Source of the DNA: a virus
Length of the DNA: 64,000 nucleotides
Reading direction: 5' to 3' (one strand)
Virus record (IMG/VR): IMGVR_UViG_3300033402_000312
In this document: positions 1-64,000 of the stretch, piece by piece
How positions within the stretch are numbered: position 1 is the first letter of the stretch
Layout: each line of letters begins with the position of its first letter
Translations under genes and position numbers: made by a program
The notes under the pieces: model-generated
Seen by the model: only the letters and a program-made list of their open reading frames with translations
Databases searched by the model: none
What the model was told of the DNA's origin: nothing

Positions 1-244
1 GCTCTTCGAGGAAGCGCTCGGACGGGCGCACGTCCATGGGGTAGCGCTGGAGGAAAACTTGGAGGTCTAGGCAGTTTTCGGGGGTCGCCCTGAGGCGGTG
101 CTTCCTGCCGTAGTCGGCGGAGTCGATCCTGGGGAACCAGCGCTTCAGGCGAATACTGACATGTGGTTCAGTTTCGATTTCCCAAGCCTTGATCGCCTTG
201 TAATAGGTGCAGGTGCCGTATAGCTTGCGTTGGGCGGGTTCCAC
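1..244 (-). CDS. hypothetical protein; the gene runs off the window start, so only the N-terminal ~81 aa are visible
   Basis: Minus-strand frame not in the ORF track. It is open from a GTG near 244 down to position 1 (VEPAQRKLYGTCTYYKAIKAWEIETEPHVSIRLKRWFPRIDSADYGRKHRLRATPENCLDLQVFLQRYPMDVRPSERFLEE...). There is an in-frame stop just upstream at ~251-253. It has the same orientation as the neighbouring genes. Confidence 0.3.
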   Translation of the reverse strand, partial: MEPAQRKLYGTCTYYKAIKAWEIETEPHVSIRLKRWFPRIDSADYGRKHRLRATPENCLDLQVFLQRYPMDVRPSERFLEE

Positions 245-486
245 CCTATGTCAATACTCAATCGAAAAGGAAACGGAAAGCGGATGCAACAAGCGGTTCA
301 GCGATCTTGAGCGCAGCCCAGCAGGTGAATGCCGTGGCGATGTCGCAGAAGATCGCCCATCCCCAGCTTTCGCTGACAGCGAAAATGACCCCGCCGTCGA
401 AAGCCCCCGCCATCATATAGACATACTTGGCATGTCGGGCGGGTATGATCTCCCAAAAGAGGATGTCGTATACTTTCATGCGGATT

Positions 487-879
487 TCAGCGAACCCTTG
501 GCGGTTCTGGCAGCGCGGCAAATGCCTTGTCCATCGCCTCTTGCACTCCCGCGAAGCTGTTGGCGTAGCGAAGATGCCTTGACGCCCTGAGCCATTCCGA
601 ATAGTAGTGCCTCAATGCCACAAGGTACGCCCTCCGCTCCGCACGCGGGAGCTTCTTCGCCCATGCTTCCAAAAAGTCCATCTTATCCGCTTCATGGGCG
701 AGTTCCACTTCGTTGCTGGGCGCGATGAAATGGCCCTCGTTGTCGTAATGCCCATACTGCCTGAGGGAAATAGCTAGCTTGCGCTCAGCCGCCCAAGCGA
801 ACCCGGCGCGTTCCGCCTTGCGCTTGCTCATCTTTTCCCGCAATCGAGAGAACAGGCTCAAGGCATCGCCTCCATGCAT
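487..879 (-). CDS. hypothetical protein (130 aa)
   Basis: ATG-initiated minus-strand ORF in the operon orientation with protein-like composition. No recognisable motif. Confidence 0.4.
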   Translation of the reverse strand: MHGGDALSLFSRLREKMSKRKAERAGFAWAAERKLAISLRQYGHYDNEGHFIAPSNEVELAHEADKMDFLEAWAKKLPRAERRAYLVALRHYYSEWLRASRHLRYANSFAGVQEAMDKAFAALPEPPRVR

Positions 880-913
880 TAGATGCCCACAAACGGCAGC
901 AGGACGCAGGCTT

Positions 914-1282
914 TCATAAAAAACTGTTCAAATATACCACGTAAAGCGGCTTCCCGAGAATCTCGCCGGGGAGGTTGCGATGCTTCGACCGCGTGGTGAT
1001 CAGGATGATCGCCTTTACGTCATCGCATTTCGCGTATCTCCACAGTTGGCGCGTCACCGCCGAGAGGCCCGCGCCGCCGCGAGAGTCGTTCGTCTTGCAC
1101 TCGATGCCGATGCCGCCCGCGAGGAAGAAGTCCACGCGGTCGCGCCCGCTCAGCGGGTACTCCGGCGCGAAGGGCAGCTTCAGGGCTTCGAGGCACTGGG
1201 CGACGCCCGCCTGAAGCTCCTTCTCGTCCTTGCAGCGGAAGCGGTAGAGCGCCAGCGCACCGGCGAGTTCCTCGGCGGTCAT
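914..1282 (-). CDS. small PD-(D/E)xK-like nuclease-fold protein (122 aa)
   Basis: Segment DRVDFFLAGGIGIECK has the D...E-x-K arrangement typical of restriction-endonuclease-like folds. The ATG at 1282 overlaps the upstream gene's stop (ATGA), which suggests translational coupling. Confidence 0.45.
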   Translation of the reverse strand: MTAEELAGALALYRFRCKDEKELQAGVAQCLEALKLPFAPEYPLSGRDRVDFFLAGGIGIECKTNDSRGGAGLSAVTRQLWRYAKCDDVKAIILITTRSKHRNLPGEILGKPLYVVYLNSFL

Positions 1283-1569
1283 TGCCCACACTCGCGCAAT
1301 TTAAGTTTGTTGGAAATTGGGCAGATAGCGGAGTACATGCGGCGTACAACCCAACAATTTTCCGTTATTTGGAACGTGAGTTTGCAAATCCAGCACTGCG
1401 CAGTATCGCCCAGCATGCCGGGCACAGCGAACTCCCACTCCTTGAGGATGACAATCTCCTCCGCGCCGCAGGAGGGGCATATCAGGTCTTCCGCCCATCT
1501 CCCCTCGGCGATGCCTTCAGGATAACGTGTGTAGAAGGCATACGGTTGATGTTTCGCGCTGTGTTCCAT
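1279..1569 (-). CDS. small zinc-ribbon protein (96 aa)
   Basis: CPSCG...CWIC four-cysteine arrangement. The start at M36 of the listed ORF is preceded by TGGAG. The longer starts at 1602 and 1674 lack an SD, and 1674 would overlap the upstream gene. Confidence 0.4.
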   Translation of the reverse strand: MEHSAKHQPYAFYTRYPEGIAEGRWAEDLICPSCGAEEIVILKEWEFAVPGMLGDTAQCWICKLTFQITENCWVVRRMYSAICPISNKLKLRECGQ

Positions 1570-1606
1570 GCAACTCCAATACTGCGGAACACAAAGTCGC
1601 ATTGTA

Positions 1607-1837
1607 TCAGTACGTGACCACGACGCTCGGGAGCGGCAGCGGCATGCCCGTTGTGGACGGCTGCGTGTAGTCAAACCAGGCAGGCTCGCCGATCCAGACC
1701 GGCTGCGGGTACGGCGGGTATGGCGGGTACGGGTAGCCCGGCTGGTACGGCACGAAGTAGGGATCGCCCCTTCCGCACGTCGGGCAGTAGCCGCAGCGGG
1801 GACAGGGCTTGGGTGAGCAGCAGCAATCAGCCTTCAT
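1607..1837 (-). CDS. Cys/Pro/Tyr-rich small protein (76 aa)
   Basis: ATG at 1837 preceded by GGAGGT. Sequence is CCCSPKPCPRCGYCPTCG followed by PYFVPYQPGYPYPPYPPYPQP repeats. Confidence 0.45.
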   Translation of the reverse strand: MKADCCCSPKPCPRCGYCPTCGRGDPYFVPYQPGYPYPPYPPYPQPVWIGEPAWFDYTQPSTTGMPLPLPSVVVTY

Positions 1838-2483
1838 GACCAACCTCCGCTGCTACAGGCCCCTCGACCTCAGCTTTGGCGTCCGCCTTCGGCTCGTCTT
1901 CCATCGCCCCGGTCGAGAGATCGACCGTGAATTCGGGCTGGCTGCCTGCGGTAGTAGTCGTGACAGCCTGCCAAGCAGGGCTGGAAGAACCGCTGCTGTT
2001 CAGCACGGCGCTGTTCAGCCCGCTGAGGTTGCTGGAGCAGTTCAGCGTCACCGCGCCGCTGTTGGCGTTCGACAGCATGGTATTGCCGGACGTAACCGTG
2101 TTGAGGCTCCCGCTGTTGAGGCTCCCGTAATAGACGGAAGTCTGCGGGGTCCCGAGGTTCACAGTCCACGTGTTGCCGTTCCAGTACCAGCCGTACGGGT
2201 TGTTGTACCATACCCATTGGGGGTAGGAATAGACGTAGCGCACGTTCTGGGGCGGCTCCGTGCCGTTTATGAGGGCTTTTAGCGAACGGTCGAGCATGTC
2301 GAGCCTCGCGACCTCCGCCAGAAGCTCCGTGTGGCTCTGCTGGGCTTTGGCGAGGGCTTTCTCGGCCCGCACCAACGCTGTTTTCTTGGCTGCAAGCTCC
2401 TTGGAGCAGACGGCGGCCAGCTTTCCGTACTTCGTAGACCGCTTTTTGGGGGTCTTCACTGCTTTTTGCTTCGGTTTTGCCAT
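1827..2483 (-). CDS. basic N-terminus / coiled-coil protein with Trp-Tyr-Asn-rich low-complexity C-terminal half (218 aa)
   Basis: ATG at 2483 preceded by GAGGTG. Basic N-terminus MAKPKQKAVKTPKKR, helical segment, then VRYVYSYPQWVWYNNPYGWYWNGNTW and an Asn/Ser/Gly-rich tail. Confidence 0.5.
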   Translation of the reverse strand: MAKPKQKAVKTPKKRSTKYGKLAAVCSKELAAKKTALVRAEKALAKAQQSHTELLAEVARLDMLDRSLKALINGTEPPQNVRYVYSYPQWVWYNNPYGWYWNGNTWTVNLGTPQTSVYYGSLNSGSLNTVTSGNTMLSNANSGAVTLNCSSNLSGLNSAVLNSSGSSSPAWQAVTTTTAGSQPEFTVDLSTGAMEDEPKADAKAEVEGPVAAEVGHEG

Positions 2484-2593
2484 GTGGCACCTCTGGAATT
2501 GCACCCGGCAGTCTGAAAACTGAATGAAACTGTCAAACTGACATGCGGTTTCAAAGGTCTAATACTTGAAAACCAGATATATTGAGAATTTAG

Positions 2594-3772
2594 CTATACG
2601 TTTGCTATAAAGTAGGCGAGCGTTATTTTCGCTGTTCCGTCGCCCTGAGAAACGGGCGGCGAGCCAGCAGGACCGCTCACAGATACAACATCCACTGTAA
2701 ATCCGGTACCCACTCCAGGCTGCGGACCGTCTGCGGTTGTGGGGTCATCTTCTAAACTATCCACTAATGTGGTCGTGCCATAGTAAGTTCCTGGGTTGGT
2801 GATTTCGTAGGTTAACACCGCCCCGCTGTCGTCCACCGTCAGGACTCGGTACGTTGCGTCCATGCTGCTGTTGTTTTGGCGTATTGTGCCGGTGTCCCCG
2901 ACGGCGTACGCAGTGCCCCCACGAGGTCCGTATATTCCCCCGAAAAACTGGCCCAAAATCGTGGAGACTATCGGGGCTTTTGTGTATGTCGTAGTGCTGT
3001 TGGCATATACGACTATCTGCTGGTTGTCAGCCTCGGTCTCGGGCAACCCCTGCACGCCCGACGGACCGCTGGTGACAGGAGGAAGGGCGCTAAACCCCAG
3101 AATGTCGGCCGTAGATGTTAGGGGACTCGAAAAAGACAAAAGATTTGCTCCGAAGCCCGCGTCGTACGGAAAGGAGCCTGCATAGCCGACGTAAAGGAGC
3201 GCGTTTGCGTACGGCGTCGTGTTGAACTTGTAGGAAAGCACGCTAAGCGCCAAGGGCACTATGAATCTTCCAACGCCGGGGACGGGGATGGGGAATGCCA
3301 CCGAGACTACGCTGAGGGAGTTCAACTGGGCCGCTGACAAATCCAATTCTACTGTGTGGATAAGGCTGGAAAGCGGCATGCCGGAACTCTGCACGTTACC
3401 GTCCCCATCCGTAGTGACTATGTTGCCGCCTTCGGCCGTTTTGATGCTGCCGCTCGAATCGGTTACGGCCACGAGCGAGCCGTTGGTGCTCGTTCCCAAT
3501 ACCGTAATTGAACCCGAAGAGGTGACTATACCTGTCGCAATGCCCGCGCCTGAGACTGAAGCTACTGTTCCGCTAGCGGGACTTGCCCAGCCGAGGAATA
3601 CGTTGTTCCCGTTGATCACGGCGGCGTCGAGAAGCTGCCCCTGGATCGGCGCTATGTTCGGGAGCAGGAACGTCAGGTTGCCCCCGATGCCCTGCGCCTG
3701 GATCGTTGCCTGCCCGGCGACCGACCCCGAGAACGTGAGCGTACTGACTACCGGGTTGCCTGCGTCCGCCAT
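2594..3772 (-). CDS. tail fiber-like virion protein (392 aa)
   Basis: Gly/Ser/Thr/Val/Asn-rich beta-type composition typical of phage fibers (GSITVLGTSTNGSLVAVTDSSGSIKTAEGGNIVTTDGDGNV). Adjacent to a second fiber-like gene. Confidence 0.55.
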   Translation of the reverse strand: MADAGNPVVSTLTFSGSVAGQATIQAQGIGGNLTFLLPNIAPIQGQLLDAAVINGNNVFLGWASPASGTVASVSGAGIATGIVTSSGSITVLGTSTNGSLVAVTDSSGSIKTAEGGNIVTTDGDGNVQSSGMPLSSLIHTVELDLSAAQLNSLSVVSVAFPIPVPGVGRFIVPLALSVLSYKFNTTPYANALLYVGYAGSFPYDAGFGANLLSFSSPLTSTADILGFSALPPVTSGPSGVQGLPETEADNQQIVVYANSTTTYTKAPIVSTILGQFFGGIYGPRGGTAYAVGDTGTIRQNNSSMDATYRVLTVDDSGAVLTYEITNPGTYYGTTTLVDSLEDDPTTADGPQPGVGTGFTVDVVSVSGPAGSPPVSQGDGTAKITLAYFIANV

Positions 3773-3784
3773 ACCGCCCCGGCC

Positions 3785-4318
3785 CTACAGATTCCTGACG
3801 TACACGTACACGAGGTTGCTGCTCGCCTGGAATTGGACTTGCCCGTTCGCCTGCGTGAACACGGATGACGGAAGGACTAGGAACTCAACCGACTGCTGCG
3901 TCGAGTCGAAAACCGGGAGCGGATAGCTGACGACATTCGCTGTGCGGCCCGTGCAGGAGTCGGGTGCCGATGTGATGCTGAGGGTGGACGAGGCGTACAG
4001 CGCCCAGAATGTTGGGCTTGTCCCTGGACTTTGGTTTAGGTTTGGGCTGGGGTTTGCAAGAGCGATGTAAGTGCCCGCAGGGGAGCCTCCATTTACGACT
4101 TGACCCTGTGTGTACGTCACCGTGGTGCTCCACGCCGCAGCCGACGACGCGGGGAGGCAGATGAACGTCACGAGGTCGCGGTTGGTCGCCGTGAAATAGT
4201 TGCCGTTCAGCGGATCGCATGCCACGTACTGTGCGTTGAGCAGGGGCGACGGTTGGGATACAGGCGCTGTCGGGAAGAGATCGATTGCCGGAGTATTTGG
4301 TATCGCTGTCAATGCCAT
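3785..4318 (-). CDS. tail fiber / virion structural protein (177 aa)
   Basis: ATG preceded by AGGGGA. Ser/Thr/Asn/Pro-rich composition. Immediately upstream of the 392-aa fiber-like gene. Confidence 0.45.
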   Translation of the reverse strand: MALTAIPNTPAIDLFPTAPVSQPSPLLNAQYVACDPLNGNYFTATNRDLVTFICLPASSAAAWSTTVTYTQGQVVNGGSPAGTYIALANPSPNLNQSPGTSPTFWALYASSTLSITSAPDSCTGRTANVVSYPLPVFDSTQQSVEFLVLPSSVFTQANGQVQFQASSNLVYVYVRNL

Positions 4319-4399
4319 AGTTTCCCCCTATTAAGAGAGGCGTAGCCGAAAAACGGCTTCGCTAATTGCCGGTTTTTAGGGGGTTTCTAAAGCGTCCTG

Positions 4400-5122
4400 T
4401 TAGTGCCGGTCGTAACGGACTAGCTCAAAGCGGCCATCGTGATGCTCGACAATGGCGGTTAGGGACACCCAATCGCCGCAATTGAAATAGCCTTTGTCTT
4501 CGTGGAGCGCCGCAGTATGGATGTGCCCGCAGATGACGCCGTCCGCATCCGCGCTCTTGGCAAGCTCAAGCAGGGACTCCTCGAAATCCCCTATGTAGGC
4601 GACAGCTTCCTTGACCTGCTTTTTGATGACTGCTGAGAATGAGAGAAACTTCATGCCGAACAGCTTGCGAAGCCAATTTACTGAGGTATTGAAGGCGACG
4701 AGCCAGTCGTAAAGGACTGATCCGACCTTGGCGAGCCATTTGGCGTGCCCCATCACCGGGTCGAAGATGTCGCCGTGGATGACGAGGAGCTTGCGACCAA
4801 GCAGCCCCGTGAAGACGCGCTTGTCCACGATCTCGATGTTGCCGATCTCGAAGCCCTCGAACAGGCGAAGCTCCGGGTCGTGGTTGCCCGGCAGGATCAC
4901 GAACTTGGAGCCTTTGCGGGCTTTGCGGAGAATCTTCTGGACGACCGTGCTCGCCTCAACAGGCCAAGAATGCGAGCGCCTGACCTCCCACAGGCCGAGG
5001 AAATCGCCGACGATGTACCAGGTGTCGGCTTCGTTGTCGCGCAGGAAGTTGAGCAGGGCCGAATAGTTGCATGCCCCGCCGAGATGCAGGTCGCTGATGA
5101 AGATGGTTCGGTAGTGCGCCAT
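4400..5122 (-). CDS. calcineurin-like metallophosphoesterase, LpxH (UDP-2,3-diacylglucosamine pyrophosphatase) family-like
   Basis: N-terminus MAHYRTIFISDLHLGG...WYIVGDFLGLW...ILPGNHDPE...VIHGDIFD...ICGHIHTA reproduces the ordered metal-binding motifs of LpxH-type phosphoesterases (DxH, GD, GNHD, GH, GHxH). Confidence 0.7.
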   Translation of the reverse strand: MAHYRTIFISDLHLGGACNYSALLNFLRDNEADTWYIVGDFLGLWEVRRSHSWPVEASTVVQKILRKARKGSKFVILPGNHDPELRLFEGFEIGNIEIVDKRVFTGLLGRKLLVIHGDIFDPVMGHAKWLAKVGSVLYDWLVAFNTSVNWLRKLFGMKFLSFSAVIKKQVKEAVAYIGDFEESLLELAKSADADGVICGHIHTAALHEDKGYFNCGDWVSLTAIVEHHDGRFELVRYDRH

Positions 5123-5182
5123 TACCTATTAGATGGAAATCTGTGTTACGGGAGTGTTAATTTACCGGAGCTTGCAGTCGAG

Positions 5183-5977
5183 TCATGTCAACTTCTCATA
5201 GTTTTGGATGAACGACCCGATCAGCGCAGGGATCACGGGCGTGCAGGCATTGCCTAGCGCTTTAAGTCGGTATGACCAATCGGGAATCCCATAAACTGCT
5301 CTAACGCCTCGGGCGTAGGCATCAGATTCTGGTTCTTCTGGATCACCGCTCGAACGAGCATTTCCTGCGCCCAGTTCATACTCCCAGTAATGCCAGTCTT
5401 GGCACGCTTGCGCCATCTTCCTTTCGAGTTCTGGTGAAAGCGTCCATCCTCTGGCCACGTCTTCTCCAAGGCATTTAATGCCGTGGGGGTCGTGATGCGC
5501 GAGGATGAAAACGCGTTCCCGTTGGAATGGCGCACCGAAAGCTTCAGCACCCACCACGGACGACCAGCAGGAGTAGCCTGCTCCTTCCAAGTCAGAGACG
5601 ACCCGGTCAGCGCCTTTAGTCTTGAGATTAGGAACGTTCTCAACAAGGACCCAACGAGGCTGTAGTTCCCGGACGACTCTTGCGTACTCGAACCAGAGAC
5701 CGGAGCGGTTGTGGAGTCCTCGCTCTTTGCCCCCGGCTGCAACGCTGAGGTCTTGGCAGGGAAAGCCGCCGCTGATGAGACCGACTGGCTGGAGGTTGTG
5801 CTTGCCGACGTCTCTGACGTCGGAGAATCTTGAGACATTAGGCCACCTAGCCTCTAATACTCGGTTGCAGAAATTGTCAATTTCCACCTGCCAGATGGTC
5901 TCAAAATTAGCCCACGAGAGTCCCAGGTCGATTCCGCCTATTCCAGTGAACAAACTGCCGTGGGTCAGACTCCCCAT
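5183..5977 (-). CDS. dcm: DNA (cytosine-5)-methyltransferase
   Basis: Motif I LFTGIGGIDLG (FxGxGG), motif IV GGFPCQDLSVAG (PCQ), motif VI ENVPNL (ENV), and QRERVF (QxRxR), all in canonical order. Confidence 0.9.
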   Translation of the reverse strand: MGSLTHGSLFTGIGGIDLGLSWANFETIWQVEIDNFCNRVLEARWPNVSRFSDVRDVGKHNLQPVGLISGGFPCQDLSVAAGGKERGLHNRSGLWFEYARVVRELQPRWVLVENVPNLKTKGADRVVSDLEGAGYSCWSSVVGAEAFGAPFQRERVFILAHHDPHGIKCLGEDVARGWTLSPELERKMAQACQDWHYWEYELGAGNARSSGDPEEPESDAYARGVRAVYGIPDWSYRLKALGNACTPVIPALIGSFIQNYEKLT

Positions 5978-5990
5978 GGAGCCTAATACT

Positions 5991-6027
5991 GCAAAAGAAA
6001 GGGGCTGCCCTGTTACAGGACAGCCCC
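5991..6027 (-). terminator. intrinsic terminator after the Mrr_N-like gene (coordinates approximate)
   Basis: On the minus strand, a near-perfect 11-12 bp GC-rich hairpin GGGGCTGTCCTG-taa-CAGGGCAGCCCC is followed by TTTCTTTTGC. Confidence 0.55.
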
Positions 6028-6057
6028 AACTTTCCTCTATGTATTGTCTGGTTCAGC

Positions 6058-6318
6058 TTAGCGGGCGTAGCTGGTCAAGCCCCACGTGCCGTCGTTTTGA
6101 CGGGCAATTACGCCTTGTGTAGCTAGGGCGTATTGATCACGGCGAAGCTGATGCTGCCACGCGAACTGAGACGGACGGGATGCATCGCGGCGTCGGCTGC
6201 GGGTGAGCATCAATTTCCGGGTGCGGGCGAGGTTATAAAGCTCTTCCGTCGTGTAGTGCCCACGGTTGAGGGTGCGAACGATGAACGATTGGAAGTTTGT
6301 ATCTGCTGATCGAGCCAT
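6058..6318 (-). CDS. stand-alone winged-helix protein resembling the N-terminal domain of Mrr-type modification-dependent restriction enzymes (86 aa)
   Basis: HYTTEELYNLARTRKL...FAWQHQLRRDQYALATQGVIARQNDGTWGLT matches the Mrr_N layout (helix, conserved W, G-hydrophobic-x-R, G-x-W-x-L-T wing). ATG preceded by AGGAGA. Confidence 0.45.
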   Translation of the reverse strand: MARSADTNFQSFIVRTLNRGHYTTEELYNLARTRKLMLTRSRRRDASRPSQFAWQHQLRRDQYALATQGVIARQNDGTWGLTSYAR

Positions 6319-6390
6319 GCGATCTCCTATTGCAGCATTTGCTGCTAAGAAATAATACCGCTAATCTCGGGTTTTAAGGCTTTCGGGCCA

Positions 6391-6600
6391 TTAAAAAAAG
6401 GAATCCGGGACAAGTCCCCACACTTTCAAGAGCGCCTCGGGTATGTAACGCGTATTTTTGTGCACGACCGCCCACGCCCGAAGCTCCCTCGACTGGATGT
6501 ACTGGTCGGGAGTCAGCCCAAGCTCATTGGCTTTAAGCTCGAAAGCGCAGACAGCCGATTGGTCTTTTTTCCGGTTGGGGTTTCCGACGCATCTTGGCAT
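6391..6600 (-). CDS. hypothetical protein (70 aa from the internal ATG; 98 aa if the GTG at 6687 is used)
   Basis: ATG at 6600 preceded by AAGGGGGA. Conserved-looking core LRAWAVVHKNTRYIPEALLKVWGL. Confidence 0.4.
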   Translation of the reverse strand: MPRCVGNPNRKKDQSAVCAFELKANELGLTPDQYIQSRELRAWAVVHKNTRYIPEALLKVWGLVPDSFF

Positions 6601-6719
6601 GCGAATTCCCCCTTTGGCTTGATGAGAAGCTCGGTCTTTGCTCCCCCTTGGGAATGGCTCGGCATGCGCACGGGGTATATGTCGCACTTCGAGTACAAGC
6701 TTCTGATGAACGGGCGGTC

Positions 6720-6748
6720 ATTATAGGACAGCATCCAGCCGTTGTCCA
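6720..6748 (-). promoter_or_regulatory. sigma-70-like promoter (TGGACA-N17-TATAAT) reading into the 6391-6600/6687 gene (coordinates approximate)
   Basis: On the minus strand, TGGACA, a 17-nt spacer, and a perfect TATAAT, located in the intergenic gap after the stop of 6772..8139. Confidence 0.45.
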
Positions 6749-6771
6749 TGCCCACGGCATCCTTACCCTAC

Positions 6772-8139
6772 TCATCCTGCCGAAGCAGCACGTTTCTTGT
6801 ATGGCTTCCTTTGCTTGGGAGCATGCTGCTTCTTGAGGAAGAACTCGGCAAGCTGCTTGAGGCGCATGCGGCAACGGGCGAACTCCTGTTCGGTGACGCC
6901 CATGTACTCTGCCGCCTCCCCCATCGATCCGCACGACTCCAGCGCTTCTATCGCAGGGTAGATGCTCGGGTCTTCCCTGCGCACGTATTGCTTGAACTCG
7001 CTTGTGTACAGGCGGTCGTCATGCTGCTTCTGCATGCGCAACGACTGCGTTGCCAGCAGCGGCGAGTTGGCGTGGATGAACTCGTCGCTGCTGGACGTCG
7101 GGTCCGCCTCGTCCAAGGATACGCCGAAAGCAATGTTTCCGGGGCGGCATATCGGATTCTTCTGGCGCTTGCTCTGCATGGTGTTGAACTTGTTTGCAAG
7201 GCAGAAATTGATATAGTTGCGGAAGCGGCATTCGGACGCCCCGTACTGCTGGTACGGATTGAACGTTTCGACCACATCCGCGCATCCCAGCAATCGTCCG
7301 TTCGCGCCGGGCATCCTGTGCTTGGATGCCTGCGGGAGCCATTTCATGTGGATCAGTAAATCCTGCGTCCAATCCTCAACGTCTTCGTCTACCACGAAAC
7401 GGTTGAGGCGCTTCTGCACCCACCTGAGCACGTACTTCGGGAAGCGGTCATAAAACTCGTCAAAGTTCCTTGGAACCACGAAGCCGTCCATGCCCACATA
7501 ATGCCCGTCCGCGTTGACTGTGAACGGGTCGCCCGTGTAGTCGAAATCGATCTCATCTTCGGCTGCCTCGCCTGCCACAGAAATAGGTTCCGGCGCGGTT
7601 AGCAGGGGTGCGGGGGTTTCCGCAACGGGCTGCGGGACGGGTTGCGGGGCAGGTTGGGCAACGATCTTAGGCTCAGAAAACTTCGCCTTTTCCAAGGCTG
7701 CGACTTGGCGCATTTTCTGCTGGCGTTGCGCAAGCTCCATTGCCGCTGGGTCAATCGCAACAGCCCACCCGTTTGCGGCTACCCACCCGGTGATCGTCCC
7801 AATAATCGGGCGTCCCCACGGAGCCTTGCCTTGCAAAGACTTCTTGCCATCCCATGCAATCACAGGAGCGCCGGTGAGGTCGGCACTGTCAGCGACCACG
7901 ACATAGCTCGGAATGACTGCTTTTTTCCATGGCCGGAGGTTTTTGTAAACGGTTTTTTCCGGCTCCACGGACGGCTGCGGTCTGCGGGGCCCCGTAAGGT
8001 TGTAGGCAAAAGAAATGAGCGCGGCATGCTCAGAATAAGACAAGTCCAAGTACACGAACCGCAAAGTGACGTTTTTATCGGGATTTTGAAGCGCGTAAAT
8101 TGGTACCGACTTGCCACTACTGGCCTTCTTTGTTGGCAT
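6772..8139 (-). CDS. sigma-70 family (ECF-like) protein with long N-terminal extension (455 aa)
   Basis: Region-2-like FYDRFPKYVLRWVQKRLNRFVVDEDVEDWTQDLLIHM (AED...Q-type). Region-4-like HTH at the C-terminus: SMGEAAEYMGVTEQEFARCRMRLKQL. ATG at 8139 preceded by GGAGAG. Confidence 0.5.
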   Translation of the reverse strand: MPTKKASSGKSVPIYALQNPDKNVTLRFVYLDLSYSEHAALISFAYNLTGPRRPQPSVEPEKTVYKNLRPWKKAVIPSYVVVADSADLTGAPVIAWDGKKSLQGKAPWGRPIIGTITGWVAANGWAVAIDPAAMELAQRQQKMRQVAALEKAKFSEPKIVAQPAPQPVPQPVAETPAPLLTAPEPISVAGEAAEDEIDFDYTGDPFTVNADGHYVGMDGFVVPRNFDEFYDRFPKYVLRWVQKRLNRFVVDEDVEDWTQDLLIHMKWLPQASKHRMPGANGRLLGCADVVETFNPYQQYGASECRFRNYINFCLANKFNTMQSKRQKNPICRPGNIAFGVSLDEADPTSSSDEFIHANSPLLATQSLRMQKQHDDRLYTSEFKQYVRREDPSIYPAIEALESCGSMGEAAEYMGVTEQEFARCRMRLKQLAEFFLKKQHAPKQRKPYKKRAASAG

Positions 8140-8204
8140 AGCTCTCCGTGTACACACTCACCGCGCCGGGAGTCGGTGCCTACGCGGCTGCATGAAAATG
8201 AATT

Positions 8205-8405
8205 TTACTTCAATCCAAATGTGGGCGGAAAGTTTTCCCCGAGAAGAGCTTCTTCCTCCTCGATGCGCTTTTTCAAGTCTATCATCATGGGACACTTTTC
8301 GCCGAGGCCACAGGTCGGGTCTTGGACGTGGCTGGCATAGATGTCTTTCATGAGTTCGACTGCGCGGGATCTTTGGCGCTCGGATTGGATGATGTTTTTG
8401 GCCAT
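8205..8405 (-). CDS. hypothetical small protein (66 aa)
   Basis: Short minus-strand ORF in the operon orientation. Internal ATG preceded by a GGAG-containing stretch. No motif. Confidence 0.3.
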   Translation of the reverse strand: MAKNIIQSERQRSRAVELMKDIYASHVQDPTCGLGEKCPMMIDLKKRIEEEEALLGENFPPTFGLK

Positions 8406-8515
8406 CACTCCATGCCTCTTGAGCACTTTACCGCAGATGCGTGGGGAATGTCAACGGGCCGCAGGAGACTTCTTTTCAAGGCCTCGGTGTTAAGCACTCG
8501 ATGGTCTTGGAGTCT

Positions 8516-8737
8516 TTAGCTTGTGTTCCTCTTGGTGCTGGCTTTATCCGTCTCGCTCTTTGCGCCCTCGGCGAACGAGGCCTTTTGAGCCAGCTTCAGG
8601 AACTGGTCAAAACGGGAATTGATGGACAAATGTATGTTCTCAATCTGATTCCTCACCATCCAACCGAGGGTGAAGGTCAAAAAGGCAGGGACAGCCGTGA
8701 TGCAAGCAGCAACAATCAACACTTGGTTGTTGGTCAT
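8516..8737 (-). CDS. small membrane protein (73 aa, one predicted TM helix)
   Basis: Hydrophobic stretch VLIVAACITAVPAFLTFTLGWMV followed by a polar, charged tail. Holin-like size class, but the function is not supported by any motif. Confidence 0.4.
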   Translation of the reverse strand: MTNNQVLIVAACITAVPAFLTFTLGWMVRNQIENIHLSINSRFDQFLKLAQKASFAEGAKSETDKASTKRNTS

Positions 8738-8802
8738 AATAAGGAGGGGGGAATTAGTTTTTTGGCGGGTTCACAACCGAGTCGGATTGGAATAATAGGG
8801 AA

Positions 8803-10932
8803 TTACCTTCTCCCTCTCCTATTCCAAGGGCTTACGGGGTTAGTTCCCATGTAAGAAGCTGCATGTTGTTGGGATTTCTTGAGCTTTTCCATGATCTTCA
8901 GGACTTGCATGGGGATGCCGTCCATGCCGAGCAGCGGGGCCGGGGGGCGCATCATCTGCGCCTGCATGAGCAGGCTGAGACCGGAGGGGTCCATCATCTG
9001 CCCCTGCTCCAACAGCCAGCGCTGGGCAAGGAAGGCGCACAGCATGGCAGCGTCCGCCATGTCGTCATGAGCGCCCTTTTCCTGCGGCGCTGCGACGCGA
9101 ATGCGGTACTTCGCCATAACCTCAAGCTCGACGAGCTTCAGTTCCTGGATGAACTTCGGCACGTAAGGGAAGCGGCAGCGCTCGGACTCGATGTAGCCGC
9201 GCAGGGCGTATGCCATCTGCGAGTTGATCGCGGGCGTCAGGTTGACAAGCTCGAAGTTCCTGATCTTCTTCAGTTCAAGTGTCTGTACAAGCTGCTGGCC
9301 TCCATGCTGGTCGGTCGCCCCCTTGAAGCATGGAAGAATCTTGTTCATCTCCTCCATCCAGTCGAGGATGTCTTCCAGCGGAAGAATCTGATAACCCTCG
9401 TATTTGTTTTGCCCGATCCCCACCTTTACGCCCGGCCATTCGCCCTTCTCGCCGACCATCATCCGGTCGATATAGTCGTAGATCAGCTTGATCGTGCCGT
9501 GCGGACCGCCTGGCTCAAGGTGCCCAATGGCGAGCGCGGATGCGTCGTTCGTCATGCCGAGGTCGAAGCCCCAGAAATAGTTCCTGCCGATCTGCATCGG
9601 AGTGAAGCGCTGGATGTTGATGCGTGCGCTTCCCTCGACAGGCAACCCCCTCTCGTCCCACTTGCAGTCCGTGCATTTCTTCACCGATGCCTCAGTCACA
9701 TAGGATTCGGACGACTCTAGGAACTTGCCGCCATATTCGGCCTTGAATGTAAGCGGGTTCTTCTTGTACTCAGATTTGAGGAACTTCGCCAGCAGCTTCG
9801 GGTTCATCTCGGCGCTTGGGCAATTAAGCGTGAAGATGCCGGAAACGATAGGTCCCTCTTCCAACGCCATCTTGTGAAGCTCGTACATCTTGCCGATCTT
9901 CTTGAGCGGGCTGCTGATGCTCAGAATCATGGAGTCCTGAATGCCCTCGTTCTCGTCCTCGAACTCAAGACCCGGCTCGGTTTCCTCGAAACGCACATTG
10001 GAGTCCGTGCCGAAATCCGTGCCCATCGGCTCTTCCGGCAAGGTGCCAGCCGCGACGAGCTTCTCGTGGTGGAAGTCTGCCGTGGACGGCGTAGCCGCCG
10101 CGTACATGTCGTCCGACGTCGATCCTTTCGCGGAGCGGAAGTGTGCAAACTCGTCGAGCGCAAGGAAGATGGATGAAGGCGAACGCACGGCGTTCGTGGT
10201 GCATGGAAGGCAGCTTACTGTGACCGTGGGCGTGGACTCCTGCTTCTCGCGGTCGGCGAGCGTGACGAATGCCAAGTCCTTTGCATTAGTATCCTTCAGG
10301 TACGGGGCAAAAAAGCTTTCAGCCTTGAGCACCTGCTCGCGCAGCTTCTTGAACAGGCGGTGAGCGCCGTTCTCATCCTGCGCAAGAAACGTGAAGTCAA
10401 TGATGGAGCCGGGAAACAAACCGAAGTGCTCCTGCGGAGACCTGATATTTAATAGCAAGTAAAGCTTGTAGCAGGCCACAGCCGCCACTAGCTCCGACTT
10501 GCCTCCTCTCCGCCCGGCGAAAACGCACGCCTCATTGAAGCCCGCCTCGCCGGGGATGCCGCCCATGTTCGGGATGTCGCGCCAGTCGGAAACGTTGCAG
10601 CGCTGCTCGTTAAACGTAATGCGGAGGTACTCCTCCTCGGTCACGTCCGCGTGCAGTTTCTTCTCGCGGAACACGTCGTACATCGGCACCATGCCCCATC
10701 CGGGGATGCGCGACGTCCATTCTGGCTTGTAGTCGAAGGGAACGCCATAGATCGCCTTGACAATAACGCGCTGCACCGGACGCAGCACGATGCCTATGCC
10801 GCCCGGTCCCTCGATAAATTCGATGGCGTTTTGCAGCTTGCTCGGGTCTTCGATGCTCGCGGCAATGGCTGCGCCGAAGACGGAATCCTTGGCGGCCTTG
10901 CCGAAACGCTTGCTTCTGCGGATGTTAGCCAT
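8803..10932 (-). CDS. terL: terminase large subunit (709 aa)
   Basis: Walker A-like FAGRRGGKSELVAAVACYKL, then FLALDEFAHF (Walker B/DE), then a nuclease-like C-terminal half with acidic residues. The size and position are typical for TerL. Confidence 0.85.
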   Translation of the reverse strand: MANIRRSKRFGKAAKDSVFGAAIAASIEDPSKLQNAIEFIEGPGGIGIVLRPVQRVIVKAIYGVPFDYKPEWTSRIPGWGMVPMYDVFREKKLHADVTEEEYLRITFNEQRCNVSDWRDIPNMGGIPGEAGFNEACVFAGRRGGKSELVAAVACYKLYLLLNIRSPQEHFGLFPGSIIDFTFLAQDENGAHRLFKKLREQVLKAESFFAPYLKDTNAKDLAFVTLADREKQESTPTVTVSCLPCTTNAVRSPSSIFLALDEFAHFRSAKGSTSDDMYAAATPSTADFHHEKLVAAGTLPEEPMGTDFGTDSNVRFEETEPGLEFEDENEGIQDSMILSISSPLKKIGKMYELHKMALEEGPIVSGIFTLNCPSAEMNPKLLAKFLKSEYKKNPLTFKAEYGGKFLESSESYVTEASVKKCTDCKWDERGLPVEGSARINIQRFTPMQIGRNYFWGFDLGMTNDASALAIGHLEPGGPHGTIKLIYDYIDRMMVGEKGEWPGVKVGIGQNKYEGYQILPLEDILDWMEEMNKILPCFKGATDQHGGQQLVQTLELKKIRNFELVNLTPAINSQMAYALRGYIESERCRFPYVPKFIQELKLVELEVMAKYRIRVAAPQEKGAHDDMADAAMLCAFLAQRWLLEQGQMMDPSGLSLLMQAQMMRPPAPLLGMDGIPMQVLKIMEKLKKSQQHAASYMGTNPVSPWNRRGRR

Positions 10933-11330
10933 ACCTATTAAAAGGGCTGAAAAGCTGGGGTATTCTGTCTACAAAGAGAGGTATTTGGGGGGAGCCGGTG
11001 CGTAGATTCCCGGCTCTCCCATCGACCCGCCATGCGGTAGAGGTGCCTTATGGCGAAGCCCATACACCATTGCGGTCACTGGATCAGCCCTGCAAACCAG
11101 TCGAGGTTATCGGGATTATGCAACGGCACCTATCACAAAGCTCAGTTATTACGCCGTCTTCAACGGGAACCACCCGTGAGGTGTGTGATTTCCCCTTTGC
11201 CCCTCTGCCACCGCTCCGGCTTTCGCTTTCACGGACAGCAACCTAACACGCCTTTTCGCCTTGCGGCACGGCTAAGTCGGTCAACCGTTTAGTCAGAGTT
11301 TTTCTGACCGCAATTTTTTAGAACGCTGCG

Positions 11331-11702
11331 TTAACGCCCGTTCCCCAGATTCTTTAATACTGAAGCGACATGCAATTGCGCATCGGCAAACTCTTGGTCC
11401 CAGTTCGCCTCGCGCACCACCGCCTGCTTGCGCCCAAAATTGTCGGCTCGGCGCAGCATGCTGCCGGTGCGGGTCTGCGGCGCGATGCCCGGCTCCTCCT
11501 CGTCAAACACGGCTTGGAAAGACATCGGGTCTTCGAGCCAAAGCTCCACGACTGCTTCCTCCTCCTCGGAACTGGCGGCAGACTCAAGCTCGCGGTCGCA
11601 CTCGTCCACTACTTCCTGCCAGTGGCGGAACTCGACGGGATGCCCGTCAGCGATAGCTCCCATCTTGACGAAGCCGGAGCCTGTGATGCGGACGACCCTC
11701 AT
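11331..11702 (-). CDS. acidic hypothetical protein (123 aa)
   Basis: The ATG overlaps the TGA of the upstream gene (ATGA). Glu/Asp-rich. Confidence 0.45.
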   Translation of the reverse strand: MRVVRITGSGFVKMGAIADGHPVEFRHWQEVVDECDRELESAASSEEEEAVVELWLEDPMSFQAVFDEEEPGIAPQTRTGSMLRRADNFGRKQAVVREANWDQEFADAQLHVASVLKNLGNGR

Positions 11703-11989
11703 ACGCGATCCTGAAGCTCCCTGATGACCTCTTCGAGCGTGAACTGCGCCTTGTAAGGCATCTCGGATTGGATTTTATGTGCCTCCGCATTGATCTCCCG
11801 GATGACGGAGACGACGATCTTGTCCACAAGCGGCTTGAACTCAGGGTAGCGCTTCAAGCCCATCAACGGGGGTTCGTGCTCGATTGCACCGATGCCCAGA
11901 CCCCCTGTCGGTATGGATTTCGTGTGGCGTGCGATCTCCTTCTCAGCCACCTTGGCGATGAACGCCGCTCGGATTTTCAGGTCTGCCAT
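11699..11989 (-). CDS. hypothetical protein (96 aa)
   Basis: ATG preceded by AAAGGAAAA. Translationally coupled to the downstream gene. Confidence 0.45.
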   Translation of the reverse strand: MADLKIRAAFIAKVAEKEIARHTKSIPTGGLGIGAIEHEPPLMGLKRYPEFKPLVDKIVVSVIREINAEAHKIQSEMPYKAQFTLEEVIRELQDRV

Positions 11990-12000
11990 GTTGTTTTCCT

Positions 12001-12822
12001 TTATGCGACACCTGCGACTGTTGCTTTTGCCCGCACGATTCCGGTGAGGGGCTGTTTCATAATTCGTTCAGCGATTTTGAACTTTCTGGGCAACGCAATG
12101 ACACAGTCTTTGTAAAGTAGTGCAGTAGCATTACGAGCGCGGTCGCCACAAAGTAAAACATCATGTATGGAACCATGCGGTCCCACTTGCCCATAAATGT
12201 TGTTATCAGCGAGAAAATTCACGAATGTTGTGCATGACGCGAGCGATCCGCAAAGTTCCATGACTGCTGTGTTTTTAGATGTGGCTGGATAGCCGTCCCC
12301 GTCAACCATGCCCCGCCAAAAATGCCTACTGTTAACAACCTCGGCGGAGGGGGCGGCTGTAAAAGACTTGCGTTCAGTTATACCTAGTTCCCTGAGGCGG
12401 CGATACAGCTTATCGGAAAGAAGTTGAACTGTATTACATCCAGCCCTTGTTGGAGAAATTGGATACGAAGACTTCAAGAAATCCAAAAATAATCTAAGGT
12501 GCTTTTTATCCTTCTTCGCCAATTTCAGCCTTATTCTGGCCGCTGCGTTATGTTTGCGGTTTCCTTCAACAGTTCCGTCCGCTAGCAAAAATCCGATCCA
12601 ATAAAGCGCCTCTTCGCCTAGAGGCGCATCAAATGCGGTTTCATTGACGGAATACTTCCTGAAAGCTTCTGAGCGACTTCTGACAGCACCATCACCTTCT
12701 ACCCTGACGATCTTCAGAATTGTGGCGCGGCAAAGACGGTAAGCCTTTTGCAAATCAACGGAGCTTTCTCCAGATTTGTACCGTGTTAAAATTTCCTTGC
12801 GAGTTTTATCCATGATCTTCAT
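12001..12822 (-). CDS. LAGLIDADG-family homing endonuclease (double-motif, ~273 aa)
   Basis: Two LAGLIDADG-type motifs, LYWIGFLLADGTVEG and FWRGMVDGDGYPA, preceded by an N-terminal HTH-like segment. The ATG at 12822 lies 17 nt after the stop of the 1591-aa gene. Confidence 0.8.
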   Translation of the reverse strand: MKIMDKTRKEILTRYKSGESSVDLQKAYRLCRATILKIVRVEGDGAVRSRSEAFRKYSVNETAFDAPLGEEALYWIGFLLADGTVEGNRKHNAAARIRLKLAKKDKKHLRLFLDFLKSSYPISPTRAGCNTVQLLSDKLYRRLRELGITERKSFTAAPSAEVVNSRHFWRGMVDGDGYPATSKNTAVMELCGSLASCTTFVNFLADNNIYGQVGPHGSIHDVLLCGDRARNATALLYKDCVIALPRKFKIAERIMKQPLTGIVRAKATVAGVA

Positions 12823-12838
12823 AAATCTCAGATACCAC

Positions 12839-15800
12839 TTACTCACGAGTGCCACAAACAAAACGGTATTTCATGATGAGGCTGTCAGTATCAATAGTCT
12901 CTGGGCGAACAAAAACCTCATAGACGAACCCACCGTTTGGGTCATCGTTCCAAACGGCTGCTTGCGCCCAACTAGAATTCAGAGCGCTCTTAATGTCCCC
13001 GTCGTTGAGTTTTTTCATCAACCACGCAACACGACCGCCTTTGCCGGTGACTCCTAATGGTTGTGTCTGTTGACCCTGCTCAATAATGTCAAGCTGAATT
13101 TCCCCTACGCCTGGAACTTTATCAAGCAATGGACGTTGTGTAATTTTGAAACTTGCTACGAAAGTTGCGGCTATTTCCCCGCATACCTTTTTCAAAAACT
13201 CGGAGAATTGCTTAACTTCGTCTCCCGCAGCGACTTTCTGAGAGGCGATGGCCATCGCGGCTCCCGGTATTCCCTCATACTGACCATAAAATTCATCAGT
13301 AAACATATACCCTCTAATATCGTTCTCCTTGCGGAGAGGCGCTCCTTCGAGAACCTCGGGCTTGCCGTCGCGCCCGATGCCCATTCCGCCCGCTGGCTTA
13401 GTGGACGAGTAGTCCGCCGCAGCCATCGCGAGAGGCTCGACTTCGCCTACGTCGGCAGGCAACTGGATCATCTCGATCACGTTGGTGTCGAGTGCCTCGT
13501 CAAGCATGCCCTCAAGCTCGTGGCTGTCGTCTCCGACGATCTCCGGGTTGCCTGCGCCGCTCATCGGCTGGTTGGTTGCGTTCGGGTAATCCACGATCTC
13601 ATGCTGGATTTCCGGGTAGAATTCCTTCACCACCTGTCCGGGGAAGAAGAAATTGAAGCCCGCTTCCTTTTCGACCTGCTCTTCTGTTTTTGCCATACCG
13701 TCTCCTGCTGTCTTGCCCGCGTCAATTTGCGCCATCGCATCCAAGAACCGTTTCTCTCCGCGACCGCTCTTCAAGGCGGCAATCGCGTCCCGAGCGTTCT
13801 GACCAAACATTTTCAGATTCTCGCGACCTTGGTTTCCGCGCAAAGGATTTTCGCGGGGCAAGTTAACGCCCGCGCCGCCGATAGGCTTGCCCTTATAATA
13901 GAGCATGTAGCCATCGGCATTTGCTTGGTAGGTTAAATCTTCCGCCGCTTTTTTAACGCCCACATTCACGACTTTGGAGAAATCTTTCTTTGTGCCGCGC
14001 CTGTAGCTTTCCCAGCAATCGGATGTGTCTGGGGCGTCGCACTTGATCTTCTTGAAGAGCGTCCAACTGCCTTTTGGCTCCCGGGCCCCCTCGGAGTCTT
14101 GCGTATCCTCGGTCACAAGCTCTATTTTGATTTTCCGATTCGTCGGATGAAAGAAAAACATGTACAATGAACCGTCCACGTTTTCTTGCTTCCAGCCGTT
14201 CGCCCTCAGCAGTTTCTTCATCTGCGTGATGAGCTTGCTATGCCCCCAGCCCTTCTGAGCGGCTTTCTTCACGCCCGTGCCCCCTGCCGTGTAGGCTTTC
14301 TCGTCCCAGCGCAGGCCGTACTGCGCGAGTATCTGCTCGGACTCTTCCCTGTCCGGGCCGCCCATGACGTTGACCATCGGGTCGGGCATCTTCATCGTCT
14401 GGACGGCGATCTGAAGCTGGTGCCATTCCGGCGTGCCCTTCTGCGGCATGCGCTTCACAGAGGTGACATGGATGGCTGCGTTCTTCAGCGAGGAAGAGAT
14501 GCCGACGCTTTTCATGAAGGCGCTGTCTTGGATGTCGGTCTCCCTGCGTTCGTAGTCCATGTTCGCCTTGGCAAGCTCGACCCAGTTCGGCTCTTCCCAC
14601 GGCTCGTTTCCCTCGAACCCGGATTCGCGCTTAAGCTCTTCGTATTGCTTCCTGAAAGTCTTCTTCAGTTGCTCGGCAAGCTGCTCCGGCGTCAAGCCCT
14701 CCTTGATGGCGCGGCGCACCATGTCCTGCTTGAGTTCGAACGTCTCCCTGCTCTCGTTGTCGAGCCACATGTCAAGCTGCCCGGTCTCCCAGTTCGACCA
14801 GTGCTCCTCGCTAATGCCTTGCGGGTCGTCGGCGGTTTTGCCCGAGCTTGCTGATGTTTTCATCGAGATGCATTCGTTGCACAGCCCACGGCCTTCCTCT
14901 AGCTCCGTGCCGGGCAGAAGCTCCTCGCCGCACTTGTAGCAAAACCGCTCAGGATGCTCCGATTCCCCGGATTGCTGCTGCAATTCCTCAAACTTTTTGC
15001 CGCGAGTACCCGCCCCCGCTTGGTCGTAGAATACGTAGGTGTCGCTTTCCGGCGCGTAATCCATCTGCAAGCCCAAGGCTTCCGCAGTGTCCATCATGAA
15101 CGTCGTAAGCTGCTGCTCGAAGGAATCCATGTAGCCTTGCGGGTTCCTCTTCTTCAAGTCCGCGAAGATGCCGTTGAGCCTGTCCGTGACCGCCTTGATC
15201 ACGTCGGTCTTGTTCTTCTCGCTGACGCGGCTCTCGATGGACAGCGCCCTCTTGCCGAAGGAGGCCTTCTTGGAGGCGCTCACGATCCTCTCGGTCTCCC
15301 AGTCGTCGAAACGCATCGCAGGCTTGCCATCCACTTGCCCGCGCACAGCCCAAGTGAAGTCTTGCCCGTTGTGCTCCGGGTCAATCGTCGGGTACTTCTT
15401 TTGAGCCTCGGCGAGGTTCGGGAAGACCTCGCGCCCCTTGCTGCGGGTCACGACCTCGACGGGCGAGTTCACATAGCTCCTCCATTCGACCCACGCTGCT
15501 GTCTTTGTCCTTACGGCAGTTTTGAGGTGCCAGCGCATCTGCTTGTGCTTGAGCAAGCCTTCCCTGAGGAGGTCCTGGAGCACAGGATAAGCCATGTTGG
15601 TGTACTTGCCGCCGCCGAGCGCTTTTTCGATTTCGTCCGTCGTCTTCGGGCCGTGGCCCAGGATTTCCAGCACAAGGTTGCGCTTCGCAGGATCGGCTGC
15701 CGCTGTCTTCTTCACGGGCGGTTTTTCGGGCGGAATCGGCGTTTCGCTCACGGCAGTATGGGAGTTCCACCCGCACGAGCAGGCGTAGGAGTCCTCGGGC

Positions 15801-17614
15801 TTGCCCTTCGATGTCATTTTCCCGCACCACGGGCACCTCATAGTCCAGTTGCTCGCGAACTTGCTGAACTTAGCGGATGCGCTCTTGATGAAGGCATGCG
15901 CTTCCTTGAAGGAGGAGAACGAAGCCTCGCGCCGGGTGCCGCGAAAGACGAACCCAACGTGGAACGATGGGCCCTCTAAGTCCGTGCCGCCGAAAGCCCC
16001 GGTGCCCATGCCCGATGTGACTTTGCCTTGGTTTTCGCCGCCGATTGGCTCAGCGCCCTGCTTGACTTCGGAGGCATCCCCGATCTCGCGCCATATCCCG
16101 CCGCTTTGATCGACCCAAACGTTTTCTGCTTGGTTGTAGTCGAACTCTTCGCTGTTTTCGCTGGCAGCGGCAAGCTCTCCAATGTCGTGGACTTGGACGC
16201 GCTTGCCTTGGCGTTCAAGGACACGGAGGTTGGCGGTCTTTGTTGACTCAGCGCCCTTTTTCTCCTTCGCGATCTCGGCCTCGACGACGGCTTGGGCGTC
16301 GGAAGTGGTGAGACCTTCCTCTTCCAGTTTCCTGACCCTCTCCGCGTAGTCGGGACTCGGGTCGTTCGGGTACTGTTGACCGCCGGTCCCGATGCCCAGC
16401 TTGTCCCGAATATCGACGAATTTCTGCTGGGGATTGATGGGTTTAAGGCTCGTCAGGAGCTTCACCAATTGATGGTAGTTTTCGTTTTCCAATTGGTCGA
16501 TGACGGCTTGGGAGATGCGCTTGAAGCCAGCAGTCTTCATCGCCGCAAGCATCGCCGCCTGGTAGCGTGCCTCCAGTTGCGGGTCCTCCATGATCTGGCC
16601 GCCGCTTTCGATGCCGAGCCTGTCCCAGACATCGTTCTCCAGCAGCATGAGCCTCTCGGCTTGGGAGACCGCCGTCTTGGAGCCGACGTTGATGATGATC
16701 TGGGTGCCTGGCTTCGCGGAGACCTCGGTTGCGCCAGCCGGGGCCTCGCCGTTGAGCTTGGCTTCCGTCTGCTCCACGGCACGCTCGACTTGCTCCTGCT
16801 TGACCTCGATGGGCTTGTGGACTTCCATTTCCGCCTGCGTCTCGATTGCCTCGCGGATCGCGTTCACGTTCTGGCGCTCCGGGGACTTGATTCCGCCGTC
16901 GGCCACAGGGACGCCGTTTTCCTCGTGCGTGTTCGCATGAAGCTCGTCGTTGGAGGCCCCCGCTTCCGGCCCGTCGATGTGGGCTTCGCCGTACGCGTTC
17001 TCTATCGGCTCCATCATCTTCGAAAGCTCTTGGTCGCTGTGGATCAGTTCGGCCGCCAGCTTGTAGGCTTCCGGGCTGTAGCCGTCGTCGGCGAACTTGA
17101 TCGTCACGCCTGTTTTCGTCGAGGCCGCCTTAAGCTTCGCCTCGTATGGCTGCTCTTTCGCGGGCAGCCCCAACGCTTCCAGGTGCTTGCACTTGCGGTG
17201 GCCGATCCAGCCGGGGCAGTTGCAGCCCCAATAGCGCCACTTCTTGTTCTGCGCGATGGTGTAAAGCCTGCCGGAAGACTCGGACTTGATGTAGAAGCGG
17301 TTCGTCCATTGCTTGTTGTCAGGCAGCAGTTGCCCCTCAAATCGTTGTCCGTTGATAACTATGGCTTGCGGGTTGTACTCGGGGTCGTCCGCAGGCTGCG
17401 GGGCTTTGCCCTCGGGTCGCGGCGCTTTCTTCTCGGATTGCTGGGACGGGACGGCGATGTTGAGGGGCTTCATGCCTGCCTCTTCGCGCATCTCGTTGAG
17501 GGCGTCGATCTCTTCCTGCTCGACCGGGTGCCCTTCGGTGAGCTTCCAAAGCAGCGTCTTCGTGAAGACGTTGACTGCGTTGGTTATGTCCGCGATTTTA
17601 TTCTGCTGGTTCAT
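12839..17614 (-). CDS. giant virion-module protein (1591 aa) with N-terminal SWIM-type zinc finger
   Basis: ATG preceded by AAGGGAG. SWIM CxCxnCxH: WGCNCPGWIGHRKCKHLEAL. Additional zinc ribbon CPWCGKMTSKGKPEDSYACSCG and a KYCYKCGEE...CNEC pair. Acidic overall. Confidence 0.7.
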   Translation of the reverse strand: MNQQNKIADITNAVNVFTKTLLWKLTEGHPVEQEEIDALNEMREEAGMKPLNIAVPSQQSEKKAPRPEGKAPQPADDPEYNPQAIVINGQRFEGQLLPDNKQWTNRFYIKSESSGRLYTIAQNKKWRYWGCNCPGWIGHRKCKHLEALGLPAKEQPYEAKLKAASTKTGVTIKFADDGYSPEAYKLAAELIHSDQELSKMMEPIENAYGEAHIDGPEAGASNDELHANTHEENGVPVADGGIKSPERQNVNAIREAIETQAEMEVHKPIEVKQEQVERAVEQTEAKLNGEAPAGATEVSAKPGTQIIINVGSKTAVSQAERLMLLENDVWDRLGIESGGQIMEDPQLEARYQAAMLAAMKTAGFKRISQAVIDQLENENYHQLVKLLTSLKPINPQQKFVDIRDKLGIGTGGQQYPNDPSPDYAERVRKLEEEGLTTSDAQAVVEAEIAKEKKGAESTKTANLRVLERQGKRVQVHDIGELAAASENSEEFDYNQAENVWVDQSGGIWREIGDASEVKQGAEPIGGENQGKVTSGMGTGAFGGTDLEGPSFHVGFVFRGTRREASFSSFKEAHAFIKSASAKFSKFASNWTMRCPWCGKMTSKGKPEDSYACSCGWNSHTAVSETPIPPEKPPVKKTAAADPAKRNLVLEILGHGPKTTDEIEKALGGGKYTNMAYPVLQDLLREGLLKHKQMRWHLKTAVRTKTAAWVEWRSYVNSPVEVVTRSKGREVFPNLAEAQKKYPTIDPEHNGQDFTWAVRGQVDGKPAMRFDDWETERIVSASKKASFGKRALSIESRVSEKNKTDVIKAVTDRLNGIFADLKKRNPQGYMDSFEQQLTTFMMDTAEALGLQMDYAPESDTYVFYDQAGAGTRGKKFEELQQQSGESEHPERFCYKCGEELLPGTELEEGRGLCNECISMKTSASSGKTADDPQGISEEHWSNWETGQLDMWLDNESRETFELKQDMVRRAIKEGLTPEQLAEQLKKTFRKQYEELKRESGFEGNEPWEEPNWVELAKANMDYERRETDIQDSAFMKSVGISSSLKNAAIHVTSVKRMPQKGTPEWHQLQIAVQTMKMPDPMVNVMGGPDREESEQILAQYGLRWDEKAYTAGGTGVKKAAQKGWGHSKLITQMKKLLRANGWKQENVDGSLYMFFFHPTNRKIKIELVTEDTQDSEGAREPKGSWTLFKKIKCDAPDTSDCWESYRRGTKKDFSKVVNVGVKKAAEDLTYQANADGYMLYYKGKPIGGAGVNLPRENPLRGNQGRENLKMFGQNARDAIAALKSGRGEKRFLDAMAQIDAGKTAGDGMAKTEEQVEKEAGFNFFFPGQVVKEFYPEIQHEIVDYPNATNQPMSGAGNPEIVGDDSHELEGMLDEALDTNVIEMIQLPADVGEVEPLAMAAADYSSTKPAGGMGIGRDGKPEVLEGAPLRKENDIRGYMFTDEFYGQYEGIPGAAMAIASQKVAAGDEVKQFSEFLKKVCGEIAATFVASFKITQRPLLDKVPGVGEIQLDIIEQGQQTQPLGVTGKGGRVAWLMKKLNDGDIKSALNSSWAQAAVWNDDPNGGFVYEVFVRPETIDTDSLIMKYRFVCGTRE

Positions 17615-17628
17615 GCCGCCTGGCTCCC

Positions 17629-20600
17629 TTACTTTTCTTCTTCGTCTTCCACGAGGACGATGTCAGCCAAATCTCCGGCCCCAAAATCGAACTCTACCGA
17701 CTCGGACTGATCCTCACCGCACGCCGTCTTGTCTTTGCTGGCAAAATGCTCCGGGTTCACCGTGTCTTCCGCTGCGGGTTCGCCCGCGATTGCCGCCTTG
17801 TCGAAATCGACTCCCGCATCCGCTTCAGCGAGGTCTCCCTCGACGCCGCCGTCATGCTTCGGCCCGACGATCTGCTTGACGGCGGAGTTCTTTCGCCCGG
17901 CCTGCTCCGCTGACTCGGTCTGCGTCGCCATCGGCTCGCCCGCGACCCCGGCCTTGTCGTAGTCAAGCCCGGACTTCGCCTCGCCCATGTCGCCGCTGAT
18001 GTCATCCGCAACTTTTTCGACATCATTTGGCTGACTGTCCTGGACGCGAACAGATAAATGGGGCAAATCCCCCATCATTGCGCGAGCCAGATGGTCTGCT
18101 TCTTCATTGGTATCAAAAGAGTCAAAAACAAATTCTTTGCCACTGTTGTGGACTGGGTTCCTTACTATGACTTGGAATCTTTTTCCATGAACATCATGAG
18201 AAGCTTTGCGCCTGCCCGCGTCGAGGACGGAGACTGTCGGCTGCGGGATGTCCTTGTCCACGGCGTTCGGGCTGGTGCTCTCGGACTTCGCCTGCGCTAT
18301 GTCGCCCTCGATCCCGTGGTCGTGCTTTTCGCCGACCATCTGCTTGACGCCCGTGTTCTGGTTCGCGCTCTTGGTGTTGCTCGGCGTCGGCCCTGAGGTG
18401 TCCCTCTTCTCGACGACCTTCTTGTTCTCCGGCGCTCCCTTGCCGTCGTTCTCCATGTTGTACGGGTTGTCGGCGGTGTCGGCTTTCTTCGCGTTCGCGG
18501 GCTGCGCTTTTCCGTCGTTCGGCGGCGCATCCGCACGACGCTCATTTCTGATCGCCTCCTCCATATCCTCTACAGAGGGGATCGCTTCTATCGCGCTCGT
18601 CTTGTCCTTCCCCTGGGCATGCTCGGGCTTGCTTTCCATCCGGTCGTCAAGCCCCGCCGTCCCGTATTCGCGGACGGAACGCAGCGCCTTTCCCGCCTCC
18701 TCGGTAGTCATGGGCCTGAGCACGCTGCCAGCCGCATCGGCTTTCTTCTGCCCCTGCGGGGGAGCATCCGGGCCGCTGGTGTCCTCAACGTCCGCGTCGG
18801 TCTTGGGCTGGATCACGCCCTCGCCGCCCCTCCAGTTGGCGGGGTTGTCGGCAGTGTCGCTTCTCTTTCTCCTCAGCGGCTTCTTCGGTGCCTTCTTTGC
18901 CTGCTGGGCGATCATTTTCTCGATCATCGCCATCAGCGGCTTGTAAGTCATGAACGTTTTTCCGCCGAGACTGATGAGATAGCCGTTGGAACTGCTTTGA
19001 TCCTCAAAGAGACCGTAGACCGGGTGAACCAGGTCGCCGCTCTCGTCCTCTCTGAATCCTGCACGCTCAAGGGCGTTGTGGATTCTCGCCATCGAGAACT
19101 GCGTTGGAAGAGAGTTGTCATCTCCCTCTTCTTCGTCGTCTTCTTCGTCAACCAGGAATCCCTCGCTGTTCGTCCGTGGCGACCATCCCTTTCCCTTCGG
19201 CGCTGCTTGTTTGATGTCCGCGCCAGCCTCGGGCCTCGGTCGGTCTGTGCCCTTGGAGCGCTCGGCGTCGGTGTCCTTGTGGCACTCGACGGTGCCGCTC
19301 GGCCCGGTCTCCTCGGAGGTCGGGTCCGAAGCAGCGTCGATGTCGTGCTCGTTGTCCGCCGTGTCGGCGACTTTGGCAGAGGCTTCTTTCTCCTGCGACT
19401 CGCCGGTCTCACCGCTAACGCGGGGGAAACTGCGCCGCAGATTCTTATCTCTAGCAAGCGCAAATGGATGAAATTCTCCATCCGCGTCAATGATGCCATC
19501 CTTGTTTTTGGATATGATGCGACCGCAGCCCACGCAATCTATCGGAGCATTTACCGCCTGGCAAGACGGGTTGGTGCAATGAGACGCCGTGCCGTGCGGG
19601 TACCTCCTGTTGCATTCTGGGCAACGACCACTGGCAGCACCACAATGCGGGCACTTAAGCCGAGGCTCCGCTGTCTTGGCGCTCGCCTCATGCTGATAGC
19701 TGCGGATGCGCTTGAAAAGCGCCGCCGCTTCCTGCTTTTCCTGAGGCTCAAGACCGGCCGCGCTGAGCAGATTATCCCAGTTGCGCCTCAGGTCGGACAC
19801 GTCGCCGATCATGTCGTTCATGCCGATGTCGCCCGACTGCTGCGCCATGACGAAGCCGTCGCTGGTGATCGCCATGTCGGTGATTGACGGGTTGGTGTAG
19901 GTCTCGCCGAGGATGTACCCCACGATTGCCGCCATCTTGCCGGACATGTCGGAGAAGCGGCCGGGGAACAGCTTCTTCTTCAGGCCCTCGGACGCCGCTG
20001 CCGTCTTGGACGCCATGCACTCATGCTGGATTTCATCGCTTTCGGCTGAGCAGCAAGGGTCGTCCTCGTCAACGTCGAAGCCGCACTCGCGGCACTTGCG
20101 CTGCCTGACCCACCTGCCGCTCTCCTCGTCCCAGCGTGCGTTCGCGTTCGGGCAGCCGTGCTCGTGGCAGGGCACGCCGTTGATCGCCGCCATCTCGCAC
20201 TGGTCGCAGCTTACGCGGCGGCCGGAGTCCTCGATCTCGCCGGAGACTTCGTCCACGAAGTCGGCGAACTTGCTGTCGATGCGCCAGGCGGACTGCTTGG
20301 TGGCCTCGTTTTCGAGACCGGACTCTTCCCTTTCCGCATCGCCTTCGGAGACCTCCTTTTTGTCCTCCGGCTCGGGGCTGCGGAACGCCTCCGGCAGGTC
20401 TCCCACGTCGCGCTTGTTTGGGCGTGCGCTGCTGCGCGGCTCCGTGCTCTGGCTCTCGCCTTCCGTGTTGGACGGGGCGGAGTTGCTCGGGTCGGTGTCA
20501 ACGTCCACCAGCGGAGCCGGACCCATGTCCTCGGTGATCGCGTCCCAGATGGAGTCGATGTCAAGCTCGACCGCCGTCTTCGGGCGGAACCTGTCGAGCA

Positions 20601-23600
20601 GGGACTCCTTCTCGGCGCGTGCCTGCTTGCCCCTTGTCGAAATGGCTTCGTAGCCGCCATCGCTGTCCACGATCTTAGCCAGCTTGTTAGCAACGTATGC
20701 TGGCGAGAAAGACTTGGACTTCGCGGAGGCGACGTGAACCATGTGGTCGTCGCCGATGTACAGGTCGGACTCGCCGAAGCTTCTCGCGACTTCGCTCAGC
20801 CTGTCCCCCAGACCGCCTTCTTTGAGGGCCTCACGATCCCAGAACCCCACGCCGTGGCCGCAGCGGGTCAGCCAGAAGTCGTGCCCTGCCATGGCCTGAC
20901 CTGACCATTCGCCGGGGCGATCATAGCCTGGGCGCTGGTAGGCTTCCTGAAGCAGAGGCGCGGCTTTCTTCTGGAAATCCGCGCAATCCTTGCGAATCTG
21001 CTGCATGCCCTCGTCGGAGATGTCCTCGATGTCGTAGTTCCTGTCCAGCGGCTCGCCGCCGCTCGGATCGGAACCGTCGTTGGTTGACCAGAGAGCGGCT
21101 TCGATGTAGCCGCGCTCAAAATCGTTCAGGATGTCGCGGTTCACTGCACCGCGCTTGAACTTCAGCGGAATCTCGACGCTGCCCCACTTCTCCTCCGCCT
21201 TCTTGGAGAACGAGTTGTCGCCAGCCGCAGACTTGTCGAGCGGGTACTTGCCGTATCCGCCAGCCTTGATCTCCTTGGCATGGTCGGCAACGGCGCTTGG
21301 ACTCTGGGAATCCGGCTGTGTGGTGGCGGTGATGTACGCCGCAACCTCCTTCGGAGGCGCGTTGCGCTTGTCTACAAAGCCGCCGCTGTACATCTTGGCG
21401 TAGTGGTCGGTGAGATTCGCGTTGATCGGGGGTTCTATCTGCTTGCCACGATTGTCGAAGCCCTCCTTTTCGGGGTGTGGCGTCTTCACGATCTTCGCAG
21501 TCTTGCCCTCTTCTTCCTTGCGGCGGGGATCGCTGCTTGCGGCATTCTTATCCGAAGCCAAAAATCCCCCTTGGTCGGCATATCCCTTAATCCTGTCGAT
21601 GAGACCGTCGGTCCGGTGGGCGGGCATATTCGGATCGTAGCCGGGATTCTCCTCGTTGTACTTGTCGCGGCACTCGTTGGAGCAGAAGTTCGCTCCCGGC
21701 TCTACAGTCGCCTCGCACTGCTTGCAGTGCCCCCAGTGGTCGGCTTTCTTACCTTTGCTGCCGACCTTGGCTTCCTCCTCCTTGCGGCGAGGCACTCCGG
21801 TCTCGTCGATGGCGATGCCGATTGGGCCGCCGGTCGATTCGTCTTCCCTGCCCTCGTCGCCTTGGACGCTCTCCTTCATCGCCGGGGCGGAGGCTTCCTG
21901 CTCGGCGTGGGCTTCGGTCCCCGGGCCGACGTTCGTGAACGGGGTCTCGTGCGGGGCGCAGGCTTCCTTCGCGCTGCCCGTCATCTGCCGCTCGTCAAAG
22001 GCCGCAGCCTCGAAATCGCGTGCCGCCTGTTTCCCGCAGTCCTCGCCGTCGCAGTAAACCGTCTTGGTCTTCGGGTAGTAGTAAACCCGTTCCCCGGCAT
22101 TGATGTCCCGCCCGCACTTCTTGCAGCGGGAAGGCTGCTTGGCTTCCAGCCAGCGGGGGTCGCCGCTGTAGGCTTTCTTCTCGGCGGAGCCTTTGTGCGA
22201 CTCCATGTTCCTCAAGCCTTCTTTTGCCGCATCTTCGGACTTGAAGCTTTCCAGAATCTTGCCCGTCTCGTGCTGCTTGATGCACCATTCGGCCTTCTCG
22301 CCCTTCGAGTTGCGGTGACCGGGGCAATGCGACACGTAGGCGACCTTCTTGAGCGACGCCGCCTTGCAGGTGCAGTTCTCGCAGGAGCACTCGCCGCCAG
22401 CCTTCTTGCAGCCGGGGCACACGCCGTCCGCGCCGATGTGGGCGACCTTCTCGGAGTCAGCCTTGCTCTTGCTGTAGCCGCACTTCTTGTTCGTGCAGGC
22501 TTCCCTCTTGATGGGCTGCCCGGCGACAAACACCTTCTCGACCTCCGTGTCGCTCCCGCACTCGGGGCACTTCTGTCCCTTTTCCTTCTTAGCCTTTTTG
22601 GCGGAGGACTCTTTCTTGTCCTTCTCCTTGGAGCCGAACGGCGGGGCCTGCTTGCCGCCGAAAGCCTCGGAGGCTTCGTGCGCCACGGTAGGCTCGTCGC
22701 CTTCGATGGCGCGGAGCCACTCAGCGGGGACTTGGTCTCGCGGGACTTCTTGGCAGCCCTTCAGGAACTCTTCGCTGATGGCTGTGGTTTGGACAGAGCT
22801 AACACTCCCGGCGATAGCTGTCCCGCGCCCTTCGTACTGGTCTTCGCCGAAGTTCTTTTGGTAATAAGACAACGAATCCGGGTCGATAGCCAAATAGTCG
22901 CCGTTGGACTCTTGGAAAAACCTTAACGGCTCGCCGTTTGCTTCCTTCGACGAAGCCTCGCGGGGCACGCCCGGCTTCGCTTCGGGGGCCTTGAACCCGC
23001 CCTCGCCCTGTGCGCCATCGGCGCTGGGGAGCAGGGACTGCTCAAGCGCCTGGTTCAGGGAGTCGAACACGTCGAGTTCCTGGGGGTCGAGCGTCTGCTT
23101 GGCGATCTCGTCGGCGGTCTTCCTGTTCAGTAGCACCGTCGCCCTCTTCCAGCCAGCCGACTTCTCAAGCTGCGGGAACTGCTTCAGCGGGTTCTCGGAC
23201 AGGAACGGGTAAGACAGCTTCGGCGTGATGTCGGTGACGTCCACCTTGGTCGTGTCCACGTTGGTCATCAGCGCGTTGAAGGCGCTGGACACTGCGGGGT
23301 TGTAGTACGCCGAGAAGACCAGGTGGCGCAGGTCGTTCTTAAGCTGCTCGGCGTTGTCGCTGAAGTGGAAGCAGACGTACTCGCGGGAGTTCATCCAGTT
23401 CGGGGCGAACACCACTAGGGAGGCTTCCTCGCCCGTCTTCGCATCGGTGAAAAGCTCCTTCTTGATCGTGTCGAAATCCGCTTGGCTGTACTCGTCGAAT
23501 TCGCCAGCCCCGATTTTCTTCTCGATGAGGTCGGCGACCTCCTCGCCTCCGGTGCCGAACACGCGGACGAGAGCGCCGTGGAGCAGCGCCGTGGGGAAGT

Positions 23601-23847
23601 TCTGCCTGTCGTTGCACACCTTGGCGGGGACGACCATGATGCGCCCGAGGGAGATGTTCTGGCGAAAGCCGTGGCAGAAGACCTCGAACGACTGCACGTT
23701 GCCGGACGAGCGGGCCTCCTTCTCGCCAGCCTGGACGGCTTCGACGACTTTTTGCAGCAGTTCCTCGCTTACCGTGAATATCTGGAAGCTCTTGCCTGCG
23801 ACGCTGTTGCCGCCGACGCCAGCCTTCTTGGTGATTTCCTTTGCCAT
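17629..23847 (-). CDS. giant acidic zinc-ribbon-rich protein (2072 aa)
   Basis: ATG preceded by AAAGGGGAA. At least 8 CxxC...CxxC ribbons (e.g. CPECGSDTEV...CTNKKCGY, CKKCGRDINAGERVYYYPKTKTVYCDGEDCG, KCPHCGAASGRCPECNRRYPHGTASHCTNPSCQ). N-terminal GNSVAGKS fits [AG]x4GK[ST]. Conserved-looking GHDFWLTRCGHGVGFWD. Confidence 0.7.
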   Translation of the reverse strand: MAKEITKKAGVGGNSVAGKSFQIFTVSEELLQKVVEAVQAGEKEARSSGNVQSFEVFCHGFRQNISLGRIMVVPAKVCNDRQNFPTALLHGALVRVFGTGGEEVADLIEKKIGAGEFDEYSQADFDTIKKELFTDAKTGEEASLVVFAPNWMNSREYVCFHFSDNAEQLKNDLRHLVFSAYYNPAVSSAFNALMTNVDTTKVDVTDITPKLSYPFLSENPLKQFPQLEKSAGWKRATVLLNRKTADEIAKQTLDPQELDVFDSLNQALEQSLLPSADGAQGEGGFKAPEAKPGVPREASSKEANGEPLRFFQESNGDYLAIDPDSLSYYQKNFGEDQYEGRGTAIAGSVSSVQTTAISEEFLKGCQEVPRDQVPAEWLRAIEGDEPTVAHEASEAFGGKQAPPFGSKEKDKKESSAKKAKKEKGQKCPECGSDTEVEKVFVAGQPIKREACTNKKCGYSKSKADSEKVAHIGADGVCPGCKKAGGECSCENCTCKAASLKKVAYVSHCPGHRNSKGEKAEWCIKQHETGKILESFKSEDAAKEGLRNMESHKGSAEKKAYSGDPRWLEAKQPSRCKKCGRDINAGERVYYYPKTKTVYCDGEDCGKQAARDFEAAAFDERQMTGSAKEACAPHETPFTNVGPGTEAHAEQEASAPAMKESVQGDEGREDESTGGPIGIAIDETGVPRRKEEEAKVGSKGKKADHWGHCKQCEATVEPGANFCSNECRDKYNEENPGYDPNMPAHRTDGLIDRIKGYADQGGFLASDKNAASSDPRRKEEEGKTAKIVKTPHPEKEGFDNRGKQIEPPINANLTDHYAKMYSGGFVDKRNAPPKEVAAYITATTQPDSQSPSAVADHAKEIKAGGYGKYPLDKSAAGDNSFSKKAEEKWGSVEIPLKFKRGAVNRDILNDFERGYIEAALWSTNDGSDPSGGEPLDRNYDIEDISDEGMQQIRKDCADFQKKAAPLLQEAYQRPGYDRPGEWSGQAMAGHDFWLTRCGHGVGFWDREALKEGGLGDRLSEVARSFGESDLYIGDDHMVHVASAKSKSFSPAYVANKLAKIVDSDGGYEAISTRGKQARAEKESLLDRFRPKTAVELDIDSIWDAITEDMGPAPLVDVDTDPSNSAPSNTEGESQSTEPRSSARPNKRDVGDLPEAFRSPEPEDKKEVSEGDAEREESGLENEATKQSAWRIDSKFADFVDEVSGEIEDSGRRVSCDQCEMAAINGVPCHEHGCPNANARWDEESGRWVRQRKCRECGFDVDEDDPCCSAESDEIQHECMASKTAAASEGLKKKLFPGRFSDMSGKMAAIVGYILGETYTNPSITDMAITSDGFVMAQQSGDIGMNDMIGDVSDLRRNWDNLLSAAGLEPQEKQEAAALFKRIRSYQHEASAKTAEPRLKCPHCGAASGRCPECNRRYPHGTASHCTNPSCQAVNAPIDCVGCGRIISKNKDGIIDADGEFHPFALARDKNLRRSFPRVSGETGESQEKEASAKVADTADNEHDIDAASDPTSEETGPSGTVECHKDTDAERSKGTDRPRPEAGADIKQAAPKGKGWSPRTNSEGFLVDEEDDEEEGDDNSLPTQFSMARIHNALERAGFREDESGDLVHPVYGLFEDQSSSNGYLISLGGKTFMTYKPLMAMIEKMIAQQAKKAPKKPLRRKRSDTADNPANWRGGEGVIQPKTDADVEDTSGPDAPPQGQKKADAAGSVLRPMTTEEAGKALRSVREYGTAGLDDRMESKPEHAQGKDKTSAIEAIPSVEDMEEAIRNERRADAPPNDGKAQPANAKKADTADNPYNMENDGKGAPENKKVVEKRDTSGPTPSNTKSANQNTGVKQMVGEKHDHGIEGDIAQAKSESTSPNAVDKDIPQPTVSVLDAGRRKASHDVHGKRFQVIVRNPVHNSGKEFVFDSFDTNEEADHLARAMMGDLPHLSVRVQDSQPNDVEKVADDISGDMGEAKSGLDYDKAGVAGEPMATQTESAEQAGRKNSAVKQIVGPKHDGGVEGDLAEADAGVDFDKAAIAGEPAAEDTVNPEHFASKDKTACGEDQSESVEFDFGAGDLADIVLVEDEEEK

Positions 23848-23857
23848 ACGTTCCCCT

Positions 23858-24358
23858 TTACTTCTTGGAGTCGAGCTTGTCGATCTCGCGGCGAATCTCT
23901 TCTTCCTTTTCCGCCATTATGTCCCGCCAGTGGTTGAGAATGCTGTTGATGGTCGTGTCGTCGAGCTTCACCATCCGCATCGCTTCCTTCAGGCCCTCGG
24001 AATACTGGATGAGGGCGTACTTGAACTTCTTGCCGTCCATGTTGAGGAAATCCTTGTGGCTGAGCGTGTCGGCTTCCATGATTTCCTTGCCAAGCTCGCG
24101 GAGCGACTTGACCTGCGTCTCGAAGACCTTGACTTTCATGCCCTCGATGATGTTGACGTCGTTCCCGTACTTGATCATCAGCATGTTGATCGACGCGATC
24201 TCTTCCGCGATGAGCCTCTTGATCTTCGCCGGGGGCGTGGTTTCGTCGGCGATCAGCCTGCGGATTTCGCCGAGCTTGGAGTCGCGCTCCTGCTCGGACT
24301 GTTCCTTTTCGCCGCTGACGTTGCCGTTCTCGTCGATGTTGAGCGTCCACTCTTCCAT
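23858..24358 (-). CDS. hypothetical helical/charged protein (166 aa)
   Basis: ATG 4 nt after the upstream stop, preceded by TAAGG. Lys/Glu-rich. Confidence 0.5.
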   Translation of the reverse strand: MEEWTLNIDENGNVSGEKEQSEQERDSKLGEIRRLIADETTPPAKIKRLIAEEIASINMLMIKYGNDVNIIEGMKVKVFETQVKSLRELGKEIMEADTLSHKDFLNMDGKKFKYALIQYSEGLKEAMRMVKLDDTTINSILNHWRDIMAEKEEEIRREIDKLDSKK

Positions 24359-24362
24359 TGCC

Positions 24363-26498
24363 TTAGTCCAAGTCCACCTTGTAGTGCTCTCCGATTTCCA
24401 CGTCGTCCCTCTTCGGCCCGCTGACGTCTATGTCCGGCATGTCGTGGCTCCCGGTCAGGTCGAACTCGTTCAGGATCGCATGGCCGTCCGTCGCCTTCTT
24501 TTCCCCCGCGTGCTTGCCCATGCCGGGGTAGGACAGGAAGTTTGCATCTTCCGGCACGCTCGCCACGACCTGCGTCACTGGGCGGCGCTGCGGGTCGAGC
24601 ATCCTGACCTGCTCCGGGCGGAACCCCAGCTTGCCGATGAGGAATGCACGGTCGTTCTCGGACACGGCGACCTTGCCGGGGCGCTTCCTCATGTCCTCGA
24701 CGAACCCCGCGACCGCCCTGTGTGCCTCGACCGACCCCACCTTGCCCGCCGCGCTCTTGTAAATCCTCTCGACGCTGTGCCCGGCTTGGTGCAGCATGCG
24801 CACCTTCGCGGCGGTGACGACGATCTCGGCTTCGCGGTCGGGCTGCTTGCTCGCCGCGACATGGGAGGACGACTCCGCGAACTTTGCCGCGACGCGCCCG
24901 GCCTTGGAGCTTGTCTTGCCGCTCTGCTGATACGCCATCAAGTCCTGCTGGCTGATGGGCTGAACTTCGCCGCAAGAGGTGCAGAACACCTCGCTGTGCT
25001 CGTCGTAGGTGAAGTAGTGCTGGTCTGCGCCGCAGTTCGCGCACGGCCGGATGTCCACCGCGCTTTCCTCGTAGTCGAGGATCGGGGACAGCGCCTTCTT
25101 GTGGTACTCGCAGCTTGCGCACCTCTCCTTGCCCTCGAAGGCGGCGTTGCGGATTCCGATGCTGTTCAGGAACGACAAGTCCTTGCTCGCGACCTCGATC
25201 CTGCCGCTCGCGTTCTTCCTCAGGCCCTGGACGAAGCCACGGAACGCAAGGCTCACGTCCACGCTGCCGAACTTCTCCTCAGCCCATTTGTAAATCTGCT
25301 CAAGGGACGCGCCCTTGCCGTGCATCTTTGCCACGTGCTCGGAGGAGAAGCGCCTGCTCGTCTCCCGGCTGTCCGAGAACTGGTAGCTGGCACGCTTCTC
25401 CTGGTTGCGGACCTTGGCGTCCGCCGTCTTGACCACGCCGGTCTGCTCGGCGACCTTCGGGTTCTGCACCCGCTTTCCGTCGCCGTTCGCGAGGACTACC
25501 AGAGCCGCGTGCTTGCGCTTCTCCGGCACGCCCGGCGTCAGGTGGTTCACGATCTGCGAAAGCTCCTGTGCGTTGGCGACTACCGGGAGGTGGTACAGGT
25601 TGCAGGTCTTGCTGCGTGCGCCCTTGCCGAAGTACTGGCAGCCTTGGCACGCTGCGATCTGCTTCACGCTGTGCGCCTGCGGCTTGATGCCCGCCTGATC
25701 CCACGCCTTCTTCTGCGCGACGCAAACATTGCTGCTACTTTTTGGCAAAGCCCGAAAACCTAGCTCTCGCACATGACCACATTTCGGGCATTCATACTGA
25801 CCGCCTGAGTGCTTCATTTTAGTGCCGCATTTTGAGCACTTCGGGTTATCTTCAATGTTTTTGTCAACAGCCGTGTGCTCGTAGGTCGGGCTGTTCTTGT
25901 CCATGTAGGTGTTCGGCTCAAGGTAGGCAATGCCCAGCAGGCCCGCATTGCGCTGTAGGTAGTCCGTCGCGCTCTGGTGGTTGAAAAGCTCGATCTCGGC
26001 GAGCTTCTGAAGCTGCTGGGCGACCTTCGCCGGGGAGGTGCCTTGGTTGAGCAGGTCGCGGACGTACTTGAGCACCTGCGCGTCCGACACCTCTTTCTTC
26101 GCCGCGCTGTTCTCCGCGAGGTTGCTGCTGGAGTACGCCTTCTCGATGCTCTCGGTCACCTCGTTCATCAGGGAATCATTGTCGCCGTCCTCGGACTTGT
26201 ACTCGTCCATGCGGCGGTACGCCGTCACGGAATTGATGCGCGGTGCCGCCGCCTCCTTCTCGGCGATGCGCTCCTCGTAGATGCGAGCGCCGGACTTCGG
26301 TCCCCAAATCGGGGTGTGGCGGCTTGCCGACTCGGCGATGTCGTCCTCGAAATCCGTGTCCGCGTACTGGTGCGACCAGTCCGCGACCTCCTCGCCGGAC
26401 TTCCGGGCGTCTTCCATGCCGATGTCTTTCCAATTGGGTTCTCGGCGATCCAGTAGAGCATCAATTATATTGGAATATGGCTGTTTTTCTGTTGCCAT
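24363..26498 (-). CDS. zinc-ribbon protein with three internal ~45-aa repeats (712 aa; 730 aa if the GTG at 26555 is used)
   Basis: Repeats LEQIYKWAEEKFGSVDVSLAFRGFVQGLRK, VERIYKSAAGKVGSVEAHRAVAGFVEDMRK, and QVLKYVRDLLNQGTSPAKVAQQLQKL. Ribbons CSKCGTKMKHSGGQYECPKCGH and CANCGADQHYFTYDEHSEVFCTSCGE. The ATG at 26498 is 4 nt after the GIY-YIG stop. Confidence 0.5.
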   Translation of the reverse strand: MATEKQPYSNIIDALLDRREPNWKDIGMEDARKSGEEVADWSHQYADTDFEDDIAESASRHTPIWGPKSGARIYEERIAEKEAAAPRINSVTAYRRMDEYKSEDGDNDSLMNEVTESIEKAYSSSNLAENSAAKKEVSDAQVLKYVRDLLNQGTSPAKVAQQLQKLAEIELFNHQSATDYLQRNAGLLGIAYLEPNTYMDKNSPTYEHTAVDKNIEDNPKCSKCGTKMKHSGGQYECPKCGHVRELGFRALPKSSSNVCVAQKKAWDQAGIKPQAHSVKQIAACQGCQYFGKGARSKTCNLYHLPVVANAQELSQIVNHLTPGVPEKRKHAALVVLANGDGKRVQNPKVAEQTGVVKTADAKVRNQEKRASYQFSDSRETSRRFSSEHVAKMHGKGASLEQIYKWAEEKFGSVDVSLAFRGFVQGLRKNASGRIEVASKDLSFLNSIGIRNAAFEGKERCASCEYHKKALSPILDYEESAVDIRPCANCGADQHYFTYDEHSEVFCTSCGEVQPISQQDLMAYQQSGKTSSKAGRVAAKFAESSSHVAASKQPDREAEIVVTAAKVRMLHQAGHSVERIYKSAAGKVGSVEAHRAVAGFVEDMRKRPGKVAVSENDRAFLIGKLGFRPEQVRMLDPQRRPVTQVVASVPEDANFLSYPGMGKHAGEKKATDGHAILNEFDLTGSHDMPDIDVSGPKRDDVEIGEHYKVDLD

Positions 26499-26502
26499 GG
26501 CA

Positions 26503-27306
26503 TTAAGCGGCTGCTGCCGCACTCCTTTTGTTATTGACCGCGTTGGCACAAGCACGCTTGCAATACTTTCTCGTCTTCACAGAACTAAAATCCTTCCTAC
26601 GCGGGATGATAAAGGAGCCACACGCAGCACAGAAGTTCGGATGAGCTAGATACTCATTCCATTCACGATTTTGCCGCTCTTTTGTAGACTCCTTACGCAA
26701 AGAATTCACAAAACTACGTACACTTTGGATGCCTTTGGAGTACCCGTTTGCCCGCAAACGTTTACAAATCGTAACTGCATCCATCTGTGGCGTCCGTCGA
26801 AGCCACAAGATAATCATTTCCCGAAAAGCATCGCACGCTTTGGCAGGAGGATGCTCTTTACGATACTGACTTAGCTTTTTCCGTCCCTCGGCATTTTCAG
26901 CCCATTTCTGTCCCAAATGCATTTTTCCACCAACCGCGCCCCCTTTTCGACAACCTTCTAACAGTCGCCCAGTCTTAGGACGTCCATACATCCAATTCAA
27001 CTTGCCCGGTGCTGCCCCGTCGCCCCCCAGCGTCATGTTGTAGCCGTTCGCCGGAACGTGGCTTTGGTGCAGGACGATGAAGAAGGTCTCCATTGCCGAA
27101 AGCTCTTCCGGGGTCTTGGCTCGGCGGATTACCTCGACGGTGAAGGCGTCGGCTCCGTACTTGCGGATAGCATTTGACAAATACAACGTGCTTCCGTTTT
27201 TTGCAGCGCGAATATGCTGTTTCCATCGGTCTCGGGCAGACCGTCCCTGCCATTTCCCAATGTAAATTTTGCCGTTCTTCCGGTTTGTAATTTTGTATAT
27301 CAGCAT
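26503..27306 (-). CDS. GIY-YIG homing endonuclease (I-TevI-like, 267 aa)
   Basis: MLIYKITNRKNGKIYIGKWQ (GIY...YIG), R...H, FIVLHQ, and NGYNMTLGGDG (the I-TevI NGYN motif). Basic C-terminal DNA-binding tail with a CxxC. Confidence 0.8.
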   Translation of the reverse strand: MLIYKITNRKNGKIYIGKWQGRSARDRWKQHIRAAKNGSTLYLSNAIRKYGADAFTVEVIRRAKTPEELSAMETFFIVLHQSHVPANGYNMTLGGDGAAPGKLNWMYGRPKTGRLLEGCRKGGAVGGKMHLGQKWAENAEGRKKLSQYRKEHPPAKACDAFREMIILWLRRTPQMDAVTICKRLRANGYSKGIQSVRSFVNSLRKESTKERQNREWNEYLAHPNFCAACGSFIIPRRKDFSSVKTRKYCKRACANAVNNKRSAAAAA

Positions 27307-27308
27307 GG

Positions 27309-27629
27309 CTAGAATTCGAGGTCATCCAAAATATTTGCCAAAAATGCAGCCGGTTTATCGTCTGGGGCCGCTGGAATGCTTTGTCCATCATCAACCTCAT
27401 TACCAACTAGCTTGATGATACGTCCGCCTTTGACAGCCCAGAACGATCTATCCGCTGGGCACTCGTACACGTTGCCTGCCACGCGGCGCAGCATGAGGCT
27501 GTCGATCTCGAACTGCACGTCGCGGGGAATCGCCATCATCGACGCGAAATGGTTCTTCGAAAAGATGGACTCGCCGGGCTTCTCGCCCCTCACGCCGTGC
27601 GCGACTTTCGGGTAAACCTTCCTGCTCAT
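27309..27629 (-). CDS. small protein tightly coupled to the fiber-like gene (106 aa); possible fiber chaperone
   Basis: ATG 2 nt after the TAA of 27632..28525. Only the C-terminal 106 codons of the listed 300-aa ORF look protein-like. Confidence 0.45.
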   Translation of the reverse strand: MSRKVYPKVAHGVRGEKPGESIFSKNHFASMMAIPRDVQFEIDSLMLRRVAGNVYECPADRSFWAVKGGRIIKLVGNEVDDGQSIPAAPDDKPAAFLANILDDLEF

Positions 27630-27631
27630 AG

Positions 27632-28525
27632 TTAGCCTCTCAACCCCTCTAGGTATGCGACGGTGCTTGCGCCGCCGTGCGTGACCCTCAGGAATTTCCA
27701 AGTCATGTTGGACGACGACCATATCAAGTTGCCGCCGCTTATGAAGACAGCAACCGCCGTGTTGGTGTTGGACGTAAGGGTGCTGAGTCCGGCCCCGTTG
27801 CTGACGCTCACGCCGGAACCTGTGCCCCCGGACTGGTCGCTGGACGGCGGAGTCCATTGCGTTTGCTGGAACCCGTTGACCATCGAGAAGTTCTGCCCTT
27901 GCACCTTGACGACACTGCCGATGACGTTGGTTATCAATGGCAGCGCCCCGCTGATCGCGAAGCGCGTGGACTGGTTCGGGCCGAGCGGGTTCACCGTGCC
28001 TCCCACTGTGCCGATGCCGTCGATGAGGCGTTGCGGGTTGTATTGCGGCGCGGTCTGCAAGACTTCTTTGCCGCTGCTCAAGCCCACGTAGCAGTTCCAG
28101 CCGGTGACGTACGGCTGCTGCGCAGCACTCGGGACTGGGGCCGCGACAAAAAGGTAGTTGCCCGCCAAGACCGACAGGGAGGATTCCGGGGATGCCGTGG
28201 TTTCGCCCCACTTGGTGATGAACGTGGTCTTGACGTAGAAGGTCTGCGGCGGAAGCGTGCTGGTGTCAACGTTGCCGGGCGGGGTTGAGAGGCTTCCCGG
28301 CGTGGACAAAAATTGGCTCAGCACGGGAGCCGCGCCCGGAGCGCCGATGCCCGAGCCGTCGATCATCACATTCGGGTCGTTCGAAACCTCGATGTCGGTG
28401 CTGGCGGCGACGTAGTTGTTGATCTGAACCGAGATGGCCACGAGGTTGCTGACATCGATCCAAGAACCGTTGGAGTTCGGCGGGCTGCCGCTGGTGCTGT
28501 AAATCTGTAAGGTTTGAACCTGCAT
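27632..28525 (-). CDS. tail fiber-like structural protein (297 aa)
   Basis: ATG preceded by GAGGGG. Ser/Thr/Asn/Gly-rich beta-type composition (STSGSPPNSNGSWIDVSNLVAISVQINNYVAASTDIEVSNDPNV). Confidence 0.5.
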   Translation of the reverse strand: MQVQTLQIYSTSGSPPNSNGSWIDVSNLVAISVQINNYVAASTDIEVSNDPNVMIDGSGIGAPGAAPVLSQFLSTPGSLSTPPGNVDTSTLPPQTFYVKTTFITKWGETTASPESSLSVLAGNYLFVAAPVPSAAQQPYVTGWNCYVGLSSGKEVLQTAPQYNPQRLIDGIGTVGGTVNPLGPNQSTRFAISGALPLITNVIGSVVKVQGQNFSMVNGFQQTQWTPPSSDQSGGTGSGVSVSNGAGLSTLTSNTNTAVAVFISGGNLIWSSSNMTWKFLRVTHGGASTVAYLEGLRG

Positions 28526-28582
28526 GCTCTTTCACCCCTCGCTTAAGGAACGCGATAGTTTGAAAAATGCTATAGAAACCGC

Positions 28583-28618
28583 AAAAGGGACGGTTGCCCG
28601 CTGCCGAGACCCTTTTTA
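28583..28618 (-). terminator. weak, imperfect hairpin flanked by A-tract and T-tract; possible bidirectional terminator (approximate)
   Basis: AAAAGGGACGGTTGCCCGCTGCCGAGACCCTTTTT between the HNH gene and the fiber gene. Confidence 0.3.
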
Positions 28619-28721
28619 GAGTCCTGCCCACCCATAACCCGGCGTCCTCGTCGGGTCTCGACGCGAGGCGTGATCCTCCGTGGGGTGCCGGGGCTGGCAG
28701 GACGGAAAATAGTCCCGGCAT

Positions 28722-29171
28722 CTAAACTTCGTGCCCGGCTGGTTCCTTGGCGCTTCCGTCTACCTGCTCCAGAGCCTTCCTTAAAATCCCCGGATCGTCC
28801 TTGAAGCACTCCATGCCCCGGTTACAATTAGTGCAAAGCAGACGTTTCCGGGAACCGAATGCGTGGATGTGGGTGTCGCGATGGTACAAGGTGAGGGAGG
28901 CCCCGCAGATGAGGCACTTCTTGTCCTGCGAACGCCATAGCTCAAGGTAGTCGCCGGGTGACATGCGCCACTTTTGCTCAAGAAGCTGCTCGAAAGCGGA
29001 GACCTTGGCCCAAAACGACCCGGTGTAGGCATTGTGGCAGGTCTTGCAATAGTCCTGCCTGCCGGAGGCGGTGCGGCGGTTCTCGCCGAAGGCGTCGTAG
29101 GGCAAGACTTTGCCGCAGCGGTTGCACCATTTGGTCTTGGCTATCTCGTCAAAAAGCCTCTTACGCCCCAT
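28722..29171 (-). CDS. HNH endonuclease, phage T4 endonuclease VII-like (149 aa)
   Basis: CNRCG...CKTCH zinc site, then CLICGASL...HRDTHIHAFGSRKRLLCTNCNRG matching the EndoVII C-x2-C / H-x-H / LLC-x2-CN pattern (looser than the 58264 copy). Confidence 0.65.
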   Translation of the reverse strand: MGRKRLFDEIAKTKWCNRCGKVLPYDAFGENRRTASGRQDYCKTCHNAYTGSFWAKVSAFEQLLEQKWRMSPGDYLELWRSQDKKCLICGASLTLYHRDTHIHAFGSRKRLLCTNCNRGMECFKDDPGILRKALEQVDGSAKEPAGHEV

Positions 29172-29305
29172 TATTCCACCGGCACTTTTCCATAAATCCC
29201 CTTAATTCCCTAATACCGCCGTTTTCCCCCTAAAACGATTTCAGTAGTCAAAGGATTTCGCTACCTATGCTCTTTGTAGAGGACACTTCCTCCAAGGTTT
29301 CTTAA

Positions 29306-30886
29306 ATGGCTAACAACATTGTTCTGAACCCGCAGCGCGGCGACTCCTTCGCCCTGACGGGCGTGGCAAGCGTCTACAACCAGCCTTCTGCATTCCAGCC
29401 AATCGGCGTGACGGTCTACAGCACCGCCAGCATCGCGGCAAACGCGAACAGCGCCCTCGCAGGCAAGGCCCTGACCATCTCGGGTTTCGCCAACGCCAAA
29501 AACAACGGCACATTCCTCGTCACGGCATCCACGGCAACGACTGTGACGACCAACAACGCATACGGCGTGGTCGTGTCGGCAGCAGGCACTGCGACCTTGG
29601 AGACGTCCGGCTTCCCAGCGCAGTACGCCTCGAAGGTCACAAACATCTGGTCGAACCAGAACGGCGACAACGTGACGGTCAACGCCAACGCAGGCGACAC
29701 GCTCGTTGCGATCATCGTCGGTCTCAAGGCTTACAACCAATTCGACTTGCTCCATGGAACGGCACCTTACGGAGTCAAAGTCGTGTCGTCACCTGTTGAG
29801 TACAGCTTCAGTTTCGGTCAGTTGCAGGGCTTGAACGACTTCAACGCAAACCCGTCGATCACCGACCAAGCGAACGGCATCCCCATCGACATCGCAGCGA
29901 CCTCAGTCGCTTCGAACGTTTTGACTGTCACGCTCGAAGAGAACGCTTCGCCAGCGCTCGTGGGCGGCCAAGCTGTCCTGCTCAGCGGCACGCAAGAGTC
30001 CTTCCTGAACGGGCAGTCCGTCACTGTGGTCGCTTACACAGCCGCCACGTTTACTACGCTCAGCAACGGCCAGACAGTGCAGAAGACGCCAGCCAAGTTC
30101 ACCGCTTCGTTCCACACGTCGAACTACAGCAACGCGGATGACACGGGCAGCGCGACCCCGGCAGGCAACACATGGTCCCTGATTGCAAACGCGAACATTG
30201 TGGACTCGGACTACATCGCGTCCCTCCCAACCGCCAACGGCAGCGTGACACCCTCGGTGTGGAACGGTCGGTTGACGTACACCTCGAAGGGCGCATATGC
30301 ATACGGGTCGAACCTCGCCACGTCGTTGACGGCGTCGTCCCCATACCAGTCCAGCAAATGGAACCTCGATGGGTACTACCCGAGCATCTACATCTTCGTC
30401 GCGCAGAACGTCAAGTCTGGCAGCTATAAGGTCGGTGTCAATTCGATGTACCAGCCCGGAGCCGCCAACAACCTGATCGACTGGTCACAAGGCGCTGTCC
30501 CGATCTTTGATGGCGGCGTGAACGTGCAGGTCTACTGCATCAGCGGCGCTGCAACAAGCGGCGGCGTGTCGGCGTCGATCTCGACCACAGACACCACATC
30601 CAACCCGGCGACTGCCCCGTCCCCGCTTACCATCTCGGCTGCGGACGGCGGCGCTCTGCTCTCCATCGGTCTGATGAAGAGCGGCAACGTCTTTGCGCCC
30701 GGCACCTTGGCTGGCAGCCCGCCAGACGCCACCATGACGCAGGTCGGAAACGGCATGCTGGTCGGCTCCGACGCTCGCTACTTGGTTGAGTTCGTGACTG
30801 TGCCTGCGGGCACTTGGAACCCCGGCTTCGCCAACCCCCTCGGGTACTCGATGCTGGTCGCGTCCGTAGCGATCTCCTCGACCTAA
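29306..30886 (+). CDS. plus-strand structural-like protein (526 aa; Ala/Ser/Thr/Asn/Gly-rich); fiber or capsid-decoration candidate
   Basis: ATG preceded by AAGG. Beta-rich low-charge composition similar to the fiber genes. Followed by a clean terminator. Confidence 0.55.
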   Translation: MANNIVLNPQRGDSFALTGVASVYNQPSAFQPIGVTVYSTASIAANANSALAGKALTISGFANAKNNGTFLVTASTATTVTTNNAYGVVVSAAGTATLETSGFPAQYASKVTNIWSNQNGDNVTVNANAGDTLVAIIVGLKAYNQFDLLHGTAPYGVKVVSSPVEYSFSFGQLQGLNDFNANPSITDQANGIPIDIAATSVASNVLTVTLEENASPALVGGQAVLLSGTQESFLNGQSVTVVAYTAATFTTLSNGQTVQKTPAKFTASFHTSNYSNADDTGSATPAGNTWSLIANANIVDSDYIASLPTANGSVTPSVWNGRLTYTSKGAYAYGSNLATSLTASSPYQSSKWNLDGYYPSIYIFVAQNVKSGSYKVGVNSMYQPGAANNLIDWSQGAVPIFDGGVNVQVYCISGAATSGGVSASISTTDTTSNPATAPSPLTISAADGGALLSIGLMKSGNVFAPGTLAGSPPDATMTQVGNGMLVGSDARYLVEFVTVPAGTWNPGFANPLGYSMLVASVAISST

Positions 30887-30903
30887 ACCTATCCGAAACC
30901 CGG

Positions 30904-30938
30904 AAAAGGCGGGCTTGTGGCCCGCCTTTTCCTTTTGC
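30904..30938 (+). terminator. rho-independent terminator (approximate coordinates)
   Basis: GGCGGGC-ttgtg-GCCCGCC followed by TTTTCCTTTTGC, immediately after the stop of 29306..30886. Confidence 0.6.
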
Positions 30939-31085
30939 TTCTTCAAAATTCACAGTATTGGAGTATTGGGTGGTGGGGTTTTGCGATTAAATCCAAAGGA
31001 CACACCACCCCATTATAATCGTACCACAAAATTTCATGGAGGCACGACGTAAGTCGTTGACAATAAAATCGAGAACACGCCCTAC

Positions 31086-31802
31086 ATGGATAGCATCTCG
31101 GCCGAACGGTCAATGCTCCTTACCGAGGAGGAGCAGCTAGAGGGCACCACCACGATCAGCCTTGAAACGCAGGCTGACATGACCGAGGAAGACGTATTGA
31201 CGTACATCATGGAAAATTTTGCAGAATTCCTAAAGTTCCTGCGCTACCTGAAGAAAGAAGACCAAGAGCTTCTGCTGTCGTACTACCTGCTCAGCAAGAC
31301 CCAAAACACCCTTGCGATCATCCACAAATCCACGCAGACAGTTTGTTCCTTCCGAATCCGCATGGCTGTCAAGACGCTGGCTTGCTTCATCATGATGGGG
31401 GAACCAACCGTCGAGCACATGCACGGCATACTTGAGGGGGCGGGGCTGGAGAAAAGCCTTGAGAAGATCGACTTGTCGGAGGTCATCGACTTGTACGCGA
31501 AGACGCGCTCGTTCCAGCGGATCGCGGAAGTCCACGGTCTGCACCGCCCCGACATACGCCGTGCCATGAGCCGGGCATCGAAGGCGCTCATGGAGTCGAA
31601 AGACCCGAGTGAGCATGCCCTCGGCGCGTACATCCATTCGCTGATAGACAAGGCAAACCCGTCAGGCGTCGGCTACAGCAAGAGAAAGATGCAAAAGTTG
31701 GGCCACATCTACCGCGTAGACCCGGCTATTTTAGGCGAGTTTCGCATAGATGTCTCTAACCCCGACTTCGACCACATGTTCGTCAGCCGGGCGAACCGCT
31801 GA
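31086..31802 (+). CDS. regulator with two sigma-70 region-4-like HTH segments (238 aa) in a lower-GC block
   Basis: LLLSYYLLSKTQNTLAIIHKSTQTVCSFRIRMAVKTL and VIDLYAKTRSFQRIAEVHGLHRPDIRRAMSRASKAL both follow the region-4 pattern (aromatic, T/S, hydrophobic-EIA, V-x2-R-x2-A-x2-L). Codon usage is visibly more AT-rich than the surroundings. Confidence 0.45.
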   Translation: MDSISAERSMLLTEEEQLEGTTTISLETQADMTEEDVLTYIMENFAEFLKFLRYLKKEDQELLLSYYLLSKTQNTLAIIHKSTQTVCSFRIRMAVKTLACFIMMGEPTVEHMHGILEGAGLEKSLEKIDLSEVIDLYAKTRSFQRIAEVHGLHRPDIRRAMSRASKALMESKDPSEHALGAYIHSLIDKANPSGVGYSKRKMQKLGHIYRVDPAILGEFRIDVSNPDFDHMFVSRANR

Positions 31803-32007
31803 TGCTAGTTTTTCTCTTGAGATGCCCTGTGTGGTAAAACCCGCAAAACGTGCATGGGTAAACGACCCGACTGCCGGGGCAGTTTCGCTTGGCAGCCGCC
31901 TCGTTCAGGTAGCGCGTCTTTCGACCGCACTCCTTGAGCTTCCGCAGCAGCCAATATGTCCGTTCATCCATATATGAAATCTTATTTTGTCGGGAAGAGC
32001 CAGTCAA
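31783..32007 (-). CDS. small Cys/His-containing protein (74 aa)
   Basis: CPGSRVVYPCTFCGFYHTGH, a possible zinc-binding regulator. Overlaps the 3' end of the plus-strand gene by 20 nt. Confidence 0.3.
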   Translation of the reverse strand: MTGSSRQNKISYMDERTYWLLRKLKECGRKTRYLNEAAAKRNCPGSRVVYPCTFCGFYHTGHLKRKTSISGSPG

Positions 32008-32120
32008 CGAGCCAGTCAGCGAAAGCTTCCCAAGCTGCGTTCAGCACGTAAAAGATTATGAAGAGCAAAACCGCGACCGTCGCGCACGCAAACGCCAACG
32101 TGAGATCGGAAAGCACCTGT

Positions 32121-32330
32121 TCAGTATAGTACGTTTTCCCTTTCCTTTGGGGAAAGAATCTCGTGCGCTTTGTAGTACGTTTCCCAATCCTTGAGAAGCT
32201 CCTCGGCTTCCTTGTAAGTCGCGACCTGCGGCCCGTAGACCACGCCGTTTTCGTCTTGCACAACGAAGCCGCTGTCCTTCGCCGCTATTCCAAGCTTTCC
32301 CATGGTGCTCCTTTCGATTGGGTCGGTCAC
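32121..32330 (-). CDS. hypothetical protein (69 aa)
   Basis: Balanced composition (MTDPIERSTMGKLGIAAKDSGFVVQDENGVVYGPQVATYKEAEELLKDWETYY). Overlaps the start of the downstream gene by 4 nt. Confidence 0.4.
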   Translation of the reverse strand: MTDPIERSTMGKLGIAAKDSGFVVQDENGVVYGPQVATYKEAEELLKDWETYYKAHEILSPKERENVLY

Positions 32331-32740
32331 TTCGTTTTCAATTTCACTGTCTTGATCATTAGCGCGATGAACGTGCCCATAGACCTGTTCGCTTCCCTAA
32401 ACTCATTTTCAGCTTCGAGCCAATTCTGCGAGGCTGTGCGGGACGCTTTCTCGGCATTCTCGGCGACCTGACGGAGGCGGTTGGTCTTGGTAGCCATCGC
32501 TTGGGCGTTGCCGAAGTTCTGGTTCGCGGCGATGGCTGCGGTCATCAGCTTGGGGTTGTGCTCGAAAAGCTGTTCGAGCGCGATCACACGCTGCCACAGC
32601 GGCATGTCGGTGAGCAAGCCATCAAGGTGCGACGCGGTGGCGTCGGCAGTGCGGAGCGCGAGGCTGGAATTCTTGTAGATGACCAGCTTTTTCTGGCATC
32701 CATCGGCACCGGGATAATAATGAACTTTCAGCACTTGCAT
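32327..32740 (-). CDS. hypothetical protein (137 aa)
   Basis: ATG at 32740 preceded by GGAGGG. Confidence 0.45.
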   Translation of the reverse strand: MQVLKVHYYPGADGCQKKLVIYKNSSLALRTADATASHLDGLLTDMPLWQRVIALEQLFEHNPKLMTAAIAANQNFGNAQAMATKTNRLRQVAENAEKASRTASQNWLEAENEFREANRSMGTFIALMIKTVKLKTK

Positions 32741-32845
32741 TGTCCCTCCAGAAGCTCCTTGCACACCCCCAGTATACAGGCAACAATGCGGAATCGTCTA
32801 GTTTTAAGTGTTTTGTTTTCCTTTACTTATAGGAATGCGGCAGCC

Positions 32846-33808
32846 TTACGACCGACCAGCCGCCTTGGCATTTCCGGCAGCCTCGGACTTGCCCTGAGAC
32901 TGGGGGATGTTCTTCACGAACTCCTCCGCTGCCGGGGCTGCGGGAGTGCCGGGGGAAACGATCTGCGTCCTCGGGCGGACGCGCCCGGCTTTGCCTGCGC
33001 CGACCTCCGCCTTGCCTTGGGATTGCGGGATGTCTTTCACGAACGACTCGGCGGACGCCGCACCGTCTTCCGCACGCTTCCTGCTTGCATCCTTGATGGA
33101 AGTCTGAGCTTCGCCGCCTTCGACCTGCGGGCTTACGACCTTCTTCGGGGTCTCGGGCTTGCCCTCATTGCTGCGGTCAGTCACAAAGCCCTGGCTTCCG
33201 GGGCCGCTGTTCGCGGTGCGGGGGACTTCGACCCGCTCCGGGGTCTTGGGTTGACCACCCCCATCACGGTCAGTGACCCAAGCATCAGAGCCAGCGCCTT
33301 CCTTAATTTCCTCGTCCACCGGGGCTTCCTCGCCGACCTCCTCGCCTGCTTCCTCACCGTGCTCAAGCTCTTCGATGCCCTCGTTGGAAAAGGCTTCCTC
33401 GGCAGGCGTGGCGTTCAAATCGACTCCAAGCTGGTCAGCCGCCATCTCCAAGGTACCGGCGATCTCGTCAAGGCTCTTGTACGCCTCTTGGACCGCCTCG
33501 GCAAGCTGCTCGGGGGCTTCCTCGGCGATACGTTGAAAGGATTTGGCATAGTTCCGCGCAGCCGCGACGCGAACCTTGAGGGAAGCCTCTTTGGGGGCTT
33601 GGACAAGGTCTAGGTTTGCCTTCAGGTTCTCGAATGCCTCGGCTTGAGCCGCGCAAAGCTCGGACAGGTAGGCAAGCTTTTTTTCGAAGTCGCTTGCGCC
33701 CTCTTCAGCCGCGTGGCGCATCTTCGCCCACTTAGCCTTCTCCGCCGCCTCTTTCTCAGCCTTGCGGGCTTGGATTTTCTTCAGCAATTCCGCACGTTTC
33801 GTTGCCAT
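32846..33808 (-). CDS. acidic coiled-coil protein with C-terminal repeats (320 aa); scaffold/assembly-like
   Basis: Lys/Glu/Ala helical N-terminus, acidic middle, and a repeated FVKDIPQSQGKAEV / FVKNIPQSQGKSEA unit. Confidence 0.5.
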   Translation of the reverse strand: MATKRAELLKKIQARKAEKEAAEKAKWAKMRHAAEEGASDFEKKLAYLSELCAAQAEAFENLKANLDLVQAPKEASLKVRVAAARNYAKSFQRIAEEAPEQLAEAVQEAYKSLDEIAGTLEMAADQLGVDLNATPAEEAFSNEGIEELEHGEEAGEEVGEEAPVDEEIKEGAGSDAWVTDRDGGGQPKTPERVEVPRTANSGPGSQGFVTDRSNEGKPETPKKVVSPQVEGGEAQTSIKDASRKRAEDGAASAESFVKDIPQSQGKAEVGAGKAGRVRPRTQIVSPGTPAAPAAEEFVKNIPQSQGKSEAAGNAKAAGRS

Positions 33809-33861
33809 AAATAGTCCCTCTTAAACAGATTGTGTAGTTACGTTTTTCAGATACTGGGCTG

Positions 33862-36800
33862 TTAGCCGTCCAAACCTGCTTCCCGCGCCAGCCGTTCCTC
33901 CTCGGAAGCAATCAAAGCGCCCATCATGTGGTACTTGGCGTTCGGTAGTTCCGGTTCGATGGTGTGCCTTCTCTCGCCGCCCGGCTCTTCTTGCCCCTCG
34001 CCCGGTATGATCGCCACGGTGCTGCCGCCCGGCCCGGGTGCCTGCTCCTGCGGGCGGACAAGGTTCAGGTTCTGCTGCACATTCGGATGCACGGCTGCCG
34101 GGGCTGCACCCGCCGCGTCCTTCATGCCGCTCAGCATGCCGTCCGTTGACAGACCTTCCGTCCTGTGCTCGTAGAAATTCTCGCGCCAAAGGTCGCCAGC
34201 GCCACGGACGTCGTCATTGCCGCTGTTCGAGCCAGCGGCATCCTTATCAAATAATCTTGTTTTATCCGCAAAATGCCCGTTCACCATATCCCCGAGATAT
34301 TGACGTTGCCCGTCCGAATAAACCCCGTAAACTCTTTCCCCCTCCTTCATTTTTCTGATTGCGTCAATAAACGTAGAAAATGGGAGGACTTTGCCCTTTC
34401 TTTCGACTTCATACGAAATAGGAAAGCCTCCATCTTCTTCGGCGGACGTCTTGCTGCGCTCGTCCTCGCGGGCGGCGTCGGCGTCCCGATCAAGCTCAAA
34501 ATCAGGTTCGATCTCCCCCTCGATTCTCCCCATCCTTTCGAGCATGCTCCACTCGTCGCCAGGGGGGTTGCCGGGAGTCTCGCGGTAATCGCGTGCCGGT
34601 CTGCCGGGCACAAGCCTGCCCTCGTAGGTCACCTGCTCGCAATCCTCGCAGTAGATTTTGTAGCCTTCGCTCCCGACTGCGTCAACGTCGATGTTGGTGC
34701 CGTGGCACCTCGGGCACGTGATTTCCTCAGGGTCTTCGATGCTCGCGGTGCTGGACATCCCGGTCTCGCCCTCAGTGCCGGACGGGACGTTAACGATGCG
34801 CGGCTGGATGCCGGGGGATCGCGGGGCGGTCGCCGGGGCGTTCGAGCTATGCGGACCGGGGATTTGGTCGATTGCATTGGGCACCGCTATCGGCTGCCCC
34901 TTGCTGGGCACGTTCGGGTCGGTGACGTTCTGCTCCTGCATCGTGACCGTGGTGTTGCCGCCGCCTTGCGCGGTCTTTCCGATTTTGGGATCAGGATTGG
35001 GGCTGATCCTGCGCTCCCGGATCGGCACCATGCGCCTCTCCACCTCGACCGGCTTGGTTTCCCGGATCGTGCTGACGCCCTCTGTTGGCCCGGCAGGGAG
35101 GGCTGGCTGCTGGTTATCGAGGGCTTCCGGGTGGACAGCCTCCGATCCGCACGCCCCGCACCGACCTTCGCGGTTCAATTTCCCCACATTCCCGCAGTCC
35201 ATGCACTTCCAGCGCTCGTTGCTCGGAATAGCCCCGCTCTTGCCCATCGTGCCCAGCGACGTCGCCAGACCCGTTTCGCTCTCAAAGACCTCGCGGAGCG
35301 AGTCCGCGTAGACGTCGTCGTGCTTGGAGATCACCGTGTCCTTGCTGCCGCGCAGCCGGGAGAAGGTCACGTTGTAGGTGTCGTTCGGGGTGAGGTCGAT
35401 GCGCACCACATTGATGCCGTTCTTGATAAATCCGCCGGAGCCGGGGAGCCTGAACGACAGCCCGTTCCCGGTGTCGATGAAATTTCGCGCCCCGGTCATG
35501 GCGATGAACCTGCGCCCGCCGAGTTGCTCAAGGATCGTTTTCGCAACGGAGTGTGCTTCGTCAGCCGCTTGCCTGCGCTCCCTGAACTCCGCCGTGTCCG
35601 CCTCGCCCGACACGTACGCCGTGTCCGGGTATGTTTCGTTGCGGATAGCCTGGCCGTCCGCATTGTCGAACTCGTGCGGGATCATCGCTTTCTTATAGAC
35701 AGCTTTTTTGGGCTGTGTACGGTACCGCGTCTCCACAGCTATGTCCACGATGAAAGGCTTTCCGCAGTCGGGGCATTCTACTTCCCACTCGCCCGAAAGC
35801 CTCTCGCCGTCATCCGTATTCCACTCCTCATCCGTCAACCCAGCGCCGCAGTGCGGGCACTGAAAGTCGTTTCCATTATGGGTAACCCAAAACCAGCCTC
35901 GGTTTGAGAGGGCAGCCTTCTTCTTTGCGTGGATTCCGATCCCCATGTACTCTTCGCGCTCGGGGTAGAATGCCTTCCACTCTTCGATCACCTCGTCGTT
36001 CCCGGCTCCGGTGTCTTCCGCTTCCGTGATCATCGAATTGAGGTAGCGGTAGCCCTCGGTCGTCAGCGGGTTCTCAAGGAAGACGCCGCAGCGTGCGCAG
36101 TGCTCCGGTGCGTCGGACTCCTGGTCGAAGTACGGCCCCTTGGGGTAGTAGTCGGAGTCGTAGGAGTACTCGTCGCTCGGCTTCTCGGGAGCTTCGCCTG
36201 CGGCGTCGAGTTTCTCCCTTATCGCTTCGCCGCACATCTCGCAATACGGCTCAGCCTGGTAGATGTACTGCCCCTTGCCAGGATTGTACGCCGCCTTCTC
36301 CATGGCGAACTTATGCGCCAAGGAAGCGGCCACGGGGAGTTGCTCCGGCGCGAGGTAGGCTGGCACCGCGTGGCGGCGCGGCAGGAGCTTGCCTGCGTTC
36401 GTGAAGTAGAACGCATGTTCCCTCAGCCACTGTTCGTCTGTCTGGAGGGGGATCGTCGGGTGCTGGTGGCCTTCCGCCGAGGTTGTGTTGACGTACGGGT
36501 CCTTTTGTACGTCGCACTTGTCGCAGTGGTAGACGTCGCCCCGGCGCTCGTTGTCGGAAGTCCAGCGGTAGATGAAGGCGTCCTTCACCTGCTTGATTTC
36601 GTCCGGCGCAAGCTGGTCGCCACGGACGAGCTTTTGCGCGGTTTTCATGGAAGCCCGTAAACTCTTCTTCGGATTTTGAGCATGAGCGATGGCGTTGTCC
36701 AAAACTTCATCGGGACGAAGCTCTGCATTGGTGATTCGAGAACTGCCTCCGGGGTTTGCGTGATTTTCATGGAGGTGTTCCCTGCCCTCTTCCCAAGTAG

Positions 36801-38844
36801 GAAACGGACCATAAGCAGTTGCGGACTCGCGCCAATCCCACCCGCCCTTGGGGGAGTCCCAATTCTCAAGCAAGTAATACCAAACACCGGGCTTGTATTC
36901 GATGAATTGACACTCTAAGCCTGTCGAGGACTGCTTCGCCTTCCGCACGCTGACGATGTTCTCCACGGTCGCGACGCCGGGCGTGCCGTGCGCCCCGCCC
37001 ATGTTCAGCGCGACGCGGTCGGGCGAGACGATGACCGCCCTCCCGGTCGCCTCCGTCCACTCCTGCCCCCCGCGCCCCGTCCCTGCGGGAATCCAAATTG
37101 TGACGCGGTCGCCGGGGCGGACGGATTTCAGAAGCTCTTCGCGCCTGATCCTTTCCTCCCCACTTGCCGACGTCCATTCATGCTTGCACTCGTTGCATCT
37201 TTCCTTATCGCCCAAGGTGACGGAGCGGTCAACATCCGGGCTGCCGCACTTCGGGCAGTTCTTCACACGGTCCCGATTGAACCATTCTCCGGGTTTCCAA
37301 TCCCGTTCTGCTGGATTAGCCGGATTAGCAGCAGTCTTTTCCGCGCCCTCTTCTTCTTCGTCCCCCTCGCCTTCCCACTTCTTGGCTTCCTCGACGCTGT
37401 CAAGCCAGTACTGGGCCGCCTCGTCGCGCTCCCAGTCCTCCTGCGTGTACTCGGCGGTCTTCATGCTGCACGCCGGACAGGACTCGACATAGGTGGTCGT
37501 TTTCGGCTCCGAGCAGCGGCAGGTCCGCACGTTCCCGCACTTGCACTCGATGCGCTCGTGATGGTGTGCCTGCCTTGCCTCAGCGTAGTCCTGCTCGACG
37601 CCAGCGATGTTCAGCGACGACACCATGGCGGGGCGGGCGCGTTCCCTTTGGTAGTACTCGCGCTGCGTGCGCTCGGAGCGGATGACATTCATCAAGTCGA
37701 TAAATATGTTCTTGTCGCCAAGTTCGGCGCTGTGGGACATGATGAACCGCTCGATCATGTCGGGGAGCCGGGTGAAGTAGTCCTTGAATGATCCGAATCT
37801 CAGCCCTGTCTTCTCTATCCATTCCTGCTCAAAGTCGCTGCGCTTGACGTCGGCATCCTCCTCGGTCTGGAGGATGCGCCAGAAAATATCGAACATCAAA
37901 AGGAAGTTGTTGCCGGTCTTCTCTCCGACAGTCTGGCGGAGCCACTTCCTGAAGCCCTCGCGGAATTTGGCAATGTCCTTCTGTGCCTCGGCACCTTGGA
38001 ATTCCTCTTCGCCGACCCCATACTCCTTGGTTTCAAGGATATTGGCCTCTTCACCCTCGTTCCGAAGGTCGTGGCTCGGCTGCCACATGGAGATTTCCTC
38101 AGGAGGATTTTGTTTCTGGAATTTGTTCTGCATCTCGTTGATGCGGTACATGAAGCTGCTGATGAGGAAGTCGGTGAGCTTCTTCGCGGCGTTTTCTTTA
38201 TTCACGCCGCCGCCGAAGCTTTCTGCCTTGGCGACAAACTGGTCGAGAACCCTGCGCTGCCCAAGCGTCGTGAACAGCATCTCGTGGATGAGTTCGTCTT
38301 TGATGATTTGCTTGTCCTCGGCGTCGCCGCGCCCCGGCACGTAGAGCTTGGGGGAGACTACCTTCTGGAACCAGTCAGCCCAGCGGAACGCCTTGCCGTC
38401 ATGCCCCACAGGGTAAGGCAATTGATGGGACATCTCCGACTCAAGCTCCTCGCCCAAGAGCTTGCGCTGTTTTTTGTCGGTAACGCGCTTGAGCGCCTTG
38501 CGGATGTTTTTGGCACGCTCGGCATGGTCATTGTTGTGCTTTTCGATGTATGAGTTGATGTACAGGTCGAAGTCGCGGTTGTAGGCGAGATGGTACCGCA
38601 ACCACGACGCGAAGTGCGCCGCAGCAAGCCCGACCGGACGAAAATCAGGGGGCGTCTGGACAGGCTCCCCTCGCAGGCTGGACAGCCTCACGACAACGCC
38701 GTCCGGGCTGGCAAACTTGGACGCCACCCGGTAGACAGAACCGTCGATTCCTCGAACGATTTGCCCCGGCTCCGGGGAGGAAAGCTTGGCCGACGCCGCT
38801 TTCGGCTGATGTTCGTCGCCGAAGATCAACGCGGCGTACTTCAT
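33862..38844 (-). CDS. giant zinc-ribbon-rich protein (1660 aa)
   Basis: At least 8 CxxC pairs (CKCGNVRTCRC...CPACS, CPKCGSPDV...CNECKHEW, CPHCGAGL...CPDCGKPF, KCMDCGNVGKLNREGRCGACGSE, CPRCHGTNIDVDAVGSEGYKIYCEDCEQ). No enzymatic motif recognised. Confidence 0.7.
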   Translation of the reverse strand: MKYAALIFGDEHQPKAASAKLSSPEPGQIVRGIDGSVYRVASKFASPDGVVVRLSSLRGEPVQTPPDFRPVGLAAAHFASWLRYHLAYNRDFDLYINSYIEKHNNDHAERAKNIRKALKRVTDKKQRKLLGEELESEMSHQLPYPVGHDGKAFRWADWFQKVVSPKLYVPGRGDAEDKQIIKDELIHEMLFTTLGQRRVLDQFVAKAESFGGGVNKENAAKKLTDFLISSFMYRINEMQNKFQKQNPPEEISMWQPSHDLRNEGEEANILETKEYGVGEEEFQGAEAQKDIAKFREGFRKWLRQTVGEKTGNNFLLMFDIFWRILQTEEDADVKRSDFEQEWIEKTGLRFGSFKDYFTRLPDMIERFIMSHSAELGDKNIFIDLMNVIRSERTQREYYQRERARPAMVSSLNIAGVEQDYAEARQAHHHERIECKCGNVRTCRCSEPKTTTYVESCPACSMKTAEYTQEDWERDEAAQYWLDSVEEAKKWEGEGDEEEEGAEKTAANPANPAERDWKPGEWFNRDRVKNCPKCGSPDVDRSVTLGDKERCNECKHEWTSASGEERIRREELLKSVRPGDRVTIWIPAGTGRGGQEWTEATGRAVIVSPDRVALNMGGAHGTPGVATVENIVSVRKAKQSSTGLECQFIEYKPGVWYYLLENWDSPKGGWDWRESATAYGPFPTWEEGREHLHENHANPGGSSRITNAELRPDEVLDNAIAHAQNPKKSLRASMKTAQKLVRGDQLAPDEIKQVKDAFIYRWTSDNERRGDVYHCDKCDVQKDPYVNTTSAEGHQHPTIPLQTDEQWLREHAFYFTNAGKLLPRRHAVPAYLAPEQLPVAASLAHKFAMEKAAYNPGKGQYIYQAEPYCEMCGEAIREKLDAAGEAPEKPSDEYSYDSDYYPKGPYFDQESDAPEHCARCGVFLENPLTTEGYRYLNSMITEAEDTGAGNDEVIEEWKAFYPEREEYMGIGIHAKKKAALSNRGWFWVTHNGNDFQCPHCGAGLTDEEWNTDDGERLSGEWEVECPDCGKPFIVDIAVETRYRTQPKKAVYKKAMIPHEFDNADGQAIRNETYPDTAYVSGEADTAEFRERRQAADEAHSVAKTILEQLGGRRFIAMTGARNFIDTGNGLSFRLPGSGGFIKNGINVVRIDLTPNDTYNVTFSRLRGSKDTVISKHDDVYADSLREVFESETGLATSLGTMGKSGAIPSNERWKCMDCGNVGKLNREGRCGACGSEAVHPEALDNQQPALPAGPTEGVSTIRETKPVEVERRMVPIRERRISPNPDPKIGKTAQGGGNTTVTMQEQNVTDPNVPSKGQPIAVPNAIDQIPGPHSSNAPATAPRSPGIQPRIVNVPSGTEGETGMSSTASIEDPEEITCPRCHGTNIDVDAVGSEGYKIYCEDCEQVTYEGRLVPGRPARDYRETPGNPPGDEWSMLERMGRIEGEIEPDFELDRDADAAREDERSKTSAEEDGGFPISYEVERKGKVLPFSTFIDAIRKMKEGERVYGVYSDGQRQYLGDMVNGHFADKTRLFDKDAAGSNSGNDDVRGAGDLWRENFYEHRTEGLSTDGMLSGMKDAAGAAPAAVHPNVQQNLNLVRPQEQAPGPGGSTVAIIPGEGQEEPGGERRHTIEPELPNAKYHMMGALIASEEERLAREAGLDG

Positions 38845-38856
38845 CTTTGCTCCCTG

Positions 38857-39093
38857 TTAATCTTTGAGGACGTCGTTCGGGGCGAAGTCTTCGGAAGCGT
38901 CAGCCTTCAAGGCAGACTGGAGGAGGTCAAGGTACTCATCGTGATCCTTGAACGCTTGCGGTGCCTCGGGTGCGCCGTTCTGGTCGCGGACGTCGCCGTC
39001 TGCGGCGATCTTCGAGCCGGACATCTTTTCGTACTCGGACGCGAACAACGAGTTCATGTTGTCGGCGTCGATTTTGGCGATCTTTTTAGCCAT
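38857..39093 (-). CDS. small acidic protein (78 aa)
   Basis: ATG-initiated. Immediately downstream of the 1660-aa gene. Confidence 0.45.
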   Translation of the reverse strand: MAKKIAKIDADNMNSLFASEYEKMSGSKIAADGDVRDQNGAPEAPQAFKDHDEYLDLLQSALKADASEDFAPNDVLKD

Positions 39094-39216
39094 TTGCAGT
39101 CTCCTAGCGGTGACGGGGATAGTTTTCCCCTACAGAAGGGGCAGAAATACGAGTTTTAGCTTGGTGATTGTTGAGGCGCAAGCTGTATGCTGCACAACCC
39201 CTTGATTCTTAAGCAA

Positions 39217-39570
39217 TTACGTAACGACAAGGAAATAGACCGATGTCGCTGACAATAGGTTGCTGCTCAGGTCGTAGGTGTACAGCCCGAAAACTCGTGT
39301 GGACGGGAAGCCGCTCGGAATCACGAGGGTGCCGCCGCTGACGGTCGGGTTGGCGATTATGCCGGTGTCGAACGGTGGCGAACTGTTGAAAGCCGTGATG
39401 CGGACTTTAGCGACATTGAACGTTGCCCAAACCAAGGTAACCGGGGTGTTGGGGGCCACGGGGGATGCGGGCATCGAAGCCAGGGAGGCGTAGGGCGGCA
39501 GGCTTCCGTCCCCCGCCGTGGTGTACGACGCTACCAACGCGAAGCCGCCGATCAGAGGCAGTGACGGCAT
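39217..39570 (-). CDS. virion structural protein (117 aa)
   Basis: Pro/Ser/Thr/Val-rich beta composition. Start overlaps the stop of the upstream Ig-like gene by 1 nt. Confidence 0.45.
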   Translation of the reverse strand: MPSLPLIGGFALVASYTTAGDGSLPPYASLASMPASPVAPNTPVTLVWATFNVAKVRITAFNSSPPFDTGIIANPTVSGGTLVIPSGFPSTRVFGLYTYDLSSNLLSATSVYFLVVT

Positions 39571-40565
39571 CAGGGCACCACCACTACCACGGTGTTGGAC
39601 GTGCTGCCAGCGAAGTAGCTCTCCGAGGGCGGGGAGGTCGGCACCACTACCACGGTGTTGGACGTGCTGCCAGCGAAGTAGCTCTCCGAGGGCGGGGAGG
39701 TCGGGGGCATGTATTGAGCGCTAAGGCTGTGCGTGCCGGGGGGAAAGAAGTTATTGCCAGCGGTCAGCACCATTCCCCACAGTATTGTTTCGTATATGTT
39801 AGAAGCTAAAGCACCGTTTGTTACAGTAAACGTGTAGGTTCCAGGCGATGCTATGATTTGATCCCAAGCTGAGGCACTTTCGGTCCCGTAAGGCGGGGGA
39901 TTCACTCTGTTCGTAAACGTTCCCGGAGACATCACGACAGACCAAGTACCGGCTGTGTAGGAATAATAAAACAAGACCGCTTGTTGGTTGGGGGCCGTAG
40001 TAGTAAGGCTCACGCTGATAGTGGGCGTGTGCGGTATTGTCACATTGGATGCAGAGGCAACCAATGCCGGAACCCCAGAACTCCCCGCATATTCCACCAG
40101 AAAAATGTTGGCACCGCCAGGGGTTTGACTATAAGTTGCTGTTACCGAATTTGAGCCGCCTGCAATGTTCTCCGCCATAAAGACAGAAGTCCAACGTAAA
40201 TCAGTCGGGTAGTCAGCGGTACCCAACTGGGTGTAGTGGTTGTGGTTGGTGTCGCTGACGCCGAATGTCCCGGCCAACGCGTTGTTGATGTCGATATACA
40301 CAAGAAGAGTGTTCCCCGGTACGTTGGTAAACGGCAGTGTGGGACTATTGAGGTTTCCCGCTTTGAATTGGTAAAACGTCGGTTCCGGGGTGGGGAGCGT
40401 TAGAACGGCAACCCCGTCCACCAGGGTCACTGGGCTGCCGATGGGGGTTGTCCCAGGCGGCGACCCGCCTGAATCATAGAACTGCACTGTCCCAACCGGG
40501 GCAGACGGCGGAACGGGAGGGGGTGGGGTTGAAACTGTCACTGTAGCAGTCAATGTTGTTGGCAT
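39570..40565 (-). CDS. Ig-like (bacterial Ig-like domain) structural protein with C-terminal tandem 20-aa repeat (331 aa)
   Basis: TVQFYDSGGSPPGTTPIGSPVTLVDGVAVL is a Big-type Ig segment. The C-terminus carries TSPPSESYFAGSTSNTVVVV twice. Confidence 0.55.
   Translation of the reverse strand: MPTTLTATVTVSTPPPPVPPSAPVGTVQFYDSGGSPPGTTPIGSPVTLVDGVAVLTLPTPEPTFYQFKAGNLNSPTLPFTNVPGNTLLVYIDINNALAGTFGVSDTNHNHYTQLGTADYPTDLRWTSVFMAENIAGGSNSVTATYSQTPGGANIFLVEYAGSSGVPALVASASNVTIPHTPTISVSLTTTAPNQQAVLFYYSYTAGTWSVVMSPGTFTNRVNPPPYGTESASAWDQIIASPGTYTFTVTNGALASNIYETILWGMVLTAGNNFFPPGTHSLSAQYMPPTSPPSESYFAGSTSNTVVVVPTSPPSESYFAGSTSNTVVVVVP
39575..39704. repeat. in-frame tandem direct repeat, 2 copies of ~60 nt (one copy has 3 extra nt); coordinates approximate
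   Basis: GCACCAC(CAC)TACCACGGTGTTGGACGTGCTGCCAGCGAAGTAGCTCTCCGAGGGCGGGGAGGTCGG occurs twice back-to-back at the 3' end of 39570..40565. Confidence 0.6.
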
Positions 40566-40582
40566 TTTCTCTCCGCTCCGGT

Positions 40583-41176
40583 TTAGGTGACCACCAGTTG
40601 AGTCATCGTCTGGAACACGACGACCTCCTCGCTAACGATGTTCGATATGCCTGAAACAAAGGGGGATTCGCCCGCAGTGTATACCGCGAACAGTGGATGG
40701 ATTCCCGCCGCCAGCGACGAGTCCGTGTACGAGGCGGTGCCCGACACGAGGGTCTGCGGGCTTCCTATCGGGATAGCCCCGTCATAAAACTGGATGGTGC
40801 CTGTCGGAGTGCCCGCACTCGATGTCACTGTCGCCGTGAGAACAACCGGGGCTGTCAGGTATGTTGGGTTCGGGCTTGCCGCCAGCGAATAGGCCATGCC
40901 GCTGCCGCTCACGAACGGCGGCGACGGGACATGGTGGATGACTTGGATCACGCCCTGCAAATTGATCACGTTCGCCATGAAAAGCAAGTAACGATTGTTC
41001 GCCGGATCGAACGAGAAGGTCTGCACCGCCTGAAGCACGCCGTCAACGTACACGCTCAGGTCGCGGCGGGGATCAAACGAATCGAGCAAGCCGCCCTGCA
41101 CGAACGGCCCCGCAAACGGCGCGAGCGCGATCTGTATGCGGTTTGAGTAAGGCTCATTGGTCTGCGCGTGCATCAA
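40583..41176 (-). CDS. Ig-like structural protein (197 aa)
   Basis: TGTIQFYDGAIPIGSPQTLVSGTASY Big-type segment, paralogous to the segment in 39570..40565. Confidence 0.5.
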   Translation of the reverse strand: MMHAQTNEPYSNRIQIALAPFAGPFVQGGLLDSFDPRRDLSVYVDGVLQAVQTFSFDPANNRYLLFMANVINLQGVIQVIHHVPSPPFVSGSGMAYSLAASPNPTYLTAPVVLTATVTSSAGTPTGTIQFYDGAIPIGSPQTLVSGTASYTDSSLAAGIHPLFAVYTAGESPFVSGISNIVSEEVVVFQTMTQLVVT

Positions 41177-42228
41177 TCTTCCTCTTCGCCTTTGACGAAT
41201 TTCTTGATCTTTTTCCAGACATCGCGGCGCTTGTCAGGGTCTTTGACGCGCATCCAAAGGTTGTGCAGAATGTCGAACGCGGATTCGCCCTTTTCCTCTT
41301 CCTGGTACGGAAGGCCTTTGTGGATGTGCGGCTCGCCTTTTTCGTGGGCTTCCTCGATCCTTTTTTCTTCATCGTCAGTCAACTCCCCGATGTCAGCAGC
41401 CTCCTGTTCCTCGACCGTCTTCGCCGGGGCTTTGGCTGGGGTCGGTGGGGTTGGTGCTTCCTCATGCGGCTGCGTCGCTGGCTCGGTGCGCTCGACCGCG
41501 CCTCCCTCAGGCACCTGTTCCTCAAGCTCCCTCTCATGGAGCATCCTCGCCTCTTCTTCCTTGCGCAGCGCGTCCAGCAGCTTTTCCTTGATCTCCACGT
41601 CCTTCGTCTTGCGGACCTTGTCGATTTTCTTCCTCTTCTCCTCCCGTTCCTTCTGCTTCTGGAGAAGCTCGGGGCTGCTCTCAACCTCCAGCTTGCGCTG
41701 CTCCATCTCTCGTTTCCGAAGGATGTTCACGATGTTGTGCTGCACGCTCGGCAGGATGCGCTCGAACACCGCGTGGATGTGCTTGCAAATGACGTAGTTC
41801 CCCCGCAGGTCAAGGCGCTCCTTCGGGGCTTGCAGCAGCGGGCGGGAAGGCCCAAGCAGGCCGTCGCGCTGGTGAAGGTTCCACTGGGCACCCCAGTAGA
41901 GGAACGCCGGGCACGAGCACTGGACTTGGATGTCAAGGTCTTTCGCCTTCTGTGACTCCTGCACCTTCGTCACGTCGAACTGCGTCCTGACGTCGTGACC
42001 GGCAGGATCGCTGTCATCCTTGTTGCACTTGACATTGTAATGAAGGAACAACGCCTTCGGGTTCGAATCCAGCAGGCGGGGCTGGCAGCCGCCGCGATAC
42101 TTCTTCGAGAAAGCATTAGTCTGGCGGACAAGGTCGGGGAGGGAGATCGCAGTCTTGACGGCACGCTCGCCGACGCCTTCGATGACATCCACGGCAGCGG
42201 AAAGCGGGATTGTAATAAACTCAGCCAT
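41173..42228 (-). CDS. SWIM zinc-finger protein with Lys/Glu-rich coiled-coil C-terminal half (351 aa)
   Basis: QVQCSCPAFLYWGAQWNLHQ...YVICKHIHAVF equals CxCxnCxH. The C-terminus is a KEEE repeat-rich helix with an acidic tail. Confidence 0.6.
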   Translation of the reverse strand: MAEFITIPLSAAVDVIEGVGERAVKTAISLPDLVRQTNAFSKKYRGGCQPRLLDSNPKALFLHYNVKCNKDDSDPAGHDVRTQFDVTKVQESQKAKDLDIQVQCSCPAFLYWGAQWNLHQRDGLLGPSRPLLQAPKERLDLRGNYVICKHIHAVFERILPSVQHNIVNILRKREMEQRKLEVESSPELLQKQKEREEKRKKIDKVRKTKDVEIKEKLLDALRKEEEARMLHERELEEQVPEGGAVERTEPATQPHEEAPTPPTPAKAPAKTVEEQEAADIGELTDDEEKRIEEAHEKGEPHIHKGLPYQEEEKGESAFDILHNLWMRVKDPDKRRDVWKKIKKFVKGEEED

Positions 42229-42288
42229 TTGGACGCACTCAACCCTTCACTTAGGGTTCAAAAAGCACGCATTTAATAGCTGAAAGGG

Positions 42289-42447
42289 CTACTGTTTTTG
42301 CGCAGTGTTTTTGGCACGGAAACAGACCTTCAGCGGAATGCCCTTCGCAAGCTTGCGCTGGCATTCCTTACAGATAATCCAATCGATGGCGTAGCCCAGC
42401 CACTCGTATGCCTTGCAGTAGAAGACGCAGAGACGCTTTTTACCCAT
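42289..42447 (-). CDS. unlisted 52-aa Cys-rich small ORF (coordinates +/-2)
   Basis: MGKKRLCVFYCKAYEWLGYAIDWIICKECQRKLAKGIPLKVCFRAKNTAQKQ. Its ATG overlaps the TGA of 42447..42872 (TGATG). It fills an otherwise unexplained 218-nt gap. Confidence 0.3.
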   Translation of the reverse strand: MGKKRLCVFYCKAYEWLGYAIDWIICKECQRKLAKGIPLKVCFRAKNTAQKQ

Positions 42448-42872
42448 CAAATTGTCTCGTCCTCGATCTCTTCAAGCTTAACTTTGCCGGAAGGCTTCGG
42501 CTTCGGTACAGATTCTGGCAGCTTTTCGCGCTTGAGCGGCTTTGGTTCTTCTCTCGAAGGCGCGGAGACAGGCGGCTTAGGCGTCGGCTTAGGCTCTTCC
42601 CTCTTGGGGACTGGCTTGGAAGCCTCCGCAGGCTTCGGGGGCGCTTTGGGAACCGCTTTGGCAGCCTGGATCACTTCTTCGATGAACCCGCTTTTTTGCA
42701 TGGCGGCAAGCCCCAAGAACGTCTGTTTCACGGCTTTGACAACCTCCCCGTTGCGGTACACCGTCAGGCGGTTGGCGTTGGAGGTATCGTGAACCAGTAT
42801 GTCCCCGACCTTCACGAAGAAGCCGAAATCGGCGAAATGCACCGGGGACTTGACTAGGTAACTACGCTGCAC
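42447..42872 (-). CDS. hypothetical protein with Pro/Lys-rich C-terminal half (141 aa)
   Basis: ATG-initiated. PKPAEASKPVPKREEPKPTPKPP low-complexity tail. Confidence 0.45.
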   Translation of the reverse strand: MQRSYLVKSPVHFADFGFFVKVGDILVHDTSNANRLTVYRNGEVVKAVKQTFLGLAAMQKSGFIEEVIQAAKAVPKAPPKPAEASKPVPKREEPKPTPKPPVSAPSREEPKPLKREKLPESVPKPKPSGKVKLEEIEDETI

Positions 42873-42890
42873 GTGTATTTTTCCCTCTAA

Positions 42891-43874
42891 TTAGATACCG
42901 AGATTGTCTGTATTGCTGGCTTTCCGGGCTTTGTGAGACGCCCTCATCCTTTGCCTAGTGGACTCTGGGCGTGTCTTTCCCGCCCAATATCCGGGCTTTC
43001 CGAAGCGGTTATTGCCAGCCCCCTGCCTCTGTTCGGATAGCCGCTTGCGTGCTTCATCCGACCATTTCCAGTGCTTTCCCTCGGCTGCCACGCGGACTTT
43101 CGCGGCGTGTTCCTTCGAAAGTTTGCGTCCATCCAATGTTTCGCTGATCTTGTCAGCGACTTCCTTGGGGCAGCCGCCTGCACGATGGTGCCGATCTCTG
43201 TGCGGGAGGTAGGAATAGGCGTTTGGTTTTCCCTTCTCTAGTTGATGATGCGCTTTGCTTCTTTCGCCTACTTTCATCTTAAATTCGCTTGAATGATAAG
43301 TGGGCCTCCCCAAGCAAAATCCTCGCTCCAAAGACGATTGAACCTCCTCGACTGGGACACGGTAAGACTCTTCTCCCTTGTGTACCCATTGGCGCGGCGG
43401 AGCGACCTGTGTCCATCCATCTATGAGCTTGGTGTCGAGTTCTTCGGCGGACACCACGGTGTGCAGCTTGCCTTTGTAAATATGCATCCAGCCTTCGACT
43501 GACACAGCGCCGGAGCGGATGCGCTCGTATTCTAGTGACATGTCCCGCACCAACGCCTCGTCGTAATTGCTCTGCACCAAAATGTTGAGGCGCTCCACGG
43601 ATGCCATCTTGAGGAAGGACAAGTAAGCAACCGGATGCTTCGGCAAAGCGCGGTAGAGGTAGTAGTGCGCTACGAAATGGTCGGACGGTGTGAGACGCTT
43701 CAGATTCCATGAGTGGTCTCTGAACGACTCGAACTCGGGGAACATGGCGCGTGGCAGAATGTGGTGGCGATGGCTGCGACCTGCCGGGGATTTGGCGGAC
43801 GTGACAAAATCCAGATAAGCGCCAATCCAATTCTGGTCAGCGCCCAGCCGACCGAAGTACGTTTTGAAATCCAT
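42891..43874 (-). CDS. HNH homing endonuclease with NUMOD-like C-terminal DNA-binding repeats (327 aa)
   Basis: SHRHHILPRAMFPEF...NLKRLTPSDHFVAHYYLY (HH...N...H HNH_3 pattern). C-terminal LSKEHAAKVRVAAEGKHW and GKPGYWAGKTRPESTRQRMRASH NUMOD-like repeats. Confidence 0.75.
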   Translation of the reverse strand: MDFKTYFGRLGADQNWIGAYLDFVTSAKSPAGRSHRHHILPRAMFPEFESFRDHSWNLKRLTPSDHFVAHYYLYRALPKHPVAYLSFLKMASVERLNILVQSNYDEALVRDMSLEYERIRSGAVSVEGWMHIYKGKLHTVVSAEELDTKLIDGWTQVAPPRQWVHKGEESYRVPVEEVQSSLERGFCLGRPTYHSSEFKMKVGERSKAHHQLEKGKPNAYSYLPHRDRHHRAGGCPKEVADKISETLDGRKLSKEHAAKVRVAAEGKHWKWSDEARKRLSEQRQGAGNNRFGKPGYWAGKTRPESTRQRMRASHKARKASNTDNLGI

Positions 43875-43913
43875 GCAGTCTAATACTGCGATTTTTGAAA
43901 TTCAAAAGAAAAA

Positions 43914-43943
43914 GCCCCAAAGCGAGTTCGCTTTGGGGCTTTT
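43914..43943 (-). terminator. strong intrinsic terminator after the putative major capsid gene (approximate)
   Basis: GCCCCAAAGCGA-gt-TCGCTTTGGGGC perfect inverted repeat. On the minus strand it is followed by TTTTTCTTTTG. Confidence 0.65.
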
Positions 43944-43967
43944 GGTAGGTTGTTGGAAAACTTAGGG

Positions 43968-44927
43968 TTAGTTCTCACCCGTGTTCGCCGAGCTAACGAA
44001 ACGTCCGTTAACCGTCAAACGCTGGACTCCCGAAGGATTGAAAACCAAAAATCCCAAATTCTCGAAGATCGAGAAGCCGATCTGGCGGAGGTCCGGACGG
44101 TCGGCAGACATCACCGTGAGCGGAATACGCTCGGGGATGACGCCGAGGAACTCTGCGTCCGCAAGGATGTAAATGGAGCCGTAGCCGACCTTACGGGACT
44201 GGAGCAGCGTTGCGCCCCAGAGGTAGCCCATGACGCCGGTCTTGAGCAGCTTGCGCTGGGTTTCGCGGTCGATGTTCTGCTGAGTCCACTTGAGCAGGTC
44301 GGTGTAGTCGCGCGGGTTGAAGAACACGAACGCAACCGAGAGGTCGTGACGCTGCACCTGACCGAAGCCATCAGCCATGCTGTTGATGTCGATAGGGGCG
44401 TTGATCGCGATGTCCGGGTTGTACACCGGGTCGTTTGCCGCGTGCGTTGCCGCTGCGGAAGCGACTGCGTCGAAGAGCGAGAAGACGTAGGCGTCTTCCT
44501 GCGCTCCGACTTCTGCCTTCGCCAAGTTCAGGGAACGGGCGACGAGGTCGAAGCGGCGCTCCTTGATCTGGGTGATGGGGATCATCGGGTTGGAGACGAT
44601 TTCGAACGTCGGCACGGTGACGCGCTTCGGCTTGGTGACGCGGACGATGTCGCCGCCCTCTTCACCAACCACGAAAGCTTCGACGAAGGACGAGCCGGGT
44701 GTGGAGCCGACTGTCATCGCCGCCGTGTCGAATTCCTTGTCGTAGATCGGCAGTGCGCCGTCAGGCAGTGTCTCGACCATGAGCGCCTTGCGTGCGATGC
44801 TCATGTAGTCGCGACGGCGGCGAAGGGAAGGACCCAACGACGCTGCGAGCTTCTGGCGTCCGCCTGCTGTCTTGAGCAGTTGCCCAAGCATTGCGGTCTG
44901 TTGCTGCGTGCGTGAAAGATTTGCCAT
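43968..44927 (-). CDS. putative major capsid protein (319 aa from the internal ATG)
   Basis: ATG at 44927 preceded by TTAGGAGAAAAA. Sits after the scaffold-like gene and is followed by the strongest terminator in the window. Size and composition are compatible with an HK97-fold coat protein. No motif-level proof. Confidence 0.5.
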   Translation of the reverse strand: MANLSRTQQQTAMLGQLLKTAGGRQKLAASLGPSLRRRRDYMSIARKALMVETLPDGALPIYDKEFDTAAMTVGSTPGSSFVEAFVVGEEGGDIVRVTKPKRVTVPTFEIVSNPMIPITQIKERRFDLVARSLNLAKAEVGAQEDAYVFSLFDAVASAAATHAANDPVYNPDIAINAPIDINSMADGFGQVQRHDLSVAFVFFNPRDYTDLLKWTQQNIDRETQRKLLKTGVMGYLWGATLLQSRKVGYGSIYILADAEFLGVIPERIPLTVMSADRPDLRQIGFSIFENLGFLVFNPSGVQRLTVNGRFVSSANTGEN

Positions 44928-44968
44928 GATAGTTTTTCTCCTAAGAAGTTGTCTTAGTCGATTCCCCC

Positions 44969-45541
44969 TTACAGCAAGCTCGCAACGCCCAGCCACGGCT
45001 CGGGAGCCGTGGGGACGTGCGTGACGATGCCAACGGCAGGCGAGGCTGAACCCTTGTGAGCGGAGTCAGTGTACTTGCCGACGTTGGATTTTGTGTTGCC
45101 GCCTGCGTAGGCGTACTGCCCGAGCGCGAAGTTCGCGTTGGCATCGTAGCCTTGGAAGTCAACGTTGCCTTGCCACAAAGCGCGGACAACAGGAGCCTTG
45201 CGGGAGCCGGAAGGCCCGATAGCACCAGCGAACTCGCCGGGGCCATTGAGCAGTGTTGCGAACGGGACGTTGCCCTCGGAAGCGCCATAGGAAGGCGACG
45301 CCGCGTCAGTGTCAACGGGGACGATGTTTCCAATGGAACCCATCGCAGGCTCGTATGACGGCTGGAACGCAAGGGGGGCGGTCAAGGTCGCGGACGAGTC
45401 GATGATCGCCACGATGACGCCGCCGAGGTAGCCAGCGGAGGTAAGAGTCTGTTGGTCAGTGCCCGGATCGCCGGTCAGGAAGACGGCCGGGGTGCAATTG
45501 ACCGAATCGTTCTGACCATAGTATGTCAATTTCAAAGACAT
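44969..45541 (-). CDS. head-module protein (190 aa), Gly/Ala/Ser-rich; decoration or minor capsid candidate
   Basis: ATG preceded by TGGAGAAA. Located between the scaffold-like gene and the capsid gene. Confidence 0.45.
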   Translation of the reverse strand: MSLKLTYYGQNDSVNCTPAVFLTGDPGTDQQTLTSAGYLGGVIVAIIDSSATLTAPLAFQPSYEPAMGSIGNIVPVDTDAASPSYGASEGNVPFATLLNGPGEFAGAIGPSGSRKAPVVRALWQGNVDFQGYDANANFALGQYAYAGGNTKSNVGKYTDSAHKGSASPAVGIVTHVPTAPEPWLGVASLL

Positions 45542-45733
45542 AGTGGTTTCTCCAGTTTATGAAACGAAAAGATACGCTCTTGATTTGCCTAACCCAATCC
45601 GGTCACCTTGGGGGCGAGTAGGACTATAGGTTTTGGCGCGTATACACTTAAGGGGGTGGTAGCGGGGATTTTTGTTCATTATCGACGTGCCACGTGCAGT
45701 ATTAGTCTGGAGTCCAGTTGAGGAGACGCAGCT

Positions 45734-46312
45734 ATGACCAAGGGAACAAGAAGAATCTATTACCAATTCTCGACGTCCAGAGGGGTAGGCTCTTGGTTCA
45801 TCCGCTGGTTCACTTGGTCAGAGTTCAGCCACGTGGACTTGGTGGAGCCGGACGGCTGGCTTCTGGGTGCCCGCCTCTTCGCTAACCATGCGCCAAGCGG
45901 GAAAGGCGGTGTGCAACGGAGACCGCCCGAGTACGTCAAGTTCACTAAGACCCTTCGTGTCTGCATCGAGGTGACGCAGACCCAATACGAAACATTCTGG
46001 GCGGAGGCGCACAGGCAGATAGGCAAGAAGTACGACTGGCTGGCTGTCTTTGGGTTTCTGTTCAAGAAGGACTGGCAGAACCAAGATCGGTGGTTTTGCT
46101 CAGAGTTTGGTCTTTGGGTGGCTGTGCAGGCTGGGGTGCGAATGCTGAACCTTAGCCGCATAGACAGGTGCTCCCCAGAGCTACTTCTCTGCTCGCCTGA
46201 GTTTCACAGAGAAGACGAAGACGAGTACTACAAATACTACTCTGAGTGGACGATTGGAAAACGAGATTGGCCACGAAGCCCGATGCCCGCTTCTCGAACC
46301 TTCGTTAAATGA
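45734..46312 (+). CDS. permuted papain-fold (NlpC/P60 superfamily, YiiX/YaeF-like) amidase/peptidase (192 aa)
   Basis: ATG preceded by GAGGAG. Has SHVDLV (His) ahead of DRWFCSEFGLWV (Cys in a CSEL/F-type context), the His-before-Cys order of permuted NlpC/P60 enzymes. Confidence 0.5.
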   Translation: MTKGTRRIYYQFSTSRGVGSWFIRWFTWSEFSHVDLVEPDGWLLGARLFANHAPSGKGGVQRRPPEYVKFTKTLRVCIEVTQTQYETFWAEAHRQIGKKYDWLAVFGFLFKKDWQNQDRWFCSEFGLWVAVQAGVRMLNLSRIDRCSPELLLCSPEFHREDEDEYYKYYSEWTIGKRDWPRSPMPASRTFVK

Positions 46313-46345
46313 AAAAAGGGCAGGAGCTATTTGCCCCTGCCCTTG
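46311..46345. terminator. bidirectional intrinsic terminator (approximate)
   Basis: AAAAAAGGGCAGG-agctatttgcc-CCTGCCCTT. On the minus strand the hairpin is followed by TTTTTTCATTT. On the plus strand it follows the stop of 45734..46312. Confidence 0.7.
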
Positions 46346-46367
46346 TCGTGCAGCCTTTCGGCTGGAG

Positions 46368-48593
46368 TTAAAATTCGTCGTCGCCAAGCAGTGCGCCAGC
46401 GATGTCGAATGGCTTCTGCTCCGAAGCGGTGATATTCTTGAGCTTCTTGATGACCGGGACCTTCTCGGCAACCTTCTCCTTGGCGGGAGCGGCTGCGTTG
46501 GCTGCCTTCGCGGACGATGACTTCGGCGCTTGCAGAACGTTGGTCTCGTCCTGCTTGACGCGCTTGAAGCCTCCGTCCTCGGGCTTCTGGTCTTCGATGG
46601 CTTCCGCGAACAGGTCGCCTTCGTGGTCGTTCTCGTTGTCGCGGCTCTCGCCGGTCGCGGAGTCAGACTCGAAATGCTTCGCGGCTTCGCCTGTGAACGA
46701 CGGGACGACTTCCATCCCGGCGACTTCGGCTGCGGTGCGAACCTCGCCTGCGATCAGTGCGCGGAGAGGGTCGGAGTCGGAGCCTTGCAGGGAGAAGAAG
46801 TCCTCCATCGATGCGATCTGCGTGTCGTCGAGGCTGGCTTCCATGCTCTCTGCGGCGGACGGAGCGAAGTACTCTTCGCCATTGCCCGCGACGTGCTCTT
46901 CGCCTTCGTTGGCAAGGGCGGAGACCTTTTCTTCTATCTCGTCCTCGTTGAAGACCTTCGCAAGGTCAAGCTCCTCTTCTCCCTCTTGCAGGATTTCCTG
47001 CTCAAGGGCTTTGATGGCTTCCTGCGCCTCCTCGATTTTCTCCTCAACGACCATCTTCTTCTCGTCGCTTAGAACTTCGCCAGCAGTGTCAGCTTCCGCG
47101 CCTTCGTCCACCGGCAAGTCTGCCGGGGCTTCCTCAATCGGGGCCTCTTCAACCGGGGCTTCTCCGAGAGCTTCCGGGGCTTCCTCAATCGGGGCCTCTT
47201 CAACTGGAGGTACATCCCCTGCGGGAGCGTCTATCGTCTCGTCAGCCTTCTTGGCTGCGGCTTCCTTCGCGCCGCACTTACACGGTCCCTCGCACTTGCA
47301 TTCTGCTTCAGCCTTCTTGGGCGCTGCGGCTGCCTTGGAAGCTGCCTTGCCGTCGCCTTCGGACTTGTTGACTGTGTTCTCGGGACGGTTGGCAGCCTCG
47401 GTCTGCGATGCAGACGTGCCTGCATCCATGGGCTTCGGCTCGGTATGCTTGCCGCCGCCTGCGCCGCGCCCATCGTTGTAAGTCTCGGTCTGCGGTCCCG
47501 CGTCCTTGCGGTCGTCAGCCTTCTTCTCAACGGCGGCGTTCTTGGGATCGCCCTTGACTTCGGCTGCGACTTCTTTTTTGAGGGACGAGAGGACTGAGGG
47601 GTCTTCTAAGGCATCGTTAAGCTCGACCTTATGGACTTGCTTGAAGGTCTCGGCAAGCTTGGAATAGTGCGCGTTTTTTGCCGTCTGACGAAGCATCGCG
47701 TTCAGGACTTTCGTGCTGTTTGAGAGCAAGCTGGATGCGGCGTCCTTCTGCGCCTCTGCCGGAGCGGTCGGGAGCATCGTCTTAGCGATAGTCCACGCGG
47801 CCGCGACGCGCTGCTGCGCCTCGCGCCTGATAGCCTCGCGCTTGGTCTTCACTTCTGCCAGCTTCTCTTGCACCGAAGCTTTGGCTGGGGTCGAATTTGC
47901 CATGTTGGAGCCTTCCTTTTTCGTGTCAGAACGGGCAGAAACGCCCTTCTTAACAGGGGATGCGTAGCTGTTTTTCTTGCCGATTGCGTCCTTGCTTTGT
48001 CTAACTCCGCAGTAAATGCACTGGTTGTTCGGGTCGTTGCCTGGGTTTTGCCCGCAAACCCAGCACTTCTTGGCAGCAGTCACCGAGGCTGTCGGAGGTT
48101 CCAGCGGGGCTGGTTCTGCTGCTGGTTCTGCGGCGGGGATTTCAGGTGCCGGAGCGGGTTCGGCAGGAAGTGCTTCAGGAGCGGGGGGTATTGCTGCCTC
48201 AGGAACAGGGGCTGCTTCCGGCAGAGGTGCCGGGGCTGCCAAGCCGGGGGCGGGTGCTATGCCGCCAAGCTCGTCTGCCGCTGCCACTTCCCCGCCAGCG
48301 ATGTCGCTGATCTCGATGTCGATCTCGCCGAGCAAGCCCTTTATCTGCTCAGACCACGGGCCGTCCTTGAACTTCTCCCACTGGGAGATAAGCTCGACCC
48401 CCTCGCGCATCTGCCGAATCTCTTCCTCAAGCTCCTCGCGCTTCTCGGACAAAAGGTCAAATTCAGGAGAGACTGCCATGTTGGCTGGAGCCTCGGGTGC
48501 CATCTCAGGCATGCCCATGATTTGGTCGTCCATTACGTCCAGATCAGCTTGCTTCTTCGCCAATGCAGCTTGCAATTTCTTTAAGTTTGCCAT
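46368..48593 (-). CDS. acidic low-complexity scaffolding-like protein (741 aa)
   Basis: ATG preceded by TAGGGAG. Coiled-coil N-terminus, APIEEAPEALGEAPVEEAPIEEAP repeats, CWVCG...CIYCG and CKCEGPCKCG cysteine clusters, pI strongly acidic. Sits in the slot upstream of the capsid gene. Confidence 0.55.
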   Translation of the reverse strand: MANLKKLQAALAKKQADLDVMDDQIMGMPEMAPEAPANMAVSPEFDLLSEKREELEEEIRQMREGVELISQWEKFKDGPWSEQIKGLLGEIDIEISDIAGGEVAAADELGGIAPAPGLAAPAPLPEAAPVPEAAIPPAPEALPAEPAPAPEIPAAEPAAEPAPLEPPTASVTAAKKCWVCGQNPGNDPNNQCIYCGVRQSKDAIGKKNSYASPVKKGVSARSDTKKEGSNMANSTPAKASVQEKLAEVKTKREAIRREAQQRVAAAWTIAKTMLPTAPAEAQKDAASSLLSNSTKVLNAMLRQTAKNAHYSKLAETFKQVHKVELNDALEDPSVLSSLKKEVAAEVKGDPKNAAVEKKADDRKDAGPQTETYNDGRGAGGGKHTEPKPMDAGTSASQTEAANRPENTVNKSEGDGKAASKAAAAPKKAEAECKCEGPCKCGAKEAAAKKADETIDAPAGDVPPVEEAPIEEAPEALGEAPVEEAPIEEAPADLPVDEGAEADTAGEVLSDEKKMVVEEKIEEAQEAIKALEQEILQEGEEELDLAKVFNEDEIEEKVSALANEGEEHVAGNGEEYFAPSAAESMEASLDDTQIASMEDFFSLQGSDSDPLRALIAGEVRTAAEVAGMEVVPSFTGEAAKHFESDSATGESRDNENDHEGDLFAEAIEDQKPEDGGFKRVKQDETNVLQAPKSSSAKAANAAAPAKEKVAEKVPVIKKLKNITASEQKPFDIAGALLGDDEF

Positions 48594-48672
48594 GAGACTC
48601 CCTATAAGTAGGCTGCTATAGTGGAAATTTTGTATTGATATTGGCCTATTTCCGACTTGGAAGCAGCCGCTT

Positions 48673-49596
48673 TCAACGCCTCAAGTCCCCGCGAAAATCC
48701 GACTCAAGCAAAAACTCCCCGGTATCTTGGGCAAGGGTTTTTGAAGCAATCATGGCAAATTTAGAAGCTGCCGACTGCTTCTTGGTGTACGGGGTCGAGG
48801 GGCCGACCCATTCCTCGGCGACGATGCTTCTTTTCGCGGCTCCGGGGAACGCCGGGGTTGCAACCCAGCTTGCCTCGACGAATTTCACGCCGCCGTTGAC
48901 CATGGTCTTGTGCCCGCAAAGCTCGGCGATGCGGCGCGGGATGCCGTCGTCGTCGGCCAAGAACGTGCCCTTCTGGAAAGAGAGGTGGTTGCAGTACGTG
49001 TTGGCGTCAGTGACGCGGGTCCCGCAGTAGGAGCAGATGACAAGGTCGGTCACGCACCCCATGGACAGGTAGCGGACGTTGCCCTCGCGGATGTCGTTTA
49101 CCAGCTTCTCATGGGTGATGTCGGTCGCCACCAGGATGTCGCAGTAGTAGACCCAGATTTCGGGGGTAATGTTGATCTTGCGCAGGACTTGATCCAAGAT
49201 ATGCCCTTTTGCGTATTTACTGTTCTGAAAATGCTCGACGAAGTTGAAGGCTCCGACAAACGAAGGCGCTGACAGCTTCAAGACTTCGTTAGTCCATGCG
49301 TCATCGTTGTTGTTGACCAGGTGGCTTGTCTCGGGCTTGATCAGGTAATCGAACGGCTCTTCCTCCGTCATCACGCTGCTCATGATCGTTACGTGCGACA
49401 GCAAGTACTTTGAAGAAGAACCAGCGGCCATTTTTCGGCGTGCTGCCGCTGCGCTTCTGCTTGCAACTTTGCAGAACGGATGATCGCTGTCGATGTCGCA
49501 GCCGCGAAACGCACGCTTCCCGAACATCTTTTCCCAGTCGCCGGGATTCAGGATGGGTTCGTTCAACTGCGCGTTTGCTATCTTGTTAAACGGCAT
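48673..49596 (-). CDS. head-module protein (307 aa); prohead protease candidate by position only
   Basis: Lies between the 1883-aa gene and the scaffold-like gene. Contains conserved-looking His/Cys/Ser residues but no motif I can assign. Confidence 0.4.
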   Translation of the reverse strand: MPFNKIANAQLNEPILNPGDWEKMFGKRAFRGCDIDSDHPFCKVASRSAAAARRKMAAGSSSKYLLSHVTIMSSVMTEEEPFDYLIKPETSHLVNNNDDAWTNEVLKLSAPSFVGAFNFVEHFQNSKYAKGHILDQVLRKINITPEIWVYYCDILVATDITHEKLVNDIREGNVRYLSMGCVTDLVICSYCGTRVTDANTYCNHLSFQKGTFLADDDGIPRRIAELCGHKTMVNGGVKFVEASWVATPAFPGAAKRSIVAEEWVGPSTPYTKKQSAASKFAMIASKTLAQDTGEFLLESDFRGDLRR

Positions 49597-49608
49597 AAGC
49601 TTCCCTAC

Positions 49609-52600
49609 TTAATGGCTTGGTAAGTTCGTCTTTCCCGCGACAGTCCCGATGCGCTGAACCACCTCGTCGTCCGGGCGCTCGCTCTTGCCCCATGCCGCGT
49701 CAATCTCGCCGAAAAGCGGGTTTTCCGCAGCGCTGCTCTTGTGCCTTTCCTCGCTGGGAACTTCCTCGTCGGGAACTTCTTCATCAGTGAAGTCGTGGAC
49801 GCGCTTGTACGGGTAGCCGTAGAACTCGGCGGTGTACTCCTCACCCGCCATGTCCCACATCTCGTCCATGGTCTTCGAGTTCTCCTCGGCGAGTTGCTTG
49901 ATGTAGCCCTCCTGCATGAAGTGGCGCTTCACCTCGTCCTCAGCGTCCTGCTCCTGTTCGAGAAAGTACTGCGCCTCCTCGCCGCGCTCCGTGTCCTGTT
50001 GCGCGTACTCGGCGGTTTTTGATGCCATGCGCTCCTCTTGTTCTTCCATTGAAGGACGTCGATGTGACGGATTAAGGTTTATACTGTACGGAGTTAAGCT
50101 CATTGGAACCTCACGTTCATCAACCTTCGGCGTTATCCTTACCTCCGCTGCGGGTAACTTATTGACGTGGTCGCGTAAAGCAGTACGAGCTTTCAAAAAA
50201 CTTTGCCATTCTGGTGTGCGCCTTCGCTCAAACTTGTTCTCCTGATAGCCTTTCGCCCAACTCCATGGCGTCTCTTTTTCTTTGGCTTTATACAGCTTGT
50301 AGGCTGTCACGACCTGCTTGCACAACTCAAGAAGTCTCGGTGCATTCCTGCCCGTGGCTTTTTCGACTAATGTCATGAAGCGCTTTGACGGATTATCCGG
50401 GGTAACAAACAGAAACTCCTTTGCCTCCCCAAGGAGAGAGGCGATCTTGCCTTTGCCCTCAAGCATCCTGCGGATGTCTGCGGGGCGCGACCATTCGGGA
50501 AGCTCCTTGGCGTCCAAGTCTGGCGGAAAATAGAAAATCCATTTATCCGTGACGGACGGCTCCCAGTTAGCGGCGAACGCCGTTGCCTGCGCGATTTGCT
50601 GCGGCGTCAGCCCTTTCGGCGGAAGGTGATAGAACAGCACGCCATCGTGCAAACCGACGCGCAGCGCCCCGGTGTCCTTAAGGAACGCGACAATCGCTTC
50701 CTCGTCCTCGTACTCTTCGTCGGTATAAAAGTTCTCAACCGTGAAATGGTCCATGTCGTCGCAATTCAAGATGGTGCCGTTCCGAAGGACGTAGATACGC
50801 TCATTGTCCACGGAGCCGATGCCGAACTGGTCGAGAGCAAGCTTTTCAAGTTCCTGCTTGCTGCGAGCGGCCGTCTTCGGGCGGGTTCCTTTGCTAGCGC
50901 ACTCCTTCGAGCAGAACGGGCGGCAACCCTCTGATTTCTTGTAATAGTTCGGTCCGCCGCAAACCGGGCAGTGGTGGCTCGGCTGCTTGACTTCGATTGC
51001 CGCGACCACGCCGTCAGGATTGATGCGCGGGTCGATCATCGGAATGCGCTTCTTTTTCGGGTTCAGCGGCTCATGCACGCCCTGCATCACGCCCTTGGTG
51101 AGCAAGTCCTGCTCCTGCTGGTCGAGGTGCTCCTTCATGTCGTCGCGGGGCGGGAGCTTGTCCGATGTCTCGTGCATCTCGATCAGCGCTTTCTTCTTGA
51201 GCAGAAAGGACTGGAACTGAAATCGCATCTGGTTCTTGTCTGTCTTCTGCTGCGGCGAACCGCCCTCGGTGTACCACTTCTCCATAAGCTCTGGCGCTTC
51301 GTACTCCTCATCACGGTCGCTGTAGTCCGGGTTCGGGTCAACCCAAAGCTCAAGCTGTCCATCACTGATGTCCTTCGGACCGTCGCTCAGCATTCTCGAC
51401 GCGCCCCAGCGGTCGAGAACTTCGTAGACCGGGGCGATCCTCCATTCGTAGCCGAAGCTCTCGTCGAACTTTGGGCCGTAGCGAAGCTCGGTGTAGACGT
51501 TGTCGTTGCGCTCGCGCATGCCGTCAGTGAGTTCGTAGTGAAGGTCGCTCGTGCGGTCATCCGCGTATCGCGCCTCGCCGCTGAGGCGGTAAGCCTCATG
51601 GATGTTTTTCCAAACCGAGCAGTCCGGTGCATAGCGTGCCATCGTCAGAAGAATTGACCGCATTTGGTTCTCATCTGTAAAGTCAATCTGCTGAACTTCA
51701 CGAGAAGAAGTGACTCGGCCTGCTTTTTGCTCCTGCGCCCACCATTGGAGCACCCCCTCTTCTTCCTGCTGGAGAGACTGACCGATCCGGCGCATCGCAT
51801 CGTAGCTGAGCGCTTTCACAAGCTCGTCCGCCATCTCCCTGTCATCAGGCATTTCCGGCGTGGGTCTGGTGCCCTCCGACCTCAGCGCGTAATACAGCGC
51901 GTCGTTTGCGCCCTCATTGCCGATCTGGGAGACACACTCCTCTAGGTCGTCCCACTCGCGCACGATCCACAGGTCTTGCTCGGGGCGGAAGTTGCGCTTG
52001 TCCAGCCCGGATTCAGGGGCGATACGCTCCATGAACTGCTCCCACATCTCGCTAGGGAAGAAAGTCTTCGCGTAAAAGTGCTCGTTTTTAGCGTCAGACG
52101 CAATAAGCGCTTCCTCGTGGAATGTGCCGTCTGGCATTGGTTCGATCCCCGGCGTGTCGCGCCATGCCCGCTTCAGTACTTCGACTGCGTATTTCGCTGA
52201 GCCAAACGCAGTCTCAAAGTTTGGCTGCGCTTTGTGTAATTTTGCTTCAAACTCCGGCCAGCGTCCTTTGATGACTCGAAGGGCATAGTCTACTGCCTGT
52301 GACATCATTGACCTGACTCCATATTTTTCGCTGCTCTTGGTGGGGAATGCTTTTTGTAGAATCTTCTTTTCGCCCGCTGCCCAACGCCCCCTGACAAATT
52401 CAAGCGCGTAATCCGTTATCTCTTGCTCCCTATCTTTGGCGCTGAGAACGGCTTTCTCCAACGGTGCCCATCGTTGCCCGGCGTGGAATTTTGCCCCGTA
52501 CCTCATAAGGAGAGGCAACTCGACCTGTTTCCCGAGGTGCTGCTCTTCCTCGGGGCTGAGAGGCTCGCCCTTCGCCAACGCGTACTGTACTGCCATGGTG

Positions 52601-55212
52601 CGGGTCTTCGTGCCTTTTGCCGATTCCTCCTCCTTTTTCTTGCCGAGGATTTCCACCAACGTTGCGGGGTCGGTGGCATTCTCCTTTACCCAAGCCGCGA
52701 CGTCCGGCGCTTTCGCGGATAGAAGCTGAAGCCCGCGCAAGGCGGTCGGGTCGTCAACGAATTTGGCGATGGTCTGCCCCTCGTCCTCGATCTCCTGAAC
52801 CATGCACACGTCGGTGCGATTCATAAGCTGATCGGAGGCGGGATGAAGCTGTGCGAAGGCGCTGCCGCCCTTGAAGAAGACGTAGCTGGGACCCTCGCTG
52901 AGATACTGCTTGCTCCACTTATTGTGCGCCGTGCACCAGTTCGTGCCGCCCGAAAGCTCCATGAGCGCGGCAGCGTCTATGACCTTATAGATCGTGAGGT
53001 CGCCGTCTTTCACGATGATCTCCGATCCTTTGGCGACGTCTTGGCGCACTTTCTCCTTTTTGCTGACCGCCTCTTGGTTCTGTTTAACGGTCTCGTACAG
53101 GGATTCCGGCATGTACGACTGAATGTCTTTGTTGCCTTGGAATTTCGGCGACTTCTTCAGCTTGTTGAACAGGTCAAGCTGCTGCTTGAGCTTCGGGGCA
53201 TCCTCGGGGAGCTTGATCAGATTCCTGCCGAGCCACTTCGCGATTGTTGCGACGAAGTCCGTCTGATTCGGGCTGGGGTCGGCTTGGATGCAAAATTCAA
53301 TCTGTTCGGGTGTGAGCCTGAACTGTTTCTGCAAAAGCTCGATCTTCTGCTCGGTAGGGCGTGCAGACTTGGCGAACCATCCGCAGTTGTCGGTGCTGCC
53401 GATTTTCCCCATCGCGACAGCTAGGTCGTTGCCATCCACCTCGGAGGCCCACAGGCGAGCTTGGCTGTCATATTCGTTTTCTTCAGACGAAGTCATGTTC
53501 AGCATCGCCTCGCCCTCGTCGAGTTCCTCTTCGTCGGAAGCCCCCGCGTCGGGGTTGTCGGTGCCGCCTATCGGCGTGCCCATGCCGTAGCTCTTGGTCG
53601 GGACGTCAGCGGTTTTTTTGCACGGGTCATTGATGCCCGGAACGATGCCGTGACCCCAATTTTTCCCGCAGGAGTTGCATTTCGCCGTTTCGAAGTCGGC
53701 AGGCATCAGACCGTAGTCGTCCGAGCCGCAGTGCGGGCACTTTGGCTTGCCGCCCAGCTTGACTTCCCTGTTCTGGATCACCGCCTTGACCATCTCTGGC
53801 TCAAGCGCATGCACGGAGACGATCTGCTCCGGCTTGACGGAGCCAACGGCTTTCAGCCAGCGCCCGGCGTTCGCCGCCTGCGAGATCGGGTCGGAGGTGT
53901 CAACCTTCCACTGCTCCGTGCCGAACTTGAAGGCAATGATGGAAATCTTGCCCGTGCCCATGCCCTTGTTAAACTCCCAGTCCATCTTGGATGCCCAGCG
54001 CACCGCATCGGCAGGGTTGTCGATTGCATAAATCTCGCCCTCGCCGTAGCGCTCGCCTTCCGGGCTGCCCTTGATCCAGTTGGAGGCCTGAAGCGGGAGG
54101 ATTCCCTTCTGCCTGATGCTTGGGACTTTGTCCGTGAACGTGACGTGGTACAGCGTTCTGCCTGCGCCTGCTGCCGTCCTTGCAAGCTCGGCGATGGTGA
54201 CGAGGCTGGCATCCTTGTGCGGCTTGTCGCCCTCGTCCCATTCCGCGCAGCAGGCAAGGGGAACAATGTGCATCCCCCAGAAAGCACACCATGACTTGCG
54301 ACCGTGCTGGTCTGGGGCTTCCGCCTCGGTGCCGTACTCGCAGCGGTGGCACCCGAAGCCGCCCTCGTGCTCGGCGTACTTGGCTTCCGCCCTGGAGAAC
54401 TTCTTCTCCATCGGCATCTGGTTTTCCGGGCTGCCTCTGTGGTACAGTCGGCACGACCCCTTCTCGAAGCTGATGGGTCCGTTGACGCGCATGCACTCGT
54501 CTGTACCTTGCCGCATGTCGCACGTCCCGCACAGGTAGTTGCCCTCCGGGTCGAATGACTTGATGTTGTCGGTGTTGACGTTGTCGGCAGGCTCGGCATA
54601 TTGCGACCACTGCTTAGCTTCCCTGCGCACGTGGTCTTCGTGCTCAAAATCGTACTGGCCTGAATCAGGGAACTGCCCGTGCGCTTTTTTGACGACTGGC
54701 GCGTGCTTGTAAAACTCGTGCTCCGCCTTGTCTTCTTCGACAGGGACAATCTCGCGAGCTTCCTTCTCTTCGCCTTGCACTTCCCTTAGCACGTTCTCAA
54801 TTGGCTTCACGCCGAGGCTGACGAGCGTAGCCTGCGCCTCGACCTGCGCCTCGCTCCAGTCCGGGTGCGCCTCGGCGATCTGGATATAGGTGTTGAGGTG
54901 GCGGCGATTCGCCGGGCGGCGGTGGTAGCGGGTCCCGACCTTCGGCTCGGACTCCTTGAAGAACTCCGCGTCCTCCGGGCCGGACGGGGGCGCAAGGTCT
55001 TTCGGCGGGATGACCACATTGATCTCGCCCGAGTTCCTGTCGCCCTTGTTCTCGAACTCGGTGCCCTTGCTCCCCCCGGTGCCGCCGATGGGGCTGGCGT
55101 AAGGCTTGTTGCCCTTGTCCACGCCGTGACCGCCGAGCGACTGGTAGTCGTCGGTCATCATCGAATCCAGAAGGGCGTCAAGGGCGCGTTTCTTCAGCAG
55201 TGGGGATTTCAT
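49609..55212 (-). CDS. giant protein (1867 aa from the ATG at 55212; 1883 aa from the GTG at 55260) with zinc ribbons and a possible ART-fold segment
   Basis: CGTCDM...C, CHRCEYG, KCPHCGSDDYGLMPADFETAKCNSCG, and CPVCGGPNYYKKSEGCRPFCSKEC ribbons. The segment LYHVTFTDKVPSIRQKGILP resembles the LYHGT...I...GL-P start of Tpt1/DarT-type ADP-ribosyltransferase folds. Confidence 0.7.
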   Translation of the reverse strand: MKSPLLKKRALDALLDSMMTDDYQSLGGHGVDKGNKPYASPIGGTGGSKGTEFENKGDRNSGEINVVIPPKDLAPPSGPEDAEFFKESEPKVGTRYHRRPANRRHLNTYIQIAEAHPDWSEAQVEAQATLVSLGVKPIENVLREVQGEEKEAREIVPVEEDKAEHEFYKHAPVVKKAHGQFPDSGQYDFEHEDHVRREAKQWSQYAEPADNVNTDNIKSFDPEGNYLCGTCDMRQGTDECMRVNGPISFEKGSCRLYHRGSPENQMPMEKKFSRAEAKYAEHEGGFGCHRCEYGTEAEAPDQHGRKSWCAFWGMHIVPLACCAEWDEGDKPHKDASLVTIAELARTAAGAGRTLYHVTFTDKVPSIRQKGILPLQASNWIKGSPEGERYGEGEIYAIDNPADAVRWASKMDWEFNKGMGTGKISIIAFKFGTEQWKVDTSDPISQAANAGRWLKAVGSVKPEQIVSVHALEPEMVKAVIQNREVKLGGKPKCPHCGSDDYGLMPADFETAKCNSCGKNWGHGIVPGINDPCKKTADVPTKSYGMGTPIGGTDNPDAGASDEEELDEGEAMLNMTSSEENEYDSQARLWASEVDGNDLAVAMGKIGSTDNCGWFAKSARPTEQKIELLQKQFRLTPEQIEFCIQADPSPNQTDFVATIAKWLGRNLIKLPEDAPKLKQQLDLFNKLKKSPKFQGNKDIQSYMPESLYETVKQNQEAVSKKEKVRQDVAKGSEIIVKDGDLTIYKVIDAAALMELSGGTNWCTAHNKWSKQYLSEGPSYVFFKGGSAFAQLHPASDQLMNRTDVCMVQEIEDEGQTIAKFVDDPTALRGLQLLSAKAPDVAAWVKENATDPATLVEILGKKKEEESAKGTKTRTMAVQYALAKGEPLSPEEEQHLGKQVELPLLMRYGAKFHAGQRWAPLEKAVLSAKDREQEITDYALEFVRGRWAAGEKKILQKAFPTKSSEKYGVRSMMSQAVDYALRVIKGRWPEFEAKLHKAQPNFETAFGSAKYAVEVLKRAWRDTPGIEPMPDGTFHEEALIASDAKNEHFYAKTFFPSEMWEQFMERIAPESGLDKRNFRPEQDLWIVREWDDLEECVSQIGNEGANDALYYALRSEGTRPTPEMPDDREMADELVKALSYDAMRRIGQSLQQEEEGVLQWWAQEQKAGRVTSSREVQQIDFTDENQMRSILLTMARYAPDCSVWKNIHEAYRLSGEARYADDRTSDLHYELTDGMRERNDNVYTELRYGPKFDESFGYEWRIAPVYEVLDRWGASRMLSDGPKDISDGQLELWVDPNPDYSDRDEEYEAPELMEKWYTEGGSPQQKTDKNQMRFQFQSFLLKKKALIEMHETSDKLPPRDDMKEHLDQQEQDLLTKGVMQGVHEPLNPKKKRIPMIDPRINPDGVVAAIEVKQPSHHCPVCGGPNYYKKSEGCRPFCSKECASKGTRPKTAARSKQELEKLALDQFGIGSVDNERIYVLRNGTILNCDDMDHFTVENFYTDEEYEDEEAIVAFLKDTGALRVGLHDGVLFYHLPPKGLTPQQIAQATAFAANWEPSVTDKWIFYFPPDLDAKELPEWSRPADIRRMLEGKGKIASLLGEAKEFLFVTPDNPSKRFMTLVEKATGRNAPRLLELCKQVVTAYKLYKAKEKETPWSWAKGYQENKFERRRTPEWQSFLKARTALRDHVNKLPAAEVRITPKVDEREVPMSLTPYSINLNPSHRRPSMEEQEERMASKTAEYAQQDTERGEEAQYFLEQEQDAEDEVKRHFMQEGYIKQLAEENSKTMDEMWDMAGEEYTAEFYGYPYKRVHDFTDEEVPDEEVPSEERHKSSAAENPLFGEIDAAWGKSERPDDEVVQRIGTVAGKTNLPSH

Positions 55213-55355
55213 CCTAATAGAAGAACGGGAAAGTCCGAGAAAACAGAGAATATAAAGCACTGAAAACGCAGGAGATCGCTACTGGACATTTTTTGATGCC
55301 CGGCTGTATACTATTGGCGTACGAACGGCATCAAATAAGAAGGAGGAAGGAACCC

Positions 55356-56147
55356 ATGAAGAACGGAGCTTCGGCAGTCCTTTCAGCCCACGCCGATACC
55401 AACCTGGTGACCCGCGAAACCCTCCGGGCGCTCCCGGCTGTGGTCGGCACCGACACTTTCAAGCCTGTTGCCCACATCGAACTGATCGAGACCCTCGAAA
55501 GAAAACTCAACGACCGCAGCATCCAGATCATCCGCGAGCAGTACGCAATGTCCAAAGACGGCATGAAGCTGTTCGGCACCCTCGACCTGACGCTGGACGG
55601 CGTCGAAGGCATGGGCGCGAGCCTCGGCATGCGCACCGCCAACAACCGCGAAATGGCGCTCCAGATGATCGCCGGGATGCGCGTTTTCGTTTGCGACAAC
55701 ATGGCGTTCAGCGGCGAGACGATCATCCTGCGGCGCAAGCACACTTCCGGTCTGAACCTGATCGGCGAGTTGGCGAACGCCCTCAACCAGTACGAAATAC
55801 ACTACCGGAAACTCAAGGCGGAGATCGGCGACCTGCGCGACTACGGCATGTCCGACCGCGACGCGAAGGTCATGATTCACGACATCTTTGCCAAACAGAT
55901 CATGCCCGTCCGGTACATGCCGGAAGTGAGCGACGTCTACTTCACGCAGTTCGTGCAGAGCGACGAGCCTCAGTTCGCCGCGTTCCGCAATCGCTCTGCG
56001 TGGAGCCTCCTGAACAGCTTCACCGAGGTCGCCAAGCTGATGCCCCTGACGACCCGCATGGACGCCACCCAGGAGATCGGCGCGATCTTCGGCAAGCTGG
56101 TCGCCAGCGCCGAAGCCACGGGTCTCGACCGCTTTAACATTCATTAG
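55356..56147 (+). CDS. DUF932-like phage/plasmid protein (263 aa)
   Basis: ATG preceded by AGGAGGAAGG. FGTLDLTLDGVEGMGASLGMRTANNREMALQMIAGMRVFVCDNMAFSGE resembles the DUF932 core (NSHDGS-like stretch followed by R-x-x-C-x-N). Confidence 0.45.
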   Translation: MKNGASAVLSAHADTNLVTRETLRALPAVVGTDTFKPVAHIELIETLERKLNDRSIQIIREQYAMSKDGMKLFGTLDLTLDGVEGMGASLGMRTANNREMALQMIAGMRVFVCDNMAFSGETIILRRKHTSGLNLIGELANALNQYEIHYRKLKAEIGDLRDYGMSDRDAKVMIHDIFAKQIMPVRYMPEVSDVYFTQFVQSDEPQFAAFRNRSAWSLLNSFTEVAKLMPLTTRMDATQEIGAIFGKLVASAEATGLDRFNIH

Positions 56148-56250
56148 TAGGTAGCCAGTTTCGGGAAGTCGGCTGTATACTCAGTATGACTAAATGAAAC
56201 CGCTGGACAGGCGGGGCGCAAGCCCCGCCGCCAGCCTCAAGGAGAGAAGA

Positions 56251-56466
56251 ATGTGCGAGATTGGAAAGCCTCTTGAAATCCTGAACGTCGAACCACTGGT
56301 TCACCCCGCGCCCCTGCGCCGGGAAACGGAGCAGCCGGAAGAGCAGCCCACGGAGCAGCCCGTGATTGTCCCGGTTGAAGTTCCGGTTGGAGAACCGACG
56401 TGCAAAGGCGCGACGGTGTCCCCGGTTGCTGGCACGGAAAAGACCGCCTACCCGTACATCTACTAA
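56251..56466 (+). CDS. small Pro/Glu-rich protein (71 aa)
   Basis: ATG preceded by AAGGAGAGAAGA. Confidence 0.35.
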   Translation: MCEIGKPLEILNVEPLVHPAPLRRETEQPEEQPTEQPVIVPVEVPVGEPTCKGATVSPVAGTEKTAYPYIY

Positions 56467-56468
56467 CC

Positions 56469-57347
56469 GTGCCGAGGCGAGCCAAACGCGGCGGGTACGA
56501 AGCTCTCCCTCACGCCGGGTACGGCGTTGACTTGAGCAAGGTGCCGGACACGTACATCGAGCCGTTCACGGCGTACCGTTCGTGGAACTGGACTACCAAG
56601 GGCGTCACGTCCCTCAACGGCACGCTGTGGACTCCCAAGCAAGCCTTCGAAGCCACGTGCCCGCACGCCGACGACCTGCGCTCGATGCAAGCCGCGTGCG
56701 GCTCAGAAGCAGGGAGCAGATTTTGGCAGAAGCAAGCCCACCTTGTCCCCGACCCCGGCTGCACGTGCGGGATGTACGCCGGGATAAACATGCAGCACCT
56801 TCTCGACATCGGCTACATCCAGCGGGGCATCCACGGCGAGGTCAGCCTTTGGGGCAGATTGTATCGTCACACCCTCGGCTGGCGTGCCCAGTTCGCGTAC
56901 CCCAAGTTCTTCGTCGTGCCGATGAATATGATTCCGTTCCGGCTCGACGAGGCAAAACAGCAGCTTAACATGCTCGCCGAATTCGGCGTGGACGTCTACC
57001 TTCAGCCGGAGAAGGAAGCGCAGGTCGGGCAGGAAAGAATCCCGCTGTGGATGAGCGACTACGGCTACAGCCAGCAGGGCTTGTCATTGCTGGTCGAGAA
57101 GCGTGCGCAGTGGTACGCGGAACACCCGATGGTGCATCCCGTCCTCGCAGTCGGCGACCGCGTGGCGGTATTCAGCAGCGTGAACGGCGGCGGAATCGGC
57201 ATCGTCACGGAAATCATCGGCGAAGAAATGTTCTACAACTTGTTCAACCCGAACGTGGTCTACCGCAAGCCAGTCAAGGAAGTCCTGTGGAACGAGCAGA
57301 ACTGGCGCTGGGAGACGAGCGGACTCGGCTTCATGCGCAGGGTGTAA
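56469..57347 (+). CDS. hypothetical Cys/His-containing protein (292 aa)
   Basis: GTG 2 nt after the upstream TAA (translationally coupled). Contains CPHADDL and DPGCTCGMYAG. Confidence 0.45.
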   Translation: MPRRAKRGGYEALPHAGYGVDLSKVPDTYIEPFTAYRSWNWTTKGVTSLNGTLWTPKQAFEATCPHADDLRSMQAACGSEAGSRFWQKQAHLVPDPGCTCGMYAGINMQHLLDIGYIQRGIHGEVSLWGRLYRHTLGWRAQFAYPKFFVVPMNMIPFRLDEAKQQLNMLAEFGVDVYLQPEKEAQVGQERIPLWMSDYGYSQQGLSLLVEKRAQWYAEHPMVHPVLAVGDRVAVFSSVNGGGIGIVTEIIGEEMFYNLFNPNVVYRKPVKEVLWNEQNWRWETSGLGFMRRV

Positions 57348-57368
57348 ACACCGCAAGTAAAAGGGGAC

Positions 57369-57566
57369 GTGATGTCAGGGCGCACAGGAAAAATGACGGC
57401 GGAAGCCCTTGCGGCTCGCGGGCCGAGGATGGCTCTTGCTCAGGTGGACGGCAAACTCAAGATTTTTGACAATGAGCACGATGTGCCGGTCGGCGCGACC
57501 ATCATCGCCAAGTCTTTCAGCTTGAACTACCTCAAGAAGATCGAGAAAACCAATCGCCTTTTTTAA
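57369..57566 (+). CDS. small protein (65 aa)
   Basis: ATG preceded by AAAGGGGA. Confidence 0.4.
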   Translation: MMSGRTGKMTAEALAARGPRMALAQVDGKLKIFDNEHDVPVGATIIAKSFSLNYLKKIEKTNRLF

Positions 57567-57569
57567 TCC

Positions 57570-58250
57570 TCAGGAACCCGAGTAAAGAAGCGACTGACCC
57601 GTCGCGTCGCTGCGGCTCAGACCTGCGTCGAGGAACTCGCCGTAGACTGAACCGGAGACGTCGAAAATGTCGGTGACGGTGATGGTGCAGTCTTCCGCGA
57701 CGGCGGCCGTGTCCACGGTGTAGCCCGTGTTGTACGATTCCATCCAGCACCCTTCGTAAACCGTTGCTACGCAGAACACGCCGGGGTTGCCCGTGTTGTC
57801 CAGACCGCCCTCTGCGGGCACGTCCGCGACGGTCGCCTCCCCGACGTTGCCGGAATTGAACGACGCCAGTTCCGAGAACACGACCTCGGTCTTGATGTCG
57901 AAAGGCCAGCGGTGGTGCCTCAGGGAGCGGACCGCGCCGGAAGTGCCTGCCTTGTAGCCGAGGACTTGCATGAGGTTCGCGAGGTAGAGGCAGGTGCGAG
58001 TGATGCTGATGCTCAGCGGGGTGGTGACGCCAGGCACAAGCTCCGCGACCTGGTCGCCGTAGCCGAGACCGCGCACCGGGTCGATTGTCTTGCTTTCAGT
58101 GTAGGTGAAGCTGGAGGTCACGCCCAGCTTCACGAATGCCCCGACGTCCACCAAGTCCGTGAAAATCTTGAACCTTGTGGACAGGACGGTTTCCGTGTTC
58201 GGGGTCGTGCCCTGCCTATAAATGTAGGCTCCCTGCGTTGCTGCTGCCAT
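57570..58250 (-). CDS. virion structural protein (226 aa), tail-module
   Basis: Beta-rich Thr/Ser/Gly/Val composition. Lies in the tail region next to the tube and sheath genes. Confidence 0.5.
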   Translation of the reverse strand: MAAATQGAYIYRQGTTPNTETVLSTRFKIFTDLVDVGAFVKLGVTSSFTYTESKTIDPVRGLGYGDQVAELVPGVTTPLSISITRTCLYLANLMQVLGYKAGTSGAVRSLRHHRWPFDIKTEVVFSELASFNSGNVGEATVADVPAEGGLDNTGNPGVFCVATVYEGCWMESYNTGYTVDTAAVAEDCTITVTDIFDVSGSVYGEFLDAGLSRSDATGQSLLYSGS

Positions 58251-58263
58251 AGTATGCTTTCCT

Positions 58264-58698
58264 TTAGAAGCTTACTGCTCCTGTCACAAGGGTTGCAAAG
58301 TTGGAGTTTAGATATTCACTTGCCTTTCGGAGTAGGTTGCTGTCATCTCTTCCCATTCCGAGTAACCTATTGCATCGCCCGCACAAAAGTCCTCTTATGC
58401 ACTTACCGCAACTGCGCGAACCGGGGCAACAAGCATGGTCATGGTCTAATTGCAGCCGCCTAGGGCCTTCGACGACTTGCCCACAGATAGCGCAAGCTCC
58501 TTTTTGTTTTTCCAACAAAGCATTGAATTGCTCTAATGTGATCCCATGCCTTTCGATTTTCTGCCCTCGTGCACGTTGGTTGTGGCAGACTTTGCAGTAC
58601 GTTTGAACCCCAAATCTGCGCGACGCATCCTTGTAAAACTTTTCAAGGTCAGTTTCCCCGCAAGGGCAGACTTTGAACAACTTAGCTTTACGCCCCAT
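58264..58698 (-). CDS. HNH endonuclease, T4 endonuclease VII family (144 aa)
   Basis: CPCGETD...CKVCHN zinc site, then CAICGQVV...LQLDHDHACCPG...CIRGLLCGRCNRLLG, close to the EndoVII signature CLIC...HLDHDH...VRGLLCNLCN. Confidence 0.8.
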   Translation of the reverse strand: MGRKAKLFKVCPCGETDLEKFYKDASRRFGVQTYCKVCHNQRARGQKIERHGITLEQFNALLEKQKGACAICGQVVEGPRRLQLDHDHACCPGSRSCGKCIRGLLCGRCNRLLGMGRDDSNLLRKASEYLNSNFATLVTGAVSF

Positions 58699-58839
58699 TT
58701 TGACTACACCCCTACAAAGAATTGAGTAGTCAAAATGCTCCGGGGGCGGCTACCATTTCCATCTGCTTCCTAGCCCGTAACCATAGCGATCCCAAGGTCA
58801 GCCACGAAGCCCGGCATTTTGATGCCGTCCCCGAACTCG

Positions 58840-60741
58840 TTACTCAGCGGCAGCCAGCGCGAGACCCTCGAACGAGGACTTCTTGCCCTTGTTCTTTTCC
58901 TTGATCTCGGCGGCAGCAGCCTCGGATTCCTCCTGCTGGCGCTGCTTGCTGAGCGCCTTCGTCGCCTCGTCGAACATGTCCGCAGCGCGGAAGATCGCCT
59001 CCACCGCCTCGCGCACCGCCCGCGTGTCGTTGACCTGAGTCAGCGGCTTCGCTTCCAGGTACATCTTCTTCAGGTCGTCGCCAAGCTGCTCGGACTGCTT
59101 CACAGCCTTGCTGGTGGTCATGTCTGCCGCGACCTTCGCCCCGGTCTTAAGCCCCCGCTGCTCGCTCAGCTTGATCGGCGCGACGACTGCTGGCTTGTCG
59201 ATCCCGGTGTTGTCTTCGAGACCGGCGTGGGCCTCGGCGATCTCCGGCGTACGCCCGCCGTCCTCTTCGACTTCCATTGGCTTGTAGCTGGTGTACCAGC
59301 CGCCGCCGTAGCCCGCCGACGCGTACTTCGCGTATTTGGACGCAAGGAACGTGTGCATTTCAGCCTGACGCGACTTCCAGTGTTCAAGCGCCGCCAAGCG
59401 GCGGTCAACGGAGTCCGGCTCGTCGTTGGATTCCTTATAGTGCGGCTTGTCGCCCTTTTCCTTCATGTAGTAGGCGAGGGCGAAAGGATTGTCAATGTCC
59501 TTGTGCTTCTTCATGTGCTCGACGGTGCCGCCCCAACCTTCGGGCGAGACGGCTTCCTTATTCACGGAAGCTGACATCGGGACTTCCTGCATTTCATTCG
59601 GAAAATCTACCGATGGCGGAACTCCATGCTCTTCCTGCTCTTGCAAGTCCGGTTTCCCGCCGCTCGGGCGGATGCCCTCCTCGGTGAGCTTATAGTCCTG
59701 AATGCGGTAGTCGTCGGCCGTCTTTTCCTCTTCGAGGGAAGCGAGGCTCAGACCGCCGAGGTCGATCTCGGCTTTCTGAGGCTCAGGGTTGGCGCTGATC
59801 TGTTCCGGGGCTGCGCTGCTGCCGTTTTGCCCGACCTGCGCCGAAGCGCCGGAGCCGCTGCTGATCGTTCCGTTGTCGCCCATGGCATGGTCGCCGAGGT
59901 CTGCCTTCTTGGCAGACGCCGCGACCGGGACCGCCGCAGGCTCGGCCAGAGCCGGGGCAGTGGACTGAGCAGGAGCCGCTGGGGCTGGTGCCTTGCCGCC
60001 TTCCTGCTCAGGCGGAAGGACCGGGCGGGTCTTCAGAATTTCGGTCAACTGGACGACCGCATCCTGCTTGCCCTTGTTCTGCGGGAAATCGTCTTCCTTC
60101 GGAAGGTCGCCGATGACCTTGATGAGGATTTCAGTCGGGATGTAGTCGATTGGGTTCGTGCTGCCCGCTGCGGGAACTGGTTCTTGCGCTGGTACTGCCG
60201 CCGCTGGCGCTGGTACTGCCGCCGCTGGCTCCTCGGGCACGGCTTCCTTCTTTTTCTTTGCCAAGCGGGGGACTTCAAGCTTCTCCGGGGCCTTGGCTTC
60301 GCCCTTCTCGTCGCGGTCGGTGGCGAACGCCGCGCCGCCGTCCGCCTGCTTCCTGCTCGCGGCAACGCCAAGCTCGGCGACCGCCGAGTCGGGGACGTAA
60401 TCGACCTGCTGGCGTGGTTTGCGCTGCTGTCTGTTCATTTTTAAGATCATATCCACCTCGCTCTTCAGCTTCCTCGCTTCCTCTGGCATTTTGGCGTCGT
60501 CCATGTAGTCCGAGATGCTTGCCGCGCCATCTTGCCTCATCTGCTGCGGGTCTGCTTTCAGAATCCGCGACATGTGGGACACGGCTTCCTCGATCTTGTC
60601 GATTTCGGGATCGCTCGGGTTCGACTCCATCAGGCTCTCGACGAGCATGTTGGCGCGTTGCACGGCTTCCTCAAGCGTCCTCTTGGACACCAAGATCGTT
60701 GACTTCTTGCTGCGCCCGGCGATGAACCTCGACTTTGCCAT
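58840..60741 (-). CDS. acidic Ala/Pro-rich protein (633 aa), tail-module
   Basis: AAVPAPAAAVPAQEPVPAAG low-complexity. Charged helical N- and C-termini. Position after the tube gene suggests an assembly/chaperone or tape-measure-associated role (inference). Confidence 0.5.
   Translation of the reverse strand: MAKSRFIAGRSKKSTILVSKRTLEEAVQRANMLVESLMESNPSDPEIDKIEEAVSHMSRILKADPQQMRQDGAASISDYMDDAKMPEEARKLKSEVDMILKMNRQQRKPRQQVDYVPDSAVAELGVAASRKQADGGAAFATDRDEKGEAKAPEKLEVPRLAKKKKEAVPEEPAAAVPAPAAAVPAQEPVPAAGSTNPIDYIPTEILIKVIGDLPKEDDFPQNKGKQDAVVQLTEILKTRPVLPPEQEGGKAPAPAAPAQSTAPALAEPAAVPVAASAKKADLGDHAMGDNGTISSGSGASAQVGQNGSSAAPEQISANPEPQKAEIDLGGLSLASLEEEKTADDYRIQDYKLTEEGIRPSGGKPDLQEQEEHGVPPSVDFPNEMQEVPMSASVNKEAVSPEGWGGTVEHMKKHKDIDNPFALAYYMKEKGDKPHYKESNDEPDSVDRRLAALEHWKSRQAEMHTFLASKYAKYASAGYGGGWYTSYKPMEVEEDGGRTPEIAEAHAGLEDNTGIDKPAVVAPIKLSEQRGLKTGAKVAADMTTSKAVKQSEQLGDDLKKMYLEAKPLTQVNDTRAVREAVEAIFRAADMFDEATKALSKQRQQEESEAAAAEIKEKNKGKKSSFEGLALAAAE
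60186..60227. repeat. 21-nt tandem duplication (approximate)
   Basis: GCGCTGGTACTGCCGCCGCTG x2 inside 58840..60741. Confidence 0.4.
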
Positions 60742-60752
60742 TCACTTCCTTC

Positions 60753-61199
60753 TCAAACGTTTGTTGCCGGGATCACCGGCAGCAGCACCATCGACCGGAG
60801 CAGCATCATCGCCTGCGCGATGCGTCCCGTGCCCGGCATGATCATGATATTGACCCATGCCTGCGCCGCTTCGCTTGGGTCTGTCGTGATGCAGTCAAGC
60901 GGCCCTTGGATCGGGGCTGGCTGGTTCGGGTTGTACGGCGCTGGCAACGCCTCCATGAATCGCACCGTGTAGCTTGACATCTGCGTCGTGATCCCCACGT
61001 AAAGCTCGGTCGTCGGGAACTGGAACGTGAACGACGGGTTGCTCGGGTCGGCGAAGCTGCCCGCGATGTTCACGACCGGGTCGCCAAAAGCCGCGATCCT
61101 CGCTTTGTCCGTGGCATCCGTTGGGTCGCCGACGAACAAGGCTTGCACCACCACGCTTATGATCCCGTTCGCCTGCGTTACTATCGGCGTTAGCTTCAT
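60753..61199 (-). CDS. putative tail tube protein (148 aa)
   Basis: Small beta-rich protein immediately downstream of the sheath-like gene. Confidence 0.45.
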   Translation of the reverse strand: MKLTPIVTQANGIISVVVQALFVGDPTDATDKARIAAFGDPVVNIAGSFADPSNPSFTFQFPTTELYVGITTQMSSYTVRFMEALPAPYNPNQPAPIQGPLDCITTDPSEAAQAWVNIMIMPGTGRIAQAMMLLRSMVLLPVIPATNV

Positions 61200-61224
61200 T
61201 GCGCTCCGGCTCCCTTAGCTTTCA

Positions 61225-63999
61225 TCACAAACTTGTTTGGACGGTGAACGTCACCGACAAGTACAGCAAGCTGAAGATAGGCGCGAAGGTGACCGTCACG
61301 TCAACTTCGGTCGGGTCGTTCGGGTTCTGGATGACCACAAGGCTCTGGTACCCGGAGATGATCTGCAAATCCTTCAGGTTCTTGAGCAGGCTGTTGCTGA
61401 CCACCGTGATGTCGGTCACGAGGCTGTCCACCAGCTTGCGGCCGATGAACTGCTGCAAGGTCGAGCGGAACTGCTGCGCGACGTAGTCCGCGATGGTCGT
61501 CGAGGTCGGCTCGCTCACGAGCGTGTTCTGCGGGTCTGTGGTCTTGTAGTGGCGGATGAGCAGGCTGCCGTTGTTGTCGAGCAGCCAGGTCAGGCCGTTC
61601 GCTGCCCCGAGGTCCATCGTCGGGTTGTCGTAGGTGATGAGCAGGCGGCTGAACCCGACCAGGTTCTGGAGGGTCAGCGTGGTCGCCACGTCGTTTGCCG
61701 GGTTGCAGTTCAGGCCAGCCATCGCGGCTGCCATGAACGGTCCGTCAACGAGGTATTCTATTGCGACGCCCGTCGTCGGGTTGGTGATCAGGATGCCCGC
61801 CGCTGCGTTGCCGATGGCGATCACGCGCTGGCTGAGCAGGCTTTGCGCGTTCGCGCTCGCTTGCGCAGCCGTCGTGAACTGGCTGTATCCCACGAAGCTG
61901 ATTGCCTCGCCCTTGTACCGTGCGGTCGCCTGGGTCGTCAACTGGCGGCTCAAGGCCTGGTGCACTGTCGGGTCGTTGCTCAGCGGCACCACGACGTCCG
62001 CCTTGCGGTTGAGGCCGGGCAGGTTGCTCGTAAGCTGCTGGAGCGCCGCGATGTAGTCGCTGGAGGCAGCCACGTTCGTGCCGGGCTGCACCGGGACTTG
62101 GATCGCACCGAAGGTCTGCACGCCGTTCAGTGCCATCAACTGGATGCCCAGCGAGAGGCGGTTGATCGTGGAAGGCTGCCCGTAGTTGCTGTAGGCTGCC
62201 GATGCCGACGTGTAAAGCTTGAGGGCGTAGTCGCTCGCGACCTTGTTCGTCGTGAAGGTCACATAGTAGAACGTGCCGACAGCCGGTCCGTCGCCGCTGC
62301 CACGGAAGGTGCTGACGACAACCGTGTCGCCGGTCGTGGCGTTGTAGTCCGAGACTACTTCCGTCTTCAGGCCGGGGATCGCGATTGCGTTGTTGCTGTA
62401 CGCCGGGGAGATGCCGGGGGTGCCGCAGTTGCGTGTCGCCGCGCTCGCGCCGGAGGCGTCAGCCTTCACGATGAACCGGAGCGTGTCGCCCACCCCATAG
62501 CTGTAGCTTGCCGGGATCGAGGTCACGCCGTAGGCGACGTGGTCGGCCGGGTTGACGATGGTGACGCGGAATCCGGTCACGATGTCGATGTACGTTTGGT
62601 CAAGGTAGCCGATGTTCGACCCGCCAGTGCCGGAACCCCTCGGGTTGGTCGAGGTGACGGTGTAGCTGTGCGTGACCGGGGTGAAGACCGCGTCAGCGCC
62701 GCCAACCAAGTTGGCTGCCGCAGTGGTCGCCACGTTCGTGGTGTTCGGCGTCACGACTGTCGCGAGAACCTGACCGCCGCTTGCCGTCCCTGCGGACGGG
62801 AAGTTTGCCGCGATCTGAGCCAAGGTCTGCAACGCGCCAGTCCAATTGGCGTATATCGTAACGAGGTTGCCGCTGACCGTCACGGGGACAGGACTCAGGG
62901 AGGACGCGTCGAGCGCGATCTGCACGCTGTCGCCGTTTGCGCCCGGAACTGACGCGGTGAAGGTGATCGAGCCGTTGGAGCCGAAGCTCGTCGTAAGGTG
63001 AGCCTGCACTGCCGGGGTGGTCACGCTGTTGCCGTCGTTGTTGAACGTGAGGGTGATCGTCTCGTCCACCGCCGCCCCGGCGACCGCCTGCGCGTCGCCT
63101 GTCTGGTACGGGCTGTCGAACGACACCACGCCCGGATAGATGATGCCGGTCTCGCCGAACGCAGCGCCCTGCGCAACCGAGTTCGCGCCGCCGATGACAA
63201 GCGGGGCGATGCGCCCCAGTTCGTCGGCGATCTGGTAAGTGCCCAGTCCGACGTAGCCGGGGGTGACGACTGAAACCGTGTACTGGTGCGAAGCCAAGGT
63301 GTTGCGGTAGTAGGATGCCCACACGCCCACCGGCTGGGCTGGCTGGCTTCCGCCGCCGCTTGACGGCTGAGGGGGATTGAACAGGGTGACCTGCTGCTGC
63401 GCCTCACCGCTGAGCGCCGCCACTACGACCGCGCCAGCTTCGAAAGCCTCCAGCGGGTCGGAGCCGACATAGACTTTGATGAGCGACGGGTTGTCCGTTG
63501 GGCGGCCCAATCCGCTGCCGTCAGTCGGCGTGTCAGGAATAGAGAAGACCGCGTTGCGGCCGTTGACGACGCCGGACAGCGGGCGGAGCCAAACCTGCTC
63601 GTCCACAAGGGTTGTCAGAATCTCGGACGGGGTGAAGTTCGCAAGCTCGCCAGCGGACGACGTGCCGACCGCCTCGCTCACGTTGTTGCCCCAGTTGACC
63701 GTGTTCGACACGACGTTGCCCAGCTTGTCGTATGCCTCGCCGAGGACGTAGTCCACGCCCTGTGCGAAATCCGTGCGGTTCGGCCCGAGGCCGACCTCGA
63801 TGATCGAGGCGACATTCGAGCTTGGGAGCAAGTCGAACGTGTTCTGCCACGTGTTGTAGTAGTAGGTGAACGTGAGGGTCGAGCCGTATGCCACCGGGCT
63901 GGCGAGGGTGATCTGGCCAGCACCGCCGTTGACCGCCGCAACCACAACAGGGGAGCCGTTGACCAAAGCGGCGACAAGCGCCGGGTTGGTCGTGGTCAC
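61225..63999 (-). CDS. putative contractile tail sheath protein (>=924 aa; the gene probably continues beyond the window end)
   Basis: The C-terminal ~120 aa (LLIRHYKTTDP...IADYVAQQFRSTLQQFIGRKLVDS...VDVTVTFAPIFSLLYLSVTFTV) follow the conserved sheath C-terminal pattern. Central Ig-like insertions. First in-window start is a GTG 1 nt from the edge. Confidence 0.55.
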   Translation of the reverse strand: MTTTNPALVAALVNGSPVVVAAVNGGAGQITLASPVAYGSTLTFTYYYNTWQNTFDLLPSSNVASIIEVGLGPNRTDFAQGVDYVLGEAYDKLGNVVSNTVNWGNNVSEAVGTSSAGELANFTPSEILTTLVDEQVWLRPLSGVVNGRNAVFSIPDTPTDGSGLGRPTDNPSLIKVYVGSDPLEAFEAGAVVVAALSGEAQQQVTLFNPPQPSSGGGSQPAQPVGVWASYYRNTLASHQYTVSVVTPGYVGLGTYQIADELGRIAPLVIGGANSVAQGAAFGETGIIYPGVVSFDSPYQTGDAQAVAGAAVDETITLTFNNDGNSVTTPAVQAHLTTSFGSNGSITFTASVPGANGDSVQIALDASSLSPVPVTVSGNLVTIYANWTGALQTLAQIAANFPSAGTASGGQVLATVVTPNTTNVATTAAANLVGGADAVFTPVTHSYTVTSTNPRGSGTGGSNIGYLDQTYIDIVTGFRVTIVNPADHVAYGVTSIPASYSYGVGDTLRFIVKADASGASAATRNCGTPGISPAYSNNAIAIPGLKTEVVSDYNATTGDTVVVSTFRGSGDGPAVGTFYYVTFTTNKVASDYALKLYTSASAAYSNYGQPSTINRLSLGIQLMALNGVQTFGAIQVPVQPGTNVAASSDYIAALQQLTSNLPGLNRKADVVVPLSNDPTVHQALSRQLTTQATARYKGEAISFVGYSQFTTAAQASANAQSLLSQRVIAIGNAAAGILITNPTTGVAIEYLVDGPFMAAAMAGLNCNPANDVATTLTLQNLVGFSRLLITYDNPTMDLGAANGLTWLLDNNGSLLIRHYKTTDPQNTLVSEPTSTTIADYVAQQFRSTLQQFIGRKLVDSLVTDITVVSNSLLKNLKDLQIISGYQSLVVIQNPNDPTEVDVTVTFAPIFSLLYLSVTFTVQTSL

Positions 64000-64000
64000 G

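Follow-up and report, generated by a model that had tools for sequence, protein, structure and literature searches.

Genes at the locus

We analyzed a window of 64,000 nucleotides, the whole stretch of DNA from IMG/VR virus record IMGVR_UViG_3300033402_000312, whose source is a huge phage of Acidobacteriota similar to Tunturi_5. Tunturi_5 itself is a 309-kb myovirus of Acidobacteriota described on Tunturiibacter (PMC11924767). The gene under study, referred to here as the SWIM gene, lies on the minus strand within a group of late structural genes. The features needed for what follows are these:

46368-48593: A/E/K/P-rich, scaffold-like protein of 741 aa (p741), between the protease gene and the decoration and capsid genes
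43968-44927, minus strand: major capsid protein, HK97 fold, 319 aa from the ATG used by gene callers; in synteny with the SWIM gene
42447-42872, minus strand: p141, a conserved 65-aa N-terminal domain with a P/K-rich tail, found between the capsid and SWIM genes in all related loci
42229-42288, minus strand: SWIM-gene leader, 60 nt
41173-42228, minus strand: putative SWIM-type head-module protein, homologue of Tunturi_5 gp336
40583-41173, minus strand: Big196, a conserved N-terminal domain of ~100 aa followed by a Big_3_5 Ig-like domain, directly downstream of the SWIM gene

Re-translation of the coordinates reproduced exactly the reading frame given in an earlier note on this DNA (41173-42228, minus strand, ATG start, 351 aa); the frame is complete and closes with a TGA stop. 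It encodes a genuine, strongly conserved protein, and a product identical to it (P0001) was found on 7 metagenome contigs. A 96-nt stretch that contains the leader (42215-42310) is predicted to form a stable hairpin that takes in the start codon (-29.6 kcal/mol, z = -3.06).

A conserved basic core with a variable tail

The protein can be divided into the following parts, all on the minus strand:

41704-42156: conserved basic core domain, residues 25-175, pI 9.4, the part common to the whole family
41911-41919: C104-S-C106, first half of the zinc signature; relatives carry an intein between S105 and C106
41788-41910: 41-residue spacer between the ligand pairs (PAFLYWGAQWNLHQRDGLLGPSRPLLQAPKERLDLRGNYVI)
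41779-41787: C148-K-H150, second half of the zinc signature; relatives carry a homologous intein directly before C148
41509-41703: K/E/R-rich helix, residues 176-240, with 19 K+R and 19 D+E; predicted helical (AF2 H149-238)
41413-41508: variable P/A/E/T-rich linker, residues 241-272, predicted to be disordered (pLDDT <50)
41293-41412: acidic helix and C-terminal motif EExKIEExH...KPH(I/L)HKGLPYE, residues 273-312; the motif is conserved in the sub-lineage
41176-41292: variable basic amphipathic tail, residues 313-351, ending in GEEED and missing in most homologues

The core is basic family-wide, with a median pI of 9.6 and a net charge of +12, and the AF2 model orders it as a helix, four beta-strands, the CxC, a second helix, a long loop and the CKH helix. 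The KE-rich tail, by comparison, had been put forward as a defining feature of the protein, a view that does not survive comparison with its relatives: many family members consist of the ~150-aa core alone, and the tail of the SWIM-gene protein is poorly conserved, at a median identity of 42%. AF2 modeled the full-length protein at a pLDDT of 69.6 and the core alone worse, at a pLDDT of 50, and a Foldseek search against BFVD and PDB returned no match at E<=0.001.

The segment following the core had been described as a KE-rich coiled coil. Its KE-rich composition and predicted helicity are borne out, but the coiled coil is not. A crude composition-based test of residues 166-240 found no heptad register with more than 33% hydrophobic a/d positions and an overall hydrophobic content of 27%; by the same crude test, the segment holds 18 i/i+4 opposite-charge pairs in 75 residues. 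Because a heptad register is absent, the segment is more probably an ER/K-type single alpha-helix than a coiled coil. Like ER/K single alpha-helix spacers, the segment is low in hydrophobicity and balanced in K/R and E, and AF2 predicts it as a continuous helix; unlike them, it is broken by an 'SSPE' and poorly conserved.

The acidic tail proposed for the protein was partly right: residues 273-312 are acidic, with a pI of 4.3, whereas the pI of the final 39 residues is 9.2, which makes them basic. Within the acidic part, H295, H301, H303, G305, L306, P307 and Y308 are each at least 90% conserved, and residues 273-312 possibly contain a docking motif.

A probable divergent SWIM-type zinc finger

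The CxCxnCxH signature is present in the SWIM-gene protein as C104-S-C106 and C148-K-H150, with n=41. Among 282 aligned homologues, C104, C106 and C148 are each found in 281, and K149 and H150 each in 280; given that these positions are near-invariant, the pattern is not a product of chance. The same five residues form the sole invariant columns among distant relatives, and they are essentially invariant over 366 homologous clusters. The spacer is itself almost invariant within the sub-lineage, and two of its residues, G113 and P135, are near-invariant across the whole family.

The Pfam SWIM model (PF04434) nevertheless scores this protein at only 11.5 bits (E=0.22), short of the gathering score of 19.6, and no stretch of it passes. 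We attribute the low score to the conserved 41-residue spacer, which splits the Pfam match. The earlier note had staked its claim of a stand-alone SWIM-finger protein on the SWIM profile thresholds. Taken literally, and for the SWIM-gene sequence alone, the result goes against that claim (11.5 versus 19.6 bits), but the signature on which it was based is present and invariant throughout the family. We also scored 90 distant relatives, found by the family profile at E values of 1e-10 to 1e-26; 29 of the 90 match PF04434 at E<=0.01, the best being P0217 at 27.4 bits versus the gathering score of 19.6. A further relative, P0277, is 65% identical to the core and carries a precomputed PF04434 match. 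By transitive homology, then, the SWIM-gene protein would be a divergent SWIM-type finger with a conserved insert of ~30 aa, and its four predicted ligands, C104, C106, C148 and H150, would bind zinc.

As in the SWIM finger of PF04434, the CxC...CxH falls in the typical 'CxCP.F/W' and 'CKH..A' contexts. Beta-strands are also predicted to run into the CxC and the CxH to start a helix, which would fit a SWIM finger. That comparison uses AF2 secondary structure (E99-104, H107-120, H149 onward), with pLDDT below 50 at residues 116-129 and 138-144; confidence is low over residues 116-144, which fall within the spacer. A fold search with the predicted model recovered no SWIM structure. The differences from the SWIM finger are also clear. 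The 41-residue spacer is highly conserved itself (YWGAQ(W/Y)N...P..R(D/N)P-like), the core has an additional helix and sheet at its N-terminus, both conserved, in which Cys48 and Cys68 co-vary as a pair, and the family is phage-specific and tied to a cluster of capsid genes. The SWIM domain is classically found in SNF2 ATPases, MuDR transposases and MEKK1, and it was reportedly predicted by Makarova, Aravind and Koonin in 2002 to bind DNA or proteins.

A second SWIM-like motif is found in the window, in a giant protein of 1591 aa, where a canonical-looking CNCPGWIGHRKCKH occupies aa 131-144 (nt 17183-17224) with n=9. The two had been described as unrelated SWIM-finger proteins. Both patterns are indeed there, and we dropped the idea of homology between the two proteins after BLASTP of the SWIM-gene protein against the giant returned nothing; a Pfam scan of the whole giant, however, listed no SWIM match at E<=0.1. 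That the CxC...CxH is a chance match in a protein that is neither zinc-binding nor SWIM is scarcely credible: the sub-threshold Pfam score, a spacer far exceeding the compact motif of the giant and the lack of a PDB or fold match to any SWIM structure would all fit it, but no columns apart from the five motif residues are invariant across the 366 clusters, nearly a third of the distant relatives match PF04434 with at least one above the gathering score, and inteins in relatives target exactly C106 and C148.

Distribution of the family

Profile searches returned 276 homologues at E<=0.01, and the family comprises 366 clusters at 50% identity. In IMG/VR, 119 loci carry a homologue of the SWIM gene, on contigs of up to 463 kb, and a search of 185,579 species genomes turned up no relative. 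We searched 50,697 phage records by tblastn with the target core, five distant relatives and the family consensus. These queries matched Tunturi_5 and one uncultured 485-kb phage, the consensus also matched BcepSauron/BcepSaruman and Maribacter phages, and no other annotated relatives appeared in these records. A second profile search, against a set of 5.8 billion proteins, added no named proteins.

Annotation resources had little to offer. The SWIM-gene protein has no PHROG match at E<=1, NCBIfam produced noise only, and a PDB sequence search with either the full-length or the core profile gave no match. For the SWIM-core family as a whole we found no characterized member and no dedicated model in Pfam, PHROG or NCBIfam, and a literature search on SWIM in phage virions or huge phages, or on the PHROG identifiers, returned nothing relevant. 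Several homologues are long, and we considered whether their N- and C-terminal extensions were fusions to neighboring genes; the extensions gave no matches, and several of these proteins are intein-bearing alleles. Phage G shares its capsid type with the Tunturi_5 lineage, but no SWIM homologue was found within 30 kb around its capsid gene, and phage G gp28 is unrelated.

The sole cultured phage of the lineage is Tunturi_5, whose orthologue gp336 (XOB77779.1, 'tail protein') shares 65.6% core identity with the SWIM-gene protein and is also placed after a capsid gene and a p141-like gene. The two differ in the C-terminal tail, in which gp336 has no KPHLHKGLPY motif, and in the downstream gene, which encodes a 1381-aa fibre-like protein in Tunturi_5 versus a 196-aa Ig-like protein here. 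The 'tail protein' label of gp336 derives solely from a Phold/Foldseek transfer to phrog_1722. That PHROG ('tail protein') and phrog_4315 (unknown function) match the SWIM core in 7 and 17 of the 90 distant relatives, respectively, unlike the SWIM-gene protein itself, for which no PHROG passed the cutoff given above. The Tunturi_5 paper (PMC11924767) does not contain the term 'mass spectrometry', there is no virion proteome for Tunturi_5, and structural data did not turn up for any member.

A conserved place in the capsid-assembly block

Gene order around the SWIM gene is fixed in more than 40 loci, running protease, scaffold-like protein, decoration-like protein, capsid, p141, SWIM, Ig-like protein. 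The order of capsid then SWIM extends to the remote clade L100, in which the two genes are one gene apart, the capsid proteins are 34% identical and the SWIM proteins 29%. The capsid and SWIM genes are 4-9 kb apart in L089 and L091, and on P0287 contigs (227 kb) the SWIM gene is found a few genes from the capsid gene. Median identities were 89% for the capsid protein, 72% for the SWIM core, 66% for the protease, 57.5% for the decoration-like protein and 47% for the scaffold-like protein, placing the SWIM core second among the elements of the head block, behind the capsid protein. The SWIM gene belongs to the core of the capsid-assembly block in a lineage of large and huge phages, Tunturi_5 among them.

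This conserved place in the block is the strongest signal of context, and it is absent from the earlier note, which looked instead to an HNH/NUMOD endonuclease gene and a small Cys-rich ORF as neighbors. The HNH gene (42891-43874) is indeed nearby, two genes upstream of the SWIM gene, but 'next to' was imprecise, since p141 and p52 intervene. Neither neighbor proved meaningful: the HNH gene is mobile, being inserted in some relatives and not in others, and the 52-aa Cys-rich ORF (p52) is confined to the closest ones. We dropped a functional link of the SWIM gene to either, as both are sporadic.

A strong terminator lies directly 3' of the capsid gene and would fit lower expression of the genes downstream of it. 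At its other end, the SWIM gene overlaps Big196, stop codon and ATG together reading TGATG, an arrangement that suggests translational coupling of the two genes. In other clades the gene 3' of the SWIM gene encodes a small FmdB-like Zn_ribbon_8 protein. Two specific roles were considered and rejected. For the main scaffolding protein, the SWIM gene is on the wrong side of the capsid gene, being downstream of it, and p741 fits the role better; nor does the protein match a portal-associated minor head protein like SPP1 gp7 or Mu gpF, as Pfam found no Phage_Mu_F domain and the gene follows the capsid gene rather than the portal gene.

Inteins and a portal fusion

At least 11 clusters, as well as L084, carry homologous Hint+LAGLIDADG inteins inserted directly before C106 or C148. 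Inteins typically sit in critical conserved sites of essential genes, and their presence at two zinc-ligand cysteines marks C106 and C148 as functionally critical. The SWIM core also offers an example from nature of intein movement from one site to another within one small domain.

One relative, P0261, joins a T4-like portal to a SWIM core at its C-terminus. It is the sole portal fusion seen in the wider family and is represented by a single 5.3-kb contig. In T4 gp20, the portal C-terminus faces the capsid interior.

Proposed function and alternatives

We favor, with a probability of roughly 0.45, the reading that the SWIM protein is a low-copy accessory or adaptor in head assembly or DNA packaging. 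Its zinc-stabilized basic core would bind DNA or the portal/capsid vertex. The charged single helix and the flexible linker present in this sub-lineage may hold the C-terminal motif at a distance for contact with a partner, possibly the Ig-like protein from the overlapping downstream gene. Given that many relatives have no tail, this spacer-and-dock part can hold for this sub-lineage only. What the sequences show directly is the conservation and synteny, the invariant ligand positions, the intein sites and the gene overlap; zinc binding, the partners of the protein and any presence in proheads or virions are inferred.

Phage lambda supplies a positional parallel. The series of protease, scaffold, decoration, capsid and small accessories mirrors C-Nu3-D-E-FI-FII, and the SWIM gene has the position of FI, just after the capsid gene with one conserved gene (p141) between. 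The product, gpFI, is a DNA-packaging accessory encoded directly after capsid gene E that stimulates the interaction of prohead and terminase. In this sub-lineage, the SWIM protein also resembles gpFI in having two modules on a long flexible or charged linker. Core-only relatives, however, do not have this architecture, gpFI is not known to have a zinc finger, and the likeness is no more than an analogy.

It is possible, though we consider it doubtful, that the long-insert SWIM core is an essential and previously unrecognized component of capsid assembly or genome packaging, common to the lineage with the phage-G/Tunturi_5-type capsid. One form that it might take is a zinc-dependent DNA- or portal-binding factor at the portal vertex. 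An essential component of this kind would jointly explain the second-highest conservation in the block, a place after the capsid gene that is kept down to ~30% identity, the two intein sites and the one portal fusion.

A different role, outside the head interior, is suggested by the downstream gene. The SWIM protein could be an external part of the virion, the anchor or stalk of a head, neck or tail fibre, in which the core attaches to the particle and the charged helix projects to carry or position the co-translated Ig-like protein. The TGATG overlap with the Big_3_5 Ig-like gene is in keeping with this, as are the makeup of the downstream protein, whose conserved N-terminal ~100 aa and highly variable distal parts resemble those of fibres and decorations, its 1381-aa counterpart in Tunturi_5, annotated 'tail fiber protein', and the variable tail of the SWIM protein, as expected of an exposed part. 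The Phold label of gp336 points the same way, and 7 of the 90 distant relatives match phrog_1722 by HMM, but the label is an unverified annotation transfer and the target itself has no such PHROG match. Moreover, a stalk is missing from the many relatives that consist of the core alone, the downstream gene in other clades encodes the Zn_ribbon_8 protein rather than a fibre, and a Cys-based zinc site with a basic core is unusual for an exposed surface protein. The P0261 fusion would also put the core at a portal C-terminus, on the inner side of the capsid if T4 gp20 is a guide. Taken together, we regard a fibre anchor as unlikely. The Ig-like coupling and the Phold label are nonetheless the observations that point from head assembly or packaging toward an external fibre role.

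The wider family raises a further alternative, close to the DNA/chromatin adaptor of the earlier note, namely, that the SWIM protein is a non-structural nucleic-acid binder, either a late-gene regulator or a nucleoid or DNA adaptor, parked by chance in a structural block. The core is basic throughout the family, the original prediction for SWIM was binding to DNA or proteins, tails that are P/K-rich and resemble histone H1 occur in several relatives, and an FmdB-like Zn_ribbon_8 protein follows the SWIM gene in other clades. Two relatives from the wider family, both in cultured phages, have a non-structural context: the gene for gp239 of BcepSauron shares one base with the start of an RNA polymerase sigma-factor gene, and that for gp126 of Maribacter phage Molly is found among genes for replication (primase, ligase). 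These two contexts also speak against the head-assembly or packaging reading. Chance placement, however, is hard to reconcile with a capsid adjacency that is kept to ~30% identity and on contigs from ~80 kb to more than 450 kb. The SWIM gene also sits among late genes, downstream of the capsid-gene terminator, a portal fusion exists (P0261), and Pfam and NCBIfam found no HTH or other transcription-factor domain. We consider a regulator or DNA adaptor of this kind improbable.

Huge phages are mostly genetic dark matter, and the SWIM-core family is among the most conserved capsid-adjacent genes in a lineage that is widespread in soil and peat. Should the fibre anchor or the regulator prove to be true, the present analysis would be a useful annotation correction and no more. 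As a core gene of the head block, a zinc finger would be an unusual addition to tailed-phage morphogenesis, and because a cultured member, Tunturi_5, exists, the function of the SWIM protein is directly testable.

A divergent SWIM-type finger

Re-translation returned SWIM351 where the earlier note had placed it, as a 351-aa ORF with an ATG start at 41173-42228 (-). That note had described a SWIM zinc finger, and SWIM351 carries the ligand pairs C104-S-C106 and C148-K-H150 with 41 residues between them. Searched alone, it reached 11.5 bits against Pfam SWIM (E = 0.22), below the gathering score of 19.6, which is the shortfall that the note had named as counting against its claim. A profile of the N-terminal domain recovered 366 clusters at 50% identity. 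Only C104, C106, C148, K149, and H150 are invariant in distant members, each being conserved in 280 to 281 of 282 aligned domains, and G113 and P135 are nearly so. PF04434 was matched by 29 of 90 distant relatives at E ≤ 0.01 (top score, 27.4 bits), and a 65%-identical relative has a precomputed match. On this alignment the CxC...CxH pattern is not chance, a reading that we consider very improbable. SWIM351 itself falls below the Pfam threshold because a long conserved insert splits the short SWIM model. Given the conserved motif, the relatives that match PF04434, and this insert, we treat SWIM351 as a divergent SWIM-type finger, with membership through transitive homology and with zinc binding predicted; it belongs to a separate phage family, uncharacterised so far, that builds on a fold of known type.

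In the AF2 prediction an opening helix is followed by four strands that run into CxC and by another helix; a loop of low confidence then leads to a very long helix, from CKH to about residue 238. Residues 176 to 240 are rich in K/E/R (19 basic, 19 acidic), and the KE-rich segment noted earlier holds up as a predicted helix but not as a coiled coil: hydrophobic a/d positions make up at most 33% in every heptad register, which makes an ER/K-type single helix likelier. Beyond it the chain continues with a disordered linker rich in P/A/E, an acidic helix terminating in KPHIHKGLPY, and a basic tail of 39 residues with the final letters GEEED. The core holds a second Cys pair, C48 (42085-42087, -) and C68 (42025-42027, -), which may form a disulfide bond or another metal site; both are present in 242 of 282 homologues, neither in 29, and one alone in 11, counts in which sequence kinship was not controlled for. 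The nearby H78 is mostly conserved.

Many family members consist of the ~150-aa core and nothing more, and others have K/E-rich, P/K-rich, or acidic tails, so the KE tail is an accessory specific to its lineage. Throughout the family the core is basic (median pI, 9.6; net charge, +12). In P0261, from a single 5.3-kb contig, a SWIM core forms the C terminus of a T4-like portal (PF07230, 30.3 bits). A distant relative of 696 aa, P0183, has a tandem pair of cores (residues ~201 to 325 and ~470 to 596).

Conserved position in the head gene block

The neighbours of the SWIM gene form a minus-strand head-morphogenesis block:

48673-49596 (-), prohead protease (phrog_18299)
46368-48593 (-), p741, scaffold-like, A/E/K/P-rich, 741 aa
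46316-46344 (-), second terminator-like hairpin, 3' of the scaffold-like gene
45734-46312 (+), lone plus-strand gene, 192 aa
(-), p190, 190 aa, in the slot of phage G decoration protein gp26
43968-44927 (-), HK97-fold major capsid protein
43943-43910 (-), strong intrinsic-terminator-like hairpin (15-bp stem, 8 G-C pairs, then a T run), directly 3' of the capsid stop and 5' of the HNH gene
42891-43874 (-), HNH/NUMOD3 homing endonuclease
then, in order (-), p141, p52, the SWIM gene, and two Big_3_5 Ig-like proteins

The low-complexity p741, which is likely the scaffolding protein of this phage, lies after the protease and before the decoration-like and capsid genes, and contains two small Cys clusters (CWVCG...CIYCG and CKCEGPCKCG). 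The 192-aa protein matches phrog_1128 (E = 2e-25) and, weakly, YiiX/YaeF permuted papain-like enzymes; by tblastn its gene is absent from all related IMG/VR loci and from Tunturi_5.

The order protease, p741, p190, capsid, p141, SWIM, and Big197 (the Ig-like gene) does not vary among more than 40 related loci. Of the elements of the block compared over 44 non-redundant loci, the core (median identity, 72%) is second in conservation to the capsid (89%), followed by the protease (66%), decoration-like protein (57.5%), Big197 (48%), scaffold-like protein (47%), SWIM tail (42%), and p141 (39%). The capsid-then-SWIM arrangement is retained in remote clades: a single gene separates the two on the 81-kb contig L100 (capsid 34% and core 29% identical), the 227-kb P0287 contigs carry capsid, homing endonuclease, a few small genes, and SWIM, and the distance is 4 to 9 kb in L089 and L091. 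In other clades a small Zn_ribbon_8 (FmdB-like) gene follows within one gene, often overlapping (L086, 9439-9828; L088, 2557-2943; L089, 6339-6758; L100, 10498-10758), and DUF5659 often lies a few genes beyond; the same slot in the window's clade holds an Ig-like gene, not Zn_ribbon_8.

The SWIM stop overlaps the ATG of this Ig-like gene (Big196) as TGATG (41171-41175, -), and p141 overlaps p52 in the same way (42445-42449, -). These two overlaps suggest two translationally coupled pairs, p141-p52 and SWIM351-Big196, with a 60-nt structured spacer between them. The SWIM leader (42215-42310, -) has a stable fold pairing the start-codon region (-29.6 kcal/mol; z = -3.06 versus shuffles).

Distribution of the family

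No relatives were found in 185,579 bacterial and archaeal species, one genome each, while IMG/VR yielded 119 loci on contigs reaching 455 to 463 kb. Against 50,697 deposited phage records, the core had one significant match, Tunturiibacter phage Tunturi_5 (E = 1e-64), and distant relatives as queries added one uncultured 485-kb phage. Tunturi_5, a myovirus of Acidobacteriota with a 309-kb genome (58.4% GC), encodes the SWIM351 orthologue, gp336 (65.6% core identity); its paper makes no mention of mass spectrometry. P0001, identical to SWIM351, is listed on an 894,233-bp contig, which to our knowledge exceeds every known phage genome and may represent a concatemer, an assembly error, or a very large genome; the longest contig retrieved was 146,733 bp.

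Homing elements and inteins

The earlier note had drawn attention to the HNH/NUMOD and Cys-rich neighbours. Both are there, but as clues to function they did not hold: the HNH gene between capsid and p141 occurs in only some relatives and is a mobile insertion, and p52 is restricted to the closest ones. Small HNH ORFs lie just 5' of the SWIM gene in the p141-SWIM gap of L027, L043, and L081. Such neighbours tell less about function than about the way homing elements gather at strongly conserved genes. The conserved head genes have homing endonucleases clustered about them, and the window has a further one, of GIY-YIG type, at 26503-27306 (-).

Among the unusually long homologues, several carry an intein of ~380 to 470 aa with Hint and LAGLIDADG domains. 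Such alleles occur in at least 11 clusters and at L084 (8717-10003); SWIM351 itself is without an intein. The insertions are exact, at the S105/C106 junction (...VSCS / CVAPGT...VVHN / CPAFLYWG; P0122, P0144, P0168, P0170, P0155, and P0305) or directly 5' of C148 (...NFVI / CVAPGT...VVHN / CKH; P0148, P0139, and P0133), so that the downstream ligand cysteine would act as the +1 residue. Inteins at the two sites are homologous, 40 to 50% identical to one another, which suggests that an intein moved between two sites within a 150-aa domain. Inteins are typically retained at conserved, critical positions in essential genes, and insertion directly before these cysteines independently singles out the predicted zinc ligands as central to the working of an indispensable protein.

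A second SWIM-like motif

The 1591-aa giant (12839-17614, -) had been described as a SWIM-finger protein unrelated to SWIM351. Its compact, canonical-looking motif YTIAQNKKWRYWGCNCPGWIGHRKCKHLEAL, also written CNCPGWIGHRKCKH (aa 131 to 144; 17183-17224, -), is present after beta-strand-like YIKS/YTIA segments, and the giant has no other similarity to SWIM351, but a Pfam scan of the whole protein gave no SWIM match at E ≤ 0.1. Residues 95 to 162 are 57% identical to uncultured 595-kb phage LR756511.1. The C-terminal ~280 aa of the giant (aa 1307 to 1590; 12839-13763, -) are 44% identical to Tunturi_5 gp350, which bears the annotation "DarB-like antirestriction protein," and for that reason the window's giants, rich in zinc ribbons, may be packaged or injected proteins.

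A proposed role in head assembly or packaging

From the observed conservation, invariant ligands, deep capsid synteny, intein targeting, single portal fusion, and gene overlap, we tentatively propose (probability, roughly 0.45) that SWIM351 is a head-assembly or DNA-packaging accessory, and we infer that it binds zinc, has partners, and is present in proheads or virions. The zinc-stabilised basic core would bind DNA or the portal/capsid vertex, and in the window's sub-lineage the charged single helix and flexible linker would offer the conserved C-terminal motif to a partner, possibly the co-translated Ig-like protein. In phage lambda the order is C-Nu3-D-E-FI-FII; FI and the SWIM gene are analogous in position, by gene order alone, and a gpFI-like packaging chaperone is therefore one concrete version of the model.

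The Ig-like partner would also suit an external fibre or decoration anchor, as would the "tail protein" label of gp336, the source of which is a Phold/Foldseek transfer to phrog_1722 only; we regard this as unlikely. Similarly doubtful is a non-structural DNA-binding regulator, a role that the basic core would fit and that two further cultured-phage members, found by family-consensus search and family HMM, favour by their non-structural contexts: BcepSauron gp239 (32 bits), whose end overlaps a sigma-factor gene start by one base, and Maribacter phage Molly gp126 (49 bits), amid primase and ligase genes. Although a function is so far only proposed, the SWIM gene is conserved within the head block of a huge-phage lineage, one member of which is in culture and open to testing.

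Follow-up and report, generated by a model that had tools for sequence, protein, structure and literature searches.

Some phages carry ADP-ribosyltransferases (ARTs) in their particles, T4 Alt being the prototype; these enzymes count among the earliest phage proteins to act in the infected cell, and polyvalent proteins are regarded as toolkits of such enzymes. T4 Alt is made late and packaged into the head; the prohead protease processes it, and on injection it modifies host proteins (PMC5512222). Surveys predict head packaging for polyvalent-type proteins (PMC5512222, PMC9503650). The described systems to which the present locus can be compared comprise (i) Tpt1/KptA (PF01885; PDB codes 6E3A, 9LD3, and 8TFI), found in an RNA-repair context and displaying an N-terminal winged-helix RNA lobe in addition to the NAD+ lobe, in which, as described for CthTpt1, bonds to the ADP-ribose come from His101 and Thr103, with Ile111 stacked against the adenine (PMC6333775); (ii) DarT, the DNA thymidine/guanosine ART toxin of the DarTG toxin-antitoxin pair; (iii) ART-PolyVal (PF18760, Tox-ART-HYD2 clade), with an H-Y-D triad whose Asp is located on strand 5, an ART module known from polyvalent proteins of conjugative elements and phages (Iyer et al. 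2017, PMC5512222), which in phages are large, shuffled, multi-domain proteins with predicted packaging and injection; (iv) T4 Alt itself, a member of the R-S-E clade of ~75 kDa built around one enzymatic domain; and (v) the H-H-h minimal ARTs, including CC0527/DUF952 (2JQN), the rifampin ART Arr (9IAF), and BC2332 (2AUA), which are bacterial, cytoplasmic enzymes with small-molecule or unknown substrates. Here we describe a giant phage protein that is, in our judgement, rather likely to be a polyvalent effector bearing a new ART module of Tpt1-like type, with predicted carriage in the virion, predicted activity and a putative host target.

The giant gene and its genomic neighbourhood

The 64,000-nucleotide stretch of viral DNA analysed here (hereafter, the window; IMG/VR record IMGVR_UViG_3300033402_000312) derives from a ~450-kb soil myovirus, kin of Tunturiibacter phage Tunturi_5. 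An uninterrupted ORF of 1883 aa, read from a GTG, occupies 49609..55260 on the minus strand. An ATG at position 55212, residue 17 of this frame, gives a product of 1867 aa, the version used in public gene calls (P0235, 100% identical) and the probable true start. The earlier note had combined a length of 1883 aa with the interval 49609-55212; both figures are real, but the length follows from the GTG and 55212 from the ATG, so that they mix two alternative starts of one gene. Over its whole length, the giant protein shows only sub-threshold zinc-ribbon and HNH matches in Pfam and PHROGs, and a tblastn search of GenBank phages (E ≤ 1e-5) returned zero matches. No tRNA genes were found in the window.

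The gene is embedded in a series encoding, in order, the sheath, a homologue of a 'DNA ejection protein', a virion structural protein, the giant protein, a protease, a 741-aa protein, the decoration protein, and the major capsid protein. The prohead (head maturation) protease-like gene, located immediately downstream (48673..49596, minus strand; phrog_18299, E 3e-14), encodes a product 55% identical to Tunturi_5 gp331, annotated as 'head maturation protease', and the giant gene lies directly upstream of this protease also in ~450-kb relatives of Tunturi_5. In Tunturi_5, the only cultured relative, the giant gene is missing and the slot is occupied by a 169-aa ORF with no significant similarity. 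The proposal that Tunturi_5 gp330 is a cargo-less form of the giant protein is not supported, the likeness being confined to short motifs (KGTE and QYFxxQE) with a profile score of 2.4 bits. A portal function for the giant protein was also rejected because Tunturi_5 and phage G share the same head module without the giant protein and encode their portal elsewhere.

Modular architecture of the giant protein

The giant protein comprises a succession of modules, all encoded on the minus strand. The N-terminal 'handle' (residues 17-100; 54961..55212; MKSPLLKKRALDALL...KGTEF...AEFFKESEP) is common to all orthologues, with or without an ART domain. It is followed by a Cys-rich module (residues 187-352; 54205..54702), whose nine Cys and single His (His331) do not vary among 18 homologues, and which is independent of the ART domain, being present also in orthologues that lack it. 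Downstream of the ART domain (residues ~365-497; 53770..54168), a four-Cys zinc ribbon 'tag' (residues 502-550; 53611..53757) recurs, at 75-90% identity, as part of about 28 large proteins that are otherwise unrelated; its CxxC...CxxC pattern (C508, C511, C528, and C531) begins 11 residues past the ART domain. The flanking described in the earlier note is real in this protein: the downstream ribbon is classical, and the separate upstream Cys-rich module is not a simple ribbon. Such flanking is not a trait of the ART family: stand-alone homologues are devoid of ribbons, and the other giant proteins have theirs at a different place relative to the domain. Neither the ART domain nor the tag has a second copy in the 64-kb window.

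The remainder of the chain includes a module spanning residues 600-1085 (52006..53463), made up of an α/β part weakly similar to GNAT and of helical repeats of HEAT-like type, and recurring as the N-terminal portion of jumbo-phage proteins of ~770-880 aa that stand alone; a conserved module present in both long and short orthologues (residues ~1340-1422; 50995..51243); a YacG-like Cys cluster with a weak, below-threshold family match (residues 1430-1455; 50896..50973); and an acidic, conserved C-terminal 'handle' (residues 1741-1846; 49723..50040; ...AQYFLEQ..DAEDEVKRHFMQEGYIKQLA...MDEMWDMAGEEYTAEFYGYPYKRVHDFTD).

An ART-fold domain related to the NAD+ lobe of Tpt1/KptA

Residues ~365-497 constitute a discrete, compact domain of about 130 residues, predicted from its structural model and profile matches to fold like an NAD+-using ADP-ribosyltransferase and belonging to a family that is not modelled in Pfam, PHROGs, or NCBIfam. 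The peptide TLYHVT...IYAID, on which the earlier note had based its proposal of an ART fold of the Tpt1/KptA and DarT type, corresponds exactly to residues 369-414 (54019-54156, minus strand). Successive searches with the domain segment retrieved 26, then 89, then 513 homologue clusters, a family of more than 500 clusters as counted at 50% identity, many members of which are stand-alone phage proteins of 130-155 aa.

The AlphaFold2 (AF2) model of the domain (pLDDT 84.7, pTM 0.80) displays the hallmarks of the ART superfamily, with a split six-strand β-sheet core, helices after the strands, and the NAD+-binding His on strand 1. The proposed fold is borne out by three agreeing comparisons: (i) a Foldseek search yielded 18 matches with E < 1e-3, every one of them Tpt1/KptA or DarT; (ii) the family profile matched Tpt1/KptA chains in the PDB (E 1.3e-3) over exactly the LYHxT...I...G[IL]xP stretch; and (iii) hhalign of the family against four Tpt1 NAD+ lobes gave a probability of 92.7% and an E value of 4.2e-7 for β1-α1. 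A non-ART fold did not emerge from the structural comparison, and a search of the PDB with the single sequence produced only a β-propeller repeat match, judged spurious.

At the level of curated families, the domain of the giant protein itself matches no Pfam family at E ≤ 10, and the ART family as a whole has no match above threshold in PHROGs or NCBIfam. The weak Pfam and NCBIfam matches of family members are to PARP, Tox-ART-HYD1, PTS_2-RNA, and RNA 2'-phosphotransferase, and to no others; PTS_2-RNA is matched by 4 of 27 members tested (best E 0.081) and RNA 2'-phosphotransferase by 5 of 25 (best E 0.01). A tblastn search of 50,697 GenBank phage genomes with the domain (E ≤ 1) gave no match, and the family is therefore absent, at the BLAST level, from the families named in earlier surveys.

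The closest known relative of the domain is the NAD+ lobe of Tpt1/KptA, with which it shares the His, Thr, and Ile contacts; membership of the Tpt1/KptA family was nevertheless rejected, the matches falling below the curated Pfam threshold and both the RNA lobe and the essential tetrad being missing. KptA aligns to the ART domain from KptA residue 101 onward only. In stand-alone homologues only ~5-20 residues precede β1, whereas the giant protein carries the Cys-rich module at this place. Tpt1's Arg-His-Arg-Arg tetrad has no equivalent, three of its four residues sitting in the missing lobe; that R404, 90% conserved in the family, is the counterpart of the fourth would be only a guess. Compared to Tpt1, the domain also displays a conserved insert of ~20 residues (SNW...RYGxG) before β2, and a longer β4-β5 loop with the motif DxxDPxSQ. 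The conserved SNW...RYGxG loop (residues 393-408) is of low confidence in the AF2 model.

These differences bear on a possible role in RNA repair, with the domain serving in 2'-phosphate removal or RNA-end processing once host anticodon nucleases have attacked. Tpt1/KptA tops both the sequence and the structure matches, and KptA for tRNA repair is often encoded by jumbo phages (PMC9503650); however, the winged-helix RNA lobe is missing, and with it three members of the essential Arg-His-Arg-Arg set of four (PMC6333775), Tyr or Phe stands in place of the second Tpt1 His in 93% of the domains, and no RNA ligase or 2H phosphoesterase is found beside the ART gene in the contexts examined, so that we hold this role to be very improbable. 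The domain resides within a giant protein of the virion module, outside an RNA-repair context.

The other known ARTs are more distant. DarT is not matched at the sequence level (no DUF4433/DarT model), the ART domain is about 70 residues shorter, no DarG macrodomain partner occurs among the neighbours examined, and the domain belongs to a phage virion module as opposed to a toxin-antitoxin pair. ART-PolyVal shares the setting of the domain, and it co-occurs with it in 6 of 26 large carriers, but membership was rejected as well: no Pfam match was obtained, hhalign against eight copies aligned nine columns around the His (E 0.066), and the acid of strand 5 is lacking. To the H-H-h minimal ARTs the domain has no detectable sequence similarity.

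The predicted NAD+ site and the triad positions

Conservation was analysed in 242 aligned domains. H372 (54145-54147, minus strand), T374, and I382, conserved in 99%, 98%, and 98% of the domains, align with H101, T103, and I111 of CthTpt1. The His is kept in 240 of the 242 domains and the remaining two have gaps at this position, so that homologues do not lack it. Beyond β1-α1, residue equivalences to Tpt1 derive from a low-confidence extended hhalign alignment, in which the placement of β2 is doubtful, and from the order of secondary structure elements rather than from superposition. With this reading, in which the equivalence comes from the strand order of the model, the second triad position on β2 (Tyr411; 54028-54030) is Tyr in 51%, Phe in 42%, and His in 4% of the domains. 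The start of β5 reads G466 (98%)-x-W468-L-K, with x variable, and a conserved acid or catalytic Glu is absent at this site from the 242 domains; the only conserved acids nearby, D454 (99%; 53899-53901) and D457 (95%; 53890-53892), are located in the β4-β5 loop. The H-Y-E arrangement anticipated in the earlier note is thus recovered in part: the downstream Tyr appears as a mixture of Tyr, Phe, and His, and the Glu is missing. Because the β2 residue is mixed and the start of β5 bears no conserved acid, this is not a classical H-Y-E triad, and the absence of the β5 catalytic Glu makes the activity and chemistry of the domain uncertain.

Judged from sequence conservation and the model, the domain is probably active and NAD+-binding. 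A dead ART fold, retained for binding NAD+ or ADP-ribose or for structural reasons, is quite improbable: the His, Thr, and Ile contacts and about 20 further positions, D454, D457, and Q461 among them, are near-invariant across the 242 domains in very different proteins, and a stand-alone gene for the domain persists in many phages. The turnover of NAD+ or ADP-ribose derivatives, by an NADase, an Arr-like small-molecule ART, or a neutraliser of NAD+-derived immune signals, is decidedly unlikely, since the long conserved loop and the β4-β5 loop resemble recognition elements for a defined target.

Module exchange and proposed delivery on entry

The orthologues of the giant protein range from 1092 to 2301 aa and preserve common handles, with ART, GNAT, ART-PolyVal, zinc ribbon, and Cys-rich modules gained or lost. 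Seven proteins (P0236, P0237, P0238, P0243, P0248, P0249, and P0251) display the same N- and C-terminal handles without the ART domain, P0238 occupying the same genomic slot, and other same-handle orthologues bear GNAT or ART-PolyVal. In its large size, its multi-domain make-up and a domain content that differs between relatives, the giant protein resembles the polyvalent proteins (Iyer et al. 2017); the ART is probably an interchangeable 'weapon' module within a particle-carried protein. Among the 26 large carriers of the ART domain, three contain Phage_Mu_F in addition to the six with ART-PolyVal, and NUDIX, Acb1, and Kinase-PolyVal are also seen; MuF further occurs in P0293, a protein bearing the zinc-ribbon tag. 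In comparison with a close relative (L005), identity reaches 98.8% for the major capsid protein and 78% for the protease, but only 45-64% for the giant protein; the giant gene is the fastest-evolving of its cluster, an arms-race signature.

Cargo delivery on entry agrees with the position in the head module and with the polyvalent-protein company of the ART domain. According to the proposed sequence of events, the giant protein would be made late in infection and incorporated into the capsid via its N- and C-terminal handles, perhaps with the zinc-ribbon tag too; it may be processed by the neighbouring protease and would be ejected together with the DNA. Early in the infection of the new host, the ART module would transfer ADP-ribose from NAD+ to a nucleic-acid phosphate or to some host macromolecule. 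T4 Alt offers the functional precedent, although there is no family-level kinship, and the giant protein, of ~210 kDa, is shuffled, with the ART as one module.

Alternatively, an active ART might not be ejected, acting late in the producing cell, where it could modify DNA or proteins of host or phage while particles assemble, or as a structural head protein with the enzyme working in situ. What the late structural gene cluster proves is co-expression with the head genes and not ejection; searches of the giant protein with Pfam and PHROGs revealed neither MuF nor a portal or other known packaging domain; and ARTs encoded close to packaging genes might instead act against immunity that targets the packaging apparatus (PMC9503650). 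Nevertheless, the domain elsewhere accompanies MuF and typical injected-effector domains, and both the quick divergence and the cargo swapping among orthologues are typical of host-directed effectors, which makes a non-ejected ART unlikely.

A possible phosphate-directed chemistry and implications for phage biology

KptA/TRPT1 can ADP-ribosylate 5'-phosphate ends in vitro. A capsid-delivered, Tpt1-like enzyme reduced to the NAD+ lobe that ADP-ribosylates phosphates, not protein side chains, is a speculative extension of the effector proposal to which we give a small chance. One role of such an enzyme might be the capping of 5'-phosphate ends, either on the incoming phage genome or on host RNA/DNA; another might be the conversion of a phosphorylated small-molecule immune signal. 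The nearby zinc-binding modules would replace the missing RNA lobe in nucleic-acid binding. If true, it would represent a virion-delivered phosphate or nucleic-acid ART without a catalytic Glu, a chemistry as yet undescribed among injected phage effectors, and would extend the known means of early host takeover or genome protection.

The domain adds to the ART superfamily a widespread family, unmodelled by any library, whose nearest kin is an RNA-phosphate-modifying enzyme and not a protein-modifying toxin. At this locus of Acidobacteria-type megaphages, cargo modules, including ART, GNAT, ART-PolyVal, and TPR, are exchanged between conserved handles, and these handles, together with the zinc-ribbon tag, could serve to predict packaged proteins in uncultured huge phages.

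The giant protein and its ART-fold domain

An ORF without interruption at window 49609..55260 (minus strand) encodes, from a GTG start, a modular giant protein of 1883 aa, whose residue numbering is used throughout. An earlier note ended this ORF at 55212; the ORF is present, but that coordinate corresponds to an ATG at residue 17 and a product of 1867 aa, whereas the 1883 aa run from the GTG. The 1867-aa version found in public gene calls (P0235) is 100% identical to the giant protein and occurs on JGI and ENA contigs of up to 894 kb; the 894-kb contig, which carries the exact protein, is about twice as long as related contigs of 447-465 kb and may therefore be a concatemer or a mis-assembly.

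The peptide in which an ADP-ribosyltransferase (ART) fold had been suspected matches residues 369-414 exactly (window 54019-54156), and the observation is confirmed. An AlphaFold2 model from a 27-sequence alignment of the domain family (pLDDT 84.7, pTM 0.80) begins with strand 1 (TLYHVTF) and a helix, joined by a long loop to strand 2 (EIYAI), after which come a long helix and strands 3 to 6. Structural comparison with Foldseek returns 18 matches at E<1e-3, every one Tpt1/KptA or DarT, and the family profile retrieves Tpt1 chains from the PDB (E 1.3e-3), with PARP15 next. Weak Pfam matches recurring across members include (i) PARP (7/27), (ii) Tox-ART-HYD1 (6/27), (iii) PTS_2-RNA (4/27), and (iv) DUF7002 (4/27), the recurrent NCBIfam match is RNA 2'-phosphotransferase, and hhalign of A2, the trimmed domain profile, against four Tpt1 NAD+ lobes gives a probability of 92.7% (E 4.2e-7). 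The agreement between structure search and sequence methods supports the suspected ART fold for residues ~365-497, as predicted from model and profiles.

Active site

Across an alignment of 242 domains, the His singled out in the earlier note, H372, is kept in 240, the remaining two being gaps. Positions conserved at 95% or more comprise H372, T374, I382, G386, W395, G406, G408, D418, A419, W422, W428, G437, W451, D454, D457, P458, G466, and W468. In Tpt1 from C. thermocellum, the 2'-OH of ADP-ribose is bonded by His101 and Thr103, with Ile111 stacking on the adenine (PMC6333775); given the identical LYH-x-T...I spacing, H372, T374, and I382 are their counterparts, and the NAD+ site thus looks intact.

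Strand 2 and its helix (EIYAI-DNPADAVRWA) parallel the YVHLS-ADE... segment of Tpt1, which, judged by strand order rather than by superposition, would make residue 411 the second member of the triad; this position is occupied by Tyr (51%), Phe (42%) or His (4%). The start of strand 5, the place of the catalytic Glu in H-Y-E enzymes, carries no acid in the 242 domains, reading G466-x-W468-L-K with x variable. Of the downstream Tyr and Glu anticipated for an H-Y-E fold, the Tyr would be found in part and the Glu is absent. The conserved D454, D457, and Q461 lie in the loop before strand 5, the equivalent of the ARTT loop, and a conserved insert of ~20 residues ahead of strand 2 (S-N-W...R-Y-G-x-G, residues 393-408), modeled at low confidence, sits where PARP structures have the donor loop. 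This configuration, His followed by Tyr/Phe/His and lacking the Glu, resembles the H-H-h group of the Tpt1 type more closely than the classical H-Y-E enzymes.

Relationship to known families and distribution

Tpt1 itself is rejected: the domain lacks the N-terminal RNA lobe, which in Tpt1 holds three of the four residues of the essential Arg-His-Arg-Arg set (PMC6333775), and no member scores above the family threshold. The ART that polyvalent proteins usually carry, ART-PolyVal, is a different family, with only 9 columns aligned by hhalign against eight copies (E 0.066), and DarT is discarded in view of the lack of a sequence match and of a macrodomain partner among the neighbors examined.

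The domain is genuine and mobile: residues 345-504 as query retrieve 26 proteins, the majority stand-alone, of 130-155 aa and 42-65% identical. The A2 profile matches 89 proteins in a word-indexed database, all devoid of Pfam annotation, and, among 1.84 billion representatives, 513 clusters at E<=1e-3 (164 at E<=1e-30), many of them with the domain embedded in proteins of 1,000-3,238 aa. Stand-alone genes are located on large phage contigs, one encoding a T4-type portal and baseplate, another LigA and SNF2 and UvrD helicases. The window holds a single copy; the domain matches no PHROGs family, and tblastn against 50,697 GenBank phages yields zero matches at a cut-off as loose as E<=1. The domain is a new Tpt1-like ART family without the Glu.

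Modular architecture of the giant protein

The zinc ribbons described as flanking the domain hold on one side: the downstream CxxC...CxxC ribbon (residues 508-531) is real, whereas upstream, at residues 187-352, stands a distinct Cys-rich module in which nine Cys and one His are invariant. Both occur without the ART domain and at other positions relative to it, and are neighbors rather than components of it. The ribbon belongs to a tag (residues 502-550, window 53611-53757, minus strand; KPKCPHCGSDDYGLMPxDFETAKCNxCGKNWxHGIVxGINDP), a 45-residue piece of which is 75-90% identical across about 28 otherwise unrelated large proteins, including a TPR protein in the pre-protease slot of another phage (L013) and P0293, a MuF, PARP-type ART and topoisomerase I polyvalent protein; packaged proteins may share this piece as a handle or as a tag for targeting.

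Local comparisons disclose three handles kept in every orthologue, (i) residues 17-100 (window 54961-55212, minus strand), with the KGTEF and AEFFKESEP motifs, (ii) residues 1340-1422, and (iii) the acidic C-terminal residues 1741-1846, separated by a variable middle. The motifs KGTE[F/P], [A/T]FFKESE[P], and HEFFKEAPEFEM, conserved N-terminally in all orthologues and in an unrelated TPR protein that occupies the same slot, directly upstream of the prohead protease gene, are candidate cleavage or docking sites for that protease. This 993-aa TPR protein fills the slot on a 148.7-kb contig; its resemblance to the orthologues is confined to the zinc-ribbon tag and the motifs KGTE and FFKESE. The ART module is carried by P0239-P0242, P0244-P0247, P0250, P0253, P0255, P0268, and P0271, and is missing from P0236, P0237, P0238 (in the same slot), P0243, P0248, P0249, and P0251; some orthologues display GNAT or ART-PolyVal. 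Pfam scans of 26 large proteins with this ART domain reveal ART-PolyVal (6/26), Phage_Mu_F (3/26), NUDIX, DUF3626, and GNAT (2/26 each), and Acb1, InPase, Kinase-PolyVal, and Hint (1/26 each), the repertoire that Iyer et al. describe for polyvalent proteins (PMC5512222).

A further module, residues 600-1085 (window 52006-53463, minus strand), comprises the invariant motifs ARPTxQKI, DPSPNQ, GTNWCTA, and GPSY and repeated YAxxVxKGRWPExE helical repeats, weakly suggestive of a GNAT-like plus HEAT-like fold; it is also N-terminal in stand-alone jumbo-phage proteins of 770-880 aa, as in L011, where genes for PNKP and RNA ligase lie close by.

Compared with the close relative L005, the giant protein is 45-64% identical, versus 98.8% for the capsid, 91% for the 226-aa protein, 84% for the sheath, 78% for the protease, and 70% for the 741-aa protein, and is thus the fastest-evolving product of its cluster. 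The L005 homologue (L005:8608-14910; ENA ERZ25039557 contig_6921, 221.8 kb) lies in three ORFs (frames 1, 2, 1; 457, 253, 1383 aa), with the ART piece as a separate ORF and the zinc ribbon missing, an arrangement that could be a genuine split or an artefact of indels in long reads.

Head-gene cluster

The major capsid protein (43968-44996, minus strand) is 70% identical to that of Tunturi_5, a cultured Tunturiibacter phage (Acidobacteriota myovirus, 309 kb, 58% GC), and shares 35% identity with its counterpart in Bacillus phage G. In minus-strand order, the tail sheath (61225-63999) comes first, followed by a 633-aa protein homologous to the 'DNA ejection protein' of Tunturi_5, a virion structural protein of 226 aa (64% identical), the giant gene, the prohead protease (phrog_18299; 55% identical to Tunturi_5 gp331, annotated head maturation protease), a 741-aa protein, a 190-aa decoration-protein homologue, and the capsid gene. 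Two plus-strand genes (55293-57347), encoding a DUF932 protein (E 2e-7) and a 315-aa ORF, interrupt the series between the 226-aa structural gene and the giant gene; a DUF932 homologue occupies the equivalent place in L005 and L008. Gene order is identical on a 447,784-bp contig, and many giant-protein orthologues reside on contigs of 447-465 kb. A portal role is rejected, since the giant protein is missing from both Tunturi_5 and phage G.

Directly downstream of the capsid gene lies an HNH or homing-endonuclease-like ORF (42891-43874, minus strand; phrog_655, E 6e-18), with HNH genes at the corresponding position in L005, L009, and L010. Three other giant minus-strand ORFs, 12839-17614 (1591 aa), 17629-23847 (2072 aa), and 33862-38844 (1660 aa), lack the ART domain and match only PHROGs of unknown function; in Tunturi_5, large genes downstream of the capsid gene are annotated as tail fibres.

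Proposed role

The predicted ART fold retains conserved NAD+-contact residues, forms part of a shuffled, fast-evolving giant protein of the head cluster, and co-occurs elsewhere with MuF and other effector domains. The giant protein would be packaged via its handles, possibly cut by the adjacent prohead protease, and ejected together with the DNA, whereupon the ART module would apply NAD+ to a host target. Myovirus ARTs are predicted to be frequently head-packaged (PMC9503650), and a packaged and ejected ART would match both this prediction and the T4 Alt precedent. With a Tpt1-like site that lacks the Glu, the acceptor may be a protein side chain, a phosphate or base of a nucleic acid, or a small molecule. 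The setting, a phage polyvalent, virion-associated effector with putative activity, delivery, and target, is of a kind already known; what is new here is the ART family.

Follow-up and report, generated by a model that had tools for sequence, protein, structure and literature searches.

Phage morons of the lambda/HK97 type, the closest described systems for the locus reported here, sit among conserved structural genes, have promoters of their own, are patchily present and have no implied part in virion assembly. The locus resembles them in its placement, its patchy presence and the lack of an implied assembly role, and its promoters are predicted ones. It differs from such morons in having four genes with two predicted promoters on the opposite strand of a phage genome of more than 300 kb, and in that a terminator was not found. 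For its first gene the nearest described relatives are the DUF932 (PF06067) proteins, which include the TIGR03299-type 'phage/plasmid-like protein'. A functional study was not found in the literature on DUF932, PF06067 and YfjQ, and the family is without established function. For its second and third genes (ORF2 and ORF3) the nearest described arrangement is the type II toxin-antitoxin pair, which occurs beside resolvase genes in Tn3-family transposons.

Few soil bacteria are as abundant as the Acidobacteriota, and to our knowledge almost nothing is known of the interplay between their phages and mobile elements. The island exposes a large gene family that Pfam, PHROGs, NCBIfam and PADLOC do not list. 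Should the ORF2-ORF3 pair turn out to serve in takeover, exclusion or counter-defence, a phylum without genetic tools would gain a new component for its tool-kit; otherwise, the locus would still illustrate neatly how a gene partnership can be mis-inferred in a moron-type island.

The window (the whole stretch of DNA that was analysed, 64,000 nt) comes from a huge Acidobacteriota phage related to the Tunturiibacter phage Tunturi_5, an isolated jumbo phage used here as the comparison genome for synteny (PMC11924767). Identities to Tunturi_5 were 70% for the major head protein, 55% for the protease, 64% for gp329 and 42% for the sheath. The initial annotation had put four plus-strand ORFs at 55293-57566, pointing away from an 1883-aa gene and towards the tail genes. 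Both the ORFs and this layout were confirmed (Table 1), virion genes also lying on the convergent side, and each ORF is kept as a protein on independent contigs. The further claim that each ORF has a good Shine-Dalgarno sequence held for three of the four, the exception being ORF3. On one flank of the cassette are the prohead protease and giant genes; on the opposite flank follow those for the gp329-like, ejection and sheath proteins. Beside the cassette an endonuclease VII gene is inserted.

Table 1. Coordinates of the cassette and of neighbouring features in the window
Feature	Position	Strand	Remarks
Promoter P1 (predicted)	55283..55312	+	TGGACA-N18-TATACT, upstream of DUF932 gene; 10/12 consensus matches
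ORF1, DUF932 (PF06067) protein, 263 aa	55356..56147	+	
Promoter P2 (predicted)	56152..56181	+	TAGCCA-N18-TATACT; 9/12 consensus matches
5'-UTR stem-loop	56202..56235	+	GCTGG...GGCGGGGC-GCAA-GCCCCGCC...CCAGC, between P2 and ORF2 ribosome-binding site
ORF2, acidic (pI 4.5), Pro/Glu-rich, 71 aa	56251..56466	+	
ORF3, 292 aa	56469..57347	+	GTG start at 56469, no Shine-Dalgarno
ORF4, basic (pI 10), 64 aa	57372..57566	+	ATG 57372 after AAGGGGA
226-aa gene	57570-58250		Convergent with cassette; 64% identical to Tunturi_5 virion protein gp329
Tail sheath gene	61225-63999		Convergent side of cassette

The cassette had been proposed to be accessory, and the comparison with relatives bears this out. Tunturi_5 retains the flanking genes and lacks the cassette, with only gp330 (170 aa, minus strand) between the head protease gp331 and gp329. 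The same junction is occupied in at least 10 related contigs, and the gene content there is variable: some have only the DUF932 gene (as in L104 and L105), some only the small ORF with the 292-aa gene, some both sets, and some as many as six further ORFs. A homolog of the 292-aa gene without DUF932 is present in L014, L015, L111, L112 and L115. The junction is a recombination hot-spot in the head-tail gene block of this phage clade, the members of which have genomes of 300-460 kb.

The promoters P1 and P2 were predicted by a sigma-70-like consensus scan, on consensus alone, and have a 12-nt sequence, CGGCTGTATACT, in common. Both are conserved in relatives, as is the leader hairpin, and L011 and L013 carry the P1 block CTGGACATTTTT...GGCTGTATACT unchanged. 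In L014 and L015, which lack DUF932, there is a single hybrid promoter made of the upstream half of P1 and the leader of P2, which is consistent with loss or gain of the DUF932 gene via recombination between the two repeats. The leader hairpin folds with a minimum free energy of -31 kcal/mol (z-score -4.4). Its outer stem is invariant and its inner stem covaries, differing in sequence and retaining pairing in L013 and L014; a search of Rfam with the hairpin gave no match. The two conserved sigma-70-like promoters and the covarying hairpin suggest that the cassette is transcribed independently of the late genes. A terminator-like site was looked for on the plus strand after ORF4 and none was found.

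ORF1 is a true DUF932 member. A profile search, as the initial annotation had proposed, scored 31.5 bits with Pfam against a gathering cut-off of 23, and the match spans positions 7-206 of the 227 in the profile and residues 54-247 of a 284-aa reading of the gene. The start was corrected from TTG 55293 to ATG 55356, 9 nt past AGGAGG. PF06067 was precomputed on nearly all of the 120 listed homologs of ORF1, several of which are named DUF932 by JGI. Like other DUF932 proteins, ORF1 occurs in a mobile and variable context, but it belongs to a divergent sub-family, and its predicted fold has no informative relative. With tblastn, one weak match was obtained in 50,697 isolate phage records and one in 72,556 plasmids, and the context of these was uninformative.

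The 292-aa protein has its partner in the acidic ORF2 upstream of it, and not in DUF932 as had initially been supposed. At least 54 of the 81 ORF3-like ORFs from Acidobacteriota genomes are immediately preceded by ORF2. When co-occurrence with DUF932 was checked, none of the 80 Acidobacteriota loci with a homolog of the 292-aa gene had a window-like DUF932 gene within 6 kb, and in phage relatives the two modules are found apart. In the window the GTG start of ORF3 is 2 nt past the stop of ORF2 (TAA-CC-GTG); this spacing indicates translational coupling, and in most of the distant loci the two genes overlap by 4 nt. ORF2 starts at ATG 56251, 6 nt past AGGAG, and every homolog begins at the same Met, with the conserved N-terminus MCEIGKPLEILxVEPLxxPAPLR (MCEIGKPLEIL... 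in the window). A 90-aa reading of ORF2 from 56194 was rejected, as it passes through the promoter and the conserved hairpin. The protein is of low complexity and looks disordered, has no DNA-binding domain, and matched no family or PDB entry in scans of Pfam, PHROGs, NCBIfam, PADLOC and PDB.

ORF3 consists of three domains. The N-terminal one (approximately residues 25-152) is new and beta-rich, with the motifs CxCGxYA, GEVxLWG and GYRAxxAYP, and is followed by a small alpha/beta domain. The C-terminal domain (approximately residues 228-292) is SH3/Tudor-like, forming a five-stranded barrel with structural matches. Its scores against RNA-polymerase-binding modules of this type (CarD/TRCF-RID, the C-terminal domain of PcrA/UvrD, KOW) were generic for any SH3-like barrel; its best match was a de novo designed SH3, and no RNA polymerase contact residues were identified. 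This domain is exchanged in some members of the family, for a GerE helix-turn-helix (HTH) in 3 of 45, and one member has a Clp_N fusion. The N-terminal domain holds a conserved Cys3His set of potential ligands: Cys64, Cys98 and Cys100, each missing from at most one of the cluster representatives covering it, and His91, kept in approximately 83% of those covering the position. Conserved Cys and His residues had been noted before, and for the cysteines this stands; the His of the 'CPH' motif (His66) is not conserved and was ruled out as a metal ligand, His91 being the one that is kept. The earlier suggestion of a metal-dependent enzyme leaned partly on that non-conserved His and has no enzyme family match behind it.

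No meaningful match to ORF3 was found in Pfam, PHROG, NCBIfam, PADLOC or the PDB sequences, nor any match by tblastn in isolate phages and plasmids. PDB profile searches with ORF3, its N-terminal domain and ORF2 gave chance or low-complexity matches only (an MBL-fold protein, protein Z, beta-arrestin). Two homologs carry the JGI label 'YjhX/UPF0386', which was rejected, as BLASTP with a YjhX sequence gave only an 8-residue match (E 0.6) and there was no Pfam match. The family is nevertheless large, with 1671 clusters at 50% identity, and full-length conservation of ORF3 was 66-79% identity among the 120 listed of 576 clusters. Distant homologs of the N-terminal domain are found in phage replication/recombination modules, where the gene order is PD-(D/E)XK exonuclease, homolog, AAA_24 ATPase, DUF669, primase, which suggests a link to DNA metabolism; another is in the early region at the left end of Streptomyces phage genomes.

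The ORF2-ORF3 pair is an undescribed family common to the phage and to mobile elements of the host bacteria. ORF3 of the window is 61-73% identical to close bacterial copies (60% for L027) and only 46-50% identical to phage copies at the same locus, though the gp329-like protein of those phages is 71-89% identical. In a neighbour-joining tree of ORF3, phage and bacterial copies were intermixed, and several genomes hold more than one copy of the pair. In 39 of 76 loci the bacterial copy has a same-strand serine recombinase as its neighbour; other genes in the vicinity of bacterial copies are those for tyrosine integrases, DUF2779 and PD-(D/E)XK nucleases, Mom and Tet_JBP. A resolvase-mobilised cassette with repeat borders was considered and rejected, as direct repeats of approximately 70 nt flank the pair in L031 only and were not found in 12 other loci.

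ORF4 is phage-only, being present in L117 and L118 as well as in L011, L013 and L014 (53-73% identical in the latter three, with the invariant N-terminus MSGxTGKMTAEA..RGPRM) and missing from the bacterial loci. Its stop is 3 nt from that of the convergent 226-aa virion gene. Scans of Pfam, PHROGs, NCBIfam and PADLOC with ORF4 gave nothing meaningful.

Taken together, the locus is probably a moron-type accessory island, a separately transcribed mosaic of three modules acting on the host or on competing elements. We infer its expression timing, complex formation, zinc binding and any target. Transcription of the island would be its own, running counter to the late genes and starting at two sigma-70-like promoters of the host type. 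The first module would be the DUF932 gene with its own promoter, bracketed by direct repeats and gained or lost between relatives; the second the translationally coupled 71-aa and 292-aa pair, which may be swapped at approximately 70% amino-acid identity with small integrative elements in the chromosomes of Acidobacteriota; and the third the phage-only 64-aa protein. The role of the island would not be in virion building, and its target would be the host or competing mobile elements, by takeover, exclusion or counter-defence. ORF2 and ORF3 would form a complex, in which ORF3 is probably a zinc-stabilised (Cys3His) factor associated with nucleic acid or polymerase, its barrel a putative docking module for which a LuxR-type HTH is substituted in some relatives, and ORF2 a co-translated partner or regulator. 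Against this model, none of the proteins of the cassette could be matched to a family with a known function, both promoters are predicted from a consensus, and no intrinsic terminator closes the island. Its position could also be read as that of a virion-associated or injected protein, and the genes are indeed embedded among the protease, giant, gp329-like, ejection-protein and sheath genes. That they encode virion-associated or assembly proteins merely placed on the opposite strand is highly improbable, however, as the cassette is missing in Tunturi_5 and partly missing in relatives with the same structural genes, the ORF2-ORF3 pair is present in bacterial islands without virion genes, and the predicted promoters are separate.

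Other functions can be envisaged for a separately transcribed island. The initial annotation had favoured an operon expressed early and directed against restriction or other defences, with DUF932 and the 292-aa protein acting jointly against host immunity. This seems rather unlikely. None of the known families (ArdA, ArdB/KlcA, Ocr, DarA/B and others) was found in Pfam, PHROG and NCBIfam scans of the four proteins, and PADLOC defence models gave no match at E ≤1. Somewhat less likely still is that ORF2-ORF3 is an addiction or exclusion (abortive infection) pair, with ORF3 as a growth-arresting effector that a labile ORF2 would neutralise; such a pair might stabilise mobile elements and be used by the phage to exclude competitors. 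The small upstream and larger downstream genes with their 4-nt overlap or 2-nt spacing, the multiple copies in several genomes, the acidic low-complexity ORF2 and the same-strand serine recombinase beside approximately half of the bacterial loci, recalling the Tn3-family arrangement, all argue for it. In sequence, however, the pair resembles no toxin or antitoxin family, and the YjhX label was rejected; the small protein lacks a DNA-binding fold, and ORF3 is unusually well conserved over its full length, unlike most toxin families. It is doubtful that the N-terminal domain of ORF3 is a divergent ADP-ribosyltransferase (ART) or Tpt1-like NAD-using enzyme, which the SH3/Tudor domain would bring to RNA polymerase or nucleic acid in the manner of T4 Alt/ModA, with ORF2 as inhibitor or chaperone. 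The domain weakly resembles ART-fold enzymes (Tpt1/KptA, the PARP catalytic domain, T4 Alt/ModA) structurally, with conserved Arg, Ser, Tyr and Glu positions in a similar order. It differs from them in its added Cys3His cluster and in that the equivalent of the catalytic Glu is not invariant; no ART family match to ORF3 was found in Pfam or the PDB sequences at E ≤10, and no canonical R-S-ExE, H-Y-E or R-H-R-R motif.

For the ORF2-ORF3 pair itself, a more specific reading is possible, if tentative: an undescribed two-protein system built on a new Cys3His beta-rich domain (perhaps a very divergent ART/Tpt1-like fold, and one also present in replication/recombination modules of many unrelated phages) might be traded between Acidobacteriota mobile elements and huge phages, and might hit the host DNA or transcription machinery in phage-element-host conflict.

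A further point against the main reading is that one source has the DUF932 protein on an 894-kb contig, so that an integrated state is conceivable for some relatives.

The flanks of the cassette (55293-57566, plus strand) were syntenic with Tunturi_5, an isolated Tunturiibacter phage described as a jumbo myovirus (309 kb) infecting Acidobacteriota (PMC11924767). The interval between the protease and gp329 genes of Tunturi_5 holds a single 170-aa minus-strand gene, and lacks both the 1883-aa giant gene and the plus-strand cassette. The sole Pfam hint in the giant protein was a weak YacG-like zinc ribbon (residues 1430-1455); four genes (196-687 aa) take the place of this gene in the related contig L102, and a 1057-aa gene in L104. 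A contig of up to 436 kb is reported to encode the identical 292-aa protein, and viral contigs carrying relatives measured 170, 332 and 458 kb. An endonuclease VII family gene sits between the gp329-like and ejection-protein genes, a position with no room for it in Tunturi_5 or in the related contig L011, which makes the insertion of a free-standing mobile endonuclease likely.

Features of the cassette and its surroundings (window coordinates; percentages are identities to Tunturi_5)
Feature	Coordinates	Strand	Details
Major head protein	43968-44996		70%
Head maturation protease (gp331)	48673-49596		55%
Giant gene	49609-55260	-	1883 aa; 170-aa gene in its place in Tunturi_5
P1 (predicted)	55283-55312	+	sigma-70-like, TGGACA-N18-TATACT; precedes ORF1
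ORF1 (DUF932)	55356-56147	+	263 aa; RBS AGGAGG 9 nt 5' of ATG
P2 (predicted)	56152-56181	+	sigma-70-like, TAGCCA-N18-TATACT; precedes ORF2
5'-UTR stem-loop	56202-56235	+	between P2 and ORF2 RBS; -31 kcal/mol, z-score -4.4
ORF2	56251-56466	+	71 aa; RBS AGGAG 6 nt 5' of ATG
ORF3	56469-57347	+	292 aa; no RBS; GTG start 2 nt past ORF2 stop
ORF4	57372-57566	+	64 aa; RBS AAGGGGA 5' of ATG
Virion protein (gp329)	57570-58250		64%
Endonuclease VII family	58264-58698	-	144 aa, Cys-rich; PF02945, Pfam E 3e-20
Ejection protein (gp328)	58840-60741		short local matches only, 44-55%
Tail sheath (gp326)	61225-63999		42%

The gene models of the cassette were settled by comparison with relatives. The four plus-strand ORFs of the initial annotation were all present, and they are genes rather than chance ORFs because each is kept as a protein on independent contigs. 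The ORF2 start was assigned from the methionine of MCEIGKP/MQIGEP, which begins every ORF2 homolog.

A scan of 3.4 kb detected three sigma-70-like sites, where 0.7 would be expected. The -10 regions of P1 and P2 have in common the exact 12-mer CGGCTGTATACT (55301-55312 and 56170-56181), which brackets the DUF932 gene as a direct repeat. Both promoters are nearly invariant in the related phage contigs L011 and L013, and the intergenic DNA around them varies. The related contig L014, without DUF932, has one hybrid promoter (7700-7730) made of the upstream half of P1 and the leader of P2, the outcome expected from deletion or insertion of DUF932 by recombination between the 12-nt repeats. A third promoter-like site with the same extended -10, CTGTATACT, was present at 32771-32800 on the minus strand (TAGACG-N18-TATACT), and may mean that the phage has a small class of promoters of this kind. 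The leader stem-loop has counterparts in L011 (about 10800-10834), L013 (about 7779-7820) and L014 (about 7752-7817). Its outer stem, GCUGG/CCAGC, is invariant in the four phages, and the inner stem keeps its pairing in L013 and L014 with a wholly different sequence, a case of structural covariation. It is not a classical terminator, as it has no U-tract, and it had no match in Rfam; no terminator was found 3' of ORF4.

Related contigs differ in which genes separate the giant gene from the gp329-like gene. The window carries DUF932, the small ORF, ORF3 and ORF4; L011 has these four genes and six further ORFs, one of which encodes a lipoprotein-like signal peptide, and L013 has the four genes with three other ORFs between ORF3 and ORF4. 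DUF932 is absent from L014/L015, and from L111/L112/L115, which have an ORF3 homolog; L102, L110 and L113 have both DUF932 and an ORF3 homolog, and L104/L105 have DUF932 only. This variation, together with the absence from Tunturi_5, supports the accessory island proposed in the initial annotation. Loss or altered placement in close relatives had been named there as grounds for refutation; as observed, it does not refute the island but shows it to be modular. The evidence best supports a moron-type island of accessory genes at a recombination hot-spot, with its own predicted transcription signals and composed of independent modules. As a kind of feature, such an island is ordinary. The L011 island is closed by a 162-aa protein (13454-13942, plus strand) with a lipoprotein-like signal peptide (MTTKRFGCIAILIALCATVVFAQ...), which is typical of moron and superinfection-exclusion genes.

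The assignment of ORF1 to DUF932 (PF06067) was correct (31.5 bits against a Pfam gathering score of 23), and the domain is present in nearly all ORF1 homologs listed. A literature search found no function for DUF932; in one preprint, a DUF932 gene carried by an integrated plasmid was reported to be under selection following phage challenge. The expected partnership of DUF932 with the 292-aa protein was not supported, as a window-like DUF932 gene was found within 6 kb in none of the best 80 of 227 stretches encoding ORF3 relatives (185,579 species genomes searched). These 80 comprised 79 from Acidobacteriota, mostly Terriglobia, and one Dormibacterota bin.

The partner of ORF3 was instead ORF2: at least 54 of 81 ORF3-like ORFs have an ORF2 homolog directly 5' of them, and in the distant group the start and stop codons overlap by 4 nt. 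ORF2 (pI 4.5) is conserved at its N-terminus (M-x-IG-[KE]-P-[LI]-x-x-I-x-V-E-P-L-x-x-P), and its acidic Pro/Glu tail varies. ORF3 homologs formed 576 clusters at 90% identity, the 120 listed being 66-79% identical, and 1671 representatives at 50% clustering. A 212-aa serine recombinase (PF00239, E 8e-44) flanks the pair immediately 5' or 3' on the same strand in 39 of 76 loci, and further neighbours include tyrosine integrases, DUF2779 or PD-(D/E)XK-RNase H nucleases, Mom and Tet_JBP; the bacterial loci are small integrative elements. In one such contig (CAWHVF010000002.1, about 62-71 kb; L031/L033), two identical small-ORF/ORF3-like/resolvase modules lie inverted about 8 kb apart, and direct repeats of about 70 nt (about 80% identical; L031 5732-5800 and 6735-6804) flank the small-ORF/ORF3 pair just 5' of the resolvase; none were found at 12 other loci. 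The window ORF3 is 61-73% identical to close bacterial copies but only 46-50% identical to the same-locus copies of phages L102, L110, L111 and L113, the gp329-like proteins of which are 71-89% identical to that of the window. Phage and bacterial copies were also interspersed in a neighbour-joining tree. These results point to exchange of the ORF2-ORF3 module between phage and host elements.

ORF3 had no match in Pfam, PHROG, NCBIfam, PADLOC or PDB sequences, and all its BFVD matches were uncharacterised proteins. In the AF2 model (pLDDT 88), a beta-rich N-domain (about residues 25-152) is followed by a small alpha/beta middle domain and then by a C-terminal five-stranded barrel. In some relatives a GerE HTH replaces the barrel, or a Clp_N domain is added. 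Conserved residues among 150 representatives were R37, W39, S48, N50, W54, C64, H91 (83%), P94, C98, C100, G101, Y103, A104, K106, G123, E124 (90%), W128, G129, G137, R139, Y144 and P145. The histidine of the CPH motif, noted initially as conserved, varies (H66); a putative Cys3His metal site is plausible, and the initial reading of ORF3 as a metal-dependent enzyme is hypothetical. In P0391, a 663-aa metagenomic protein, the N-domain and middle domain occur three times in tandem, with the CxCG motif in the first copy only. Distant N-domain homologs occur on about 60 IMG/VR contigs, about eight of which have the order PD-(D/E)XK exonuclease, N-domain homolog, AAA_24 ATPase, then DUF669 and primase. 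Streptomyces phages carry a homolog in the left-end early region.

It is probable that ORF2 and ORF3 form a complex that associates with DNA or with the transcription machinery and would serve host takeover or conflict between elements. Other roles each have some circumstantial but no direct support: an anti-defence operon, the function first suggested for the cassette; a toxin-antitoxin-like pair formed by ORF2 and ORF3; an ART-like enzyme, in the case of ORF3; and a virion protein. The ORF2-ORF3 family, abundant in acidic-soil metagenomes, is uncharacterised and merits experimental follow-up.

ORF4 was found within 6 kb of ORF3 relatives in none of the best 80 of 227 loci. In a 223-kb IMG/VR contig from an otherwise different phage (L117/L118), an ORF4 homolog (6215-6418, 46% identical) lies just 5' of an ORF3 homolog (7001-7711, 38%), and this adjacency suggests that ORF4 may be functionally tied to the ORF2-ORF3 pair in phages.
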